64,000 nt of DNA from Andalucia godoyi And28 (taxonomy: Eukaryota; Protista; Jakobida), in contig VRVR01000025.1 of assembly GCA_009859145.1 (NCBI GenBank), positions 264,131-328,130 of the forward strand. Reading direction: 5' to 3'. Below the pieces are notes generated by a model, which was given only the letters and a program-made list of their open reading frames with translations, was not told the DNA's origin and did not search any database. Both the position numbers and the translations under genes were made by a program. Below are positions 1 through 64,000 of the stretch, one piece after another. Numbering within the stretch: position 1 is the first letter of the stretch; every line of letters begins with the position of its first letter.

Positions 1-1251
1 CTTCACACGAACGTGTTCCAGCAGCGACAAATAGTTGGTATGTGCAGCGACAGCTCTCCTCGCTGGATTGTTTGCAGAGAGGAACTGAAGAGGGACGATT
101 CCAAGCGAGTTGACAGGGATAGGAGTTCCTAGAAGAGTAGAGACCAAATTGGCCATATCGACCTGCCGCATGTCCTTTCTCAAAAAGTAGTCTGCACCGC
201 CCCACTTGGACTTGACCATTTCCACTTCCTCGTCCACACTCATAAACCCGGGGTCTGCAAGAATCTTGCCTTCCTCCGCAACCGGCGTGACGCCAGGGCC
301 CCAGACGACCACCGGGGTTCGCGTGGTCTCCGGCTCTCCAGCACCGTGCGACGACTTGTCCGTCATTCCATGATCCGCAGTAAACACAAACACTGTCTTC
401 TCATCTCCATAGTACGCATTCACCGTTTCGCTGAGGTTTTTGATCCGATTGTCGATGTTGCGGATTACTTCCATGTACGTGTTTGCTTGCGGATCTTGTG
501 CGTGCCCCGAAGTATCGGGCCCCATTAAGTGCAGGAAGAAAGCCGCCTTTGGTGTCTTCATTTTCCGTTCCATGTCTGCAGATTGGGGATTTGTGAACAG
601 ATTCATAACGCGGTCAAACACCCAGTTGTCGTACTTCGGAGCCCATTCTGAGAACTTGATGAAGTCTGAACCGAATGTTTCCGTGTAGACGTTCGGCAAA
701 AACTCGAAAATTCCAGCAACGTCATAATCACCAAACAAAAATCCGTACGACACATGATGGAAGATAGTATCTGCCCAGATTGGAGCCTCCTTCCACGCAG
801 TCACGACGGCCGACGGGTCCTCAAAGATGCCTGCAAACATGGATGTATGGCACGGCCTTGATTCTGTGGGCATTGCTGTGTGCTGAATTCCAAATGCTGC
901 CTTTCGATTCGTGTACAATGAGTGGAGGAACGGAGCCGGCGGGCTCCCACTAGGCGTCATCTCAAAGAACTTGTCTGCCCGCAGCCCATCTCCAACCATG
1001 AAGACCACACGCTCGGCAACATCTTTTCGATTCGGGGACAGCGGATCAGAGCCGTCGACAGTAGGCGGCACAGGAGGCACAACAGGCTTAATGCCGTGCT
1101 CAATCGGGGTCTTGAAGTACACATCAAACACAGATAGCACAAACAGCGAATGAATAATCGCGGAGACAATCACAATAATCAGAATCGGTGGAGGGCGCAG
1201 CGTGAACAGCCGCGTGAACAACTGCGGAACTACCCGATCAATCATGGACAT
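1..1251 (-). CDS. PIGN: GPI ethanolamine-phosphate transferase 1 (PIG-N/MCD4), 5' part; runs off the window edge
   Basis: Manual minus-strand translation from ATG 1251 gives MSMIDRVV...SAIIHSLFVLSVFDVYFKTPIEHG, PTESRPCHTSMFAGIFEDPSA and VFTADHGMTDKSSHGAGEPETTRTPVVVWG, matching PIG-N signature segments. It is missing from the ORF track because there is no stop inside the window. Confidence 0.93.
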   Translation of the reverse strand, partial: MSMIDRVVPQLFTRLFTLRPPPILIIVIVSAIIHSLFVLSVFDVYFKTPIEHGIKPVVPPVPPTVDGSDPLSPNRKDVAERVVFMVGDGLRADKFFEMTPSGSPPAPFLHSLYTNRKAAFGIQHTAMPTESRPCHTSMFAGIFEDPSAVVTAWKEAPIWADTIFHHVSYGFLFGDYDVAGIFEFLPNVYTETFGSDFIKFSEWAPKYDNWVFDRVMNLFTNPQSADMERKMKTPKAAFFLHLMGPDTSGHAQDPQANTYMEVIRNIDNRIKNLSETVNAYYGDEKTVFVFTADHGMTDKSSHGAGEPETTRTPVVVWGPGVTPVAEEGKILADPGFMSVDEEVEMVKSKWGGADYFLRKDMRQVDMANLVSTLLGTPIPVNSLGIVPLQFLSANNPARRAVAAHTNYLSLLEHVRVK

Positions 1252-1507
1252 CCAGCCTCTATGATTCTCCTCTGTTTCTAATCTATTTAACAAAAAAATG
1301 AAAAATATAAAAGATAAAAAAATATGAAAAAAACAAAACAAAACACATAGAACAATAGGACTTGAAAGGAAAAAGAGAGGCGAAACAGCCGAGAGAATTT
1401 GTTTTTTGTATCGTGGTGTTATGATAGAGCCGTCTGTTGTAAAAAAGAACACAAACAGCCGCGTTCAATCCGATCAGCGCCTGCAAGGTGCACTAACCAC
1501 GGATAAT

Positions 1508-1625
1508 CATCGCTGATCACCCATAATCAATGTTGCAACCCAACAACATGCACAGCATGATCGGGAAGGGGGTAGGCCCCAACACGCCCCTCGGCATGAG
1601 CGACGTTCTCAAGATAGATGTTGCG
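1508..1625. other. Conserved non-coding element, copy 1 (paralog at 23243-23351)
   Basis: Ordered blocks CATCGC-N10-TAATCARTGTTGCAACCC, CATG..CATG, GGGGTAGGCCCC and GTTCTYAAGATARATGTT are shared with 23243-23351. Confidence 0.75.
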
Positions 1626-2004
1626 TTGCATGGACAATAAAAATAAAAATAAGAAATGAGCGTCGCTGTGCGAGAATGCAACGCGGCGGCGTGTTTATAT
1701 AGGGATTTCATGATCAAAATGGGGGCGAAACGAATCGGGCATCGTGTGGACGGAGTTGTCAAGATAACAAACGCATGCGGCATGGCGCGTGGCAGTGTTT
1801 TTGTTTTTACGTGTGCTTTAGACTGCTTCATCATATCGCAATATCACAAGAACAGGTATTTTGCCGGTTTTTCGCTTTTCATTTCTCTCTTCTTTCTCCT
1901 GCTTTTTAATCTTACAAATAAATAAATAACGAGATAAATGGATACAGTTTCGAGCACGAAACAATAATTACAGCTCAAATTGCTTGCCTGGAGAGTGGCT
2001 AGCG

Positions 2005-3856
2005 TTAGATTTGGGCAAATCGTCGGCTTGCTGCTTGGATAGATGACAGCAGCCCTGTGGGCGGTATTCCAACCGTGCCTGCTGCCTCTGCAGGCGGGTG
2101 TTGCCGTTTCTGTGCTTTCGCCTTTTTCTCGGCTCTACGTTGATTTTCGTCTGCAACTTTATTTCGCAGGAAAGCAACCGCTTCCTGAGCAGTCAGACAG
2201 AAACTTGACGTCTTTCCTCGAGGCTTTTCAATGCCTTGCTTGCATTCGCTGACAAGACTCTTCTTTGACGGGTGCGCTGCTGCCTCTGTTTCTGTACGAC
2301 TACTGCGGCTCTTTTGCGGCCTTCTGCATCGTCATCATCATTGTCATCGTCGTCGTCGTCATCATCATCAACTGCATCATCAATCTCGGGCCGCTCTGAT
2401 GCGATACTGGACGAATGCGGTCGTGTATGATTGCATCCGCTGTCCCAAAACCGCATTTCAACAGCTTGTTGTGTGACTTGCTCTGCTTTCACAAACTCTG
2501 CTTCAAACGTGTTCTTCCGAAGCGGGAACAGCCCCGTGACTTGAAACGCACGCTCGACATGCATAGGAGAGATGTTCTTCCACGCCTTCATCAGGCATTG
2601 CGTGTTGACATCGTCTTCCTTCGTTAGACGGAACACCGAACCGTCCTGCAGCAACACATGTTTCCCGTTCTCAATCCCGTGCTCTCCCATTTTCTGCTTC
2701 TCATACCGGAACGCGCTCTTGACGATCTTGTAGCACTCGACATCCAAAGGCTGCATTTTGTGGGTGCAGTGCGGAGGAAACGTGACCAACTCCCAGTTGT
2801 TTGCGCAGCACCATTCTACAGCTTCGATCGTTGTATGGCTGCTGTGTCCGTCCACAGCCAGTACGATTTTTGCGTAGCGACGCTTAGCGGGCAACTGGGA
2901 TTTGAGGTCCTCCAAGAACTCCACAAAGAGAGTGGAGCCTATCCATCCTTTCTCGCTTCGAGGGATTTTCAGTTCCGGATCCTTCTTCAAGAGCACCTTC
3001 TGCATGTAGTCCCAACGACGGTCCTGTGTTTGAATACACCATCATTGGACGAAATGCTTTCCCATCTGCCGAGATGGCATTGATCATTGTCACGTGGTTT
3101 CTCTCCGAGTTGATGGCCATCTGCACTCTCCTTGTGCCTTTGGGAGCGAGAACACGCAACTTGGACTCTTGATCGCCTTGGACACCTGTCTCGTCCATGT
3201 TTACCACTCGCCACGCATCTTCCTGACTCGTGATTCCTGCTCGCGCATACGCGGTTTGCAGATCCCCGAAGAATTTATCGACGTTCTCCTTGTTGAATGA
3301 GTACTCACGGGATCGTTCGAGTGTTGAGGGCAGGCGGAGGACGAGAGACGACAAGCCCTGCTTTTCCATCCGCCGATTGAACGCAGGAAGCCAGTGCTTC
3401 GACAGCATTTGGACAAAAGCCTGCTTCAGGAGGGGCATATTCCTCTGCACTCTGTACACTACATAGTGATACAGCCGCTTCTCTCCGTCCGGGCACAGCG
3501 CAGCAGGTCGTCCTGCTTTCCTCAAGAAGGAAACGACTTCTTCGAGGTGATTCATGTCGGTGAACTGGTACAGCGCTCCCGGAATCTTCGAACGTCGTCT
3601 TTCCTCTTCTGTTGGCACGACAGGATGAAAGGCTTGAGGCTGCCTACCTTGCGTTTCCATAAACGCACTTCGTGCACAGTCGTTTAGCTCAACAAGAACC
3701 ACGTCGTAACAGATGCCAACGCATTTGCGCACGGTTCGTTCAGGAGATTGCAGATCTTTGTACTTGACACCGTTAATGATACGCGCAAGGACGTCTTTCG
3801 TGAGCTGCGCGTCCGAATTCGCTGTTCTTCCGGTAGAGGATCGTTTTTTTGACCAT
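2005..3856 (-). mobile_element. pogo/Fot1-like (DDE_1, DD35D) transposase pseudogene with three single-base frameshifts
   Basis: Motifs NMDETG, LAVDGHSSH and PPHCTHKMQPLD, with 35 residues between the 2nd and 3rd Asp. CENP-B-type HTH-like segment GRPAALCPDGEKRLYHYVV. Likely ATG at 3856 (MVKKRS). Frameshifts at T7 3844-3850, CCC 3011-3013 and ~2195, after which a LTAQEAVAFLRNK tail runs to TAA at 2005. Confidence 0.9.
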
Positions 3857-4230
3857 TCTGATTGGTTTTGATGAAAAACGAACGTAAGAAAGAAGAAAGC
3901 GCGCCAAGACATTTTCAGCAAAAAAAAAAAACCGGCAAGAATACCTGCTCTTACGGTTAGTGGCAATGGCCGGAGATTTTCTTTTTTTATTTGTATGATT
4001 TGATTTTGATTGGCGGAAGACCGAGTCGGGAGCATCGGGAACGAAAAAGGAAAATTGACTTGTTTTTCTTCCCCCATTAATTCGATACCGTTCTGCTTTT
4101 GGGAAAGAGCTTTTCTTTCAGTTATTCAGGATCGATATCTACACTCGAGTGAATAAAGAGAGGGTGGTGGGTGTTGTTTTTTGTTTGTTGTTGTTGATTA
4201 AAAAAAAGGAAGGAAGAATAGGAAAGAAAG

Positions 4231-5055
4231 ATGGCGCCTCCTACAGTGTTAACATATGACGGATCTCGTGAGCAGGCGTCGTTTCGCAACTATGATGACA
4301 AGCATTGTCGTGAGACGGTGCGTGCGTTTTACTATGAGCAGCATGTGAAGCAGACGTATGATTATGTGCTGCATCAGAAGAACAACTTTTTGAAACGTGA
4401 TCGCAAGCGAATGACCGTTTGGGAAGCACTGGAGTTTCTCGATACGCTGGTGGATGACAGTGACCCTGATACAGATCTCTCGCAAATTCAACACTGTTTG
4501 CAGACTGCAGAGGCGATTCGCAACGACGGACAGCCGCGCTGGATGATTCTTACGGGACTGATCCATGACCTTGGGAAAATCTTGTGCTTGTTTGGAGAGC
4601 CGCAGTGGGCTGTTGTTGGCGACACGTTCCCTGTGGGGTGTCCTCACGACTCGCGCAATGTGTTCCACGAGTTCTTCTGCGACAATCCAGATTCGAATGA
4701 CGGTAGGTTCAATCAGAACGGCAGACTTGGGGTGTATGAAGAAGAGTGCGGGCTGGAGAACGTCCACATGTCGTGGGGCCACGATGAGTACATGTACCAC
4801 ATTGCCAAGAACAGCAGCAGTCTTCCCGAGCCTGCACTGTACATGATCCGATACCACTCGTTCTATCCGTGGCATCGCGAGCATGCGTATGACTATCTTT
4901 GCAACGAGAAGGACAGGCAGATGCTTGAGTGGGTCAGGAAGTTCAATCCGTACGATCTCTACACGAAGGGCCTTTCCAAACCGGATGTCGAGGAGCTCAA
5001 GCCATTCTACCTCGATCTCATCAACGAGTTTATCCCGGGTACCATCAACTGGTAA
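4231..5055 (+). CDS. MIOX: myo-inositol oxygenase
   Basis: Motifs FRNY, LVDDSDPDTDLSQIQHCLQTAEAIR, GLIHDLGK, WAVVGDTFPVGC, SWGHDEY, IRYHSFYPWH, FNPYDLYTK and a C-terminal W. Confidence 0.97.
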   Translation: MAPPTVLTYDGSREQASFRNYDDKHCRETVRAFYYEQHVKQTYDYVLHQKNNFLKRDRKRMTVWEALEFLDTLVDDSDPDTDLSQIQHCLQTAEAIRNDGQPRWMILTGLIHDLGKILCLFGEPQWAVVGDTFPVGCPHDSRNVFHEFFCDNPDSNDGRFNQNGRLGVYEEECGLENVHMSWGHDEYMYHIAKNSSSLPEPALYMIRYHSFYPWHREHAYDYLCNEKDRQMLEWVRKFNPYDLYTKGLSKPDVEELKPFYLDLINEFIPGTINW

Positions 5056-5120
5056 AGACCGTCAGTTCTAACCTACGTGTTTTCCGTCGACTCTTGTTGT
5101 TATTTTAAGAATTATTGTAA

Positions 5121-5194
5121 ATTCTCATTCTCATTCTCATTGTCATTGTCTCATTCTCATTCTCATTCTCATTCTTATTGTCTCATTCTCATTC
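5121..5194. repeat. Imperfect (ATTCTC)n hexamer microsatellite
   Basis: About 12 imperfect units are directly visible downstream of MIOX. Confidence 0.85.
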
Positions 5195-5580
5195 TAATTG
5201 TCTCAGCCTCCTGTCTTCTCAAAGCCTGCGAGACATGCACTGCATCAGTACAAATTGGTGCTGATCGGTACAGATTGCAGTGTTGCAAGACAATTGATCC
5301 TACGGAAATCAGTTGTCTACGGGACAGGGCCCCAGCACATACAGGTGCATGCGCATCGTGTTCTTCAAAATAGATATTGCTTGGTCCATGCCAATCGCGT
5401 TCCATCACCGCTGCTCACGCTGGACATCGGAACACCTTGCGCCTTCCCAGTTTCCTATGGGATGATCCCACGCACTCCCATTCTCCAACATGTCTTTGAC
5501 GCGTATTTCGTGCCTGCGTCCCAGTGGGGGGTGGCAAAAACGTTGGCAGTTTTCGCATTTGGCGGGCGTCGACTGTCCAA

Positions 5581-5609
5581 GGGGGGGGGGGGGGGGGGGA
5601 GGGAAGGGG
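5581..5609 (+). repeat. G19 homopolymer plus GGG/GGGG runs (G-quadruplex-capable tract)
   Basis: 19 consecutive G followed by AGGGAAGGGG. Confidence 0.85.
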
Positions 5610-6310
5610 AAGCGGTATTTTGATGGGCGTGTTGACGCTGCCGTGCTCCAGCACAAAGGGTTTCCGTGTCGAGAAAGCAGTGGAGCATGAAAATGCATCG
5701 TTGCGACCTTGCCTTTTCTGGGAATTTTCCATAAAAGTTTAAGGTTGTCAAATCAAAGCATTAGGATTCTGATTCAGGTCGACAGCTCGGGTTGCACATG
5801 CATACGAGCAGAGCTGCATGCAAGCAGACGCGGGCTCTACTAGCAAGAGTTACCGATTGCTTGTACGTGCTCCGTTTGGAACTTGAGCTTCGTGCCTGCT
5901 GACCTCCACATTGACGAGGGCTTCTCGATTTGCCTGTTCGCGTGAACCTTCGACACGACATGTTGCGAGACGTCAAGTCTTCTTTGTTGTTGAAAGAGGA
6001 AGGTGGTATTCTCCCTCCTGTGGCTGTTCTTGACATAAACTAGAGGGTCAGAAGTCTGTACGGCGTGCGTGCCGAATTCATTTTTTCTCCCTTGCTGGCT
6101 TCCCTTCCCTACCAAATCTCTGATTCCAAGATGTTCTTCATGCTGCTGTTTCTCTCCTTCACTGCAGATATTCTTTCTTTTCTTTCTTCTTTGTTTCTCT
6201 CCTTTCCTTTGTTTTCTCTCTCCCTTTCTTTCGTTCGTTCGTTCGTTCACTTTTCTTCTCTCTTCTCAACATTTCCTTTCTTCAACCGAACCATCGCAAA
6301 CGCCCGATCC

Positions 6311-7969
6311 ATGTCAAGTCAGGGTTCTGTTCAGAATTGGCTGACGTTCCCAGAGCCGAGTGGCCGACGGGGGAGTGCCTCTGCGTCGAACTCCAAGCGG
6401 CCGTCTCTTTCCTGTTTCTTCTCGCTGCCTCGAGACAGCATGTCCATTCCGCGGGGTAGTTTTAAGATGATGAGCTCGTTGGATATTCCTTCCAATATCG
6501 GGGTTTACTCCGATGAGTGCTATTCGAGTGCGAGCGGCCATCAGACGGTGTGCCTCTCTGGGCAGGTTGTCACCATCCCTTGCGATCAAGTGACGTTTGA
6601 CAAGATCGTCGCGGATTCCGAGCCCCGTTTCGACACGTCGACGTTCCTCGATTCAAGAGACACCCCGCAGACCACATCGACGCATGCGTCGTCTTCTTAC
6701 ATGACCATGATACCGGATGCTCCCATTGTGCCCTCTGCTATCGCCGACATGCCCAACATGACCCTCGAGATGAGCGTGCCTCAGATGCGCATGAATCATC
6801 AGCAATCCTATCATATCCCGACGGCTACCGACGAGTCGCTCGGTACATACACGCCCGACTCTCGGCGCTATGAGAAGCGGCCTGCCAACACCAACTCCAC
6901 AAACTACTCGAAGCGAGGACTGACCAACCGATATTCGTCAGATGACACACGTGCCGGGAGTGACGATGAGACGGGCACCTGTGGCAGTTCCGAAATGCCG
7001 TCTGTCAATGTCGATGCGATCTTTTCAAACGCCAACCGAGATTCGTGCGCAGGAGATGTCCTTGCAGGGCAGCATCATCGATCATTGGCAGAATACGGTT
7101 CGTGTCACGAAGCGCAGAAGCCACAGTTGGGGATGACGATATCGGGAATTCGAATCAATCAACTCCTGAATGCGGATCAGCAGAAGTGGACGCAGGCAGA
7201 GATGCCGAACGTCAAGCGCGTCACAATTCTGTCAAAGACTGGCCGGACGCAATATCACCCGTGGAAAGGCAGTGATCTTGAAGACCCAGAGGATGTTGAG
7301 TGGTACAAAACTTCTGTTTACACGTTGTGCATGAGAATCGAGTTGAACGAGGAGCTTGCGTTAGAGGAATTTGAAACAGAGGTTCATCTGCATACCGACT
7401 CGGATTTGAAGGTCGTGGATGCGGGACTGAAGTTCCACAAATGCGGACCGTATAGAATTGGACGTCGATCTCAAGCAATGTATCAGGGTGAAATCGGCCC
7501 ATTCTCCCCCATCGTGTTCTCCTTCAATCACAATGGCGAGCAAGCGCGTTTTCGCATTTCCATTACGATCAAGAATCTGCGAACTGGGGATGAATGCATT
7601 GTTGTCTCTCCGTCTTTCATTATCAAATCGAAGAAGCCAAAGAAGCCAGCTTCCTACGGAAACTCTCCGATGAAGGATTCGCGGTCCGCGAGCAACATGA
7701 CAGCACCTAGTGGTATGGAACGGAAACGATCCAACTCTCCCTCTCCGTCGGACGTGGATGAGATCGAAGGAAGAGCGTACAAGCGACAGTTCTTGCAGCT
7801 TGTCCAGTCCGGCGCACTCAGCACCATTGTTCAGAACTCTTCTTCTGTCGATGAGTTGGTCTTGATGCAGCGCGTAGTTCAGGCTGCGCAACTCGTCCAG
7901 CAGATGGGCTTGGTTCCACAGCAGTCTCATCAGAATACCATTCCTTCTCGATTCCCGTCGCAACCGTGA
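6311..7969 (+). CDS. Putative transcription factor with a CudA-like/Ig-fold DNA-binding domain (paralog of 14828-16849)
   Basis: Long ORF with a low-complexity S/T-rich N-terminus. A ~140-aa domain (SKTGRT...WYKTSVYTLCMRIEL...GLKFHK.GPYRI.RRS...FSF.HNGE..RFR...SP.F.IKSKKPK) is shared with the paralog and followed by a basic NLS-like stretch. The CudA-like assignment is from remembered motif resemblance. ATG 6311 is preferred over the CT-rich in-frame extension. Confidence 0.6.
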   Translation: MSSQGSVQNWLTFPEPSGRRGSASASNSKRPSLSCFFSLPRDSMSIPRGSFKMMSSLDIPSNIGVYSDECYSSASGHQTVCLSGQVVTIPCDQVTFDKIVADSEPRFDTSTFLDSRDTPQTTSTHASSSYMTMIPDAPIVPSAIADMPNMTLEMSVPQMRMNHQQSYHIPTATDESLGTYTPDSRRYEKRPANTNSTNYSKRGLTNRYSSDDTRAGSDDETGTCGSSEMPSVNVDAIFSNANRDSCAGDVLAGQHHRSLAEYGSCHEAQKPQLGMTISGIRINQLLNADQQKWTQAEMPNVKRVTILSKTGRTQYHPWKGSDLEDPEDVEWYKTSVYTLCMRIELNEELALEEFETEVHLHTDSDLKVVDAGLKFHKCGPYRIGRRSQAMYQGEIGPFSPIVFSFNHNGEQARFRISITIKNLRTGDECIVVSPSFIIKSKKPKKPASYGNSPMKDSRSASNMTAPSGMERKRSNSPSPSDVDEIEGRAYKRQFLQLVQSGALSTIVQNSSSVDELVLMQRVVQAAQLVQQMGLVPQQSHQNTIPSRFPSQP

Positions 7970-8201
7970 GCAGCGACTGCCAGTTTTTCGGACGAATGGT
8001 TCACGTTTTCTATTTGTACACAATATTATGTATTTGGTGCGCACGCTCATCTTTCCTGTGAATCTTGTCCTCCCTGCAACCTTAACTTTCGTCCAATAAT
8101 AAATGCGACTGTTTACATATATATACGATTTTTCTTGGAGTCCTTTGTGTAGCCTTTTCCTTTTTGTCATGGGGGTTTGGTGGTGTGTGTACTTAGGGCA
8201 A

Positions 8202-11200
8202 TCACGGAGAAGTGGCCGTGCCCATGTGTACAGGAAACCCTCGAGGGCTCAGGCAATGTAAAGGCAGCCCAAAACAATCGCACGCGATGTCATCCAGACA
8301 CGCACCATCGGCGATCGCCAGTGGCACCCGCAGAATTGTGCACTCTGCAAGATCGGCACTGTCATTCTTCTCACGCAACTCGTGGACAAGATCCTTGATG
8401 AGATCGACGTTCGATGTTGCACTCTGGCTCTGCGACCAACCACACAAGAAAGACTGTGATCGTGCAAGTAGCGAGACGAGACGGAGGTCATGCTTCTTCG
8501 CACAATCCAGCGCATGGTTGATGCATGCTTCCGCTGAGTATGAGACCTCTCCACGTACCAACGGCGCCCCAGAATGAACGACAACTCGATAACAAGTCAG
8601 CCAAAGCCAAGGCTCCCATATCGAAGGACGACTCTGGAATTGAGAAAGCAGCGCGGAACATAAGCTCCCGGCCTTCTGTAGCTTCTTCAGATTGCGACAG
8701 CGAATGAAAGCATCAATCTGCAACAGACGAAGCATGGCGGACACCCGGTCATTTTCAGCGAGAACATCAATGTGCAGCAGCATTTCCGAGAAACACTCGG
8801 ACGACGCTCGCTTGAAGTCCTCTGCATCGAATCCTGAACCACTCGACACTGATACAAGCCGTGCATAACTGAAGATCAGGTCAATTTCCGACAGTATTAA
8901 TCCAGCCCACTTGGCGGTTGCAAAATCGACGAAAGGACGGATCAGTTCTACTTCGGCAACATATTCAAGGACAAGCGGGACGTTCTGTTCCAAAACAATC
9001 GTCGAAAGGATCATCAGGACTCGCTGCAACAGATGAACAGGACCATGCTCCAGCACTGGAACATTCTCACACGACCCAAGCAAGTTCCGCGAATGCGTAA
9101 TATCGCCGGTAAGCCACGACGTCAGGGCACCGATCGAGGCCGTGCACACGACAGGATTGTGGCAACCGTAATGTCCACCCGATCGCAAAAGATGCATCTG
9201 GTCATGCGTATACAGGTACAAAACAGAATCAACGTACCCCGAAATTCGGCGAAGATCTACCGTTTCCAAGGCACCATGAACCATCATATGGCACAGTTGA
9301 GCATTGACCACAACATTGGTCGAAAACTGCATGCAACTGGTCTGCAACGTCGACAGCAAGGCGGCCAAGTTGTCGCTCTGGTGCCGATCTGTAAGAATGA
9401 AAAACTTGACGGAGGCAATTCGATAGAACAACAGGTCATCGTAGGCATCTGGCTTGATACGCAAGGCTCTATCGCACATGTCCAGCAGCCTTTCTTGTTC
9501 CGCAGCGGTAAATGACGATTTCTTGGCGGAAAGGAAAATCATTTCCGCCAACGCTCGAAATTCATCATTGACCAGCGGCGCTTCCGCCCGTGTTCGCATA
9601 AGATTGATATACCAGAAGATGCGGCGACATGTAGCGGTTCGCTTCGCCGTCCGATAGAGAGGAAGTTCATCCAATAGCATGAATTCTTGTTTCATGGCGT
9701 TCGTTGCCATTACCGCCACACGTTCCGCGGAAACAAGATTGGATTCCACATTCACCTTCAGCTGCGAGTACAAATGAATCGCATGCAACTCATAAATCTG
9801 CATGCGAGAAAACGGATAAGGCAGTCGCTTCGCAAACCCTTGAAAACGCCTAATTGGGGTTGTGGGCAGCAGAGGTGAAAACTGGAAATCATCCTCACCG
9901 TCCTCACTGTCCTCTCCGTCGTCCCCGGTGCTGGATCGCTTTCGCACGCCGGGATGGTTGGTAGACATCCTTCTGTTGCGTCCTCGGCTCTGCGTTGACG
10001 ATTTTACAGGGGCCTCGACGTCGTGGATTGCAAATTCAGCCAGTTCCAATGGAATAGAAAAGGACGGCAGACGTCGCGTGGACAAGTGAAGAAGCGCCTT
10101 CTGGGCCAAGTTCGCAATGCGACCGTGGATCTCAGCCTTCTCGGAAGCCGGGGTAATTTCATAAATGGCATTCGCAATCCGTCGAGACGCAATGGTGTAC
10201 ACCTCCTCTGGAACTTGCTGAGGCTCAGCAGACGAAAACTCATCACTGGACATGGATCGAACCACTCGAAGAACACACAGCGAGTCCAAAACGCGATCGA
10301 AGTGTGCTTCTGTATTCTGTTGTGCAATAAAGAGTCGACGCAAGAAAGACTGCGGACATTCTCTGGCAAACTGGTTGAACGCAGCAAGGATCTTCAATAA
10401 ATCCATCCCTTGCACATCGACAAGCGTTGGAAGTAACACCATCACAAACAGTTGCAGCTGATCGGATTTCGCCGAAAAACGGTCTAGCAGGGCCTCGATA
10501 TCTGCCACGGGTTCCGTAGACGAAAAGTCGACTTCACGGACACCTGTGCAGCCCACGATGCGGTTCTTGACAAGATGGTGAATGACGTACGACAAGTTGG
10601 CGTTCGTGGATATCTTTGACGAAAGAAGGTGGATGACTCGTTCCGCGACCGAGACAGCAAGAGGAAAGTACGAAGCAAACACGGCCCGAACTTCCTCCGC
10701 AGAAACACAATCAGCAGGAATCGCAGAAATATGCGGGGCAATGTCGCTTGCAAAGAGCTTCTCCGACTTTGGGCTGGACGAAGAACCACACCCGTCGACG
10801 CATACTCGAATCTCCTTCTGCAATGACTGCAGATCCTCCGGATCTTGATAAGACATGACAATCAAAAATCTCTCAGGAGGAAACTGAAGGAGCGGAATAA
10901 GAATCTCCCTTGTAAGGTGGTCCATTTTGTGAACATTCGTCACCGTCAAGAGAATGGGAGAATACGGACTGGACAGTGCAAATGCACGTATGAGTTTCAG
11001 CAGCATGTTTCCGCACCTTCTCATTTTCGAAACGTCATCGAACCTCCGGCTGCTCGGAGTGGTTTTGAACATGAAAAAGCTGTGTATGATTGGATTGAGA
11101 AATTCTAGTAGCTCTCTATCTTCCGCATCGAAGACATCCCACAAATATTGGACAAGCGATGCGGCATCTCCCAGAGTATCGTTCGGAATGAACAAGCGAA

Positions 11201-13115
11201 ACAACGCGCGGAACGTCTCCAGGGGCGAGTACCGGACGTCATCCTCGTTGGAGACATCGCAAACGACATCTCGATATCCGAAAGATATGCACAACGAACG
11301 AATATAAGCAATCAAAAACGACTGACCAACGCCATGGGAATCATCAACTAGCACAACATGACCGTCGCAGCCAATGTGACGATCGCCAGGTCGCAGAGGA
11401 GAAGACTTGCTAGTTAGCATGGATGATGAGAAGCGCTGAATCAAAAAGGATATGATGCGCAATGGAAACGCAATTGGAATAATGATAGTATCAAAAATGG
11501 GATCAACTTGCAGGCGGTCTGTTCGAAGAACCCATGTTTCGCCATGTAAGAACGAGGATCCGTTGGCACTCCACGAGTTGCTTCGATTGTCTTCCTCGTC
11601 ATCGTCATCGAAGCGTGCGTGTTCACCGCTCCCTACTGCACTGTCGTCGCCGAACAACTCAAACTCGAAAAGATGGCGGACAACATGAAAGCAAACATTG
11701 TTGATCACACAGCCTTCCTCAATGGAATTGCTGAGCAATCTCGATTCGTCCACAAGACTGTCAAAAACAGACAGGCGTCTTGCATCCATCCCGGACCCAA
11801 AGCCCAGCACACTCAACGAGCAGCTTTCCGAGCTTGACACGCCGATGGAGCACTGCTTGAAGTGTTGCAGCAGATACGTGGCAAATGTCATGGCAGAGAA
11901 TGCATGCAAATCCGTGAAAACAGGAAGACCGAATGCAACAACCAAAAAAAGGAAATCACCGCTGACGTAGCACTCCACAATCAGGGACTGGCCTGCTAAG
12001 GGGATCGATTTTGAAATGAAAGACATGCATTCCGAGAGTTCACGATCCGAAACGTCGATCTGCGCAGTCAATACGGTAGCTGCGGTGGGCAGCAGCATAC
12101 GAGGAAACGTTGCATCGGCAACAATGAACTTCAGGGAGATGGGCAACGCAAAGAGCTTCAAAAAATCCAATTTCCGCGCATTGCCATGCAGCAACGGCAA
12201 CACCTGCTCCATGCTGAACGGCAGCATACGTGGACGCATTCCGATCACGTCGTTCAAGGAGAGCACAAAGTCATCACCGCAATCTTCTTCCAGAACGTGA
12301 ACTCCCTGCGCTACTAGCAAATCACGAGCTTCCTTGTTGAGAACCACGTGCCCCTTCAAGCAAGAGTACGCAGTTCGAATCGCACTCGCAAACCCATCGC
12401 CTCCGAGTATGCGTGAAGCAAACGCACAGCCCCGGACAAAATGCATGGTTTTCACGGTGCCCACAGCAACGCAAGACGACTGCTCAAAGCCTTCATCAAA
12501 CACTCCCGACGAGACGCACTCAGCAATCGAATGTGCCGCAGACAACACCCGATCATGCACAGTACCATCGCGAAACAAGAAAAGCAGGTGTTTCATGTTG
12601 ATAGATTCTACCAGACCCCCAAATTTATGAACCGTCCGGATGATTGCCTGAATCCGCACACTGAACGAAACACTGTCAAACGCGGACATTCCAGGGCTCG
12701 TCGATTCCGTCTCCACAAGCACTGAATCCGAATTGAGTACGCAGTAATGAAGTCGAACACACAGAACTGCACAGTCTCGAAGTTTTCGAGTTTCCAGCGT
12801 TTGAAACGATGCCCAGTACGGGTCCTCCGCAAGAAACCGCAGCAAGTCCTCGGACACGAAAGGGGCGATTTTGAGCACATCGTTCGTTGACAGTCCCGCA
12901 TACAACCCATGGGTCGCAGCCAAGAAATCACTAGGAAACGACGAACTTATAGAATCTTCAGTCAGATTGTTGTTTTGCATATCCGGACTCCGAGTGTCGC
13001 CGCGATCTGTTTTGAGCGACGGTTTGATCGGAGTGCTAACCGGTACAGGATCGGATGCAGCACCGTCCAGAGATCCCCCCTTCTTAACGTCGTTCTTGGA
13101 GGATCCACAGCCCAT
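8202..13115 (-). CDS. N-acylated soluble-adenylyl-cyclase (ADCY10)-like protein: two degenerate class III cyclase domains + degenerate STAND NTPase + helical C-terminus
   Basis: 1637-aa ORF starting MGCGSSK. Cyclase-like segments AVLCVRL, KFGGLVESINMKHLLFLF, LVVAFGLP, CSIGVSS and FDSLVDESRLL. P-loop-like DSHGVGQS and Walker-B-like LTVTNVHKMD occur in the sAC/STAND order. Confidence 0.7.
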   Translation of the reverse strand: MGCGSSKNDVKKGGSLDGAASDPVPVSTPIKPSLKTDRGDTRSPDMQNNNLTEDSISSSFPSDFLAATHGLYAGLSTNDVLKIAPFVSEDLLRFLAEDPYWASFQTLETRKLRDCAVLCVRLHYCVLNSDSVLVETESTSPGMSAFDSVSFSVRIQAIIRTVHKFGGLVESINMKHLLFLFRDGTVHDRVLSAAHSIAECVSSGVFDEGFEQSSCVAVGTVKTMHFVRGCAFASRILGGDGFASAIRTAYSCLKGHVVLNKEARDLLVAQGVHVLEEDCGDDFVLSLNDVIGMRPRMLPFSMEQVLPLLHGNARKLDFLKLFALPISLKFIVADATFPRMLLPTAATVLTAQIDVSDRELSECMSFISKSIPLAGQSLIVECYVSGDFLFLVVAFGLPVFTDLHAFSAMTFATYLLQHFKQCSIGVSSSESCSLSVLGFGSGMDARRLSVFDSLVDESRLLSNSIEEGCVINNVCFHVVRHLFEFELFGDDSAVGSGEHARFDDDDEEDNRSNSWSANGSSFLHGETWVLRTDRLQVDPIFDTIIIPIAFPLRIISFLIQRFSSSMLTSKSSPLRPGDRHIGCDGHVVLVDDSHGVGQSFLIAYIRSLCISFGYRDVVCDVSNEDDVRYSPLETFRALFRLFIPNDTLGDAASLVQYLWDVFDAEDRELLEFLNPIIHSFFMFKTTPSSRRFDDVSKMRRCGNMLLKLIRAFALSSPYSPILLTVTNVHKMDHLTREILIPLLQFPPERFLIVMSYQDPEDLQSLQKEIRVCVDGCGSSSSPKSEKLFASDIAPHISAIPADCVSAEEVRAVFASYFPLAVSVAERVIHLLSSKISTNANLSYVIHHLVKNRIVGCTGVREVDFSSTEPVADIEALLDRFSAKSDQLQLFVMVLLPTLVDVQGMDLLKILAAFNQFARECPQSFLRRLFIAQQNTEAHFDRVLDSLCVLRVVRSMSSDEFSSAEPQQVPEEVYTIASRRIANAIYEITPASEKAEIHGRIANLAQKALLHLSTRRLPSFSIPLELAEFAIHDVEAPVKSSTQSRGRNRRMSTNHPGVRKRSSTGDDGEDSEDGEDDFQFSPLLPTTPIRRFQGFAKRLPYPFSRMQIYELHAIHLYSQLKVNVESNLVSAERVAVMATNAMKQEFMLLDELPLYRTAKRTATCRRIFWYINLMRTRAEAPLVNDEFRALAEMIFLSAKKSSFTAAEQERLLDMCDRALRIKPDAYDDLLFYRIASVKFFILTDRHQSDNLAALLSTLQTSCMQFSTNVVVNAQLCHMMVHGALETVDLRRISGYVDSVLYLYTHDQMHLLRSGGHYGCHNPVVCTASIGALTSWLTGDITHSRNLLGSCENVPVLEHGPVHLLQRVLMILSTIVLEQNVPLVLEYVAEVELIRPFVDFATAKWAGLILSEIDLIFSYARLVSVSSGSGFDAEDFKRASSECFSEMLLHIDVLAENDRVSAMLRLLQIDAFIRCRNLKKLQKAGSLCSALLSQFQSRPSIWEPWLWLTCYRVVVHSGAPLVRGEVSYSAEACINHALDCAKKHDLRLVSLLARSQSFLCGWSQSQSATSNVDLIKDLVHELREKNDSADLAECTILRVPLAIADGACLDDIACDCFGLPLHCLSPRGFPVHMGTATSP

Positions 13116-14827
13116 CGCTCGACGACTACAAACTCACCTTCGAGGTTCACAGAAGAAGAAAGAAAAAAAGGCCAGAGGAGCTGCGTGGAACCAAAAGCAG
13201 ATCCCAAAAACAAAACCAAAACCAAAACCAAAACAAACCAATATGAACTAGCAATACCCAACAACACAAGTCAAAAAATTGATGATAAGTGAATATCAGA
13301 AAAAAACAAGAGGGAAAACTACACGATTAATAAGAGATGTCTGATTGGTATCACGACATCCGAAAAACGGTTCAAAAACGACGCCCCAGCAAGACAGAAG
13401 AAGAATGGCGAGAATTTAAAATAAAAAGTAATAGTGATGATGATGTTTGAACTAACAGGGCGAAAGTATCTAGCAATGCGCAAGTCCCTTTTCGCACACT
13501 CCAGCCTGTGAACGTTTGCAGAGGAAAACAAATGTAAAAGAAGCGAACGATGGTTTCTTTTATTGAAACGAGGACAGCGACATCTTGTTTCTTCTTACAC
13601 AGTCGGACTTCTTTTGGCTTGCGTTTTGTCTGTTTCCTGTTCTGTTTCAAACTATCGCATACGTGAGGACGTTTGACGTTCGCCGATGGATGGCTGCTAG
13701 AAGCTGCTACGACAAACTCCGCATCTGATCATGCCATCTGATCCCCGGCGCGTTCGCCATGCGGGCAGGCTGCGCGGGTTGTTACAACATAAAAGTTACT
13801 GTCATTTGTGTTGTCCCCTGTGACCCGTCGTATTTTCTGCCTGTCACTGCGATTCATGCCGCGGTTTGCGTGGAAATGTTTGGGGAAGCCTTTTTGGCAT
13901 GCCGCATGAATGACGGTGAATCAGGAGACCGGCAACTTCGGCGCCTAAACGAAGGGAGGGTGTGTGTGCTGCTGCTGTCCAGCGTAGCGCACACGGCGGA
14001 CTCCACACGCGACAGGGGACGTGTTTTTATTATTTTATATATATATATATATTTGACCGTCTTTTGCCTTGTCTGCTCATACACGAGGGACATCGTCCGA
14101 AGAGTGGCCGACGTAGAGGGGCTCCATTATTCACAACTGATCTTGGGCAACACAACAAACACACAAAAGCAGCGAGTGCAATGGATAGGGCTCGCAACAG
14201 ATTTTCTCTTCTTACAAACACCCCCGGCCCGCCTTCCCTCCAAAGGGTATAAACAGAAAGGGGGGCCGAGTCGGATGAGGTGGGTTGCGGAACGTTCGAG
14301 AGGAGTGCTTTGTGGACTAAAGATGGCACAAGAGAAGCGGGGGACCTGCAGACCACGGTATATGCCGTGTCGACGTCCTTGCAGGTGCCCCGCAGCGTTG
14401 CTTTTCTTGCATGGGGGTTTTTGGCAGTTGGGTGGAGAGAAAGATTCGTGCCAGGTGCAGTTTCATTCTGCTCACACAGGGCTTCGAGACTGGGAATTCT
14501 CGAAATGCGTACGGAAGCTTCCTCCTCACTTCCATATCGCTGCCGAGTATTCGAAGTGGTGTTTCTTCGGGTTTGGAAGTATGGAACTAGATGTGGTGTT
14601 GAGGTCCAGGCGAATGGCAGTCCGTATCCTATTGTCGTTGCTGTTTTAATGCTTCTTGTTTTTTTCAGAAATTCAAAAAACAACATTATCGAGGTGTTTC
14701 TGCCTTCTGATTCTTTTGATTTTTGATTTTGTTTTTGTTTTTGTCTCTGTCTTTCATGTCTGTTGTCTGATCATTGTTATTACTGTTTTTAATTATTATT
14801 ATCATTATTATTATTATTTAATATAAC

Positions 14828-16849
14828 ATGGATAGTCAGGATAACCACGATAGCCTGGTTACGCCTCTTGTTGGAGGGATTGTTCCGCTGTCCGCTTTCT
14901 GCCAGCCCTCGCTGTACAGCACCTTCATGCACCACGCTTCCATGCCGAGTAGCAACAGCGAGCAGATGGATCACCACATGGCGTTCCAGCTCCATAATCA
15001 AGCCCCCGTGCCCCAGTATCCGCAGCAGCAGCAGCAGCAGACCAAGGCCGTGCTTTCGAACGATTGCCTAGTCAGTGCTCTACCAGCTTCCGTACTTCCT
15101 CTTCCAACCACCGACAATGGACATGCGCACGGCATGAGCACCACGGAGTCTTCGCCCGAAAACGACGCCCACCATTCTGACGACGGACAGTCATGCGATC
15201 GCGCTGACAATGCTCCTCTTGACGAATCTGCTCCCTCCAATTCTGTGTTCTCTTCCAGCAACTGCATGCGCACGGTTACGATTTCTGTCCCTCCTCCCGA
15301 AGCTGCATCTCGCCCTCCTCACTCGCAGAGAGGCAACAATCCGCCACCACCAATGGGACCCATTCACACTGCTCAAATCCCGCTTCCTCTAGGGTCGCTT
15401 ATGGATTGTCCATCCTCGTCTTCGTCCTCTTCTCCGGGAATCCACGAACACGAATGGTCCGATCCGTGCATTCCTGGAGTGTCGCGATTTGTGGTGTACT
15501 CCAAGACCGGGAGAACCGCGTTTCACACCTGGAAGCCTTCATACGATGAAATGAATCTCGAAGATGCAGAGTGGTACAAGACATCTGTCTACACGCTGTG
15601 CATCCGCATTGAGCTTGCCGGCCATGAGCGAAGTTCGCTTTCGTCTAAAAATTCGCGATCTTCCGGCCACCGATCCAGCATTGCGGACCGCAGTGTGGAT
15701 TCCTGCGGATTGGTGGTTCCGCCATTTGGCCACTTTGATAACAGTCTGTCGAACGGTTTTGGCCCGAACCATGTGGCATCCAACGGATCCCGGAAGAGCC
15801 CGTATGACAGTGGGTCGCAACAGTCGTCCAGCCACCAGTCTGTGCCTTCTCCTGAAAATGATTATGATTTGCGTTTCGACGACGAAACCAATGTATTACC
15901 AAAGAGTTCTTCGCGCTCGTCTTCCAGTTCGTCCTCCTACATATCTTTAGGATCGAACGGCCAGCCGAGAGTTGGCGTGCCTCTCGGAGATACTGCGAAG
16001 CTGCCATTCAACCCGCAGACGTCCGAGTTCGAGGCACACTTGTACCTCGTCAGCGACGGAGATTTCGTTGTCGTGGAGGGAGGTCTGAAGTTTCACAAAT
16101 CCGGCCCGTATCGCATTTCTCGCAGATCGGCGGGTATCTTCCAGGGAGAGCTTGGTTCTTTTTCGCCGACCCGATTCTCCTTTGTGCACAACGGTGAGCA
16201 CAACCGATTCAGAGTGCTAGTTGCCATTCACGCGGTGCCCGTGTCGTCGAATTCGTCCGACGCACCGGCGGCAAAGCGAAAGCCTGCATCTGCGTCTTCT
16301 GGTCAGTGGTACTACACGCTTTCGCCTCCGTTCCTCATCAAGTCAAAGAAACCGAAGAGGGCAATTTTATCGCAGAGAACAGGACGAAAACAAAAGCACA
16401 CTGACGACTCACAAGCCACTGGTCGCTCGATGTACAATATGGAAGAGTTCGAGAGAGATCCTCTGGCGTCTGCATTGTTAGCCGGGGCTGCTGCTGCACC
16501 GGGGTTCCTTCCTCCTCCTCCTCCCGGCTTGATGCAATCTATATTACGAAGCATGAACATCAACCAGGCCATGTTGCACCCGTCGAACATGACAAATTCT
16601 TCTGCGTTCGCGATCATGCAGCAGCTCTTAGCCCAGAACTCCAGTACACAGGGAGCGCAACAAAACGCTCTGCACAACAGCTTTCTGCAGATGGGTTCCC
16701 AGCAAGGAGTCTCTGGCCCTCCAGCGTCGGTTCCTCAGCTGTTGAGCATTCCGTCTGTTCAAGGGCAGCAAACCCACAACTTTGCTCCCGATCCACCTTC
16801 CGCCTCTTCCATCGATCAAATGTACACCATTCCAGCTTCTTTTTCGTGA
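14828..16849 (+). CDS. Putative transcription factor with a CudA-like/Ig-fold domain split by a low-complexity insertion (paralog of 6311-7969)
   Basis: Same domain motifs as 6311-7969 (SKTGRT, WYKTSVYTLCIRIEL, GLKFHKSGPYRISRRS, FSFVHNGEHNRFR, SPPFLIKSKKPK), with Q/P/S-rich flanks. Confidence 0.6.
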   Translation: MDSQDNHDSLVTPLVGGIVPLSAFCQPSLYSTFMHHASMPSSNSEQMDHHMAFQLHNQAPVPQYPQQQQQQTKAVLSNDCLVSALPASVLPLPTTDNGHAHGMSTTESSPENDAHHSDDGQSCDRADNAPLDESAPSNSVFSSSNCMRTVTISVPPPEAASRPPHSQRGNNPPPPMGPIHTAQIPLPLGSLMDCPSSSSSSSPGIHEHEWSDPCIPGVSRFVVYSKTGRTAFHTWKPSYDEMNLEDAEWYKTSVYTLCIRIELAGHERSSLSSKNSRSSGHRSSIADRSVDSCGLVVPPFGHFDNSLSNGFGPNHVASNGSRKSPYDSGSQQSSSHQSVPSPENDYDLRFDDETNVLPKSSSRSSSSSSSYISLGSNGQPRVGVPLGDTAKLPFNPQTSEFEAHLYLVSDGDFVVVEGGLKFHKSGPYRISRRSAGIFQGELGSFSPTRFSFVHNGEHNRFRVLVAIHAVPVSSNSSDAPAAKRKPASASSGQWYYTLSPPFLIKSKKPKRAILSQRTGRKQKHTDDSQATGRSMYNMEEFERDPLASALLAGAAAAPGFLPPPPPGLMQSILRSMNINQAMLHPSNMTNSSAFAIMQQLLAQNSSTQGAQQNALHNSFLQMGSQQGVSGPPASVPQLLSIPSVQGQQTHNFAPDPPSASSIDQMYTIPASFS

Positions 16850-17012
16850 TCACAGGAGACGACACCACAGTTGCTCATGACAACAACAGCCCACACAACT
16901 AATAAAGAAATGTAAGATACACGTCGTTTTTTAAAAAAAGTATTCAACTCAAGAAGACAAACAAGAGAGACGAGGCAGCGGCAGAGACAGAGCCAGAAAG
17001 AACCAGATTTTC

Positions 17013-20000
17013 CTAGACGGTCGTGGACTCGGAATCAAACTTTGGCAGTCTCGCGCACCAAGCATCCTTATCCTCCTGCGGACACACTTGCAGACCGGAA
17101 GAAAGGGCAGCATTTGCCTCATCTGCCTTTCGAAGTTTTTCCTCTCGTTGCTCCCGATCAATGCGCGCCTTGGCCAATTTTGACTGAAGTGCTTTCGAGT
17201 TGGATCGAAGAGCTTCAAGCACCACTGCTGCTCGTCTCGAATGCACATTCTCGATGGAGCTCAACTGGAGGGACGACGACGTCTGCGACAGCGTTTCCAC
17301 AACGGTGGAGCGTCTCTTCGAGTCTTTCGACTGAAAGTCCTTCACCATAGCCTTGTCAATTTCCAGTTCTTTGGCCATTTTCTTTTCGAGGCCGAGGAAC
17401 GCACGAAACACAACAGCGACATAGTCACGATCCTTCTGCGTTGGAAACTGGAAAGTGAATTCCTTCTTCTTGAAAGAGAAGAAGGCTTGGTTCTCCCCCC
17501 GACACTCGACAAAGAACGTCTGAGCCCACTCTTCCTTGAACACGGCCTTCTTTTCATTCCCAATCAACACCTTCTTTGAGGTCAAAGTAATCAACTGGTC
17601 CTCGTTGGCTTCGGTGTTTTTGCCTTGCAAAGTCGCCTCGCCGTTTTCAAAGTGCTTCTGCAGAGACATTGCAAAGTCTGCATCAAGATAGACCTCCAGT
17701 CCGTCTGCAGAGCTCTCAACAGGAGTACCTTTCACGCCATCCGAACGAACGGGGGTGTATCGAACTCGGAAAGACGCGTGCAAATCATCCGCATTTGGCT
17801 TGTACTGGCGTTGTCGCCCGACATCTCCCTCAATTGGAGTGTACAACGGCTCGCCAGCGCTCTTCCGCAACCACTGAAACTCGGAGCGTCCTTCGAGACC
17901 GCCAACATAGTTTCCGAGCACAGTGAGAGGGTATGTGAAGAAGGGTCCGCCTTCCACACGCACGTCGGAGACGGCCGGAGGAAGCGCAGCAACCGGAGTG
18001 GCAGTCTGGACGGATACTGCAGGGCCCTGAGCACCATCGGAGCGCACTGGAGTGTATTCAAAAACGAGATGATGACCGGTATCTTGCGCGGAGACCGTGT
18101 AGGTTGGCGCAAAATCCTCGGAAACCTTGGTTCGCTTATCCGTCTTCGGATCCAGTCTGTACCAGGTCAAGAGCGACGATCCCTCATAGCCTCCATAGTA
18201 CTCGCCCTTTCCCACCAACTTGATCGGCGGGAGTGCTTCGGCAATCGCCGCTCCAGCAGGAAGAGTCTCAATACGGACGTTGGAAACGACAGGTGCAGCG
18301 GGAGCGACGGCTGAGTTGGATGAAACGGTCACAGTCTGACCACGAGTCCCGTCGCTTCGAACTGGAGTATACTCGACTCGAACGATACGATGGACGTGTT
18401 CCAGCCCGAGGAGTGGTTGCCTCTTGCCATTTTCCAGTTCAATGAATGATGACGGTTCCGGAAAGATGGAAAGAGTCGAGTCGCCTTCAGTTCCACCGAC
18501 ATAGTTTGGCTCAAACACAACGGGGCAACCTTGCTTCCAGTCAGAAGGCGATTCTCGCAAGAGCGGGCGTGAAAGATGCGGCGGCGCGGCGATCACTTGA
18601 GCTGACAACAGCAGCTGAACTGGTTCACCACGGACCCCGTCTACGCGCACAGGCGTAACCGAAACAGCCATAAACGCCCCGATATCCTCGCGTTGGAGAA
18701 CGTACGGATCTCGGGAGCGGGAGACAACGACCGGGTCTCCAGCAATGCGTGTCCATTCAAAGATTGAGTCACCTTCTGGACCTCCCATGTACGAATAGTC
18801 ATACGTGAGCGCAGTGCCCTCTTCGACAGTTTCCTGCCCATCCACAAGAGTCGCATTGATGGTAAATGCCAAAAGCGCAACTCGAGGAAGAGTCCATTTG
18901 ACCGGGGAGGACGAAATGACCACGGACGGCTCACCGCGAACATTGTCAAAACGGACCGGCGTCATTTCCAAAGCAATGTACGAGTTGCAGTGAGCATTCA
19001 ACGGTAAGAAATCCGACGCTTCGACGGGCACATCATTGATTGCAGTCCAATGCTCACGGGGGGCCTCCAGGGAAGGCACCAGAAAGTACTGGAACAAATG
19101 CTTTCCTGCGGGGCCTCCCCAATACACGTAATTCGGACGGAACGATTCCCCATCAAAGATTTCGTCTGGGAGAGACAATTCATGCACTATAGGATCCGCG
19201 TAGGAGACAACTGCTTCCGTCTGGGCAGACACAGGAGTGCCAAACGTGCCGTCCGAGCGTTGAGGCGTGACGGTCGCGCGGACAAAGTGATCCACGTCTC
19301 CCATGCCCAGTGTAATCGTGCGGTCTCCTGCGGAATCCTCAATCTCCTTCCACCCGCTAACCCCGTCCTTGGACCGCTCCCATGTAACACGCGTGCCCTT
19401 TCCTTCATCACCGCCGACATACCCGTACGAAGCGCCAATGTCAGACCCCTGCTTTCGCGCACCATTCAGCGAAACCGAAGTCACACGAGGAGCACAGGCA
19501 GCAATCGTGGCAGGGGTAGTCAGCTCTACAGGCGAAGCAGAGCGTGTGTAGTCTCGTCGAACTGCAAAAGCAACAACGCGCAGCGCATGGCCGAGGTCCT
19601 CACGAGTGGGGATGTACTCGAACGTGTTTTTTGCAATTTCCACAGGCGCAGTGGAGGCGTTGTTGTGCGGCAGACGGAACCATGCAACATCATGCTGTTC
19701 CGCTGGGAACCCGCCCTTGTAAGAATAATCCACACACAGCTTGGATGCTTCCTCAAACACACATGCAGGAGAAAACTTGAAATCGACAAATACAGGATTA
19801 CGAGGCGCAACGGCAGTGGGAAGCTGCAGCACAGACGCTTGACCCTTAACTTTCTGGGATGAAATCGGCGTGTAGACCAGCTTCAGATGGCAGCCAACGT
19901 CTGCGAGCGTGGGAGTGTAGGACAAGGAAACGACGCTGTTATTGTGCTTGGCAGAAGTCGGTTGACGCTCTACGGTTGTAATCAGAACCTCTTGCGCATT

Positions 20001-22043
20001 CTCTGCAACACGATAGATCTGCAGCGTCGAATTTCCTTCGACACCACCAAAGTAGTCGCCACTGACCACCAAGGTCTCGTCCTCGGTCCACTGGTCCGCA
20101 TTTTCGAGTGTCACAGAGCTATCGTTCCCACGAGCCGGTTGTTCTTCATCATCCGGCACACGCAAACGAACCGCCTGTGCTTGCTGACGACCCAGCCACA
20201 ATCGGCGGATGGCAGGAGGACCTTCACGGATAACGGACGGAAGGTTGTGGACAAAGACGGGGGTCTCGGTATTCGTTTCACCGCGATCGTTGGATGGAGA
20301 AATGCGAACGCTCAGCAGCTTTCCAATATCCGCAACGGTGGGATAGTAAGTGCGCTCGCAAGACAGCACGCGGCCATCTGCTTTTGACACCCATTCCACG
20401 GTGGTCGTACCCTCAACTCCACCGTAGAAGTGGTACTCCACTGACAGCTCCCCACCTTCAACAGGTTCTCCGGTGACTTTCACATCGCGGACCGATGGCG
20501 GAGCTGGCTGAATAATGGAAGTGATGGCAAAACAAGAAAATGGAGACAAACTGGAAAGATACGAAGGAGCAAACGCAGTGATTTCGGCCATCAAGCAGCA
20601 ATCAACGTCATCCAACACGAGATCGTACTCACAAGCGCGCTCCTGCTCCACACTTTCGACGACAGAAGACGAAGACTTCTCGAGTTCCACAAAGTCGCCG
20701 CCACAGCCGCGGGTGGAGCGATACCACTGGACCGTAAAGATTCCTGGGGTTGCACACCCGTCTGTTTCACGAAGGGCCTGCATTTTTGCTTTCTGAATGT
20801 CCTCCGACGTCACAGTAATTTCTGACTTTTGACCTCCGATGGAGTACACATACTTTCCAGGAGTCAAGAAGAGAGTGGTTTCAAATGCGGCCTTGGAAGT
20901 CGACCGAGACATATGCACAGGACTCGCCAACTTCGGAGTTTGGAAAACCACCTCGTCAATTGTCGCATGGGAGAGCGTGACGGGCAGCATGTGCGAAGGC
21001 AGAAACCCAAACTTCTCCGGATGTTCTGTAAGATGCGCAAAGGCAGCCGTGTTCAGCTGCAAGATGACCTCCAATTTGAGTCGGGAGCCTTCCATGACAG
21101 CGCCGTCCTTTCCAGAACTTGCAGTCTTCACATGCAGAATCCGGAGTGCCATTGTCTCGGAAGCCTCCTTCTGAAGCTGCTCAAGATAGACATCTTGTTC
21201 CAGGTTCGTTTTGTCGGACTTCTTCCCGGGAGTAGAAATCTTGGAATTGTTTGCCAGCTCTGAATCGAACGACGACTTTGAGGCTGGGATCCAACCCTCG
21301 CGCAAGCACACAGCAGTCTTCGTATCGACCAATCTGGAAGACTGCATCCGTTCTTCTTCAGAAACGTCCTTTCCGTTAATGCGGCGGAGAGAGGCAGACG
21401 ACATGCCAATCAGTGCCGTTCGAACATCGACCTTTTCACAGACAGGGTTCTCTTCGATGGAAATCGACTCCAGTTTGGGATGCCTGGGCATTCCGCCCAA
21501 TGACTGGAGCCTGTTGGATCCAAGAGCAAGGACAAGCAATGACGGCAGCAAGGGCATACCGTCAAGAGACTCCAGGGCGTTGTGTGCAAGAGACAAGACC
21601 TGCAGTTCATCAAACTTTGGAAAGTCAAACAGTGTTGTCAGATAGTTCCCAGACAGAAACAGCTGTCGAAGGTTCGGCAACGGGGCCAGCAGATCAAAGT
21701 GCGAGAGCGCATTGCACGACAAGTCAAGAACCTTCAGTTGGGGAAGCATTGAAAACGATGAAAACGACGACAAGCAGTTGTCTCGGAGATAGAGAAACTC
21801 GGCTCTCTGCACATGGGGAAAGAGAGAATCCAGAGATGTAAGTCCCTGTGAATTGAGCGACAACCGGCCGTTCTGCGGACGCAAAGCTTCCAGAATATTG
21901 TCGTCATCATGATGCGACGCAGCCGATGACAAATGCCGCGCCGAGCGCACCGTCGACTTTGACGAGTCCAGTCGCGACAAGTCGACGGACGTGTTGATCG
22001 ACTTGCGGCGACTCGATGCTGAAGGCGTAGACCCCGTCGTCAT
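17013..22043 (-). CDS. AIR9: AIR9-like microtubule-associated protein (basic S-rich N-terminus, SDS22-type LRRs, tandem A9 Ig-like repeats, PH-like domain and coiled-coil C-terminus)
   Basis: LRRs (FLYLRDNCL, VLDLSCNAL, LFLSGNYL) are followed by about ten A9-type repeats (YxYxGGxEGxSxxxWxR...YxPTxxDVG...TPVRxDGxxG). ATG 22043 (MTTGSTP) is preferred over the AT-rich in-frame extension. Confidence 0.85.
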   Translation of the reverse strand: MTTGSTPSASSRRKSINTSVDLSRLDSSKSTVRSARHLSSAASHHDDDNILEALRPQNGRLSLNSQGLTSLDSLFPHVQRAEFLYLRDNCLSSFSSFSMLPQLKVLDLSCNALSHFDLLAPLPNLRQLFLSGNYLTTLFDFPKFDELQVLSLAHNALESLDGMPLLPSLLVLALGSNRLQSLGGMPRHPKLESISIEENPVCEKVDVRTALIGMSSASLRRINGKDVSEEERMQSSRLVDTKTAVCLREGWIPASKSSFDSELANNSKISTPGKKSDKTNLEQDVYLEQLQKEASETMALRILHVKTASSGKDGAVMEGSRLKLEVILQLNTAAFAHLTEHPEKFGFLPSHMLPVTLSHATIDEVVFQTPKLASPVHMSRSTSKAAFETTLFLTPGKYVYSIGGQKSEITVTSEDIQKAKMQALRETDGCATPGIFTVQWYRSTRGCGGDFVELEKSSSSVVESVEQERACEYDLVLDDVDCCLMAEITAFAPSYLSSLSPFSCFAITSIIQPAPPSVRDVKVTGEPVEGGELSVEYHFYGGVEGTTTVEWVSKADGRVLSCERTYYPTVADIGKLLSVRISPSNDRGETNTETPVFVHNLPSVIREGPPAIRRLWLGRQQAQAVRLRVPDDEEQPARGNDSSVTLENADQWTEDETLVVSGDYFGGVEGNSTLQIYRVAENAQEVLITTVERQPTSAKHNNSVVSLSYTPTLADVGCHLKLVYTPISSQKVKGQASVLQLPTAVAPRNPVFVDFKFSPACVFEEASKLCVDYSYKGGFPAEQHDVAWFRLPHNNASTAPVEIAKNTFEYIPTREDLGHALRVVAFAVRRDYTRSASPVELTTPATIAACAPRVTSVSLNGARKQGSDIGASYGYVGGDEGKGTRVTWERSKDGVSGWKEIEDSAGDRTITLGMGDVDHFVRATVTPQRSDGTFGTPVSAQTEAVVSYADPIVHELSLPDEIFDGESFRPNYVYWGGPAGKHLFQYFLVPSLEAPREHWTAINDVPVEASDFLPLNAHCNSYIALEMTPVRFDNVRGEPSVVISSSPVKWTLPRVALLAFTINATLVDGQETVEEGTALTYDYSYMGGPEGDSIFEWTRIAGDPVVVSRSRDPYVLQREDIGAFMAVSVTPVRVDGVRGEPVQLLLSAQVIAAPPHLSRPLLRESPSDWKQGCPVVFEPNYVGGTEGDSTLSIFPEPSSFIELENGKRQPLLGLEHVHRIVRVEYTPVRSDGTRGQTVTVSSNSAVAPAAPVVSNVRIETLPAGAAIAEALPPIKLVGKGEYYGGYEGSSLLTWYRLDPKTDKRTKVSEDFAPTYTVSAQDTGHHLVFEYTPVRSDGAQGPAVSVQTATPVAALPPAVSDVRVEGGPFFTYPLTVLGNYVGGLEGRSEFQWLRKSAGEPLYTPIEGDVGRQRQYKPNADDLHASFRVRYTPVRSDGVKGTPVESSADGLEVYLDADFAMSLQKHFENGEATLQGKNTEANEDQLITLTSKKVLIGNEKKAVFKEEWAQTFFVECRGENQAFFSFKKKEFTFQFPTQKDRDYVAVVFRAFLGLEKKMAKELEIDKAMVKDFQSKDSKRRSTVVETLSQTSSSLQLSSIENVHSRRAAVVLEALRSNSKALQSKLAKARIDREQREEKLRKADEANAALSSGLQVCPQEDKDAWCARLPKFDSESTTV

Positions 22044-23242
22044 GTTCACAATCGTAAAAACAAAAGAGAAACAATAAACACAAACAAACAAACAAGCAAA
22101 CAGCACAAATAAATAAATAAATATATAAATAAATATATAAATCAAGAAGAGAGACAGAAATATGAAAATAAAATAGACAGGAGAAATATTGCAGATCATG
22201 ATTGACGTTTTCCCGGACCTAAACAAAGCAGGGGGGCGTTTGTCATTTTGACTTTTGGGGTTGCCGCAGTTTCCTTGGGAATGTCAGTCCGTGTCATTGT
22301 CGGGGCGTAATCCCCGCCGCTCGTCCTCTGAAAACTGAATTTACATTTGGTTCCTGATGTACGACTGGATGCGGATGGTCAGCAGGGATTCGCCATGCTT
22401 CGTGCACAATGCATGGGATGCGGTTTCTTTTTTTTCTGACAACGGTGCTGTGACGACTGGCGACGATCTCGGGGGTGTTGTGTTTTGCTGGTGTTTTATT
22501 TTCTGACGCGTAAAGCCTTTTTTCAAATCACGTTTTATACTGGGGGAACGCAAGTCTGGGGAGTATGGAGGGCACATAGGGCGCAGTGAGAAAGAAAAAC
22601 GCCGGGGTCGGCTTACTTCTTGTCGAATCTTCCGCTCGAGACGTCATACGTCACTTTGGCAGCAAACAAGGCGACCATTCCCGTAACGATGACATCTCCT
22701 GCAAAAGCCATCTGATCGATGCATTTGCGCGTCTTCGGCTTGTAATCCGAATTCTATAAATTGGGAACGAGAGGAAAAACAACAAGAAAACACGACAAAA
22801 AGAAAAGAAAAAGAAAAGAAAAAGAAGAAGAAGAAAAGCAAAATACGCAAAAAAGCAAGTCAGATTAGCAGATGATCATAAATCAGCCAAATACACATAT
22901 TCGGTATGAATATCACAAAATTTAAGTTTTAAAAAGGGGGAAGAGAGAACACCAATAGAGAAGATACATACAAAACGGCGGAAAACTGCCTGACGAGAAA
23001 CAGCAGCAATGGATTGTTTGAAGAACATGGTTGGAGTACCAAGACGGGATAACACAGACTAACGCAGAGAGAACAACAACGCAAACTGGGAAAGCAGCGA
23101 AAGACCTTTTTCTTCAAGGAGGTTTTTCCCACCTTTTGGAAACACAAAGCATGCGGTCTACGGCAGTTTATGTCAAAATGAAATAATAATAATAAAAATA
23201 AAACTACAACAACGCCTACATTTCTCACTGAGGATGCATGAC

Positions 23243-23351
23243 CATCGCCAGTTATGCGTAATCAGTGTTGCAACCCGGGCCATGTCGCCATGGACGGGAG
23301 AGGGGGGGTAGGCCCCCCACAGGCCTTGCTGGTGTTCTTAAGATAAATGTT
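23243..23351. other. Conserved non-coding element, copy 2 (paralog at 1508-1625)
   Basis: Same ordered blocks and near-identical spacing as copy 1. Confidence 0.75.
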
Positions 23352-23689
23352 CCGCGCTCCGTTTCAATCTCGATCAATCTGCGAGCAACACGCGAGACAT
23401 GCAGACACTTTGCTTCCGCCGCTCGCGACACTCGGTCGCCTTATGGAACAAACGTTGCAAAAAGTGAAACCAAAACCAAACCAACGAATGATAGAATGAT
23501 AGATGGCTACGGATGCTGCGTTAAAGAGTGTCGAAAATGCAGAGCCTGTGTCACCGGCTGAATTTTGGCCAAGCGTGCATCAGCACAAATTCCTGTGAAA
23601 CAAAACGTGTTAGTGTGTCGGCCAGTATTGACCGTGTCTGTTTATGTATAGTTCCGCATGCATGATAATGACGTGTCATTATGCAACGG

Positions 23690-25222
23690 TCATCTCTTCT
23701 TCCGTCTTGAAGTCGACAGCTTCTTTTGAGCAGCGATGCGGGCGCGTCGAACAATTTCTGCTTGCTCCATACCGGCCTTGTTGTCTGCATGCACTGATTT
23801 GAACTTTGTACTCGAGGGAAAATCGTACGATTCGCCGTCTTGCTTATCGCCTGCGGCCGCGTCGGGATCAACAGCATCCTCGTCGTCGGAACCGTCATTT
23901 CCCAGAGAATTCTTCTCACCCTTCTTTCTGGAATCGCGCAGAACAAATTTTGGAATGACTTCGATGTGCTTCGAAGGATAGGCAGACCTTCTGACTTCAG
24001 TCCCCGCCATACTGTCGGCTTCTTCAGTTTCTTCGACTACGTCGTCCGCCGCGTCCAAGTCACCTCGTTCAGCACCATTCTCTGCGCCGTCCTCCACAGA
24101 CAATGCAGCACCGGCATCTCTAGGGCTTTCACCCTCTTCGAAAACGCCCTTTTCCATCTGTGAATTAGCGCCATCTTCAGCAGCGTCGTCATCAGCCACT
24201 TCTCCCTCCTCCTCCTGCTCCTCCTGCTCGTCGTCGTCGTCGTCATCATCGTCTAGATCCTCCATCGAATTGTTCGTCTGAAACTCGCTCTCCAGGTCCT
24301 TGGACCAACCAGAGGCCTCCAGCTTGGAATCAAGATTTCCTCGCTTTTCGACTTCGTCAAGCGTGATCGCAAATTCAGTCTCGAATCGGAACCGACGTCT
24401 GAAAAAGTCTTTCAAGCTCTTCACGTCTCGCTGGAACAGTTCCTCGGCGTTCGGATGACTGGTCGAAACCATTTGCGGAAAGTCGATAAACACAATTGTG
24501 TCATCATCCTTGATCATCAGATTGAACTCGTTGAAGTCTCCATGGATCAAACCAACTTCTGCGAGCTGGACAAGCAGCTTCACACATTGTCGGAACACAT
24601 TTCCGGCATCCTCGACGTGGCGGACACTTGCCAATGGCCAACCAGCAACACGCTCCATGACCACAGCATGTCGGCTCCAGTCTACCGGCTCAGGAACAGG
24701 AAATCCCTCTGAATGCAGAGCCTTCATGAACGCATATTCCTTTGCAGCCGCAAGTCTCGACAAATACAGCCACGAAGCACTGGTTCGGTGCTGCAGGTAG
24801 TCGCGCTTCTCCTTCACGCCGCGAAACGACGTGCGCCCAAGTCTGTGGAACTTGATAACAAGCGGCCGATCCATATCGTTTGTAGCAGCAAACACGTCGG
24901 ATTCCTTTCCCACGCCGACCTTGGATCCAATTCCAGTGACCGTCTGTCGAGAGGAAAAGGCATGCACCGCAAGATAGTCGTAGCCTGCATACGTGAGTTT
25001 GTATCCGTCATACTTTAGACATTCGTGATGGATCAAGCGCAGTTTAGCAGCACGGGAAATATGGGGCCCAATCGCATTGCGGCTACGATTCGGAAACGCA
25101 ATGCGCTGAATCAACGGAGTCGGAACAACCTCGTGGTTCTTCATTCCCATTTCAATGGCCACAAGCGTGCGCCAGTCCCCCTTTTCCAGGTAGATCAAAG
25201 GCTCAATGTCGAATCGCACCAT
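23690..25222 (-). CDS. RIO2: Serine/threonine kinase RIO2 (40S biogenesis)
   Basis: EMGMKNHEVVP winged-helix region, GYKLTYAGYDYLA, GVGKESDV, KFHRLGRTSFR, IHGDFNEFN, IDFPQMVSTSHPNA, and an acidic C-terminal tail. Confidence 0.97.
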   Translation of the reverse strand: MVRFDIEPLIYLEKGDWRTLVAIEMGMKNHEVVPTPLIQRIAFPNRSRNAIGPHISRAAKLRLIHHECLKYDGYKLTYAGYDYLAVHAFSSRQTVTGIGSKVGVGKESDVFAATNDMDRPLVIKFHRLGRTSFRGVKEKRDYLQHRTSASWLYLSRLAAAKEYAFMKALHSEGFPVPEPVDWSRHAVVMERVAGWPLASVRHVEDAGNVFRQCVKLLVQLAEVGLIHGDFNEFNLMIKDDDTIVFIDFPQMVSTSHPNAEELFQRDVKSLKDFFRRRFRFETEFAITLDEVEKRGNLDSKLEASGWSKDLESEFQTNNSMEDLDDDDDDDDEQEEQEEEGEVADDDAAEDGANSQMEKGVFEEGESPRDAGAALSVEDGAENGAERGDLDAADDVVEETEEADSMAGTEVRRSAYPSKHIEVIPKFVLRDSRKKGEKNSLGNDGSDDEDAVDPDAAAGDKQDGESYDFPSSTKFKSVHADNKAGMEQAEIVRRARIAAQKKLSTSRRKKR

Positions 25223-25567
25223 CCGTCTTACAATCCAATTTTACTACTTTCAAAATCAAAGAAGAACAAGAAGCACAAGAGCAAGATCTGACAACAAAAA
25301 AGAAAATCACATTTACCATCACAGTCTCGTTTTTTCTTCATTTGAAACTTATATTGCAAAAAATCAAAAGGAAATGAGCGAAACACCCGTAGCATCACCT
25401 GAGACCAAAAGCCCCTCTCCCGAGCAACACGCACTGCCATCACATTCATATTCTGCAGCAGAATCGACGCGTAAAAAACAAAAAACAGACTGATTTCTAA
25501 AAGGAGAGGCGAGAGGCGAGGAAAGGCGAGGTTAAAGAAGAAGAAGAAGAAGGAGGAGGAGGAAACC

Positions 25568-26029
25568 ATGATGCTTCGACGGCTCTTCTCATCGGCACCG
25601 GTCGACAAGGGGATTGCGTCAGTGTTCGCGCTGGGAAAGCTGAACCACGTTGCAATAGCTGTACCGAAGCTGGATGCTGCAGTCGAACGGTTTGAAAAGG
25701 GTCTTTGTGCGACCGTTGGGAACTTCCAGACGCTGCCTGAGCATGGAGTCAAAGTCGCATTCGTGAAACTGCCAAACACGAACATTGAGCTGCTGGAGCC
25801 GTACGGCGAGAGCTCGCCCATTTCAAACTTTTTCAAAAAGAATGCGGATGGCGGAATCCACCACATCTGCATCGAGGTCAAGGATATCAATGTTGCGATG
25901 CAGCAGGTGAAGAAGTCGGGAATCCGACCGCTGAGCGCAGAGCCAAAGATCGGCGCCCATGGCAAACCAGTCGTGTTTCTTCATCCAAAGGATTGCAACG
26001 GCGTCTTGGTTGAACTCGAGCAAGAATAG
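25568..26029 (+). CDS. MCEE: Methylmalonyl-CoA epimerase with a mitochondrial-type presequence
   Basis: MMLRRLFSS presequence; LNHVAIAVP, EHGVKVAFV, IELLEP, GGIHHICIEV, GAHGKPVVFLHPKDCNGVLVELEQ. Confidence 0.97.
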   Translation: MMLRRLFSSAPVDKGIASVFALGKLNHVAIAVPKLDAAVERFEKGLCATVGNFQTLPEHGVKVAFVKLPNTNIELLEPYGESSPISNFFKKNADGGIHHICIEVKDINVAMQQVKKSGIRPLSAEPKIGAHGKPVVFLHPKDCNGVLVELEQE

Positions 26030-27219
26030 CTCCCACCATTCAGGTGATGGGCTTTGGTTTTTGTAAAGCATGAAGCTTTTTGTCTCACCGTTTTCGTATC
26101 TTGTCGGGTCACTCTCAAAGAGGGACGGAGCCTGGGGTATGCGGCTCGTGCACCCCATCGCTCGCAAAGTGGAATGCAGCAAGATGCATGCAGCACCAGG
26201 ACAGGCAAGACGAAGCTGGCTGTCACGACACAGCAGAACAGTTACAAAAAAAATATATACAAACAACAAAAAAAAACGTACCGGTTCCCACGGATCACTT
26301 GCTGAGCATTTCCCAAGCCGCACCGAAGGACGCTGAATATTCTGCTTCGACGTTTGGACGAGATTCCCGAGTTCGACAGAACGATGAAGCGTGCTGCCGT
26401 CCCCGTGGCCTCGTCGAACACCGTGGAATCGCCGCAGATAAGGACGATCCGCCTTGTCGTGTGATCAGCACACCTTTCTACACATCGAATAGGCTTTTGC
26501 AACGCAGGGCCCCCGGTTGTTGGTTGGACATTTTCCTGTTTTGTGCTCTTGTATTCTGGTTTCCCGACGATCCGTGACAGTTCGCAGTCCACGTCAGAGC
26601 AAAGGCGTCGGATGGCTCTGTCGGTGTGCAGGATGCCGTTGCGAACGACCCTTTTTAGGCGGTCCACTATCTGACGTGCGTCAAAACACGTATGAGCACA
26701 CCGGGAAAGCATCTGCACAGATGCTGTTCTGAATCACCACGAGTGCTACTACCCTGATCAGATGCTGCACTCCTTTCTGCCTGCAAACTCGTTCTTTTTA
26801 AGGCATCCACTCTGGCGAAGGACGATGACCGCATCGGAAAAAGGCCTTCAGACTCGAGAGTCTCCGTCATCCCGAGTTTTCACCCCGAACGTTTGCTCAC
26901 TTTTGTAACTAGCGGCAAGCTCCCCGGTTCCTGCCCCACGGGATCCTATTTTACTTTTCCCGTTCTTCCCTTTTCCCTCCCTCCTTCCTCCTTCCTCTGC
27001 TTCCTCCTGCTCCTGCTCCTCTCTCTCTCACCCCTCTCAACCCCCTTTCGCAGCCTCTCACTCCTTTCCTCAAAGAATTATTTCACCGATCAAAAGCAAC
27101 AACACGCCACTCTCTCTACCCGCCTTTTGTTTTTGACCGAAACAAATCAGCGTTATATTTTCCATCTGCACAACTCTTCAGCTTTCGTATCTTTTCGCCG
27201 ACCTCATCGCATACGAGAC

Positions 27220-28179
27220 ATGGGGTGCGGTACGAGTAAAGCGGTGGAGCCGCTGACGGTTGGTCGACGATCATCTGCAAAACATCCCGACGTCCGGCGT
27301 TTCAGCGATCCGGAGGAATCATTGCAAACGTCTCACTCTTCTGCTGCCGTTGATCGATGCAAGAGCACGGCTTCGGTGGTCTCTGTCTCGGACTGTGTCC
27401 TCGGCCCAAGAGGCGACAGTCTGCTCTCTATGACAGTGCTCACCGACTACTCCCCGAGATCGGACGAAGAGCTGATGGCGGACAAGGAGCCTGTGATCGA
27501 AGAACCGTTTGGCTCGCCACAAAAGATTGAACTCAACAACAAGACCATGCTTCCCGTGAACTTGACCGTGTGGTACACTGACGGATGGAAGCCGATTTCG
27601 CACAGCAAGATGCTTCCGACGAGGAGCCATCGTTCGGTCGATTTGAGCGTGCAGCGGCATGTTGCGGAACGTGGATTCCAGAGCAAGGAGATTGTAAACT
27701 GCGGCGGAACAAGATCGCAGTCGATAGTCGAGGTTCCGCATGGCTACAGGATTGTCGCGTGCGAAATCCTTCAGGGTTGGCAACGGGCGCTTGTTCTGTG
27801 CTTCAACGACGGAGAGCCCTTGCGATTTGATATTGCACCAATCAGTTGTGGCCCCGGCATGTCGGAAACCGACATGGAGGTGCGGGCATTGTTTGAAGCT
27901 GTGAAGGACGACGTTTCAACCACCGGCGTATGCTGTGTCTGCAGTGGTAGCAAGTCCGTGCAGCCATCAATCTCGACACTGCGAGTACCGGTTTACAAGG
28001 ACGTCGAGGATGTTCCGCAATCGGCATTTGTTGTTCGGATCAAGAGTGGGTCGGTTTCTCAGTACTGCTTCTCGATTCGACACAACGGAAGCGAAGTGGG
28101 CTTTCTTCCGTCAGACCAAATCGAGCTGGATGCAGACCAAATTGTCCAGAAGTACACCGAAGGAACGGAATGTCCATGA
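27220..28179 (+). CDS. Uncharacterised protein with N-terminal MGCGTSK dual-acylation motif (319 aa)
   Basis: Coding-like GC-rich ORF after a pyrimidine-rich leader, with an MG-C start and a beta-rich C-terminal half. No family recognised. Confidence 0.75.
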   Translation: MGCGTSKAVEPLTVGRRSSAKHPDVRRFSDPEESLQTSHSSAAVDRCKSTASVVSVSDCVLGPRGDSLLSMTVLTDYSPRSDEELMADKEPVIEEPFGSPQKIELNNKTMLPVNLTVWYTDGWKPISHSKMLPTRSHRSVDLSVQRHVAERGFQSKEIVNCGGTRSQSIVEVPHGYRIVACEILQGWQRALVLCFNDGEPLRFDIAPISCGPGMSETDMEVRALFEAVKDDVSTTGVCCVCSGSKSVQPSISTLRVPVYKDVEDVPQSAFVVRIKSGSVSQYCFSIRHNGSEVGFLPSDQIELDADQIVQKYTEGTECP

Positions 28180-28432
28180 CGGATGGATCTGGCGGCTCCA
28201 ACAATATATGCAATTACACTATACTCCCCCCTGTACAGAACTGTGAGGATGCACTGAATATAAACGAAAATGAAAAGGAAAATGTTAAACTTCCAATTGA
28301 TTAATTAAATAAATACAGCAGCAAATTTAAATAATATATTGAAGGAAAAAAAAAATGCGAGCGAGAAGGAAAGAAATAAATGATAACAGTAGTCTTTATA
28401 CATTTTCTTAAAAATTAATAGTGTTCCAAGTT

Positions 28433-30673
28433 TCAAAATTGATTCTGTTTTGCAGCACCAGACCAGCTTTCCAATTCCAAGGGCACCCGCAATGTTGGAA
28501 GTGCAAACTTCACCAATTGGAAGAACATCAGCGCGACTGCACCCATTGCGCACGCACCCACAATAGCCGTCCAGCAGTTATGGACATGGAAAAACGTTCC
28601 GACAAGAACGGAGCAGAATGACGGAACACCGTGCAGGCCGACGACGCTGGATGCATCATCCAAAAAGAGTTTTCGGCGAACAAGAAAGACGAAAGCGTGG
28701 GAGAGCAATCCCGACAGCAGTGCGCAGGCAAATCCCTGCCAAATTGTAAGAGAATCTGCGCAAGCAAGAATCGATATCACAGACGAAAACGCAATGCCTG
28801 AATCCAGATACAGGCCGGTGCCAACAACAAGTCCCACGAAGCCGATACAGACAACTGCAAAACTTGGCAAAGTTTTAGAGTACATTGTCGGGTAGCACAC
28901 CAAATTGAGCAAGACAGAAATGGCAACGAAGCCGCTGCCAAGTCTACCCGTCATAGTCCCCGAAGCAGTGAAGTAGTTTGGAGAGACATCCGTGGCTTCG
29001 CTCCCGCTCTGCAAGCCAGCAGCGTGCTTTGCATACTGTCTTGGACCAATGTACCAACAACCAACGGCGGCAAAGATGGACGGAACCAGATGAAATGTGG
29101 CTCCTGCGTAATCGTGGTAGTCCAAGTCCCATTTTTGGAGCATATACACAACGATCGGACAGATAACAGAGGAATATACAATTGCAGCGGCTGCGTGAAC
29201 CCACACGGATGTTCGCTCTGCCCAAGCCGAGGACATGATAAATACCCCTTGCATGCACAACGCTGCTACAGAAAACCATGTTTGATACGCATCATCTTCC
29301 TGGTAGACATCTTGGGGCTTATCTATGTGCAAATAGTCGAAAGTGCCGCGCGAAACCGGATACCCAACCAAAGAGACGCAGAGAACCACCACGGTGGCAA
29401 GAAGAAGATTTTTTTGCAGCACATTCTTCGACAGGGTCGGCCGCACAAAGACCATTTCACGAAGAGTGCAGCCAAGAAGAAGGAAAACCATCCATACGGC
29501 GGAGGCAGAAGTTTGCAACACTCGAATCTTGATCTGCTCCAGCCGAGTCTTGAGATCCTCGACGGAAAGATAATCCGAAGGAACCAACACGGTTTCGACG
29601 GGGTGGACGTAGATGGTTCTGAAAAAGTTTCGTCCCGCGACTTCTGACCAATTGAGAGACGCGTACTCGGTGAGAAACGTGAAATTCACCTTCGACAACG
29701 CTGTCGTGAACGAATCAAGTTCCCTGTGCACCATCGCCAACGTATCCAGAACCGGTGCCAATGTACTGTTCAGCATCGACATCGACGAAGAGCGAACTGC
29801 AGTTTCTGTTGCTGTGCCTGCCATGATTGCGGAAAGATTCGACTCTAGTACTTGCGAATACGTGAAGAGTCGCTGCAATTCCGACCGCATCCGTAGGAAT
29901 AAATCAGAGTCCGCATCCGTGAGCTTCACTTCAACGGTGAAGTTTGACAGCGAGGAGACATTGGCAGACAGATACGCGACATCGTCTTCGAATCCCTTCA
30001 GAAGCGTGCTGAGCTGCACGATTTCCGCACTGTGATTCAACAACGTACTCGACTTTACGCCGAACGTTGAATTGGCACTGAGCATCCGGTCCAGACCTTC
30101 TGTCAAGGAGCGGTTCATGTCGGCGTACAGCGAGGACCAGTTTCCACTGTTACTCGCAAGGTATTGCGCGAGAGCCAGATAAGAGGCATTCAACGCAGAG
30201 GACGCCGCTTCGTAGGCACCGACGGAGCTATATATTCGGGAGTCTTCGTGGAGCAAATCCACCAGAACCTGATACACGCGAGACATGTTTGGGATCAGAG
30301 AGAAAAACGAAATGACAGTTGCATTCAGCGATGTAATGTTGGACGAGAACACCAAATCCATTGCAGCCAGCTGCGACAGAGACTGGTTTTGTGCTGCCTG
30401 CAAGCTAAGGATCGAGGATACGGAAGCGTTGAGGTCGTTAGCACGGTTCGACAGCAAAGATATGTTCGCGCTCAAGTATTCATCGGCCCTCAGCAAGTCT
30501 GAAATCCACAGACTTGTTACATTCGCAAATGAAAACAGCTCTGCTAGTGTCGTGTCCGGGGTGATCGTGAAGTTGCTCTCCTTGGTGCCTTGGGCATGCA
30601 CGTTGTACCGTAGAAGGAGGCAGATCACAAATACATGTATTCCAAAGAAACGCAAGACATGGCTCGGCATCAT
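28433..30673 (-). CDS. Divergent ammonium-transporter (Amt)-like membrane protein with signal peptide and long glycosylated helical ectodomain
   Basis: The C-terminal ~350 aa carries Amt motifs (VRPTLSKNVLQKNLL, SSAWAERT, DYAGATFH, IGPR, LDDASSVVGLHG). The N-terminal ~360 aa has a signal peptide and 19 N-x-S/T sequons (counted). Confidence 0.75.
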   Translation of the reverse strand: MMPSHVLRFFGIHVFVICLLLRYNVHAQGTKESNFTITPDTTLAELFSFANVTSLWISDLLRADEYLSANISLLSNRANDLNASVSSILSLQAAQNQSLSQLAAMDLVFSSNITSLNATVISFFSLIPNMSRVYQVLVDLLHEDSRIYSSVGAYEAASSALNASYLALAQYLASNSGNWSSLYADMNRSLTEGLDRMLSANSTFGVKSSTLLNHSAEIVQLSTLLKGFEDDVAYLSANVSSLSNFTVEVKLTDADSDLFLRMRSELQRLFTYSQVLESNLSAIMAGTATETAVRSSSMSMLNSTLAPVLDTLAMVHRELDSFTTALSKVNFTFLTEYASLNWSEVAGRNFFRTIYVHPVETVLVPSDYLSVEDLKTRLEQIKIRVLQTSASAVWMVFLLLGCTLREMVFVRPTLSKNVLQKNLLLATVVVLCVSLVGYPVSRGTFDYLHIDKPQDVYQEDDAYQTWFSVAALCMQGVFIMSSAWAERTSVWVHAAAAIVYSSVICPIVVYMLQKWDLDYHDYAGATFHLVPSIFAAVGCWYIGPRQYAKHAAGLQSGSEATDVSPNYFTASGTMTGRLGSGFVAISVLLNLVCYPTMYSKTLPSFAVVCIGFVGLVVGTGLYLDSGIAFSSVISILACADSLTIWQGFACALLSGLLSHAFVFLVRRKLFLDDASSVVGLHGVPSFCSVLVGTFFHVHNCWTAIVGACAMGAVALMFFQLVKFALPTLRVPLELESWSGAAKQNQF

Positions 30674-31055
30674 GGCGGATGATGGTCCATTAAAGAAACG
30701 TCAATGCAATCAACAATGCCTGGACAAGGAAAAAAGAATTGCGCCCATCCCAAACAGTCCCCAATTCGGATTCCGGAAGCAGGAAAAAAAAAGGGGTGAC
30801 AGATGATCGGGCAATTTTTACGTATCAATTGATTCTTTCCGCTGGCCAAAGCATGAAACCGACTTGACTACGGTAGGAACATCGCGTTCCCATTGGGTAA
30901 GGAAAAACTTCTGGGATGATGTTGTTTGAGGTTCATACACGAAACCCATCCTGCCTTTCGCTCTTCCCATCCTTCATTTTGCCAAATGACCATTTTTCGC
31001 ACGATTTCTTTTTCTTTTTGCTGTCGAACGCGCACTTACACCAAAGAAAAAGGAC

Positions 31056-31083
31056 GAGTGAGTGAGTGAGTGAGTGCGTGTGC

Positions 31084-31120
<37 letters not shown>
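31056..31120. repeat. Compound microsatellite (GAGT)n(GT)n(GA)n immediately upstream of the CCDC86 ATG
   Basis: Directly visible; it ends 2 nt before ATG 31123. Confidence 0.9.
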
Positions 31121-31121
<1 letters not shown>

Positions 31122-31122
31122 A

Positions 31123-31455
31123 ATGACTGTTGGCAAGCCTACATCTGGTCGAGTTTGGAAGCAGCCCAGGGAGGCATTCGTGAAGACGTTCTGCCAGACC
31201 CCGACACCAGCTGTACATCCAACATATCTCAAGCGCCGCGCAGCCGATGCGAAATTGGCGAGTATTCGGCAGATTTCCAGGATGATGAAGGAGGAGAAGA
31301 AGATGGAAAAGGAGGCAGAAAAGGAGAGAATAAAGAAGGTCCACCAACGCAGACTGGAGAACGAAAAGAAGGCAGAAGTCGTTCAGACGATCAGCAATCC
31401 GCAGAAGATCAAGAAGATGAGCAAGAAACAGCTTCAAAACCTCCACAAGCGCTAA
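31123..31455 (+). CDS. CCDC86: CCDC86/Cgr1-family rRNA-processing coiled-coil protein
   Basis: N-terminal GKPTSGRVWK and C-terminal RRLENEKKAEVVQTISNPQKIKKMSKKQL are typical of Cgr1/CCDC86. Confidence 0.87.
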   Translation: MTVGKPTSGRVWKQPREAFVKTFCQTPTPAVHPTYLKRRAADAKLASIRQISRMMKEEKKMEKEAEKERIKKVHQRRLENEKKAEVVQTISNPQKIKKMSKKQLQNLHKR

Positions 31456-31620
31456 TACCGCAGTTGCCCTCCAGTCGTCGTTTCTTGTACATTCATGGTT
31501 TCATCTCTACGTGAATTACCGATGCTATTCTGATTTTGAGTATGGCTTTTTTGTTTTTGTTTTTTGACATTGACAAGGTAAAACAATCACGAGTACTGTT
31601 TTGAGTGTGGTCTTTTTTCC

Positions 31621-31809
31621 TTAGAGCTCTTTTTGATACTCTTTCAGTCGGGACTCATACTCGCGTCTCCACTCGGACGCATTGCCTGCGAAAACAACCG
31701 TGCGTGACGAACGAGCCCGCTGTCGCATCCACAATGCAAAGGCAGCAAGAAAAATACCGAGAAGAATAACAAAAGCTGCACTGCTTTCGGTGATCCACAT
31801 CGTCAGCAT
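31621..31809 (-). CDS. Small single-pass membrane protein (59-62 aa)
   Basis: GC-rich island between AT-rich spacers; hydrophobic helix AAFVILLGIFLAAFALWM followed by a basic/charged tail. Confidence 0.45.
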   Translation of the reverse strand: MLTMWITESSAAFVILLGIFLAAFALWMRQRARSSRTVVFAGNASEWRREYESRLKEYQKEL

Positions 31810-32141
31810 TGGCGATACTGTGCGCCAGGGGAGCGGAGAGCAGGGGAGGTGGTAATTTATATTGATTTAAAAAAATTAAAAAACCCCTCTCAAACAGAAG
31901 AAATACCGAGAGAAAGAAGAAGAAAAGAAGAAACAATGTGCCTTACCTACTTCCCTTCAGTGCACCCAGAATGTTGCGGGATTGCAGCAGCTCCAGCCCG
32001 CTTCAGAGGGATCAACTGGAGTTCTTTTTTTCTGCACGTAACGTAATAATCACAGGCGTCGTTAAAAATAAAATACTAACAATAGCAATGGTAATAATCA
32101 TAATATTGTTGTGTTGCGACAGCAGGCTGTACATGCTTTCC

Positions 32142-34061
32142 TCAGCTGCGTCTTCCTGTCTGCAGGCGAAGGACGACATACGCAAGGATGCGATAGGCAA
32201 CAATCATTGCAAACAAGACCCCGACATCGAGTCCACGGGTGTCGGTGTCGAATCCGTAAAAGTCGAGGACGGTGTCTCCAGAGAAGGTGCGCGGGCTTTG
32301 CACGGTACACACATTCGCTAGTGCTCCGGAATAGTCGCAGCGGAAGGACTCTCCGTGAAGCTCATTGTACGCCATGCTTCGGAAGGCGTACATATGAAAG
32401 CTGAGATAGGAGATCCATTTGAAATACGGCGGGATGTCTGTGAAGTTGAGAAAGAATCCGGAAACCAGCATAAACAGTCCAAACATTCCCGATGCGGCTG
32501 CAAGGCCTAGCAAGAATATTCGAGTGGAGGACGCAATAAGAACGACTATGGACTCGGCACAAAACAGCGCACCAAACAGCAGTGCAAAGAAGTAGCCGAA
32601 TCTGCCATCGACAAAGCCAACCCACCAGTACACAATGATTGAGACAAGCAAGGTAATCAGCAAAATCCACGGAAGAGACGCAAACGTACTGGCCATCAAG
32701 TACGAGGAGACCCGATAAGACCCATTACGACGCTCTCGGGTGAAGATAGCGCGATCGACGATTAGTTCCGGAAGTGACGCAACAGTCATGAAGCTCAAAA
32801 ACGCCACCAGAAAGAACAAAAGTGCAAGGCGATTGAACACGTCCGTCTCGGAATTGTTCATATTGGCATACAGAGTACCGAGAACGATCCCCATCATGAC
32901 AAACATTGCCACACGGACCCAGTACAGAGCAGGGTTCCTGATGGCGTTCTGAAAGTTCCGCTGCAGCAGAATTCCGAACTGCCGAATGGATGATCGCGCA
33001 TACGGCTCCACTGGATGCTTCATGTTCTCTCCGACAGCCACCACCCCATTTTCGGGGGCACGACATTCTGACTGCAAGCTCGCACCCGCCTCCAGCTGGG
33101 CCATCAGCTTCTTCTTCCCATCTGATTCTTCGTAGCCTTCGATGAGTTCCTGGACGTTCTCCGTTGTGGTACCCTTGAAATCCGTGTTGATCTTTTGCAT
33201 AAAGAAGTCGGCAGGATTCGCAAGCGGAGGGCATCTGTACCCGAGAGATCCGAAGAAGTCAATGGCAGTTTTTGCTGGTCCAAAGTACACGACCTCGCCG
33301 TGAGACAGCAGCATGATCTTGTCGAACTTTGCAAACAGCGTGGAGGAAGGCTGGTGGATCGTCGTTACTACAGTGCGGTTCTGTCTGGCCAGCTTGATGA
33401 TTCCATCCATCACTACGTTTGCAGCGGTAGAGTCCAAGCCTGACGTCGGAACGTCCAAGAATGCCAGACATGGCCTCGAAATCATCTCGATGCCGATTGC
33501 AAGACGCTTGCGCTGTCCACCGGATATTCCGCGGATAAACTGCCCACCGACAAGTGTGGAGGCGCAGATGCGAAGTCCAAGGTCATCAATGATGTTGTTC
33601 ACCAATCTTTTCTTTTCCTCGCTCCGCACAGAAGCCGGTAACTGCAGGTCTGCTGCATACATTAGCGTTTCGTACACAGACAGTGTCGCCATGAGATCGT
33701 CTGTTGCGTGGACGTATGCAGAGACACGCTTCAGTCTCGATTTTGCATCTTGTCTGGTGCATCCGTTGAACAGGATAGATCCCGTCAGTCGCTGGGAGGG
33801 CGCAATCGTGCCGGCGAGAATGTCCAGCAACAGCGTTTTCCCGCTTCCCGAGGCTCCCAAAATGGCAAGCACCTCTCCCGATCTCACGATCCCCGAGATG
33901 TTCTTGAGAAGGACCCTTGTCTGTCCGGGGTTCTCGGGATCGGGAATCGTAAAGGACACGTTCTTAAACTCCAGAGTGATCTCGCAAGAAGGCAGCAGGG
34001 TGTCCAGCGGGTCCATCCCTGGCCGTGTCATGTCAACCTTTACAGTATCTGCCCCAGACAT
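32142..34061 (-). CDS. ABCG (White-type) half-transporter with degenerate Walker B and Q-loop
   Basis: GASGSGKT, ISGGQRKR, FLDVPTSGLD (catalytic E replaced by V), YVHATDDL (no Q-loop Gln), TIHQPS; C-terminal ABC2-type TM domain. Confidence 0.95.
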   Translation of the reverse strand: MSGADTVKVDMTRPGMDPLDTLLPSCEITLEFKNVSFTIPDPENPGQTRVLLKNISGIVRSGEVLAILGASGSGKTLLLDILAGTIAPSQRLTGSILFNGCTRQDAKSRLKRVSAYVHATDDLMATLSVYETLMYAADLQLPASVRSEEKKRLVNNIIDDLGLRICASTLVGGQFIRGISGGQRKRLAIGIEMISRPCLAFLDVPTSGLDSTAANVVMDGIIKLARQNRTVVTTIHQPSSTLFAKFDKIMLLSHGEVVYFGPAKTAIDFFGSLGYRCPPLANPADFFMQKINTDFKGTTTENVQELIEGYEESDGKKKLMAQLEAGASLQSECRAPENGVVAVGENMKHPVEPYARSSIRQFGILLQRNFQNAIRNPALYWVRVAMFVMMGIVLGTLYANMNNSETDVFNRLALLFFLVAFLSFMTVASLPELIVDRAIFTRERRNGSYRVSSYLMASTFASLPWILLITLLVSIIVYWWVGFVDGRFGYFFALLFGALFCAESIVVLIASSTRIFLLGLAAASGMFGLFMLVSGFFLNFTDIPPYFKWISYLSFHMYAFRSMAYNELHGESFRCDYSGALANVCTVQSPRTFSGDTVLDFYGFDTDTRGLDVGVLFAMIVAYRILAYVVLRLQTGRRS

Positions 34062-34580
34062 CGTGCTTCCTGATTCTGTGGCGTTCCGCGTCTAGGATTT
34101 TTCTTCTTCTATGATGAAATTAACAAATTTAAATAACTGAATTTTTTATTTTTTAATAAAAAAGAAAAGAAAAGAAAAGAAAAGAAAAACGAAAACAGCA
34201 ACAACGACAAAACTCGCAAAGCAACAGCACAACATTTCTGTGTCGCGAACCCCGAGAAGGGAAAGATGCAGAGCGGGCATATTGAAGCGCAAAAAGACCG
34301 CTGGAAGTACTGGCAGTCTGGTACGGATAAAATGATAAAAATAGCCCGCGGCGGTGAGTTTTCCATCCAGAATTTTTGCGACGCCGCGAAAAATCAGCGC
34401 CCTAGCGCAAGAGAGCAAGCAGCACAAACACGTACGTTTCGTAATTCTGATGGTTGCTATTTCATTTAATTTTATTTTTTGATGGGTTTCAGTCTTTTTC
34501 TCTTGTTTCTCTAAGGGGTTGGGTGTTTTTTTTGGTTTTTTTGCTTCATTCGCGGGCTTTCGAATCATTTGCATACTGCG
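34062..34580. promoter_or_regulatory. Putative bidirectional promoter between head-to-head ABCG genes
   Basis: 519-bp spacer between divergent ATGs, with AT-rich flanks and a GC-richer core. Inferred from position only. Confidence 0.5.
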
Positions 34581-36521
34581 ATGTCGATGGAGTCAGAGCT
34601 AAGTGTCAGTACAGCAGATCTTCCCGGCACAGAACGAGCTGCTGCGGAAGCAGTCCAAGCAACGTCAAAGTTTTCACTGTCGGAGTTTCCGACGACTCTT
34701 CAGTTCGAAAATCTCTCCTTTTCCGTGGAAGTGAATTCCGTAGACCAGGATGGGAGGGGTGTGAAAGCCAGAAGGTACATTCTGCGAAATCTCAGCGGGG
34801 CTGTGAAGCCCGGAGGTGTGCTGTGTGTAATGGGACCGACTGGAAGCGGGAAGACAACATTTCTGGATGCCCTCGCCGGTCGCATTGGATCTGGGCTTTT
34901 GGAAGGAAAAATTCTGATCAACGGGGTGGAACGATCGGATCTCGGAGACCGGTTTGCTCGAATCGCTGGCTTCGTTCCGCAGTTCGAAGCGCTGCAGTCT
35001 ACACTGACCGTGATGGAGACCATGATCTATGCTGCAGAACTGAATCTGCCTTCCACAATGTCTCATCAGGAAAAGATCGAAAGGTGCTCAGAAATACTGG
35101 ATCAGATGGGGCTGCATTCTGTCCGCAACACGCTCGTCGGCGGACCGTTCCTGGCGGGGATCTCGGGGGGTCAAAGAAAACGTCTTGGAATCGCCGTTGA
35201 GCTGGTTACTGCAAAGCCTCTGCTTTTCTTGGACGAACCGACCACTGGTCTGGATTCGTCATCGAGTTTATTTGTCATGGAGCTCATTATCAATCTGGCA
35301 AAGAAGTACGGATGCACGATTGTGTGCACCATTCACCAGCCGCAGTTCCAGCTGTTTGAGCTTTTTGATCGGCTCCTTTTGCTCTCGCGAGGGAAAATGG
35401 TGTACATGGGCAAGGCGTCCGAGGGCCCCAGATTCTTTGAAGAATGCGGTGTTCCGGTTCCGCAGTACACGAATCCCGCAGACCACTTCCTCGATGTCCT
35501 GAACACCGATTTTTCTTCTTCTTCTTCTGCCACCTCTGCTGAAGCTGCCGAAGCTGCAGTCGTTGCAGAGCAGACCATCGACACAATGGTTTTGAAGTTC
35601 GCTGGATTTTTGCAGCAATCGGAAACCTCCAAATCGGACACATCTGCCACGGGCAATGATCGTCCATCCGCAGTTCCTGGCTCCGATTTCAATACGTCTG
35701 CAGCGCACCAACTGTGGTGGCTCCTGAAGAGATCTTTCTTGGATACTGCGCGCAACCCGCTGACGTTCTGGGCTTCTTTTGTTCTGTACGTTTCGCTTTC
35801 GTTGTTCATGGGTGTCTTGTATCTGAACATGAGCACCAACGTCGACCAGGTGCAAAACCGCATTGCGATTCTCTTCTTTATTGCCGCATTTTGTTCCTTT
35901 ATGAAAATTTCGAGTTTGCCGGGATTTGTGGAGCAGCGAGACGTGTTTGTGCGAGAACGTCTCAACGGGTACTACCGAGTGTGGGTGTATGCGCTTGCAA
36001 CATCCATCACCGCAATACCTTTTATTGTTCTGACGGCACTGGCGGCCGCCTCCTGTGTGTACTTTCTGGCAGACCTGCGATCCGGTGCAGGGCACTTCTT
36101 CTACTTTGCCGCGATGTTCGCGGCGGTTTTGTACGCAGCAGAAGGCCTTGTCATATCCTTTTCTGCTTTGATTCCGATGTACATCGTCGGACTGGCGCTG
36201 TCGTCGGGCATGTTTGGCATCATGATGCTCATGTGCGGATTCTTCATTCCCAAAATATCGCTTCCCGACGGATGGATTTGGGCGTACTACCTATCCATGT
36301 TCACTTATGCGTTTCGCTCAATGCTGTACAACGAGTTCAACGATGTGGACTACACATTGCCGAACGGCGCAGGAAAAATCGCAGGCCAAGAATTCCTTGT
36401 GCGCTTCAAAGCCGACTCGAATACGCTCGGGATGGACATTGGGATTGTGATCGCAATGGCCGTGTTCTACCGAATCCTGTTCTACGTGTTCCTCAAATAT
36501 CGACAGACAGGGAAGCGCTGA
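34581..36521 (+). CDS. ABCG (White-type) half-transporter with canonical motifs
   Basis: GPTGSGKT, FVPQ (Q-loop), ISGGQRKR, FLDEPTTGLD, TIHQP; C-terminal TM domain. The C-terminus QTGKR resembles the partner's QTGRRS. Confidence 0.95.
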   Translation: MSMESELSVSTADLPGTERAAAEAVQATSKFSLSEFPTTLQFENLSFSVEVNSVDQDGRGVKARRYILRNLSGAVKPGGVLCVMGPTGSGKTTFLDALAGRIGSGLLEGKILINGVERSDLGDRFARIAGFVPQFEALQSTLTVMETMIYAAELNLPSTMSHQEKIERCSEILDQMGLHSVRNTLVGGPFLAGISGGQRKRLGIAVELVTAKPLLFLDEPTTGLDSSSSLFVMELIINLAKKYGCTIVCTIHQPQFQLFELFDRLLLLSRGKMVYMGKASEGPRFFEECGVPVPQYTNPADHFLDVLNTDFSSSSSATSAEAAEAAVVAEQTIDTMVLKFAGFLQQSETSKSDTSATGNDRPSAVPGSDFNTSAAHQLWWLLKRSFLDTARNPLTFWASFVLYVSLSLFMGVLYLNMSTNVDQVQNRIAILFFIAAFCSFMKISSLPGFVEQRDVFVRERLNGYYRVWVYALATSITAIPFIVLTALAAASCVYFLADLRSGAGHFFYFAAMFAAVLYAAEGLVISFSALIPMYIVGLALSSGMFGIMMLMCGFFIPKISLPDGWIWAYYLSMFTYAFRSMLYNEFNDVDYTLPNGAGKIAGQEFLVRFKADSNTLGMDIGIVIAMAVFYRILFYVFLKYRQTGKR

Positions 36522-36692
36522 GACACGTCTTCTTCTTCTTGGCTCTTGCTGCCTGTCGCAGTGTGCCAGCCGTCATGAGAGGAGAACTGGGCGCCATCCA
36601 AGCGTTACGACTTGCGGTTGCCGGAATGTAATTATAAAATATTAATTTAAAAAATGAAGAGAAAAGAAAAATCGATTTCTTTTTGACAGGCC

Positions 36693-37040
36693 ATGCCAGA
36701 GCAAAGGGCGGTGATTACAAAAAATGTTGTAAGAAACTGGTTGCACCCGAACGATCGTCCTCGGACAGAACAGGAAAAAGCAATTTGGCGCAGGTCCTCC
36801 CGAGGGGAGGGGGTGTGCTCTGTGCTGCGGCGGAAGAAGAGTTTCAGCCCAAAAATAGCTGGATCACGAGCATCATCCGGTGTAGCCGCGGCAATCCAGT
36901 TTTCTGCATTGAACTTTACGCGTGTCCGTCAGCAATCATTGCAGCGTGAGCAGCGATCTGCTCAAAAAAGGAGATCAAGATCGCGGAGCGTGGCAGTCAC
37001 GGACGACAAAAAGACAATCCGCTCGGTCTTGGTGACTTGA
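36693..37040 (+). CDS. Possible small basic protein (115 aa)
   Basis: ATG directly after an AT-rich spacer and a GC-rich body. No homology recognised. Confidence 0.3.
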   Translation: MPEQRAVITKNVVRNWLHPNDRPRTEQEKAIWRRSSRGEGVCSVLRRKKSFSPKIAGSRASSGVAAAIQFSALNFTRVRQQSLQREQRSAQKRRSRSRSVAVTDDKKTIRSVLVT

Positions 37041-37253
37041 CCTCTCCCTCCTGCCCATTTTTTTTCTGTTGGTGGTTTGCTGGGAAATGCAGTGCTTCTG
37101 GGAGTTGCTTGAGAAACGCGCCGTGATCGTTCCTCGCTTCCTCTCTCCCCCTCCTAGCTTATAACTGGCTTACGACGACCCTTCTCACCGTTTCTGAATC
37201 GAAGTCTCTGGCACTTTCCCAAATTGCTCAAAGTTTGTGCCAGTATCATCACC

Positions 37254-37568
37254 ATGGGAAATTCGTGCCGGATCAGCAAAGTTCTCCCTGACAGCACCGG
37301 CGAAGCGGATGCACAATTTACAAAACTACGATTGCATTATTATTCCTCTGCTCGAGGTCGCAGAAATGCCGTGGACTCCGAACTCATTCTGCATGCTGGC
37401 AGTTTTGGAGACAAGACCAAGGTGGTGCGAGCATGGGAAGCTGCGCAAGTCCCACCGCAGCGCCGAACAGAGTCAATAATGACAGAATACGACGTTTTGG
37501 AGGATAAGGCCCCGGAATGCGGTGCCAGTGATCCGCAATCTGAAGATGGCTTTTTGTACGAATTGTGA
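37254..37568 (+). CDS. Small protein with N-terminal MGNSC acylation-type motif (104 aa)
   Basis: ACC-ATG context after a CT-rich leader; MGxxC start. Confidence 0.55.
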   Translation: MGNSCRISKVLPDSTGEADAQFTKLRLHYYSSARGRRNAVDSELILHAGSFGDKTKVVRAWEAAQVPPQRRTESIMTEYDVLEDKAPECGASDPQSEDGFLYEL

Positions 37569-38047
37569 GTTTTGGAATGAGATCTTTTGGGAGCGTTTCC
37601 TGTTTTGCTGCCGTCTCGTTTTTCTGTCCAACATTCGGATTCACGGGATCGTCATGGAAGTCGACCTCTGTGCCACGATTCCAGCGCAGAGGCTTGTCGT
37701 TTATGGTGTTTTTTTTGTTTTGTTTTTGCGTGCCATTTACGGGATCTGCTGTCTTTCGTCGTTTTACTGTTTGCACCATCGTTATTGCTGAATTGCACAT
37801 ACCAGTTCTTGCGATTGTGTGATGCGTGCTTCCAAAATTGCATCAGGTTGCGCGGTGCTGACCGACCTGCGTCCATAATGCGGAGCTATTCGTTCGGCTG
37901 CTGAATGATAGACTCCTAGTCATCCTGAACCTCCAGCACACATTCGCACATATTCATGAGATTCTGTCCGATTTACTTGCGAACGACACGGCGTTGTGCA
38001 GAGAATTCGTATTTTTTGTGCTCTTTAGTTAGCAATACTCACATTCT

Positions 38048-39802
38048 TCACTGGTGTTTGAGTAGATGCGCGTGGGCCGCATAAAATATGGAGAGCGGAT
38101 TTGGTGTGTTCGCAGAACGGGATTGCTGAGGATCCGACGCAGCTGCATCTATCTCGGCATCGGCATCGGCATCGGCATCGGCATCGGCAACCCTCTCTGC
38201 ATCAGCATCTGCAGCAATCTCGGAGGGCTCATGGACGCGTTTTCGCTTTCGGATAACCCAGAACAGTGTTGTGGCCAACACTGCGACCACAATTGTGCCT
38301 CCCACTGCGACTGCAATGATCACTGCTAGATCCAATGGACCCCTTGACGGTGATGACACCCCGTCTGGCACCTGCTTCACAGGTGGTGATGGTACGGAAA
38401 CAAGAGCCAGTGTCAATGTCCCTGGATCAGAAAATGTGATGTAAACAGAGTCCATGCATCCGTCCACGACGCGCACAGTCGTTTGATTCGTCAGTTCCAT
38501 GCCGATTGCTGACGAGTCGTTCGTAAAGAACCATCGAATTTCATGGTATGCGGGCAGAGGAGCAATTGAGCAAGACGAACCAGTCTGAATCGCATAGTCT
38601 GCGCCAAGGCCACTGGCAACAAGAGATACCAGAGAGAAGCTGACTCGATAAGAGGCTGAAAGGCGCTGCAGCACGGAAATCGCAGGATCTTCGAACCCGA
38701 AGCGAAGATAGATGGACCGAGTTCCGACAACCTTGAGCGACGGTTCCGAGGGAATTAAAACCGAAGTGGTCGAATTCGTCTCTGACAGTCGTGCAAACAC
38801 ACGCAAGGAGCTGGCGCGAGACAGGCCATTGTTCGGATCTGTTGCAAAAGACGGAGGAAGGAGAACAGAATCATTCACGTTTCCATGGAAAAAGAACATT
38901 GTCGCGTTGCTGGAAGATATCAACTCGCTGACATTTGTTCCTGTAACATTCAACAAACGCGGAACGATCACAGGAAATACGCTGCTGCAAGAACTGTTCG
39001 TTCCCAGAATTCGACTGGCCGTGTGACACGCTTGAAGAAACATTGACTCATGGCTGAACATCGGAATCCACAAGGACATATTTGCAGTCATTCCATCTGA
39101 CGAAATATCTGCTCTTGCGGGAACAGTTGCAATTGGAACACTGAGCAACCCACGAGAAGCGTTCAGTGTCTCGTATTCGACTTCTCCGTCTGCAAACAAT
39201 CGAGCCACGGTACCATTCACATACACCGCTGCAGACTTCAGGAAACAGAAGCCGGCACTGATCTCTTCATCCGAGCACAGTACAACGTTTGGCGTGGTTG
39301 CAGAGAGACCGTGGATTTCGAGACTGTACAACTCAGCAGGAAACCGAAACACCGGCATGCAAGTAGTTGGTCCGTGCTCACGACCGGAAGTGAAAGAAAG
39401 CCACAGACGCGACATGTATCCCAAGTAGCCTTCCGATCCCGTCGGCTGAATGCCATCGAACCGCACCAAAAGGTCCGTTGTCGACGAATTGAACACGAAA
39501 CTCCGGGAAACACTGACGAAGCGCGGCACAGCGCTGGCATTGTTAAAACATTGCATTACAGAAGCCAGAGAGCTGGACATAAACAGCTGGTAGGTCACGG
39601 ACTGCAAACTGGCGAACGTTTCGGATGAGAGATCAAACGCCTGACTCATGTTCAAGATCCTGATGCTGAAGGACTCCGCAGAGTAAAACACAGGTTCATC
39701 GGACACCAGCGCAGGAAGTGGAACAGCATGCGTCGCTGTAAAGAGCATCCATGACAAAAACACGAACCACAATCGCAAATTCCTGTTTTGGTTGTTTCGC
39801 AT
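38048..39802 (-). CDS. Type I membrane glycoprotein of unknown family
   Basis: Signal peptide (LWFVFLSWMLFTATHA), many N-x-S/T sequons, a TM helix (LAVIIAVAVGGTIVVAVLATTLFWVI) followed by RKRKR, and a DA-repeat cytoplasmic tail. Confidence 0.85.
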   Translation of the reverse strand: MRNNQNRNLRLWFVFLSWMLFTATHAVPLPALVSDEPVFYSAESFSIRILNMSQAFDLSSETFASLQSVTYQLFMSSSLASVMQCFNNASAVPRFVSVSRSFVFNSSTTDLLVRFDGIQPTGSEGYLGYMSRLWLSFTSGREHGPTTCMPVFRFPAELYSLEIHGLSATTPNVVLCSDEEISAGFCFLKSAAVYVNGTVARLFADGEVEYETLNASRGLLSVPIATVPARADISSDGMTANMSLWIPMFSHESMFLQACHTASRILGTNSSCSSVFPVIVPRLLNVTGTNVSELISSSNATMFFFHGNVNDSVLLPPSFATDPNNGLSRASSLRVFARLSETNSTTSVLIPSEPSLKVVGTRSIYLRFGFEDPAISVLQRLSASYRVSFSLVSLVASGLGADYAIQTGSSCSIAPLPAYHEIRWFFTNDSSAIGMELTNQTTVRVVDGCMDSVYITFSDPGTLTLALVSVPSPPVKQVPDGVSSPSRGPLDLAVIIAVAVGGTIVVAVLATTLFWVIRKRKRVHEPSEIAADADAERVADADADADADAEIDAAASDPQQSRSANTPNPLSIFYAAHAHLLKHQ

Positions 39803-40722
39803 TGCGTTCGCTTTAGCAGCCAGATCAACAAACGACCCCGTGCGATTCTCAGAAGCAATGGATCAGCGAACCAGAATCGCAGGTTCGCAGCTCGCGAAAC
39901 TCTGTGATGAAAGCCGTCAAAGGAGAAAGCGACCAACTCTGGAAGACATGTCTGTGCCAGCCAACCAAAACTCCCGAGGTGGATATTTTGGAGGCCGCCA
40001 TAGCAATTTCAAAGGAAAATTGACATGCGAAACTTCCGAACTTGCAGGCAGAAGACGAAACCCATCACACGCGTGTATGCACCAACCAACCAAGACGAAG
40101 ATCTCGAGCGTATTCATCCACAAGCCCTCTCGCAGCCAGCAATCCGCGAAGTCTGGTACAGTCCTAATGGCTTAACGCCCGGATTCTCTCCGGATGGCTG
40201 GATTTCTGATATTTACATTCGTTGCGATTCTTCATTTACCACCTACTTATTCAGGACACTATGCACATCTCTTTCCCTCTCTCGTAACAGATCGCTCTTC
40301 ATTGTAATCAAAGAAAATTGTACCCCCTACAAATCGCCCTAGATTGCGTATCAGATGCCAGAGGGTGGTGACAAAAGCGATGCTGGTAGACACGGTCTTC
40401 ATTTTGCATGGATTGACCTTGCTGGGAAACGAAAAGAATAATGATCATCGAATCTTTCGATTCGTGCTTAAAGCATCTCGAACTCCGTGAGTATGCTATC
40501 TCCTGAGAATGGAAGAGAAGCTCGGCATTGCTTGGGTTCAGCTAGAAATCAACACAAGAGTGCGACTTGGCAACCTCCGAGGCGACATCTTTGGATTGAA
40601 CATCCAAACCAACAAGAGACACCTCCCAAAAGAGCAAAGGAGGGCATGCATCTCTTATTTCTTGTCTCCCGTTCGTTGTACTGTTCCAACTTTGGGTTTC
40701 AGTACTCTAGTTGATTAAACCT

Positions 40723-41682
40723 ATGATTGCCACGTTTCGTCTTACCGGATTGTCTTTCAACAACATTCGAAAGGAGATCACCATTGTATCGCTTGGTGTT
40801 CTTGTTGGCGCACTGATTTCGCAGTCCCAGAATAAGTATCAGGTTTCAGCCCGTGCAAGCAATCTGATGGAAGAAGTGTTTTCCGCTCATCCGGACATTC
40901 GAAACGCCTGGAAGTCATTTTCCGATCCTGAAAAGATTGTGGTTTATCTTATCCGGAAATTGAATACTGTCTTGGGGCATGTCAGCCAAGTGGCGAAGAA
41001 GAAGAAGGGTACTTCCGTCACAGTACCGGCGCAAGAGGACAACACAACGCTGCTGGTGACTCCGCTGGTGGTTTGTGCGCCCCAGATTTTTGTAGATCGC
41101 CTCGAACGTGAGTGTGTTCCTCAATCATCGCATAACTTGCCCAATAGCGACGCCCCACTGGCAAAGCGCAAGAAGACGGCCAGCACTTCGGCTGCACCTG
41201 CTGTTGACGGACGCAGTGTGGCTTGCGCCTTTGCGGAACCAGAATTTCCATGCTCATGGGCAATGTTTTGCGGTGGTAGAATTTCTGAGACAATGTGCCA
41301 AGACATTCTTAGGCAATGTGGGTTCGACCATTCCTTGTTCGACAAAACTTCGACGAAATCCAAGTCCGTGGCGTTTGATCTTGCAATGTATGCATTCTTC
41401 GCACTCTCTGTCACTGGCTTTTGGATGCGTCATGGAATGCAACTTACTCCGGCTGTTGGTGCTGTTAGTGCGAATTGGTGGACGCCTACTTCGATCAGTG
41501 CGGCGTCTTCATTGTTTTTGCTATTTGCTGGATTACGTTGCCGAGGGCTGCTCAGTTTCGTCAATGGCAACTCTTCCATAATCAGGACATTTGACAGCGT
41601 TCGTCCTTCCTTTTTCAGTGCAGCAAAGAGTGAAAACAAATTCGGAACTCGAGATCAGTTTCTCATGCTATTTCCGGGATGA
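40723..41682 (+). CDS. Orphan ORF convergent with the CACTA transposase; possibly the 3' part of a decayed or accessory element gene
   Basis: ~320 open codons with NLS-like AKKKKG and PLAKRKK. Upstream 39.9-40.7 kb contains coding-like fragments broken by stops. Confidence 0.45.
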   Translation: MIATFRLTGLSFNNIRKEITIVSLGVLVGALISQSQNKYQVSARASNLMEEVFSAHPDIRNAWKSFSDPEKIVVYLIRKLNTVLGHVSQVAKKKKGTSVTVPAQEDNTTLLVTPLVVCAPQIFVDRLERECVPQSSHNLPNSDAPLAKRKKTASTSAAPAVDGRSVACAFAEPEFPCSWAMFCGGRISETMCQDILRQCGFDHSLFDKTSTKSKSVAFDLAMYAFFALSVTGFWMRHGMQLTPAVGAVSANWWTPTSISAASSLFLLFAGLRCRGLLSFVNGNSSIIRTFDSVRPSFFSAAKSENKFGTRDQFLMLFPG

Positions 41683-44442
41683 CATGCAGTCCTTACAATT
41701 GGTGTTCATTTGTACAACCATAAGTAAGAATGTCCTTGTAGTTTGATATCCACAACCTCGCAGATCCATTTGTCGTCTGCTACCTGCAGCGATTCCTCTG
41801 TTACGATTATTTCGGACTTTGTAAGCGAGAATGGGATTGAGTTTCATCTGCTCGATGACAGCGAAACCCACGAAGGATCCCATTTGAAACTTGAGTGACC
41901 TGCATCAGTGTCGTTTCTCCAGTATCATCGACTAATACGACGCAGAAGAACGGCACAGGTTTCGAAGCTACGAGTCGATTGACGTTGACGAATCTCAGCA
42001 GATTCAGATCCGGATTCTCGCAGCCCTCTTCGATCACTAGGTCATCAAATATCCCGAGACAGGCTAGACGATGAAGTCCGAGACGACCAAGAATAGTCGC
42101 ACAAACCGCTGTTGAACTGACATTCGTATTTGTGGAGAACTTTCGAATCCATTTGTTCGTCCTCTCAAATGCAAAAGCTGTGTTGAGTGAGAGCAATCCA
42201 AGTAATCTGGTGACATGGACATAATGTTGCGCCATGTGCAGAGAAGGTCCAGTGAAAAGACCTTGATTCACGAATGCCGAAAACGTGTCTCGGAAAGATA
42301 TCCAATACATTTCTGGTAGTTCTTCCGTGAAGAAGTCTTCATCCACATCAAAAAATGCTTTTCTGCAGAAAAGAGCCAAGTACTTGGAATGCTGGAACAG
42401 GGAAGACCAGATCTCAGAGCTGAAAAACTCGTGTTCAGAAGGAAGCATCTCACAGAGTGCAACCGGAACATACAACATTGTTAGCATCTTTTGATGTCCT
42501 GTACAGGTCGCCTTCCACATCTTAAATGATGTGAACTTTGCTCCAGAATCTCCATCTTTTCTGAATATCGGACGAAGAACATCACAAAGACAGCTCCAAA
42601 ATCGAGGAGGAAGACGATTGTTTGAAAAATACGATCCAAGTAAAGACATATGATCGATCACAAGATTTTCGCCCTCCGTATGAAAGAGATCAATGTTCAG
42701 AGTACGGGGCATGTCGTCACTCAGTCTCCAAAGATCAGAAAACGAAGAGTATCCCAACGAAGCAGCGACTTCTTCCCTCCGGCGGGAGTCTGACGAGCTG
42801 AGGTCCCGAACAAATAAATGCTCATTGGGAAGTCGTCGAGGGTAGACATCGAACGTGTCTGACGACTCTCGATGAACCTCCTACCGCATACGCATGCTAT
42901 CTGGCCCTCCAGAATACATGCAGTGCGTGCAGGGAAATTTGCTGACACCGAAGCTTTTCAACCCAGCTACTTTGTTACGTGCCACGCCATCCACGACACT
43001 GTTGGTGTAAAACGGGACAACGAAAAGGCGCGCTTTACGAAGCGGTCCGGCTGCTTCGACACTGAACGTTGGTAGGTTTATGAGAAACGCTGGAGGAAGT
43101 TCTTCCATGCTTTTCACAGCAAGTTGCACGACCTGCGAAGGCGCATCCTGTTCCACGTTGCGACACAACACGAAAGGGGCAAACAACGACGAGCGCATTC
43201 TCTCAGGGATGTAATGTACTCTCACGCCCGTGAGTGTAGCGCAAGCAGCATAGCCCGGAGAACTTTTGCGCCTTGTCATCGGCAGCCCATCAAAGAATAG
43301 CTGAATTGGTGCAAAGACTAACTCAGTGTGATACGAGGCATCTGCAACTGCCTTCTTATGCAACTCCATCCAATTATGTTTTTGTTGATGCTCTGCAAGA
43401 GCAATGAAGTGTCTCTCACATTGCCAGCGCTCATCCACTCTTCCATTGGAATGTGATGTGATCATTTTCATCGAGGGAAGAACGTCATCAAATGGTAACC
43501 CTGTTGCAAGTCGGTTGAAAAGGGGCTGCAATAGCGGTTGGCTCTTCTGAGTCGACCTAATCAGCTCTTCGACAATTGTCTGCGTACTTACCCAAGACAG
43601 CAGAATCGGAAAAAGTCGGAATACGACAATGTCCTGTCCGCATATCGGCCGTTCGACTCCGGAAAAAGACGGGGCCGCTTTCCACATATGACTGCGCACC
43701 GTGCGCGCGTCTTTAGGGAACTTGAAACCCGGACGATCCGGACCGGAAGCTCCTAAACCGGCTTCTTCGACGATTACTGATCCCCCAAGAAGAAACCTCT
43801 GCATACTGTTTTTGAGTCCAATTTTGCTCAGCAAGCATTCTACACAATTTTAGGTATGCTTTCGTCATTGTCGGGCCTTGCAAGAGCATGACAGCAGATT
43901 CTGTGTTTTAACGTTGCCCAGTCTAACACCACAACCTCCAACGTTGACTCTGGAGTGGGAGACGGTGGCAAACTCTGGAACTCCTCGCCACCATCATCAC
44001 TATCATCATCATCATCACTCGCATCGTTCCACGTGTCTCCAAACCCCAATTCTTGTTCAGCGGTGCCACCAGTGTCCGGGAAAACTGCACGATGACCGTC
44101 CTCAGACAACGACGTGGTGCTACGCGGACGTTTTGGAGCAGGCAACGAAGACCGTCCTGCCTCCAGTCTGGAATCCCTGAGGCGCGGATGAATACAGACA
44201 TGTAACCCAAAGTAATGATCAAGCAAATGAGCATGCGACTCCAGAACGACTCTGCAACCTGTTTCCGGGCATGGTAGAGGAAAATTGCAAAGGTGGATCC
44301 TTATATTAGCCTGCAGATGCCTTTGAAGGCGAGACGCTACTTCGAAGGACATCGGGCATAACGGACATCTGTACCGATTAACCCCATCGGTCTGCGGAGC
44401 GATCGACGTGGGAGCGGGATTATCACCCACCCGCAACTGCAT
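41668..44442 (-). mobile_element. Decayed CACTA/EnSpm (CMC) transposase with N-terminal C2H2-like fingers
   Basis: Motifs QLFFDG, VVDGVARNKVAGLKSFGVSKFPCTHC, NIDLFH and PSLHMAQHY...FAFERTNKWIRKFSTN follow the CMC D-D-E pattern. Lesions: frameshift at T4 43848-43851, in-frame TAG at 42881-42883, probable frameshift near 41880. Confidence 0.82.
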
Positions 44443-44776
44443 GTAAGTAACAAGGGACTAGATATGAAGAGCGGAATTATTAAAACGGATGTACCAAGCA
44501 TTCAACATGATTGTTTTTATTCATCCCGGATTCATCGCGGATTCTCCACCAGTGTTTTTCGCTCTCCAGGAGTGGATTACTATGAAAAGCAATCCAAGGT
44601 CATCCGCCGGACTTCGCGGATTGCTTGCTGTTAGCTGCGCCGTTGAAGGAACAACACAAATGGACTACGAGCGTTAACGGCCGTTGCATTTGTCCTGGTT
44701 ACGGTGGTTGGAGACTAAGTGTCGGGACTCGAGGACTGTTCAACTTTGGATTGTAGATACGCAAAGTCTAATCAAG

Positions 44777-45028
44777 GTGACCAAGAAGCGACGTAACGCG
44801 GGACGCGCCAAGAACGGACGTGGCCACGTCAAGCCCAAGGCATGCTACTACTGTGGACGCCTCGTTGCCAAGGACAAGGCCATCAAGCGTTTCATTGTCC
44901 GCAACATTGTCGAGTCTGCCGCTGTTCGTGATCTTTCTGATGCGTCTGCCATCAAGGACTACGCTCTGCCGAAGTTGTACATCAAGCAGTACTACTTCGT
45001 GTCGTGTGCAATCCACTCCAAGACCGTT
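44777..45028 (+). pseudogene. RPS26: Truncated 40S ribosomal protein S26 (eS26) copy
   Basis: [17 protein letters not shown]...[23 protein letters not shown]...[23 protein letters not shown] sits at the Met position, a zinc-ligand Cys is replaced by Phe, and homology stops abruptly at codon 84. Confidence 0.93.
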
Positions 45029-45064
45029 CCTGCAGTTTTTCTTTTCATTGGTTTGTTTTATTTT

Positions 45065-47177
45065 TCAAACGGTATTTTCATTTTTCTGTCGACAACACAA
45101 TGGACTAGGATCTGAAGGCGAAATTGCAGGTTGTTTAGGAGGCCTCGTATCTTCGTAACCAGCGTCTGCCCTTCTTTTGCGTTTCATCTTGCAAAAATCG
45201 TAGTTTGCGTGGATAAACATCATACTGTTGACAGTGTTCGGATGAAGACGGTGACGTCGGTCGGATATTGTGTATCCAGAAATGGAGAAGACACGCTCAC
45301 TACTCACACTGGATGCTTGGACACCTCCGTATCTGCGGGCTATATCAGCAACTTGAGGGAACAGGGACTGCAGCGATTTCCACGTTTCAGACCATGTTGG
45401 TAGATCGTCACCAAGCCAACGACATGGATGGTTCACATACGACGTGACAATTGACTCAAAAGCATCTTTGGATACATGCTCGTCGTCATCAAATATCGGA
45501 CCTATGAGCCGAAAATTTTGAGAAACCTCGGATGAAGAGTGGGGAGTATTGTTCCTTGGAGACGGAGCTGGAATCCTGCTTCTCGACGCAACAAAGCACA
45601 TAACAACCGTTCTACCTCACGGCTTTCGCTCGACGGCATGTACCCTGTTTTGATTCGCGGGTCGAGAACCGATGAATCCAGAAATGTTTTCAAACGCGCC
45701 CTTAAGTGATTTCCAAAGGATAAACGAATTGAAGAAAGTGCTGCATTGCACAACTCCGACGTTACTGATGACACTTCTGCTTCAACCGTTTGCGGACACT
45801 GCGATTTTCTCTTGCGAGCTTTTTTGGAAGTCGTTCCTACGCAGTCCAGAGTTTCGTCCACAAAAATAAACTCCAGTGGCGAGATGGAGGCGTCGATCAC
45901 GTCAGTTTTGTCGACTGTCTTCATGTTGGCTTGCAGCTCTCGGATGGTTCTTTCATCGTGGTCGGGATAGAGACTGAATAGCGTCCTAACAGTCGGAATA
46001 ACGAGGCTTGCAACCGTTTCTTGATTCATGGAGAACCAACGGGTGGCTTGTTCGAAAGGACGCAACACAGGAAGTAAAGATTCGATAAAAGACCATTCAA
46101 CAGAATTCATCCGCAGATCTTCACGCTTGATCGCAACCAACACAAGTTCGATGGAGTCCTTCAGTTTTAGCAGTCGTTCAAGCGCATACAGCAGAGAGAT
46201 CCATCGCGTCTTACATTCAGTTTTGATTGTGAGAGGAGAGGTGACACCCGCTCGTTTTTGATACTCTACCAATTCACGAGTTGCCTTATTGCTGCGATGG
46301 AAGAATTCCATGATTTTCTTGGCCTTTTCAACGACGTAATCACACACTCGATTACTGAGAGATCCTTGAACTGATAATTGCAGAGTATGGATGAAACATC
46401 GAAGATGCGGGAGATTGGCATTCACAACAGCGTTCACTTGCACGTCAGCGTTATCAGTTGTGACCGAAACGACCGTATCATGCCGAATTCCGTAATCTTC
46501 CAGGCATTTGGAAAGGCTTGTGCGCAAGGAATCTGTGGATTCCCCTGATGGCAGGCAGCTCAAAAGAACATTCACAATTTCGAAGTCTTCATTCACAAAA
46601 TGCGCTGTCACTGCAACAAAATGATGGCCATTTTTCGACGACCATCCATCTGTCGTCAAAGAAACTCCTGATGCATCCTGTGAAAGAGAATCGCCGACAA
46701 AATCATGAATCTCCTTTTCAATCTGAGGCAACAACGTCTGTGACAGGTGCTGTCGATCCGGGATTTGAAACCTTGGCTCAATCAGTTCGAGGAGCTGCTT
46801 GAAACCTTTGTTCTCCACAACAGACAAAGGTTGAATATCATGGCAGATCATATAAACAATGGCTTCACGGAGTTCCTTTTTGCGACTATTTGTCAGAGGC
46901 TTGGCAAAGAAGTTGCTGATAGTAGGCGCGACGGTTGATTGGGGTGAGGAAACAGCTTTCCAGTCCGAAAGATGCTTCGATTCTAAATGATCGCGAAGCT
47001 TGTCCGTTGTCGGTTTGAGATACGGATACGTCTTCGGCTTCTCGTTCATCCTGAAAACGCAGAGTGCACAACAAACCTCTGGATGCTCCTTGCTGTCACG
47101 GATCACTTCGACGCCATTCCCAGACGAACAGTCTCTCTTCCTTGTCAAGGTGATTGTTCTCGTTCTTCCGGTGTCAC
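45065..47177 (-). mobile_element. hAT transposase (BED-like finger, DDE core, hATC dimerisation domain), frameshifted, with its 5' end replaced by a pogo fragment
   Basis: CCALC...LRDHLESKH, SLTTDGWSS, TTDNA, CFIHTLQL, TRWIS, LDPRIK. Then in another frame, after a shift near 45560-45600: FPQVADIARRY..ASSVSSERVFS..DRRHRL. Confidence 0.9.
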
Positions 47178-47449
47178 CCAGGTACTTTGACTCCATTTGG
47201 AGGAAATCCTGCTTCAGGAGGGGCATGTTCCTCTGCACTCTGTACACCGCGTAGAGTGATACAACCGCCTCTCTTCCTCCGGACACAGCGCAGCAGATCG
47301 TAATAGATGCCCACGTACTTGCGCACGGTACGCTCAGGAGACTGCAGATCGTGGTATTTTGCACCATCGATGATATGCGCAAGGACGTCCTTCGTGAGCT
47401 GCGCTTCCGAATTTGACTCTTTTCCTGTTGGGGATCGTTTTTTGACCAT
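47178..47449 (-). mobile_element. 5' fragment of a pogo transposase related to 2005-3856, abutting the hAT ORF
   Basis: Aligns by eye to 3390-3511 and 3703-3856 (MVKKRS...QLTKDVLA.II.G.KY.DLQSPERTVRK; VYRVQRNMPLLKQ), with many third-codon-position differences. Confidence 0.9.
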
Positions 47450-47755
47450 TTTGCGGAGCTCAATAGAAGCGTAATGAACAATATCAGATGACGATTTTTA
47501 ACACGAATTTTCCCGGCATGACAAGTGCGAAAAAAACCGGCAATATTAGGTGGTTTCACGATGCAGCCGACTGCTCCAGTCCATACGTGATGTTCTGAAG
47601 AGCTGTCAGTGCCTCTGAAGGTCTGTTGCACTATGCAACTACTTTAACCGCTGGGCTAATGTTGTGGTTATGACACACTAGAGTGGGCCACAAGTGCAAG
47701 AGATCAACGCCGTCCTTTACAACACATTCTACAAAAATGAATCAGAGGTTTACAT

Positions 47756-50041
47756 CTACATAGGGTTTTGTCTCCTTAGAAAAAGCCGAGAACCACCGGT
47801 CTCTTTCACTGTCCATAAGCGCTGCAACGCCGTTTCCAAACAGTCGTGTAGCCACGTATCTCCCCAAAGGAAATGCACGTCATACCTCAAATCTTTGCAT
47901 CGTTTTTCGTGTTCTGAAAGAACTTTCCCATGCTTACGAATCGAAGTGAGAGGGATCTCAGACTTCCCGGCCTGTTGTTGGAGCGTCCTGAGAGCATTCT
48001 CAACAGCTGAGCTGGTTGTAGTGATCACCAACTTTCCTAGGCAGACATCGACATCAGGAATTGTGCGTAAAAGAGCACCAAGTACCTGCGCCATACCCTT
48101 TTCAGCTTTCGCGATTGCAACTGCAATATAGGGAGAACTTTTTTGAGGAGGATTGTCACGATGGGTCTCTGGATCACCGCCATCCATTTTCACGGACGAC
48201 TTTTTCCCTTTGCACTGCCAGGCATTAATTTCAATTAGGGAATCCGATAATTTTCTCAGTACGAGACCGTCGATGCCTATTTCGTTTTCCCATTTGAGCA
48301 CGACGTTTGTGTACTGATTAACATCATCCATTCCCAGCAGTAGATCCTGATTGGATGCCTCGCGTAGCCACAGTTTGTCGTCTTTGCCGATGAATACACT
48401 GGACGAACTGTGTGATTGACACCCGCTACCAAAAATTCGGTGAATGCGTGGAAGCATCAAGTCCTCAAGGTCAAAACCTGCGTTCGTATCTGTGCCACCA
48501 TGTACCATTTGGCAGACCGTGAACATGCGGACAAAGTCCAACACCGGTGGTGCGCCTTTGCTGAAATACGTCTCGGCATCACGAGGCCGTGATAGCTGCA
48601 CATGCGACGCAGAGAAATTTTCATCTACCAACGTCTGCTCGACATACAACAGTCCATGTTCCACCCACTTATGAATCCAAGAGTCAGCTATCCCTTCGTC
48701 GCATCCTAGTAATCTACGCAAGTTAGCAATAGCTTCCGAGTGAGAAATGCTTACATCCTTCGGCACAAGAAAAGCTTTGCCTTTTGTTGCCCAGTGTACA
48801 ATTGCTTCCTCCAGAGCAGACGACTGACGAGACACAGTCTTTCGCATCAGATTCACGAAGGCATAAAACGGTGACTCAGTATTTGAAAACTCGTAGGCAG
48901 GAGAAACCAGTCGCGGAAAATCTGGAGCTGCTGGGTCAGAAACACGGCTGTGAACCGCTCGACCGATGCCGCCAGTGAAATGCATCGCCTCGGAAACCTC
49001 TTCGTCAGAAAACTCGCGACCATACCGACACTTCATGTATGATTTGAGCTGTGCACAATCACGTATCGCTGCCACATGGTAGTATTGACACAGGGATTTG
49101 TTGAAGTCTGCGTACCTACTGTATCTTGGGTCTCGCATACTCTCGAACAACATGGAACGAAGGTTGGCAGAAGAGCCAGTGAGGATCGCAAGTGAACCTG
49201 GGACATGTTTTGCAAAATACTCCAATTCAGCAATTGCTGCCACACAGACATCATTAGGATCGACGACACCAGGAACGAACAAAGATTGAACTTCGTCCAC
49301 TATGATTCCAACGGAGAACGGCAACTTACCAACCACCTTACGTAGATCCCAGTCTTTCAAGAGATGAACAGCGTTGTTAAGATCGTCGAGCCGGTGGCCG
49401 AACACTTGATTGAAATCACTGCCACGTTGTCGAACAAAAACCTCACGAAAGAGGAGACTCAGCCATTTCAGCGCTACAGGCCTGTCATATGGACTCTTAC
49501 AGTCGACATAGACGAGAAAAAAAGTACTAGAACATGCCGCCACCGCCACCGCCAGAGCTTTCACAATTGTTGTCTTTCCAGTTCCCTCAACACCATCAAT
49601 AATCGCATGATCCGTATCGAAACTCCTCTCTCGATTCCATTCCCTTTGCAAAACCATGCGGACGAGCTGGGTCAATAAGTCGGACAGCATGGAATTGCTT
49701 TGCTCGTAGATTGGAGGCAAGTACAATGGATGGTCGATCGATAATGTTCGCATCGCTGCCCATACTGACCGGAACGTCGCTAACACTTCTTTGAATAGGA
49801 ACACTCGCTCCTCGATCAATACATGTGGAAGGACAAGAAGTTTCTGATACACCGCTCGCGCATCTCGACACACCGCCAAAACGCCCTGCAATTCGCTGGT
49901 CACATTGTACGATTCCGGAGTTTGAGCGACTGCGTGTTGAAGAAAAAGAAGAGCGGAGGTGCTGAATGCTTCTCGGCCCAGTTGTTGATCCTCCTGCTCT
50001 GTGAGCAGGAGACCTTCCACCATAGAAGTGAGGTTGCTCAT
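47756..50041 (-). CDS. Helical N-terminus + P-loop NTPase + PD-(D/E)xK-type nuclease (Crinkler/RHS 'CR' effector-like architecture)
   Basis: Walker A GVEGTGKT, Walker B IIVDEVQ, ILTGSS and TGGIGR. C-terminal GIDGLVL...INAWQCKG fits a restriction-endonuclease-fold D..QxK motif. The ORF is uninterrupted (761 aa from ATG 50041). Confidence 0.75.
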   Translation of the reverse strand: MSNLTSMVEGLLLTEQEDQQLGREAFSTSALLFLQHAVAQTPESYNVTSELQGVLAVCRDARAVYQKLLVLPHVLIEERVFLFKEVLATFRSVWAAMRTLSIDHPLYLPPIYEQSNSMLSDLLTQLVRMVLQREWNRERSFDTDHAIIDGVEGTGKTTIVKALAVAVAACSSTFFLVYVDCKSPYDRPVALKWLSLLFREVFVRQRGSDFNQVFGHRLDDLNNAVHLLKDWDLRKVVGKLPFSVGIIVDEVQSLFVPGVVDPNDVCVAAIAELEYFAKHVPGSLAILTGSSANLRSMLFESMRDPRYSRYADFNKSLCQYYHVAAIRDCAQLKSYMKCRYGREFSDEEVSEAMHFTGGIGRAVHSRVSDPAAPDFPRLVSPAYEFSNTESPFYAFVNLMRKTVSRQSSALEEAIVHWATKGKAFLVPKDVSISHSEAIANLRRLLGCDEGIADSWIHKWVEHGLLYVEQTLVDENFSASHVQLSRPRDAETYFSKGAPPVLDFVRMFTVCQMVHGGTDTNAGFDLEDLMLPRIHRIFGSGCQSHSSSSVFIGKDDKLWLREASNQDLLLGMDDVNQYTNVVLKWENEIGIDGLVLRKLSDSLIEINAWQCKGKKSSVKMDGGDPETHRDNPPQKSSPYIAVAIAKAEKGMAQVLGALLRTIPDVDVCLGKLVITTTSSAVENALRTLQQQAGKSEIPLTSIRKHGKVLSEHEKRCKDLRYDVHFLWGDTWLHDCLETALQRLWTVKETGGSRLFLRRQNPM

Positions 50042-50154
50042 CTGCTGGTTCCCTTTTGTCGCTGTTTCCAAAGAAATCAGAAATTCGTTGAAATTGAGCA
50101 AGAAATCACGATTTATTATAGCAGACGGGGAAACAGTGGTTTCTCAAAAAATTG

Positions 50155-50196
50155 GCCGTCTGATGTGTCGCACGCTTGATTGCTTGAGTCTACAAC
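50155..50196 (+). repeat. Left TIR core (42 bp)
   Basis: GCCGTCTGATGTGTCGCACGCTTGATTGCTTGAGTCTACAAC is the exact reverse complement of 52345-52386. Confidence 0.97.
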
Positions 50197-52344
50197 TTGC
50201 TCCCGCCCTTTTTTTTCCCTCTTGCGATTTACGATATTTTATCAAGCACAAACAAAAATTAAAATTAAAAAAACAGAATTAATCATTGAAACACCAGTGA
50301 GCATGGAAAGCTCATATTTCAACATGCAGAATTCGCATGGTAACGTGCCGTTCGACCCGTTCCAAGCTTGGAACAGGGCTGTGGAACAGTCTTCGCACCC
50401 CACGTCACTTACTCCGGTTCCGCAAGTTCCCGCAGCACTTCAGCAGCACCTTATCCAACAAGGACTCTTGGCACCGGTCTCCCAAGGAAATCTCCAGCAA
50501 CGGCCCCAAAGAACTTTACCAAAATTGCCCGTTGTTTGGAGGCACAATGCAGCGGAAGCCCAGTTGATGCAGAATCAGCAGCGTTCCACAGTAATCGCGA
50601 CGGCCGTGTTACCTCGTGCCCAGAGCGAACAGAATCTGTATCCCATTTCACAAGATCAATTCCCCGAACTTGGACAGACTACAATTCGAGATTTCATGTC
50701 AAGGTCTGCAAGGAAACGTCAATTGCAGGAAGCGCAACATGCACAGAAGCTCAAGGAGAAAGCAGATGAAAAGGCGGCCCTGTAAAGCGTCGAAGAGGAC
50801 AAAAAAGAACAAGCAATTGCCGAGAAAACAGCAGGGCATAGAAAAGAACACCCGCCAAAGGATGAAATCTCGCAGCGCGACAAAGAGCTGTTGTGGAACA
50901 ATCTGATCCTCGGAAATGCCAACATCAGAGAACTCGCAAGCGTGATGCAGCACAAGGAGACGACACTCCGAAGAACATTTGATCGGATGCGGAAGCGACA
51001 GGAAAGAGGAGAGGATCCGCTCGAGCCAGTCGCACACGGAGCGGCGAATCCAAAGTGTCGACGGCCGAGAACCTTCTCTGACGACCATCTTCTTTGGGCC
51101 GCACGGCAAATGGCGGTGAACAGCTCCCTCCACTACGTCGATGTGATGAAATTGCTGCAACAACAATTCCCCGAGCTTCAAGCACTTGATCCGCATTCAA
51201 GCTCAAAAACATTGAAATATTGGATGCACGATTACTTGGGATTTCGAGCAGCTGACTTCTACCCGGTACCAGTCAGCAGAAACTTGGCCAAGAACATCGA
51301 CGCGAGATTTGACTATGCGACGACGATGATGACAGAAAAACGACGGTCTTATGACCAAGCCATCTTCATCGATGAAACCCCGTTCAACTACTGCGTCCAG
51401 CCGGTCAAAGGACTCAGCGTCCGAGGTTGTCGACCGATGCTGCCGATTGGCACACTTTCCATTCCGAACATCACTGCAATTGTTGCAGTCAATCGCACCC
51501 GCATCGTGTACTTCGAATGCTTCACGGGAGGTGTCAATGGGATGACATACGCACTGTTTCTTCAGAATCTGTTCAAGGAACTCACCTCCAAGGGCGAATT
51601 GCCACGGCAAGATGGGGCTCGACAGCTGATTCTTCAGGACAACTGCGCATTTCACAAGACCAGCATCGTGCAGTCTGTCATTCCGCAAGATGTGGAACTA
51701 GGCTACATACCTGCATATTCGCCCTTCCTGGATCCATGCGAAGAAGTCTTCAGTATCTGGAAGTACTACTTTTCCAGACTGCTGACGACCATTATCCCAA
51801 CATCGAAAGAAAACCTCGTCGATCTCATATGCAAGTCGTACTTCGAGATCACCACCAAGCAAATCCAGGGGGCGTGGGATCATACGCTGTCGTTCTTTCA
51901 CGACTGTTTGTGCCGGCTACCAATTTCGTCCCGCCGACTTCTCGATCACATTCACGCAGGTGACGACAAAGAAGCTGCAGCTATTCGCAAATTCGGAGAA
52001 TGGGGCCTTGAGCAAAGACCCGGGGTTCTGCGCGGAGCCGTCGAGGCCGGCGTAGAGGCCGAAGATGATGTCACGGACGACGCTCTGCAAGAAACGGGGC
52101 ATCAGCCTCCCTTTGTGTCGCTCCAGGACACGAAATCAAGCATCTCAGGTCAAGAGAAGACCTTTCCGGACAGACAGCGTACTGGTGGTGGTGAACAAAA
52201 TCATGACGATGATGACGACAAGTGAAACAGCAGATTCCCTGCGAAGATAAATTCTCCAAAAAGAAATCGAAACGAAGCATTGCCAGGCAATTTTGTACAC
52301 GGGCGAATTGGCATAAAAAAGATTAAAATGTTTCAGGGAGACAT

Positions 52345-52386
52345 GTTGTAGACTCAAGCAATCAAGCGTGCGACACATCAGACGGC
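52345..52386 (-). repeat. Right TIR core (42 bp)
   Basis: Exact reverse complement of 50155-50196. Confidence 0.97.
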
Positions 52387-53028
52387 AAATGAGACACTGT
52401 AAGTGACAATTGCAACAATTCACCTGACTTGGGGAATGGGTTATGGATGGGTAATCGGCTTTTTGAGAAGACAGTCGCTGTCACAAGCTGTCAAGTGAAA
52501 AAAATGCACGGGCAGTCAAGGATGCAACTGCAGCGTGATGTCATCCTCGTCGCACGCATCACCCCAGTTAAGCTGCTCTCGCAGATCGGAGCCGGATCCT
52601 GACGATTTCCTGCTCGGACTGAGGCAAGTCATTCGACATCTTTTTCCGTTTGCTGACACCGCTCTTGTTTGTTTACAAATGCAAAATCTTATCAGACACT
52701 ATTTGAGAGTTAATAAAATAAGAAAAGAAAAAGAAAAGAGAAAAGTCCAGAAAGATCAAACTCCGGGTTTTTGCCCAGATGGTGTGGGCACCGCCGGAAC
52801 CTGGATCGGTGGGTCACGGACTCATGGCCGAATGGGTGCCACTCTGGCAGCCAAATGTTTTGCTTCAAAAGGCAGGCACCGAAGTTGTTTCGGCTTCCTT
52901 CCGATCCCTTCAGGCCGTCACCTTCGTTCATCTACTTCCTCTCCCATTTTCTCTTCTTCAAGTATACAAATCGTAAAGCTCCTCGCAATTTCAGGACAGC
53001 GTCTTTTTAAGGAGTGCCTTCATCAGTT

Positions 53029-56000
53029 ATGGATAAACCACGTAGGATGGACAATACCTCCTCTTCCTCCTCTTCCTCTTCTGCGATTCCCAGTAACCCT
53101 TCTTCAAGTGGTGATGTTCGTGCGCGCCGCGAGCGCCCAATTTTTCCCAGCCGTGATTCTGCTGTCCGGGACTCTGACCTCCATCGTCCAAATTCATCTT
53201 CTTCGGTGCGAGTCCCCTTAGACACTGCTGTCAATAATGCACCGGCTTTCATTCCGACGAGTGGTAGTGGCACAGAAGACGACATGATAAAGGCTTGTCG
53301 TGCAGTTGTTTCACGCGGAGCATTTGTGACGATCCAAGATCTCCGCTCGGAATTGGCGAAGCTTGGGTGGAAGATTGGTTCCAAGAATTTGCATCGTCCT
53401 ATGTTTGAGAAGCTGCTCTGCCTTGAGAAGTGGTTGCAGAAAATTGATGAAAGCATTCCATGTATCTTTCTGGGATCGCATTTTCTGACATTGTATGATA
53501 TGGAGATAGCGATTCGAAGCCTCCCCGAGTTTAAGAGTGGCAAAATCAATCCATTTGATCTTTTTGGGAGTCTGGTTCATCATCCACAAATCAAAGCGAT
53601 GATCTCGAAGGGTGACGTTATCCTAGATCCGATTTGGCAGCGCGAGGGATGGTATCCACCTGTTCACGGTTATGAGACCATCGAGAACATTTTGTCCAAA
53701 TTTTTTGAGGCCTGTCGCCGGAAGCGGTCAGAAACGAGGGATTTGAATGCAAAACTGGATGATGCTGAGATCGTCTCTGTTTGCACAGATGGTCTTGATG
53801 AGTTCGCCGCAAGTCATTTGCCATCGTACCCGGGCATGAAAGAGCGACTGTCCAGGTCTGGAGAGCCCTTTTTCTCCCATAAACACGTTGGCGGAATCAC
53901 GCGTTATCGTAGATGGCCGATTGTTACAATTGGTATCATGCGTACTGGCCGTGATATTTGGAAGAAGGATCTCCTCGAAATTCAAAGCCTTTTATCTTCT
54001 CGTAGGCAAGAGTATCAGTCACTCACTTCCGCCGCTCAGGATATGCTCAGGAACTTGTCGAGGACTGTCCAACTGGGTGAGTCTCCTGTCGAAATGATGG
54101 GAATCACTCGAAAGTTCGTTTCGAATTTATTGGCGAAGCACTTGAAAACAGTTACAGAGTCTTCTCATCGACCGAAAAAACACAATTCAGACACAAGACA
54201 TGCAATTAACAGAATTCTTGAATCAGAAACGTTTGCGACATGCATCTCTTCGGTGTTAATGCCTCTTATTCTTGTCGCTGGAAAAAATTGGCTCTCAGCA
54301 ACAGCATCTGCAGGGAAGGATTCGACCGATGCCATCTCGGAGTTCTGTGTTCTAGCTGTCGTTTTACCTGAAGACTTATTCCCGAAGTTGGACTCTTTGT
54401 TTAAACGTTTCCGAGTCCGAATCGACAAGTTACGTAATCTTGATGAATCACGACAAGAGTCCGGTAACCGGACACTTTGTTTGCGTATGATTTTGTTTGA
54501 ATTTCTGGAAGCTTTGCAAGAGGCGTACATCAAGTTGTCGAATGGCTCTCGTTTCCCCTCTATTTGGGCATTCTTGCAAGAAGGCATTGGCAGGGATGTT
54601 TTTATCGAAAATGTGTTCGAGATTTTCCGATCGTGTTTGTCTTTGCAGGACAATTTGCGTACCAAAACCGCAGATGCACCTTTTACCGACGGATCACCAT
54701 TTATTGAGGATGATGATCGTGCTGGATTAGGATCTGTTGTTCAAGACGAGATTCTTGTAGACACCTTACGATACCAATTTTCTGTTTTGACGAACAATCC
54801 TCCAGATTTCAATCTGTTTCCTAGTTCCGGAACGTCCTTGCATCGGCTTTTTTCTATCTTGGCGGACATTGAAGTTGACGTATCTAGTCGATTTTCCAAG
54901 ACTGCCTCTTCCTTCAGTCAGTTGTGCAACCTCTCTTTTGTTAAGTTTCTCGTTGATCATTTCGCTGAGCTGTCTCCAGATCTCGATAGTTTCGCTAGCG
55001 AAGTAGTTCATGTTCCTCTGAGCAGCGTTTTTCAGCGAACGGATTGTTTGAGTATCGGCGAACAGAGGCAATCGTATATTTTAGTGAGGTTTTTGGCCTC
55101 TATTGGACGTGATAAGGCGTTTGTTACTGCCCACAAGGATGCAATTAAGCGCAGGCTCTTCGGAGAAAGGTGTTATCTGGACGATGCTGCTCAGAGAACT
55201 CTGTTTGCGGCCGTCAACAATATTTTTTCGAACAGCAGCTTGTGCGGGGCTAACGAATCTTTCAGTCAGGATTCCATCTTCATCGTGGACGCTCCGATCT
55301 TACTGGAATGCGCTCTGGAATCTTCGTCAAATTCGAATTGTATTTGCGAAATTGCAGATGATGCAAGATTCGCATCCCAAGTAATTAAGGTGGCGGGAGA
55401 CTTGCAGCGCTTTTCTGATCTCATTTGTGAACTTGCTTCGGTGCCGTCATGTGCAGATTTGTCGCTCGTAATGGATTGGGACAGATTGTTTCAGCCGCGC
55501 TTTGGGTCACTGATGGATGCGTTGTTGGAGGTGGCGTTAGCAGTTGCTCAAGATGCATGTCTTGGGAGTGCCGTCCAGAGACGTTTATTGTCCTCTCACA
55601 TGTTTTTACACTTTTCCGATTCCTCTTTTGTGAAGATTCCCAAAAACAGGACCATGGAGCAATTCCAGTCTTGTGTTGAGCATTCTCTTTTTAAGGAAGC
55701 AATCGAATGTGCCATTGCTTTGACATTTTCGTTGGCAAAATCGGGCTCGACTTTCGAGATTGCACGGGCATTGGTAACGAGTACTGCTTCTGAATTCCTG
55801 TCCAAGATTGATGTAGTGAATGCAAGCAGATTTGTCGCTGATCTGATCCTGATCTGTCCGTCGCAACTCATCATGTCCGTCGGTTATGAGATTTTTTGTT
55901 GCGCTCTCTTCTCCGCACATCCACATGGGGCAGATGAACTGGCTGATTTGGCAAGTCGATCGACTTTACATGCTGTGGCATTGCAAAGTGTTTACAGGAG

Positions 56001-59000
56001 GACAGGTCATGTTGTATCCGCAATGGATCGATTGGATGAGGTCAGTTCACATACTTCTGTCTCGCAAATGCAACTTACGATTCTTCCAGGTCCGCAGGGT
56101 ATCGTTCACGACTTGTCGCCTCAACTGCATGTCCCATCTTTATCTTTGATTGATGACCCATTCCATTCGTCCACTCACGAGATTCCACAGCAGGATGCCC
56201 GTTTATCACAGTGTTTGGTTGGCGACGAAGTCGACTCACTCCCTTCTGCACGTCAAGTGTTAGACGACATCCGATACGGTCTTGGCGTTGGTCTGGCTCG
56301 AGATTCCAACTCACCGTTGTCTAACTTGCAATCTATGATGACTCGCGCTTTGGACAGATTGTCTGCAGGTTTGTATTCAAAACAAGTGCACTTTGTTCTC
56401 GAACTGATCCAAAATGCGGACGATAATCAGTATGAGCCACTCGTTGCACCCCGAATCTGTTTCCATCTATGTGCCAGTGAGCTCCTCGTAGAATGCAATG
56501 AAATTGGTTTTTCGAAGGAAAATGTGAAGGCCATCTGCAATGTTGGAGAGAGCAGCAAGCTAAGGCAACGCGATAAGTTTGATTCTTCCAGTGACCGAAA
56601 GATTCGCCGTATTGGGTTTATCGGTCAGAAAGGGATTGGCTTCAAATCTGTTTTCAAAGTGACTTCAACACCCATCATCCACTCACGGAACTTTCATTTC
56701 ATGTTTGACTCCAAGGATCGGTCAATGGGATACATTGTTCCAATTCCAGTTGATCCTCCTACAGACTGGCAATCTGAGATTGGATTGACGAGAATGTGTC
56801 TTCCGTTTTCTGCAGAAACAGACTTCACTCAGATCAGGACGGGTCTTGACGAGATGGATGCTCCTTTGCTACTGTTCCTTGCGAACCTTACAGAAATTTC
56901 TATTCGTATTGACAATCGAAATGGACATTCTTATTATCGACAGATGCGAATTGATCGTTCCCGCTTGGATGATTCCGACATTATGGCAGTGTCTCAAAAG
57001 AAAACGACAGTGGATTTGAATTCACGGAACTGCGTTGCCTCCGACTTGACTGAGACAATCTGGTTAGTGAAATCTATTGTTTCTACTTGTCCGGTGCGCA
57101 GATCGCTGGATGATGATGGGTGTGACCGAGTCAGCAGCGATACTGAAATCTCGATTGCTTTCCCCATTATGGGATCTTGCACAATGGCTTCCAAATCGCA
57201 CATTTCAACAAGTTCTGAAGATCAGAGCAATCGTCGACAGTATCCTGTGTTTGCTTTTCTGCCACTTCGACATTATGGTTTCCGTTTTATTGTGCAGGCC
57301 GATTGGGTGATTCCAAGTTCTCGGGAAGCTTTGGATTCTTCGTCTCCGTGGAATTGCTGGATTCGAACCCAATTGCCGGCACTGGTTGCCAGATCAGTGG
57401 CCAATCGCGTGTCGCATGTTTTTGAGTCGTTTCGTTCAATTTCCGATTGTTCTCCGTGTTTTGACGATCTTGTTGAAGAAGCAATATCAGATGAACGAAG
57501 CCACCCTAACAGTAAGAAATCGGGAGGTAGCAGAGGCATTGATCATCCCTCCTCCCAATTCGACAAAGAGGTTCAACACTGGTCAACAATGGAATCGATT
57601 GTCGATATGCGCAAGCAAGATTCCTATCATTCTATGTGCGAGATCCTTTGTTTACTTCCTCTCCAAGGAGAACTTATCGAGTTCTTCCAGGGAATGGAAC
57701 TCCAGGTCTTCGCAGAATGTGCAGGATTCAGAATCATTCCCTGCATCCAAGAAGATGGCCAAATTTCATTGGAACTGCCTTCTAAATGCCTTCTTCTTCC
57801 TCAAGATGACAATGTGAGCAGTTTTTTGAAGAAATGCTTACCGACTCTGCACCAACACGGGCTTTATCTTGTCGACTCAGATTTCATGTTGCCCGAAAAC
57901 TACGCGAGAGCTCTGGGTGTTCACTCACTGGACGTGGCTACGTTCTCAATGCTGCTCACAGATGCCTGTCAAGATTGTGCAAGCGTCAAGAATTTCAATA
58001 TTCCTCACGTTATTGATATCATTGCCGCGATGAGTCAGACGAAGACGTCTCATGATGTTTTTCGTGATAAATTGAGCAAGATTAGATTCCTACCTCTTGC
58101 TTCTGGTAGATTTTCTAGTTTTAGTGAGATCAGGGATTGCTTCTTGTGGGATGAAAGGGTGATACAACGGATTGCAAATAGCGAACATCAGCAAACGCTT
58201 TTGACTATTCTTCCAATTCTTGACTCTGAATTTTCTACTCATTGCTTGGCAAATAAGCAAGTCTCTGAATTTCTGATGAAATTGTTTAGTGTCGGAACTA
58301 TTGGTGACCATTCGAGTTTCGTGTGGGTCCAATCGCATCTTTTGCTGAATCCAACTTGGGCGTGTGACGCTATTCCGACGACAGTGCTCGAATCGTTGTA
58401 CAGACTTGTGGACTATCATATTCACGACGCGAATCTTTGCCGTCGCTGTTCGAGAGATGGTGGTCGACTGTTCATCAAGAATCTGATCAGCACTGGCTGT
58501 TGGTTGCCGTGCGAGACAACTGTTGGAGAAGGAAACGAAGTCGACGGAGTCTATCATGTAACGCGTGAAAATGTATGGTGGATTTCCGCGCCGCATCAAG
58601 TGTCTGCTCGAGGATGCAAGGTTATCCGTCGCAGAAAGTGTGAATTCGCTATTCCATTGGGATTTTCTTGGACAGTTGTCTCTCCTGAAGTGCAAACTCT
58701 TGGATTCTCGGTCGAGTTACCGATCGTGGAAATGTTTGTCGTGCAGGAGAGACAAACACCACTTGTAGTTTACATGCAGTCCTTGAAAGACTGTTTCCCT
58801 GCAACGATGCGCTCAAATCACATCATTGAACTCCTTCAACAATCAGAACGGCTGCTTAAGGATCATCCAAATTCTGTCGTGAACGATGTCTTTTCTCCAG
58901 AGTTCCTTCATGTTGTTTCGTTTGCTTGTACATCGATAGAAAACGGACAATCCCTTATGCAGCGGTTGTTAACCGACGAGGCGTCTTGGCCACAAGATCT

Positions 59001-61752
59001 CCTACTCTTTCGTTCTTGTTCAATCGATGCGAATATCACCAGAAACGTGCAACTTTCTGGTCCGTCCTCTCTTGGGTTATGGCTGATGCAGCGAATGTGT
59101 TTTGCAGGATCCGATTCTGAGAATCGTCGTTCCCTACGGGATATCATTTGCATCCGTTCTCGTCGACGCGCAAACTTTTCTCCATTAACACTGCGTTTTT
59201 TGCCAACGTTGCCCTTCGATGTTCCTGAGAAATGTGAGACATTGTTGTCAACTATGGGCATACGTGCGGAGATTTGCGTTAACGATGTCAAATTATTGTT
59301 AGTCACATTTGCTGACGTATCTGCAAGTTTGAACACTCGTCAAATTTCCAACCTCTTCGCATTTTACAAGGATATCAGCCGAGCATTGTCGGCGTGTTCT
59401 CCGAGCAACGCGGACGAGTTGTTGGAAAGAAATCAAATTTCTCGGTCGTTCATTTATGTACCTCGTACATCCTATTCGAATGTAGAGGTTGACAAGGATA
59501 TCAATCCTTTAATTATGGGTTCGTTTTTGCCTCGGGATGTTCTGTGTATTTCGGACCCTTCTGGAATTCTTGACATGTCGATCTGCACGGACTATCGAGA
59601 GTCTCCAATCTCCTTGGCGCTAGAAACTATATGCCAGAGGATTATTAACGCATGTCAATTTCGCTGCCTGGCATCTGTTTACTCATCGACCAGCGAATTC
59701 TTTCCGTGGATGCAAAAGACGGACTTCCTCGACCTTAATCGAGTGTTTCTTGTATTCGGCGTACAGCTGGAAGCGCCAGTTGCAACATATCGCAGTATGC
59801 TAGCGACGCTTTCCACGATGGAATACTCGGAAGAATTACGTCTTGTTTATGACAGATTGTTGAAGTGTTTATTTGGCAAGAAGCCATTTTTGGATTTTGC
59901 TTCGACTACACCGCCCGTCCGCCAACTGAATGAAGAAGATCATGGCGATCATTTGCCTTGTTTGGAACCTCTGAAACTTTTATCTGCTGATAAGGTTTGG
60001 CGTCCTGCGTCGGACATGAAGTTTTTTTGGATGCAGGAAGGCGAACCCTTGGCGCCATTCAGTCAGGCACCGCTGCCTCCATACCTCAAAGAAATTGTCG
60101 CTCTATTTCCAGCGGACCTTGATAGATCTGTTGCAGATAGCGCGAGCGTGGTATTACAACTTTCCGACATTGATTCACGGATGTTTGTGTCACTTGTCTC
60201 TCAGAGAGTCCGCGCCGAGTATGAGCTTCTATTACCAGAATCACCGTCCTTGAACGAGATTGCAGTCTCTTTGTCTCAGAACCTCCATGGCATGGGAAAC
60301 TTGCGCGAAAGCTCATTATCTCAATTCCGGAACGTCATCCATCACGCCCGTGTTGTTACGACCCTTTCACTTGGCACATCGATCCGCGCTTATCCACTTG
60401 ATGGGTTCTCCCAGGGCTCAAACAACATATATGGAGACGGATCTTACATGGTGACTACTCTTGCTTCGATTCCGTATGGATTCACTGTGGACGAGAATGG
60501 ACTGATTACTGTTTTTCTGTTGCTCCCTGATCCACCGGTTGTAAAGACCGACGATGCAGGAGCACCAATGCAACATCATGATCGAAAGCTGCAGATTCGT
60601 CTTGTGGAAAAGTTGATATGGCGTATCTTGTCAAACCCTGTCCACCGATTAGGCTTTCTGCAACGGTTCGTGCGAGTCGTGCTCGGTCTGCGTCGCACAC
60701 GTGACAAGCACGTCGACGATCACCGAAATCTACTCCAGAGCGTTCTTCTTACTGCCGAAAGGGTGAGCGAGATTTGTGATGCTCTGAATATTGGCCTTGC
60801 TTCGTCGTATGACGAGTTTCTCCAGCAGGCCGATACTGATTTGCGCACTCAGCTGGAGTCTGCGATGCAGGAGGACGATGTCAGGAAACAAGAGGTTGTC
60901 ACTGGTCACCAACAGTGTTCATTGACCGTCAATGACCAAGTCGTGCTTTCCGCACTCTCCGAGAGCGCTTCGAGTGCCTTCAAACAAAGACAATCAGTTT
61001 CGTCTCGAAATCCAGAAAACATGAGCACCACCTCTACGTTGCAATCCCCATCACCGTCGACAGCCACGGCCCCTGTACGTTCTGAAATTCGCAAGGATTC
61101 TACGTTGCAGAGTGGCCTGTCCGATGTCCATATACCGTTTGTTCGCAGGAACTCTGACCATGACAAACCAACAATGTTGTCAACTCAGGGAGGTCCTAAC
61201 GCAGACCCGAGTGGACAGTTCACTAAAATGGAAAGAACAAATTTGAATGCAGGAGATCTACACTCTCCTGTGAAGATGGATGTTATTTTGATTGACGGCT
61301 TTGATGCAGAAGGTGTCTTTGTGGATGATTTTGATGCATCAACGCAGAGTTTCAAGGAACTTGGGATTCTTGGCGAATCCATTGGTCACCGTGCATTGTC
61401 GGCCTATCTTGGTCCGTCTTGGACTGTCTGTTGGTTAAATTCTGAATGCGAAAAGGGATTGCCATATGACCTGGTTGCCCACTGTTCGAACAATGAGCAG
61501 GGGCAAGAGCATCGAGTGTTGCACGTCGAAGTCAAGACAAGTGGATCGGACCGTCACTCTCACAGTGCATTCTTCAGCATGCAGGAAATCCAATACGCTC
61601 TGCAGAATCCTCACTCATATGGTGTTCTGTGGGTTCGGTTTGTTGGCGGACACGGACGACCTCAGGTTCGGTTTTACGAGCGATTCTGTGATTATCTTCA
61701 ATGCAAAGCAGTCAAACTGTTTTGCGTCTTTCCTTCTGCAGCGATTGACTGA
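53029..61752 (+). CDS. NOV: NO VEIN-like protein: NOV N-terminal region, sacsin-like GHKL ATPase, C-terminal DUF3883 (NOV_C) PD-(D/E)xK nuclease domain
   Basis: LSAGLYSKQVHFVLELIQNADDN, NEIGFSKENVKAICNVGESSK and IGQKGIGFKSVF mark the GHKL domain. FRFIVQADWVIPSSRE follows. The C-terminus has GILGE...WLNSECEKGLPYDL...VEVKTS...FSMQEIQYA. First ATG is at 53029. Confidence 0.85.
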   Translation: MDKPRRMDNTSSSSSSSSAIPSNPSSSGDVRARRERPIFPSRDSAVRDSDLHRPNSSSSVRVPLDTAVNNAPAFIPTSGSGTEDDMIKACRAVVSRGAFVTIQDLRSELAKLGWKIGSKNLHRPMFEKLLCLEKWLQKIDESIPCIFLGSHFLTLYDMEIAIRSLPEFKSGKINPFDLFGSLVHHPQIKAMISKGDVILDPIWQREGWYPPVHGYETIENILSKFFEACRRKRSETRDLNAKLDDAEIVSVCTDGLDEFAASHLPSYPGMKERLSRSGEPFFSHKHVGGITRYRRWPIVTIGIMRTGRDIWKKDLLEIQSLLSSRRQEYQSLTSAAQDMLRNLSRTVQLGESPVEMMGITRKFVSNLLAKHLKTVTESSHRPKKHNSDTRHAINRILESETFATCISSVLMPLILVAGKNWLSATASAGKDSTDAISEFCVLAVVLPEDLFPKLDSLFKRFRVRIDKLRNLDESRQESGNRTLCLRMILFEFLEALQEAYIKLSNGSRFPSIWAFLQEGIGRDVFIENVFEIFRSCLSLQDNLRTKTADAPFTDGSPFIEDDDRAGLGSVVQDEILVDTLRYQFSVLTNNPPDFNLFPSSGTSLHRLFSILADIEVDVSSRFSKTASSFSQLCNLSFVKFLVDHFAELSPDLDSFASEVVHVPLSSVFQRTDCLSIGEQRQSYILVRFLASIGRDKAFVTAHKDAIKRRLFGERCYLDDAAQRTLFAAVNNIFSNSSLCGANESFSQDSIFIVDAPILLECALESSSNSNCICEIADDARFASQVIKVAGDLQRFSDLICELASVPSCADLSLVMDWDRLFQPRFGSLMDALLEVALAVAQDACLGSAVQRRLLSSHMFLHFSDSSFVKIPKNRTMEQFQSCVEHSLFKEAIECAIALTFSLAKSGSTFEIARALVTSTASEFLSKIDVVNASRFVADLILICPSQLIMSVGYEIFCCALFSAHPHGADELADLASRSTLHAVALQSVYRRTGHVVSAMDRLDEVSSHTSVSQMQLTILPGPQGIVHDLSPQLHVPSLSLIDDPFHSSTHEIPQQDARLSQCLVGDEVDSLPSARQVLDDIRYGLGVGLARDSNSPLSNLQSMMTRALDRLSAGLYSKQVHFVLELIQNADDNQYEPLVAPRICFHLCASELLVECNEIGFSKENVKAICNVGESSKLRQRDKFDSSSDRKIRRIGFIGQKGIGFKSVFKVTSTPIIHSRNFHFMFDSKDRSMGYIVPIPVDPPTDWQSEIGLTRMCLPFSAETDFTQIRTGLDEMDAPLLLFLANLTEISIRIDNRNGHSYYRQMRIDRSRLDDSDIMAVSQKKTTVDLNSRNCVASDLTETIWLVKSIVSTCPVRRSLDDDGCDRVSSDTEISIAFPIMGSCTMASKSHISTSSEDQSNRRQYPVFAFLPLRHYGFRFIVQADWVIPSSREALDSSSPWNCWIRTQLPALVARSVANRVSHVFESFRSISDCSPCFDDLVEEAISDERSHPNSKKSGGSRGIDHPSSQFDKEVQHWSTMESIVDMRKQDSYHSMCEILCLLPLQGELIEFFQGMELQVFAECAGFRIIPCIQEDGQISLELPSKCLLLPQDDNVSSFLKKCLPTLHQHGLYLVDSDFMLPENYARALGVHSLDVATFSMLLTDACQDCASVKNFNIPHVIDIIAAMSQTKTSHDVFRDKLSKIRFLPLASGRFSSFSEIRDCFLWDERVIQRIANSEHQQTLLTILPILDSEFSTHCLANKQVSEFLMKLFSVGTIGDHSSFVWVQSHLLLNPTWACDAIPTTVLESLYRLVDYHIHDANLCRRCSRDGGRLFIKNLISTGCWLPCETTVGEGNEVDGVYHVTRENVWWISAPHQVSARGCKVIRRRKCEFAIPLGFSWTVVSPEVQTLGFSVELPIVEMFVVQERQTPLVVYMQSLKDCFPATMRSNHIIELLQQSERLLKDHPNSVVNDVFSPEFLHVVSFACTSIENGQSLMQRLLTDEASWPQDLLLFRSCSIDANITRNVQLSGPSSLGLWLMQRMCFAGSDSENRRSLRDIICIRSRRRANFSPLTLRFLPTLPFDVPEKCETLLSTMGIRAEICVNDVKLLLVTFADVSASLNTRQISNLFAFYKDISRALSACSPSNADELLERNQISRSFIYVPRTSYSNVEVDKDINPLIMGSFLPRDVLCISDPSGILDMSICTDYRESPISLALETICQRIINACQFRCLASVYSSTSEFFPWMQKTDFLDLNRVFLVFGVQLEAPVATYRSMLATLSTMEYSEELRLVYDRLLKCLFGKKPFLDFASTTPPVRQLNEEDHGDHLPCLEPLKLLSADKVWRPASDMKFFWMQEGEPLAPFSQAPLPPYLKEIVALFPADLDRSVADSASVVLQLSDIDSRMFVSLVSQRVRAEYELLLPESPSLNEIAVSLSQNLHGMGNLRESSLSQFRNVIHHARVVTTLSLGTSIRAYPLDGFSQGSNNIYGDGSYMVTTLASIPYGFTVDENGLITVFLLLPDPPVVKTDDAGAPMQHHDRKLQIRLVEKLIWRILSNPVHRLGFLQRFVRVVLGLRRTRDKHVDDHRNLLQSVLLTAERVSEICDALNIGLASSYDEFLQQADTDLRTQLESAMQEDDVRKQEVVTGHQQCSLTVNDQVVLSALSESASSAFKQRQSVSSRNPENMSTTSTLQSPSPSTATAPVRSEIRKDSTLQSGLSDVHIPFVRRNSDHDKPTMLSTQGGPNADPSGQFTKMERTNLNAGDLHSPVKMDVILIDGFDAEGVFVDDFDASTQSFKELGILGESIGHRALSAYLGPSWTVCWLNSECEKGLPYDLVAHCSNNEQGQEHRVLHVEVKTSGSDRHSHSAFFSMQEIQYALQNPHSYGVLWVRFVGGHGRPQVRFYERFCDYLQCKAVKLFCVFPSAAID

Positions 61753-63150
61753 AGAAGCTGTGTTAAAGGCGAATGCCCAGATGAATAAGCATGCCCCTGA
61801 CATTCTTGCTTTGACCTGATTTTGCTTGCCAGATGTAACAAGCTTGCTTGTTTTGTTGCAAAATTGGATTCGTCCACGACAGAAAGCCCCCTGTAAAAGT
61901 TTTTTTGAATCTTGGAAATCCTTTGCCCAAATGCCATTTATCGTGCGTCTGGATGTCTGAGTTCTCCGAAATTTACATGTGAAATTGCAATCTTGCGTCA
62001 GACAAGCTTTATAAGCATACATCTTGATCTGCAATGATTGAGTGGATTCTGCTAGATTCATCTCGTCGGTTAAACATTTTGGTTTTCACAATGCGGTTCA
62101 GTCCGTTCTGCCAGTCGGATGGAGTAGCATGAGTGATCGTGGATCACAAGCAGGAAGCCAAGACCTGCTCCAAATGCCGGTCATTAAGAGTCGACTGATT
62201 AAGGAACGTGGGCAACACCTTGAAGAAAATTGTCAATAAACAAGCAGGAAACAGAGGTGTTGCTACAAGGTACAGGTTCGGTTCCATTCGCACTCTCACC
62301 AAAAGTTCTACATCCGGTGACATTCCCAGTTCTAAGTTTAGTCACACCACGTTTGATCCAGAAGCTCATTCCTGGATTTGACAGACACTTGAAGTGCATT
62401 GAGAAGTGTTTCTTCAGATTTCCGGCGTTCTCCATAACTTTTCGAACGTTCGGCAACGAATGCCAGCGTAAGTTTTGTTGTGTTGAATCGCTTTTGGCAA
62501 CTGGAGTTGCCAAGGTCGTTTTTTTGGTTAACCTTTACTTGCAAGGAATCCATTAAACAGGAGCCTTTTTGAGGTCTTTGTGTCGAACGGTGTTGGATTT
62601 TGGTGCTCACATCGCCGATAAAGCTAAGAGCCAACCATTTATTTGTTCGGAGCATAAGCGGTTTCGACAATATGGAAACCCAGGCTTCAATTTCAACGTT
62701 CACTGTGAAAAGCAATGGTCGACTCGGATGTGAATGCTTTGCGAACGGAACCAAGGCCGATTTCAAAGCCCACAAAACGATCTGTTATGCATGAAAAACA
62801 AATACGGAAAATGGTCCACATCACTTTTTCTGAGATAATGCTGGGGACTGGTAGAGTCGGGAACGGTGAGCAATCTGGCAAAAGAAATTCTCTTGGGGAC
62901 GACGCCGTTCAAGAGATATACGTAAAATATTAATTACCCAATTCCCGACTACAGTCGCTTTTCATCAGTATATTTTTCAACAGTGAATCTGTCCTCGCCG
63001 CTGCATCCAGTGATGGAATGTGGCACTGGGGACACTAAACACGCTCGCAGAGAAGAGACAGGGAGGGTGTCACCTGTTGCATTCCGTTGAGTCATGCAGA
63101 GTATACAGAACAGTGTATCCAGATTGGATTCTTTATAGTACCACGCGTGT

Positions 63151-64000
63151 TCATCGGGGGGCGCGTATGGCGAGGTACAGCGCACACAGCTCCCGCTCCG
63201 TCTTGAGCTGGAGAGGCGCAGTGATGTACGGCCTGTGCCCATCGGTGAAGCAGCTGCCACGAAACAGCTGGCTTGCCCGCAGAGCGGCGTTCGACACTTT
63301 CTTGCGCGTCTTTGCGTTGGGCACCTCCCCCGTTCGGCGGATTGCAGACACGAATGCGACGAACTCGCTGGTCGCAGTAGCACCCAGACACTGGTTCTCT
63401 GCAATGCGGTCCACGAGGTCGGCGAACTCCTCCGTGATGAGCGGCTGCACAGACGGCTGCTCTTCCCCACCGACGAGCAGACACGTGCGGAGGAGCTGAG
63501 CGCGCTTCCGCGGCACCCATCGCAGCAGTGGAACGTGTGTTTCTCCGCGCAGCCGCTCCTGCACCGCGGTGAGGAAGCACTGCTGGAATGCAGGTGTGCG
63601 CTGGAGGACGCTGCGCAGAACGATCCACTGGAGATAGTGCTCGTTGCGCGGCAGCATCTTCCATCCTCCAACGTCAGCCGGAAAGAGGTTGCAGACGAGC
63701 TCGATGTCGGACAGGCGCACGGCAGACCGCGGCCGCATGTGCAGATGCTGTGCGAGCTCTGTGAAGGAGCCGGCGTCTCCAGACAGGTCGCGCAGCAGCG
63801 CAGCCAGGTATCCCGCCACCCACCGTGCCACAAACGTCCTGAACGGCGTCGTGCCCATGGCTGCGAGCTCCTTCTCCATCGCATAGAGAGCCGCGAACAC
63901 CGGCGAGGCGTGCACTACTTTTAGTGCCGTTGGGAGCTGCTCGTGAGTGGACTCGACATCGACGCGCCGACAAAGCGCGAGCGGGAACATGCCCCGCGTA
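63151..64000 (-). CDS. C-terminal part of an uncharacterised GC-rich gene entering from beyond the right edge
   Basis: The frame is open to position 64000; the product is helical and Leu/Ala/Arg-rich. No family recognised. Confidence 0.65.
   Translation of the reverse strand, partial: TRGMFPLALCRRVDVESTHEQLPTALKVVHASPVFAALYAMEKELAAMGTTPFRTFVARWVAGYLAALLRDLSGDAGSFTELAQHLHMRPRSAVRLSDIELVCNLFPADVGGWKMLPRNEHYLQWIVLRSVLQRTPAFQQCFLTAVQERLRGETHVPLLRWVPRKRAQLLRTCLLVGGEEQPSVQPLITEEFADLVDRIAENQCLGATATSEFVAFVSAIRRTGEVPNAKTRKKVSNAALRASQLFRGSCFTDGHRPYITAPLQLKTERELCALYLAIRAPR

Follow-up and report, generated by a model that had tools for sequence, protein, structure and literature searches.

A mosaic of truncated pogo, hAT and eS26 pieces in the nuclear genome of the jakobid Andalucia godoyi

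Introduction

For transposable elements with terminal inverted repeats (TIRs), gap filling with template switches at microhomology has been documented, and fragments of the host genome can serve as filler in the process (PMC8277862). The products of gap filling and of abortive gap repair comprise single-copy Pack-TIRs as well as elements that have lost internal parts and contain filler DNA (Tan et al. 2021, PMC8277862). The miniaturisation of Tc1/mariner elements is mediated by microhomology (PMC3814204). The locus described here, at 44742-47558 of the window, has traits of such products. It is composed of the 5' end of a pogo element, a truncated hAT transposase gene and a fragment of the host gene for eS26, and is very likely a non-functional and immobile mosaic, of which the three truncated pieces have been joined by double-strand-break repair, from which no transposase is made, and in which an interval of 79 nt that had been proposed to be an intron is not one.

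The genome of Andalucia godoyi is compact (about 20 Mb) and intron-poor (PMC7050145). Among 864 characterised nuclear genes for candidate mitochondrial proteins just 12% contain introns; all of these are of the GT..AG type and measure 55 to 756 bp, 151 bp on average (PMC7050145). The assembly is a 454/Illumina draft with 150 gaps, in which the 454-based sequence was corrected by means of mapped Illumina reads, chiefly for the lengths of homopolymer runs (PMC7050145).

Sequences and comparisons

The window is the whole stretch of 64,000 nucleotides that was analysed (contig VRVR01000025.1, forward-strand positions 264,131 to 328,130); all coordinates are those of the window unless another sequence is named. 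When the translation of the hAT frame was used as a protein query, it retrieved EukProt models with the ANDGO_ prefix, that is, nuclear models of A. godoyi.

A protein search and a cluster look-up provided the intact pogo references, of 692 aa: ANDGO_07425 (P0013) and the Logan contig L002 (P0014; SRR7990717). The second pogo subfamily is represented by ANDGO_04790 (P0016), which is internally deleted. ANDGO_07870 (P0141), of 754 aa and present under two EukProt identifiers, is the intact hAT reference of the same family. At the DNA level, the pogo comparison involves three sequences: the chimera, copy 1 of the window, and L002.

Results

Setting and composition of the mosaic

The mosaic lies in a spacer of 3.3 kb that extends from 47756, where a 781-aa ORF has its stop codon, to 44442, where a C2H2 zinc-finger ORF begins; both ORFs are on the minus strand. 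The sequence comparisons show its composition, its breakpoints, its lesions and the lack of detectable mobile-element ends. The features are collected in Table 1.

Table 1. Positions of the pieces of the mosaic, of the proposed intron and of the pogo copy used for comparison
Feature	Position	Strand	Basis and remarks
pogo copy 1, subfamily A, pseudogene	1854..3946	-	TIRs at both ends (inverted repeat I1); tblastn in three frames
Direct repeat, copy A, ACAACACAAATGGACTA	44651..44667	+	two matches in the window versus 0 expected
eS26 pseudogene fragment	44742..45032	+	291 bp; 31 nt of 5' UTR and CDS nt 1-256; inverted relative to hAT
A-rich stretch past the hAT homology	45033..45097	-	direct reading of the sequence
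Direct repeat, copy B, ACAACACAATGGACTA	45092..45107	+	in the last hAT codons (DPSPLCC)
hAT transposase fragment	45098..47109	-	residues 71-751 of 754; 91% aa identity to ANDGO_07870; tblastn with P0141 and P0002
pogo/hAT junction (GTC/GAA)	47107..47112	-	pogo DNA homology stops at 47107-47110; hAT protein homology starts with E71/M72 at 47109
pogo ORF remnant	47110..47449	-	transposase residues 1-53 and about 112-179 (of 692); 196-bp deletion and 2-nt insertion; blastn, alignments
Proposed GT-AG intron	47240..47318	-	most likely no intron
pogo subfamily B 5' UTR	47450..47529	-	68 nt that are 73% identical to the L002 flank (59-125), E=5e-7
pogo 5' terminal inverted repeat remnant, CCTAATATTGCCGGTTTTTTTCGC	47530..47558	-	TIR profile match; outer edge uncertain

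The neighbourhood contains other long ORFs. On the plus strand, 50891-52225 encodes 444 aa with a DDE_3 (Tc1/mariner-type) transposase domain and is situated 3 kb from the mosaic; the neighbourhood therefore carries several DNA transposons. Further along the same strand, an ORF of 2912 aa (53014-61752) has sacsin and NOV_C domain matches. No Pfam family is assigned to the 781-aa ORF at the border of the spacer (47756-50101, minus strand), in which a P-loop-like GTGKT motif occurs, and an intronless ORF of 274 aa at 4231-5055 (plus strand) resembles myo-inositol oxygenase.

The pogo piece

In the initial annotation, the sequence upstream of the hAT gene was described as a diverged pogo 5' end that had undergone a 196-bp deletion at a microhomology and a 2-nt insertion, and all of this was recovered here. 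By blastn, 47182-47453 corresponds to 3394-3860, in the pogo copy of the window, through two blocks that are 83-84% identical, both sequences being on the minus strand. A region homologous to the N-terminal part of a pogo transposase is present, and two pogo copies are 83-84% identical to it in DNA; no named helix-turn-helix domain is assigned to it by Pfam. The three-way alignment with L002 places a gap of about 196 bp between the blocks, with the junction TTACGAT/CTGCTG at 47297-47301 and 4-5 nt of microhomology, and an extra CT at about 47255-47256. A tblastn search with ANDGO_07425 finds the remnant in three pieces and three frames. Its N-terminal protein sequence and that of ANDGO_04790 share about 90% identity.

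The boundary of the pogo piece had been misplaced. It was thought to end at 47178 (SKYL), from where the sequence would belong to the hAT finger, while the homology in fact runs on via GDTGRTRTITLTRKRDCSSGNGV to 47110. The intact pogo proteins read ...SKYLSDTGRTRTITLTRKRDCSSGHGVKS... across this stretch, and the DNA of L002 can be aligned with the chimera down to 47107-47110. Compared to L002, the pogo copy of the window itself lacks exactly these 108 nt, which explains the attribution of GDTGRTRTITLTRKRDCSSGNGV to the N-terminus of the hAT. This copy, which had been taken as a reference gene at 2005-3856, is a pseudogene: an additional A directly follows the start codon, there are at least two further frameshifts, and the 108-nt deletion, which is in frame, lies between the short direct repeats GTGTCCAA and CTGTCGAA.

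Outward from the ORF, the stretch 47507-47440 corresponds to the flank in L002, where a pogo sits inside a pogo-B-like start. A profile derived from three further pogo TIRs matches 47548-47530 on the minus strand; it is the third-best match in the window (E=0.097) and has the expected place and orientation. A weak blastn similarity also links the 5' TIR remnant with the TIR of copy 1. A 3' counterpart was not detected on the far side of the mosaic with either the TIR profile or alignment, so that there is a 5' TIR remnant alone and no pair of pogo TIRs. A candidate 3' TIR, CCAGTGTTTTTCGCTCT at 44549-44565, was rejected as being at the level of chance: the profile gives E=62 and 88 of 300 shuffled sequences reach the alignment score. 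In 44000-48200 there is no pogo sequence past residue ~179, the C-terminal coding part included, and the DDE_1 catalytic domain, which is found in copy 1 and in ANDGO_07425, is missing from the mosaic.

Deletion derivatives and nests are common in the genome of A. godoyi, as seen with ANDGO_04790, L002 and copy 1. In L002 (1-135), an intact pogo of subfamily A is inserted right after ATGGTCGAAA of a pogo-B-like 5' end, which makes it a pogo nested in a pogo. Outside the window, the consecutively numbered models ANDGO_00202 and ANDGO_00203 are a C-terminal fragment of a pogo and a C-terminal fragment of a hAT of family 2, which suggests a second locus in the genome with a pogo beside a hAT.

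The hAT piece and the junction

With ANDGO_07870 as query, tblastn aligns residues 71-590 with 47109-45571 and residues 594-751 with 45571-45098, at 91% identity. The first 70 residues are missing and pogo sequence takes their place. This lost part includes the SPVWNFF segment that precedes the CxxC..HxxxxH motif of the BED-type finger, so that the finger is incomplete, its CxxC..HxxxxH half being kept and its aromatic upstream half being gone. The assignment of the finger is based on this motif, as Pfam zf-BED gives no score even in the intact hAT copy. The junction is hence situated within the very DNA-binding domain that the fusion was meant to complement. The claim of a pogo-hAT chimera stands as far as the physical junction of two fragments, in the same orientation and reading frame, is concerned; the position given for the boundary is wrong, and a functional exchange of modules is not supported.

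Further lesions follow downstream. An in-frame deletion of 18 nt is located at 45670/45669, and a frameshift that had been noted at about 45580, and that cuts off the C-terminal hAT part, was confirmed as a deletion of 10 nt at about 45571 with respect to ANDGO_07870. Compared with this intact gene, the frameshift is evidently a real deletion and not a miscounted homopolymer. The RNase-H-like catalytic core of the hAT (PF27041/PF27039, as precomputed for the published gene model P0001) and the dimerisation domain Dimer_Tnp_hAT (PF05699) are both present, but the 10-nt deletion puts them in different frames, PF05699 being found in the shifted one. DUF659 scores just under the Pfam cut-off (33.2 versus 34.7 bits). 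The final three hAT codons are unlike those of the intact copy. Beyond these, the A-rich stretch may be filler, or it may comprise the stop codon and the 3' UTR of the hAT plus a small insertion; GACAGAAAAATGA would fit the HRK-stop end of ANDGO_07870.

A hAT element is expected to have short TIRs and a target-site duplication of 8 bp. Neither hAT N-terminal coding sequence nor a bounding inverted repeat was found above the shuffle level in 44000-48200. The ends of the family-2 hAT contig L001, a family that is only 49% identical, show no similarity above that level to this same interval, and inverted ends that would bound the whole composite do not occur as a pair above the shuffle level. In the protein database no other protein spans the pogo/hAT junction: the only high-identity match is the window's own model P0001, which starts downstream of the junction, at the internal Met of 47049 (MNEKPK), and has no intron.

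The eS26 fragment and the direct repeat

The true eS26 gene, on VRVR01000012.1 (L003), has no introns, and the fragment is 94% identical to it at the DNA level. The fragment differs from it by a change of the start codon (ATG to GTG), by the replacement C74F, which affects a zinc-binding Cys, and by three further replacements. The possibility that the eS26-like ORF would be the real gene, truncated by an insertion, was rejected when the true gene was found on VRVR01000012.1. The ORF beside the hAT is a pseudogene fragment that might be taken for the ribosomal protein gene. A direct repeat of 16-17 nt (copies A and B in Table 1) flanks the 424 nt that hold the fragment. This repeat may be a duplication made at the time of repair or a long target duplication.

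The 79-nt interval

It had been proposed that an intron removes both lesions of the pogo part and thereby rescues the fusion, and the arithmetic of this proposal is correct: 79 nt run from the GT at 47318 to the AG at 47241-47240, both sites are of phase 2, and their joining would connect the frame of the pogo ATG to that of the hAT. The donor was said to be lacking from the other pogo copy, and it is indeed absent from both other pogo DNAs, which read AAATGCGTT and AAATACGTT where the three-way alignment has AAGTACGTG in the chimera. AAG/GTACGT is a respectable-looking donor, and the GT..AG boundaries and the length of 79 nt fit the published range of 55-756 nt for A. godoyi.

Nevertheless, both sites consist of ordinary, conserved pogo codons. 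The donor GTACGT spans the pogo codons K-Y-V, its GT having arisen through the synonymous change of AAA into AAG, and the acceptor TACAG spans the codons Y-R and is identical in all three pogo DNAs. Moreover, between the ATG and the hAT homology there are 99 other GT-AG pairs of at least 55 nt that restore the frame and are free of stops, and 59 of these span both lesions. The existence of a frame-restoring pair is no more than what chance gives; as chance alone is expected to yield one in a few hundred bases, it does not constitute evidence for an intron. The final 25 nt of the interval are 56% pyrimidine.

The frame upstream of the hAT is open over a length that has a shuffle probability of 0.0014. 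Two things account for this length: the +1 frame of pogo is open for 51 codons in the intact copies as well, and the 196-bp deletion removes the first stops. In-frame ATGs at 47226, 47196 and 47049 allow the hAT remnant to be translated without splicing, and the 10-nt frameshift would stay after splicing.

A scan for GT..AG pairs that join long ORFs, combined with Pfam searches on adjacent ORF pairs, yielded no verified intron in the window that could act as a splice-site reference; one candidate (34354/34432-34515) was inspected and was not verifiable. The window looks essentially intronless. Usable splice-site motifs of A. godoyi were not found in the literature. From these sequence comparisons, the 79-nt GT..AG interval is most likely ordinary pogo sequence that was formerly coding, and its splicing is unlikely. 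That the composite would be transcribed from the pogo promoter and spliced at these sites, by which the first helix-turn-helix of pogo would be fused to the truncated hAT, seems extremely improbable. If such a spliced transcript did exist, it would mean that a jakobid with very few introns had recently gained one out of sequence that used to be coding.

Discussion

Origin and fate of the mosaic

Three pieces lie together at this locus: a pogo 5' end, with one TIR, the 5' UTR and a damaged ORF start; the body of a hAT transposase without its first 70 codons and with no hAT termini seen; and part of the host gene for eS26, in inverted orientation. There are two routes by which they may have been joined. 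A resident pogo could have been damaged or excised, after which the gap would have been filled with template switches, or a nested insertion could have been followed by microhomology-mediated deletions. The first route is tentatively favoured, as the mosaic includes a piece of a host gene, and is the most economical. We infer this repair route, as well as a neutral drift of the pieces since their joining. The divergence from the nearest intact relative is about 9% for the hAT (aa), about 10% for the pogo N-terminus (aa) and about 5-6% for eS26 (DNA), and these similar values fit with one old origin of the mosaic and neutral decay afterwards.

The mosaic has no detectable pair of ends and most likely cannot move. 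At most, a truncated hAT ORF might be translated, unspliced, from one of the internal ATGs mentioned above. The significance of the locus is mainly one of annotation, the A. godoyi model that starts with MNEKPK being a hAT pseudogene fragment. If the origin by template switching is true, the locus would be a small case of gap-filling capture in a jakobid. To our knowledge, gap-filling capture has not been described in this group.

Other explanations

One rival reading is that of a functional fusion transposase, in which a DNA-binding module of pogo would have been swapped onto a hAT and a newly gained intron of 79 nt would remove both pogo lesions. The GT..AG arithmetic with its phase-2 sites, the donor that is unique to the chimera among three pogo DNAs, and the open hAT-bearing frame that extends back through the pogo part all speak for it. 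However, both splice sites are conserved pogo codons that compete with 99 alternative pairs, the last 25 nt have the pyrimidine content given above, and the open frame is accounted for by the +1 frame of intact pogo copies. Even after splicing, the 10-nt frameshift would still precede the catalytic Glu and the dimerisation domain, the BED finger would be cut at the junction, and such a protein would find no hAT TIRs here to act on. The published model is moreover intronless and the genome intron-poor (PMC7050145). The rescue of an exchanged module by intron gain, as put forward in the initial annotation, is not supported, and a functional fusion deserves hardly any credence. Almost as little is to be said for a mis-join of repeats during assembly. 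Transposable elements abound in the region and the 454/Illumina draft has its 150 gaps (PMC7050145), but pogo, hAT and eS26 have no mutual similarity that could mislead an assembler, the reads must be locus-specific given that the pieces are 5-10% diverged from their nearest paralogs, and the 454 assembly was corrected with mapped Illumina reads (PMC7050145). A mis-join is very improbable.

It is somewhat easier to imagine, though still very improbable, that the locus is a mobile, non-autonomous element of the Pack-TIR kind, framed by pogo ends, with captured hAT and eS26 fragments and movable by a pogo transposase. The pogo 5' TIR remnant lies at the outer edge, a host-gene fragment is found inside as in Pack-TIRs, and the weak TIR-like string at 44549-44565 has the right orientation. 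This string is nonetheless at chance by both the profile and the shuffles, a TA duplication is not definable, and a second copy of the junction was not seen among the predicted proteins.

Comparison with known systems

The immobile mosaic that is preferred here shares characteristics with several described systems. In the possession of a transposase domain in frame with a foreign N-terminal sequence it is reminiscent of host-transposase fusions and domesticated transposases such as SETMAR and the ZBED genes. These have intact ORFs that are under purifying selection, while the mosaic has four frame- or domain-breaking lesions and selection is not evident. As in decayed nested insertions, or graveyards of transposable elements, truncated fragments of different elements adjoin in a spacer that bears such elements, and other nests exist in the genome (the pogo in pogo of L002; ANDGO_00202/00203). 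Unlike in a simple nest, the missing half of neither element is present on the far side of the mosaic, and a host-gene fragment is included.

In contrast to a Pack-TIR, there is one TIR, and the host eS26 fragment is not enclosed by two. The products of gap repair differ from the mosaic in that its second TIR is not detectable and that its largest filler is the transposase gene of another superfamily. They resemble it in other respects: the mosaic keeps one transposon end, its interior has been swapped for foreign sequence that includes a fragment of a host gene, it has lost an internal stretch at a microhomology of 4-5 nt, and it is apparently single-copy.
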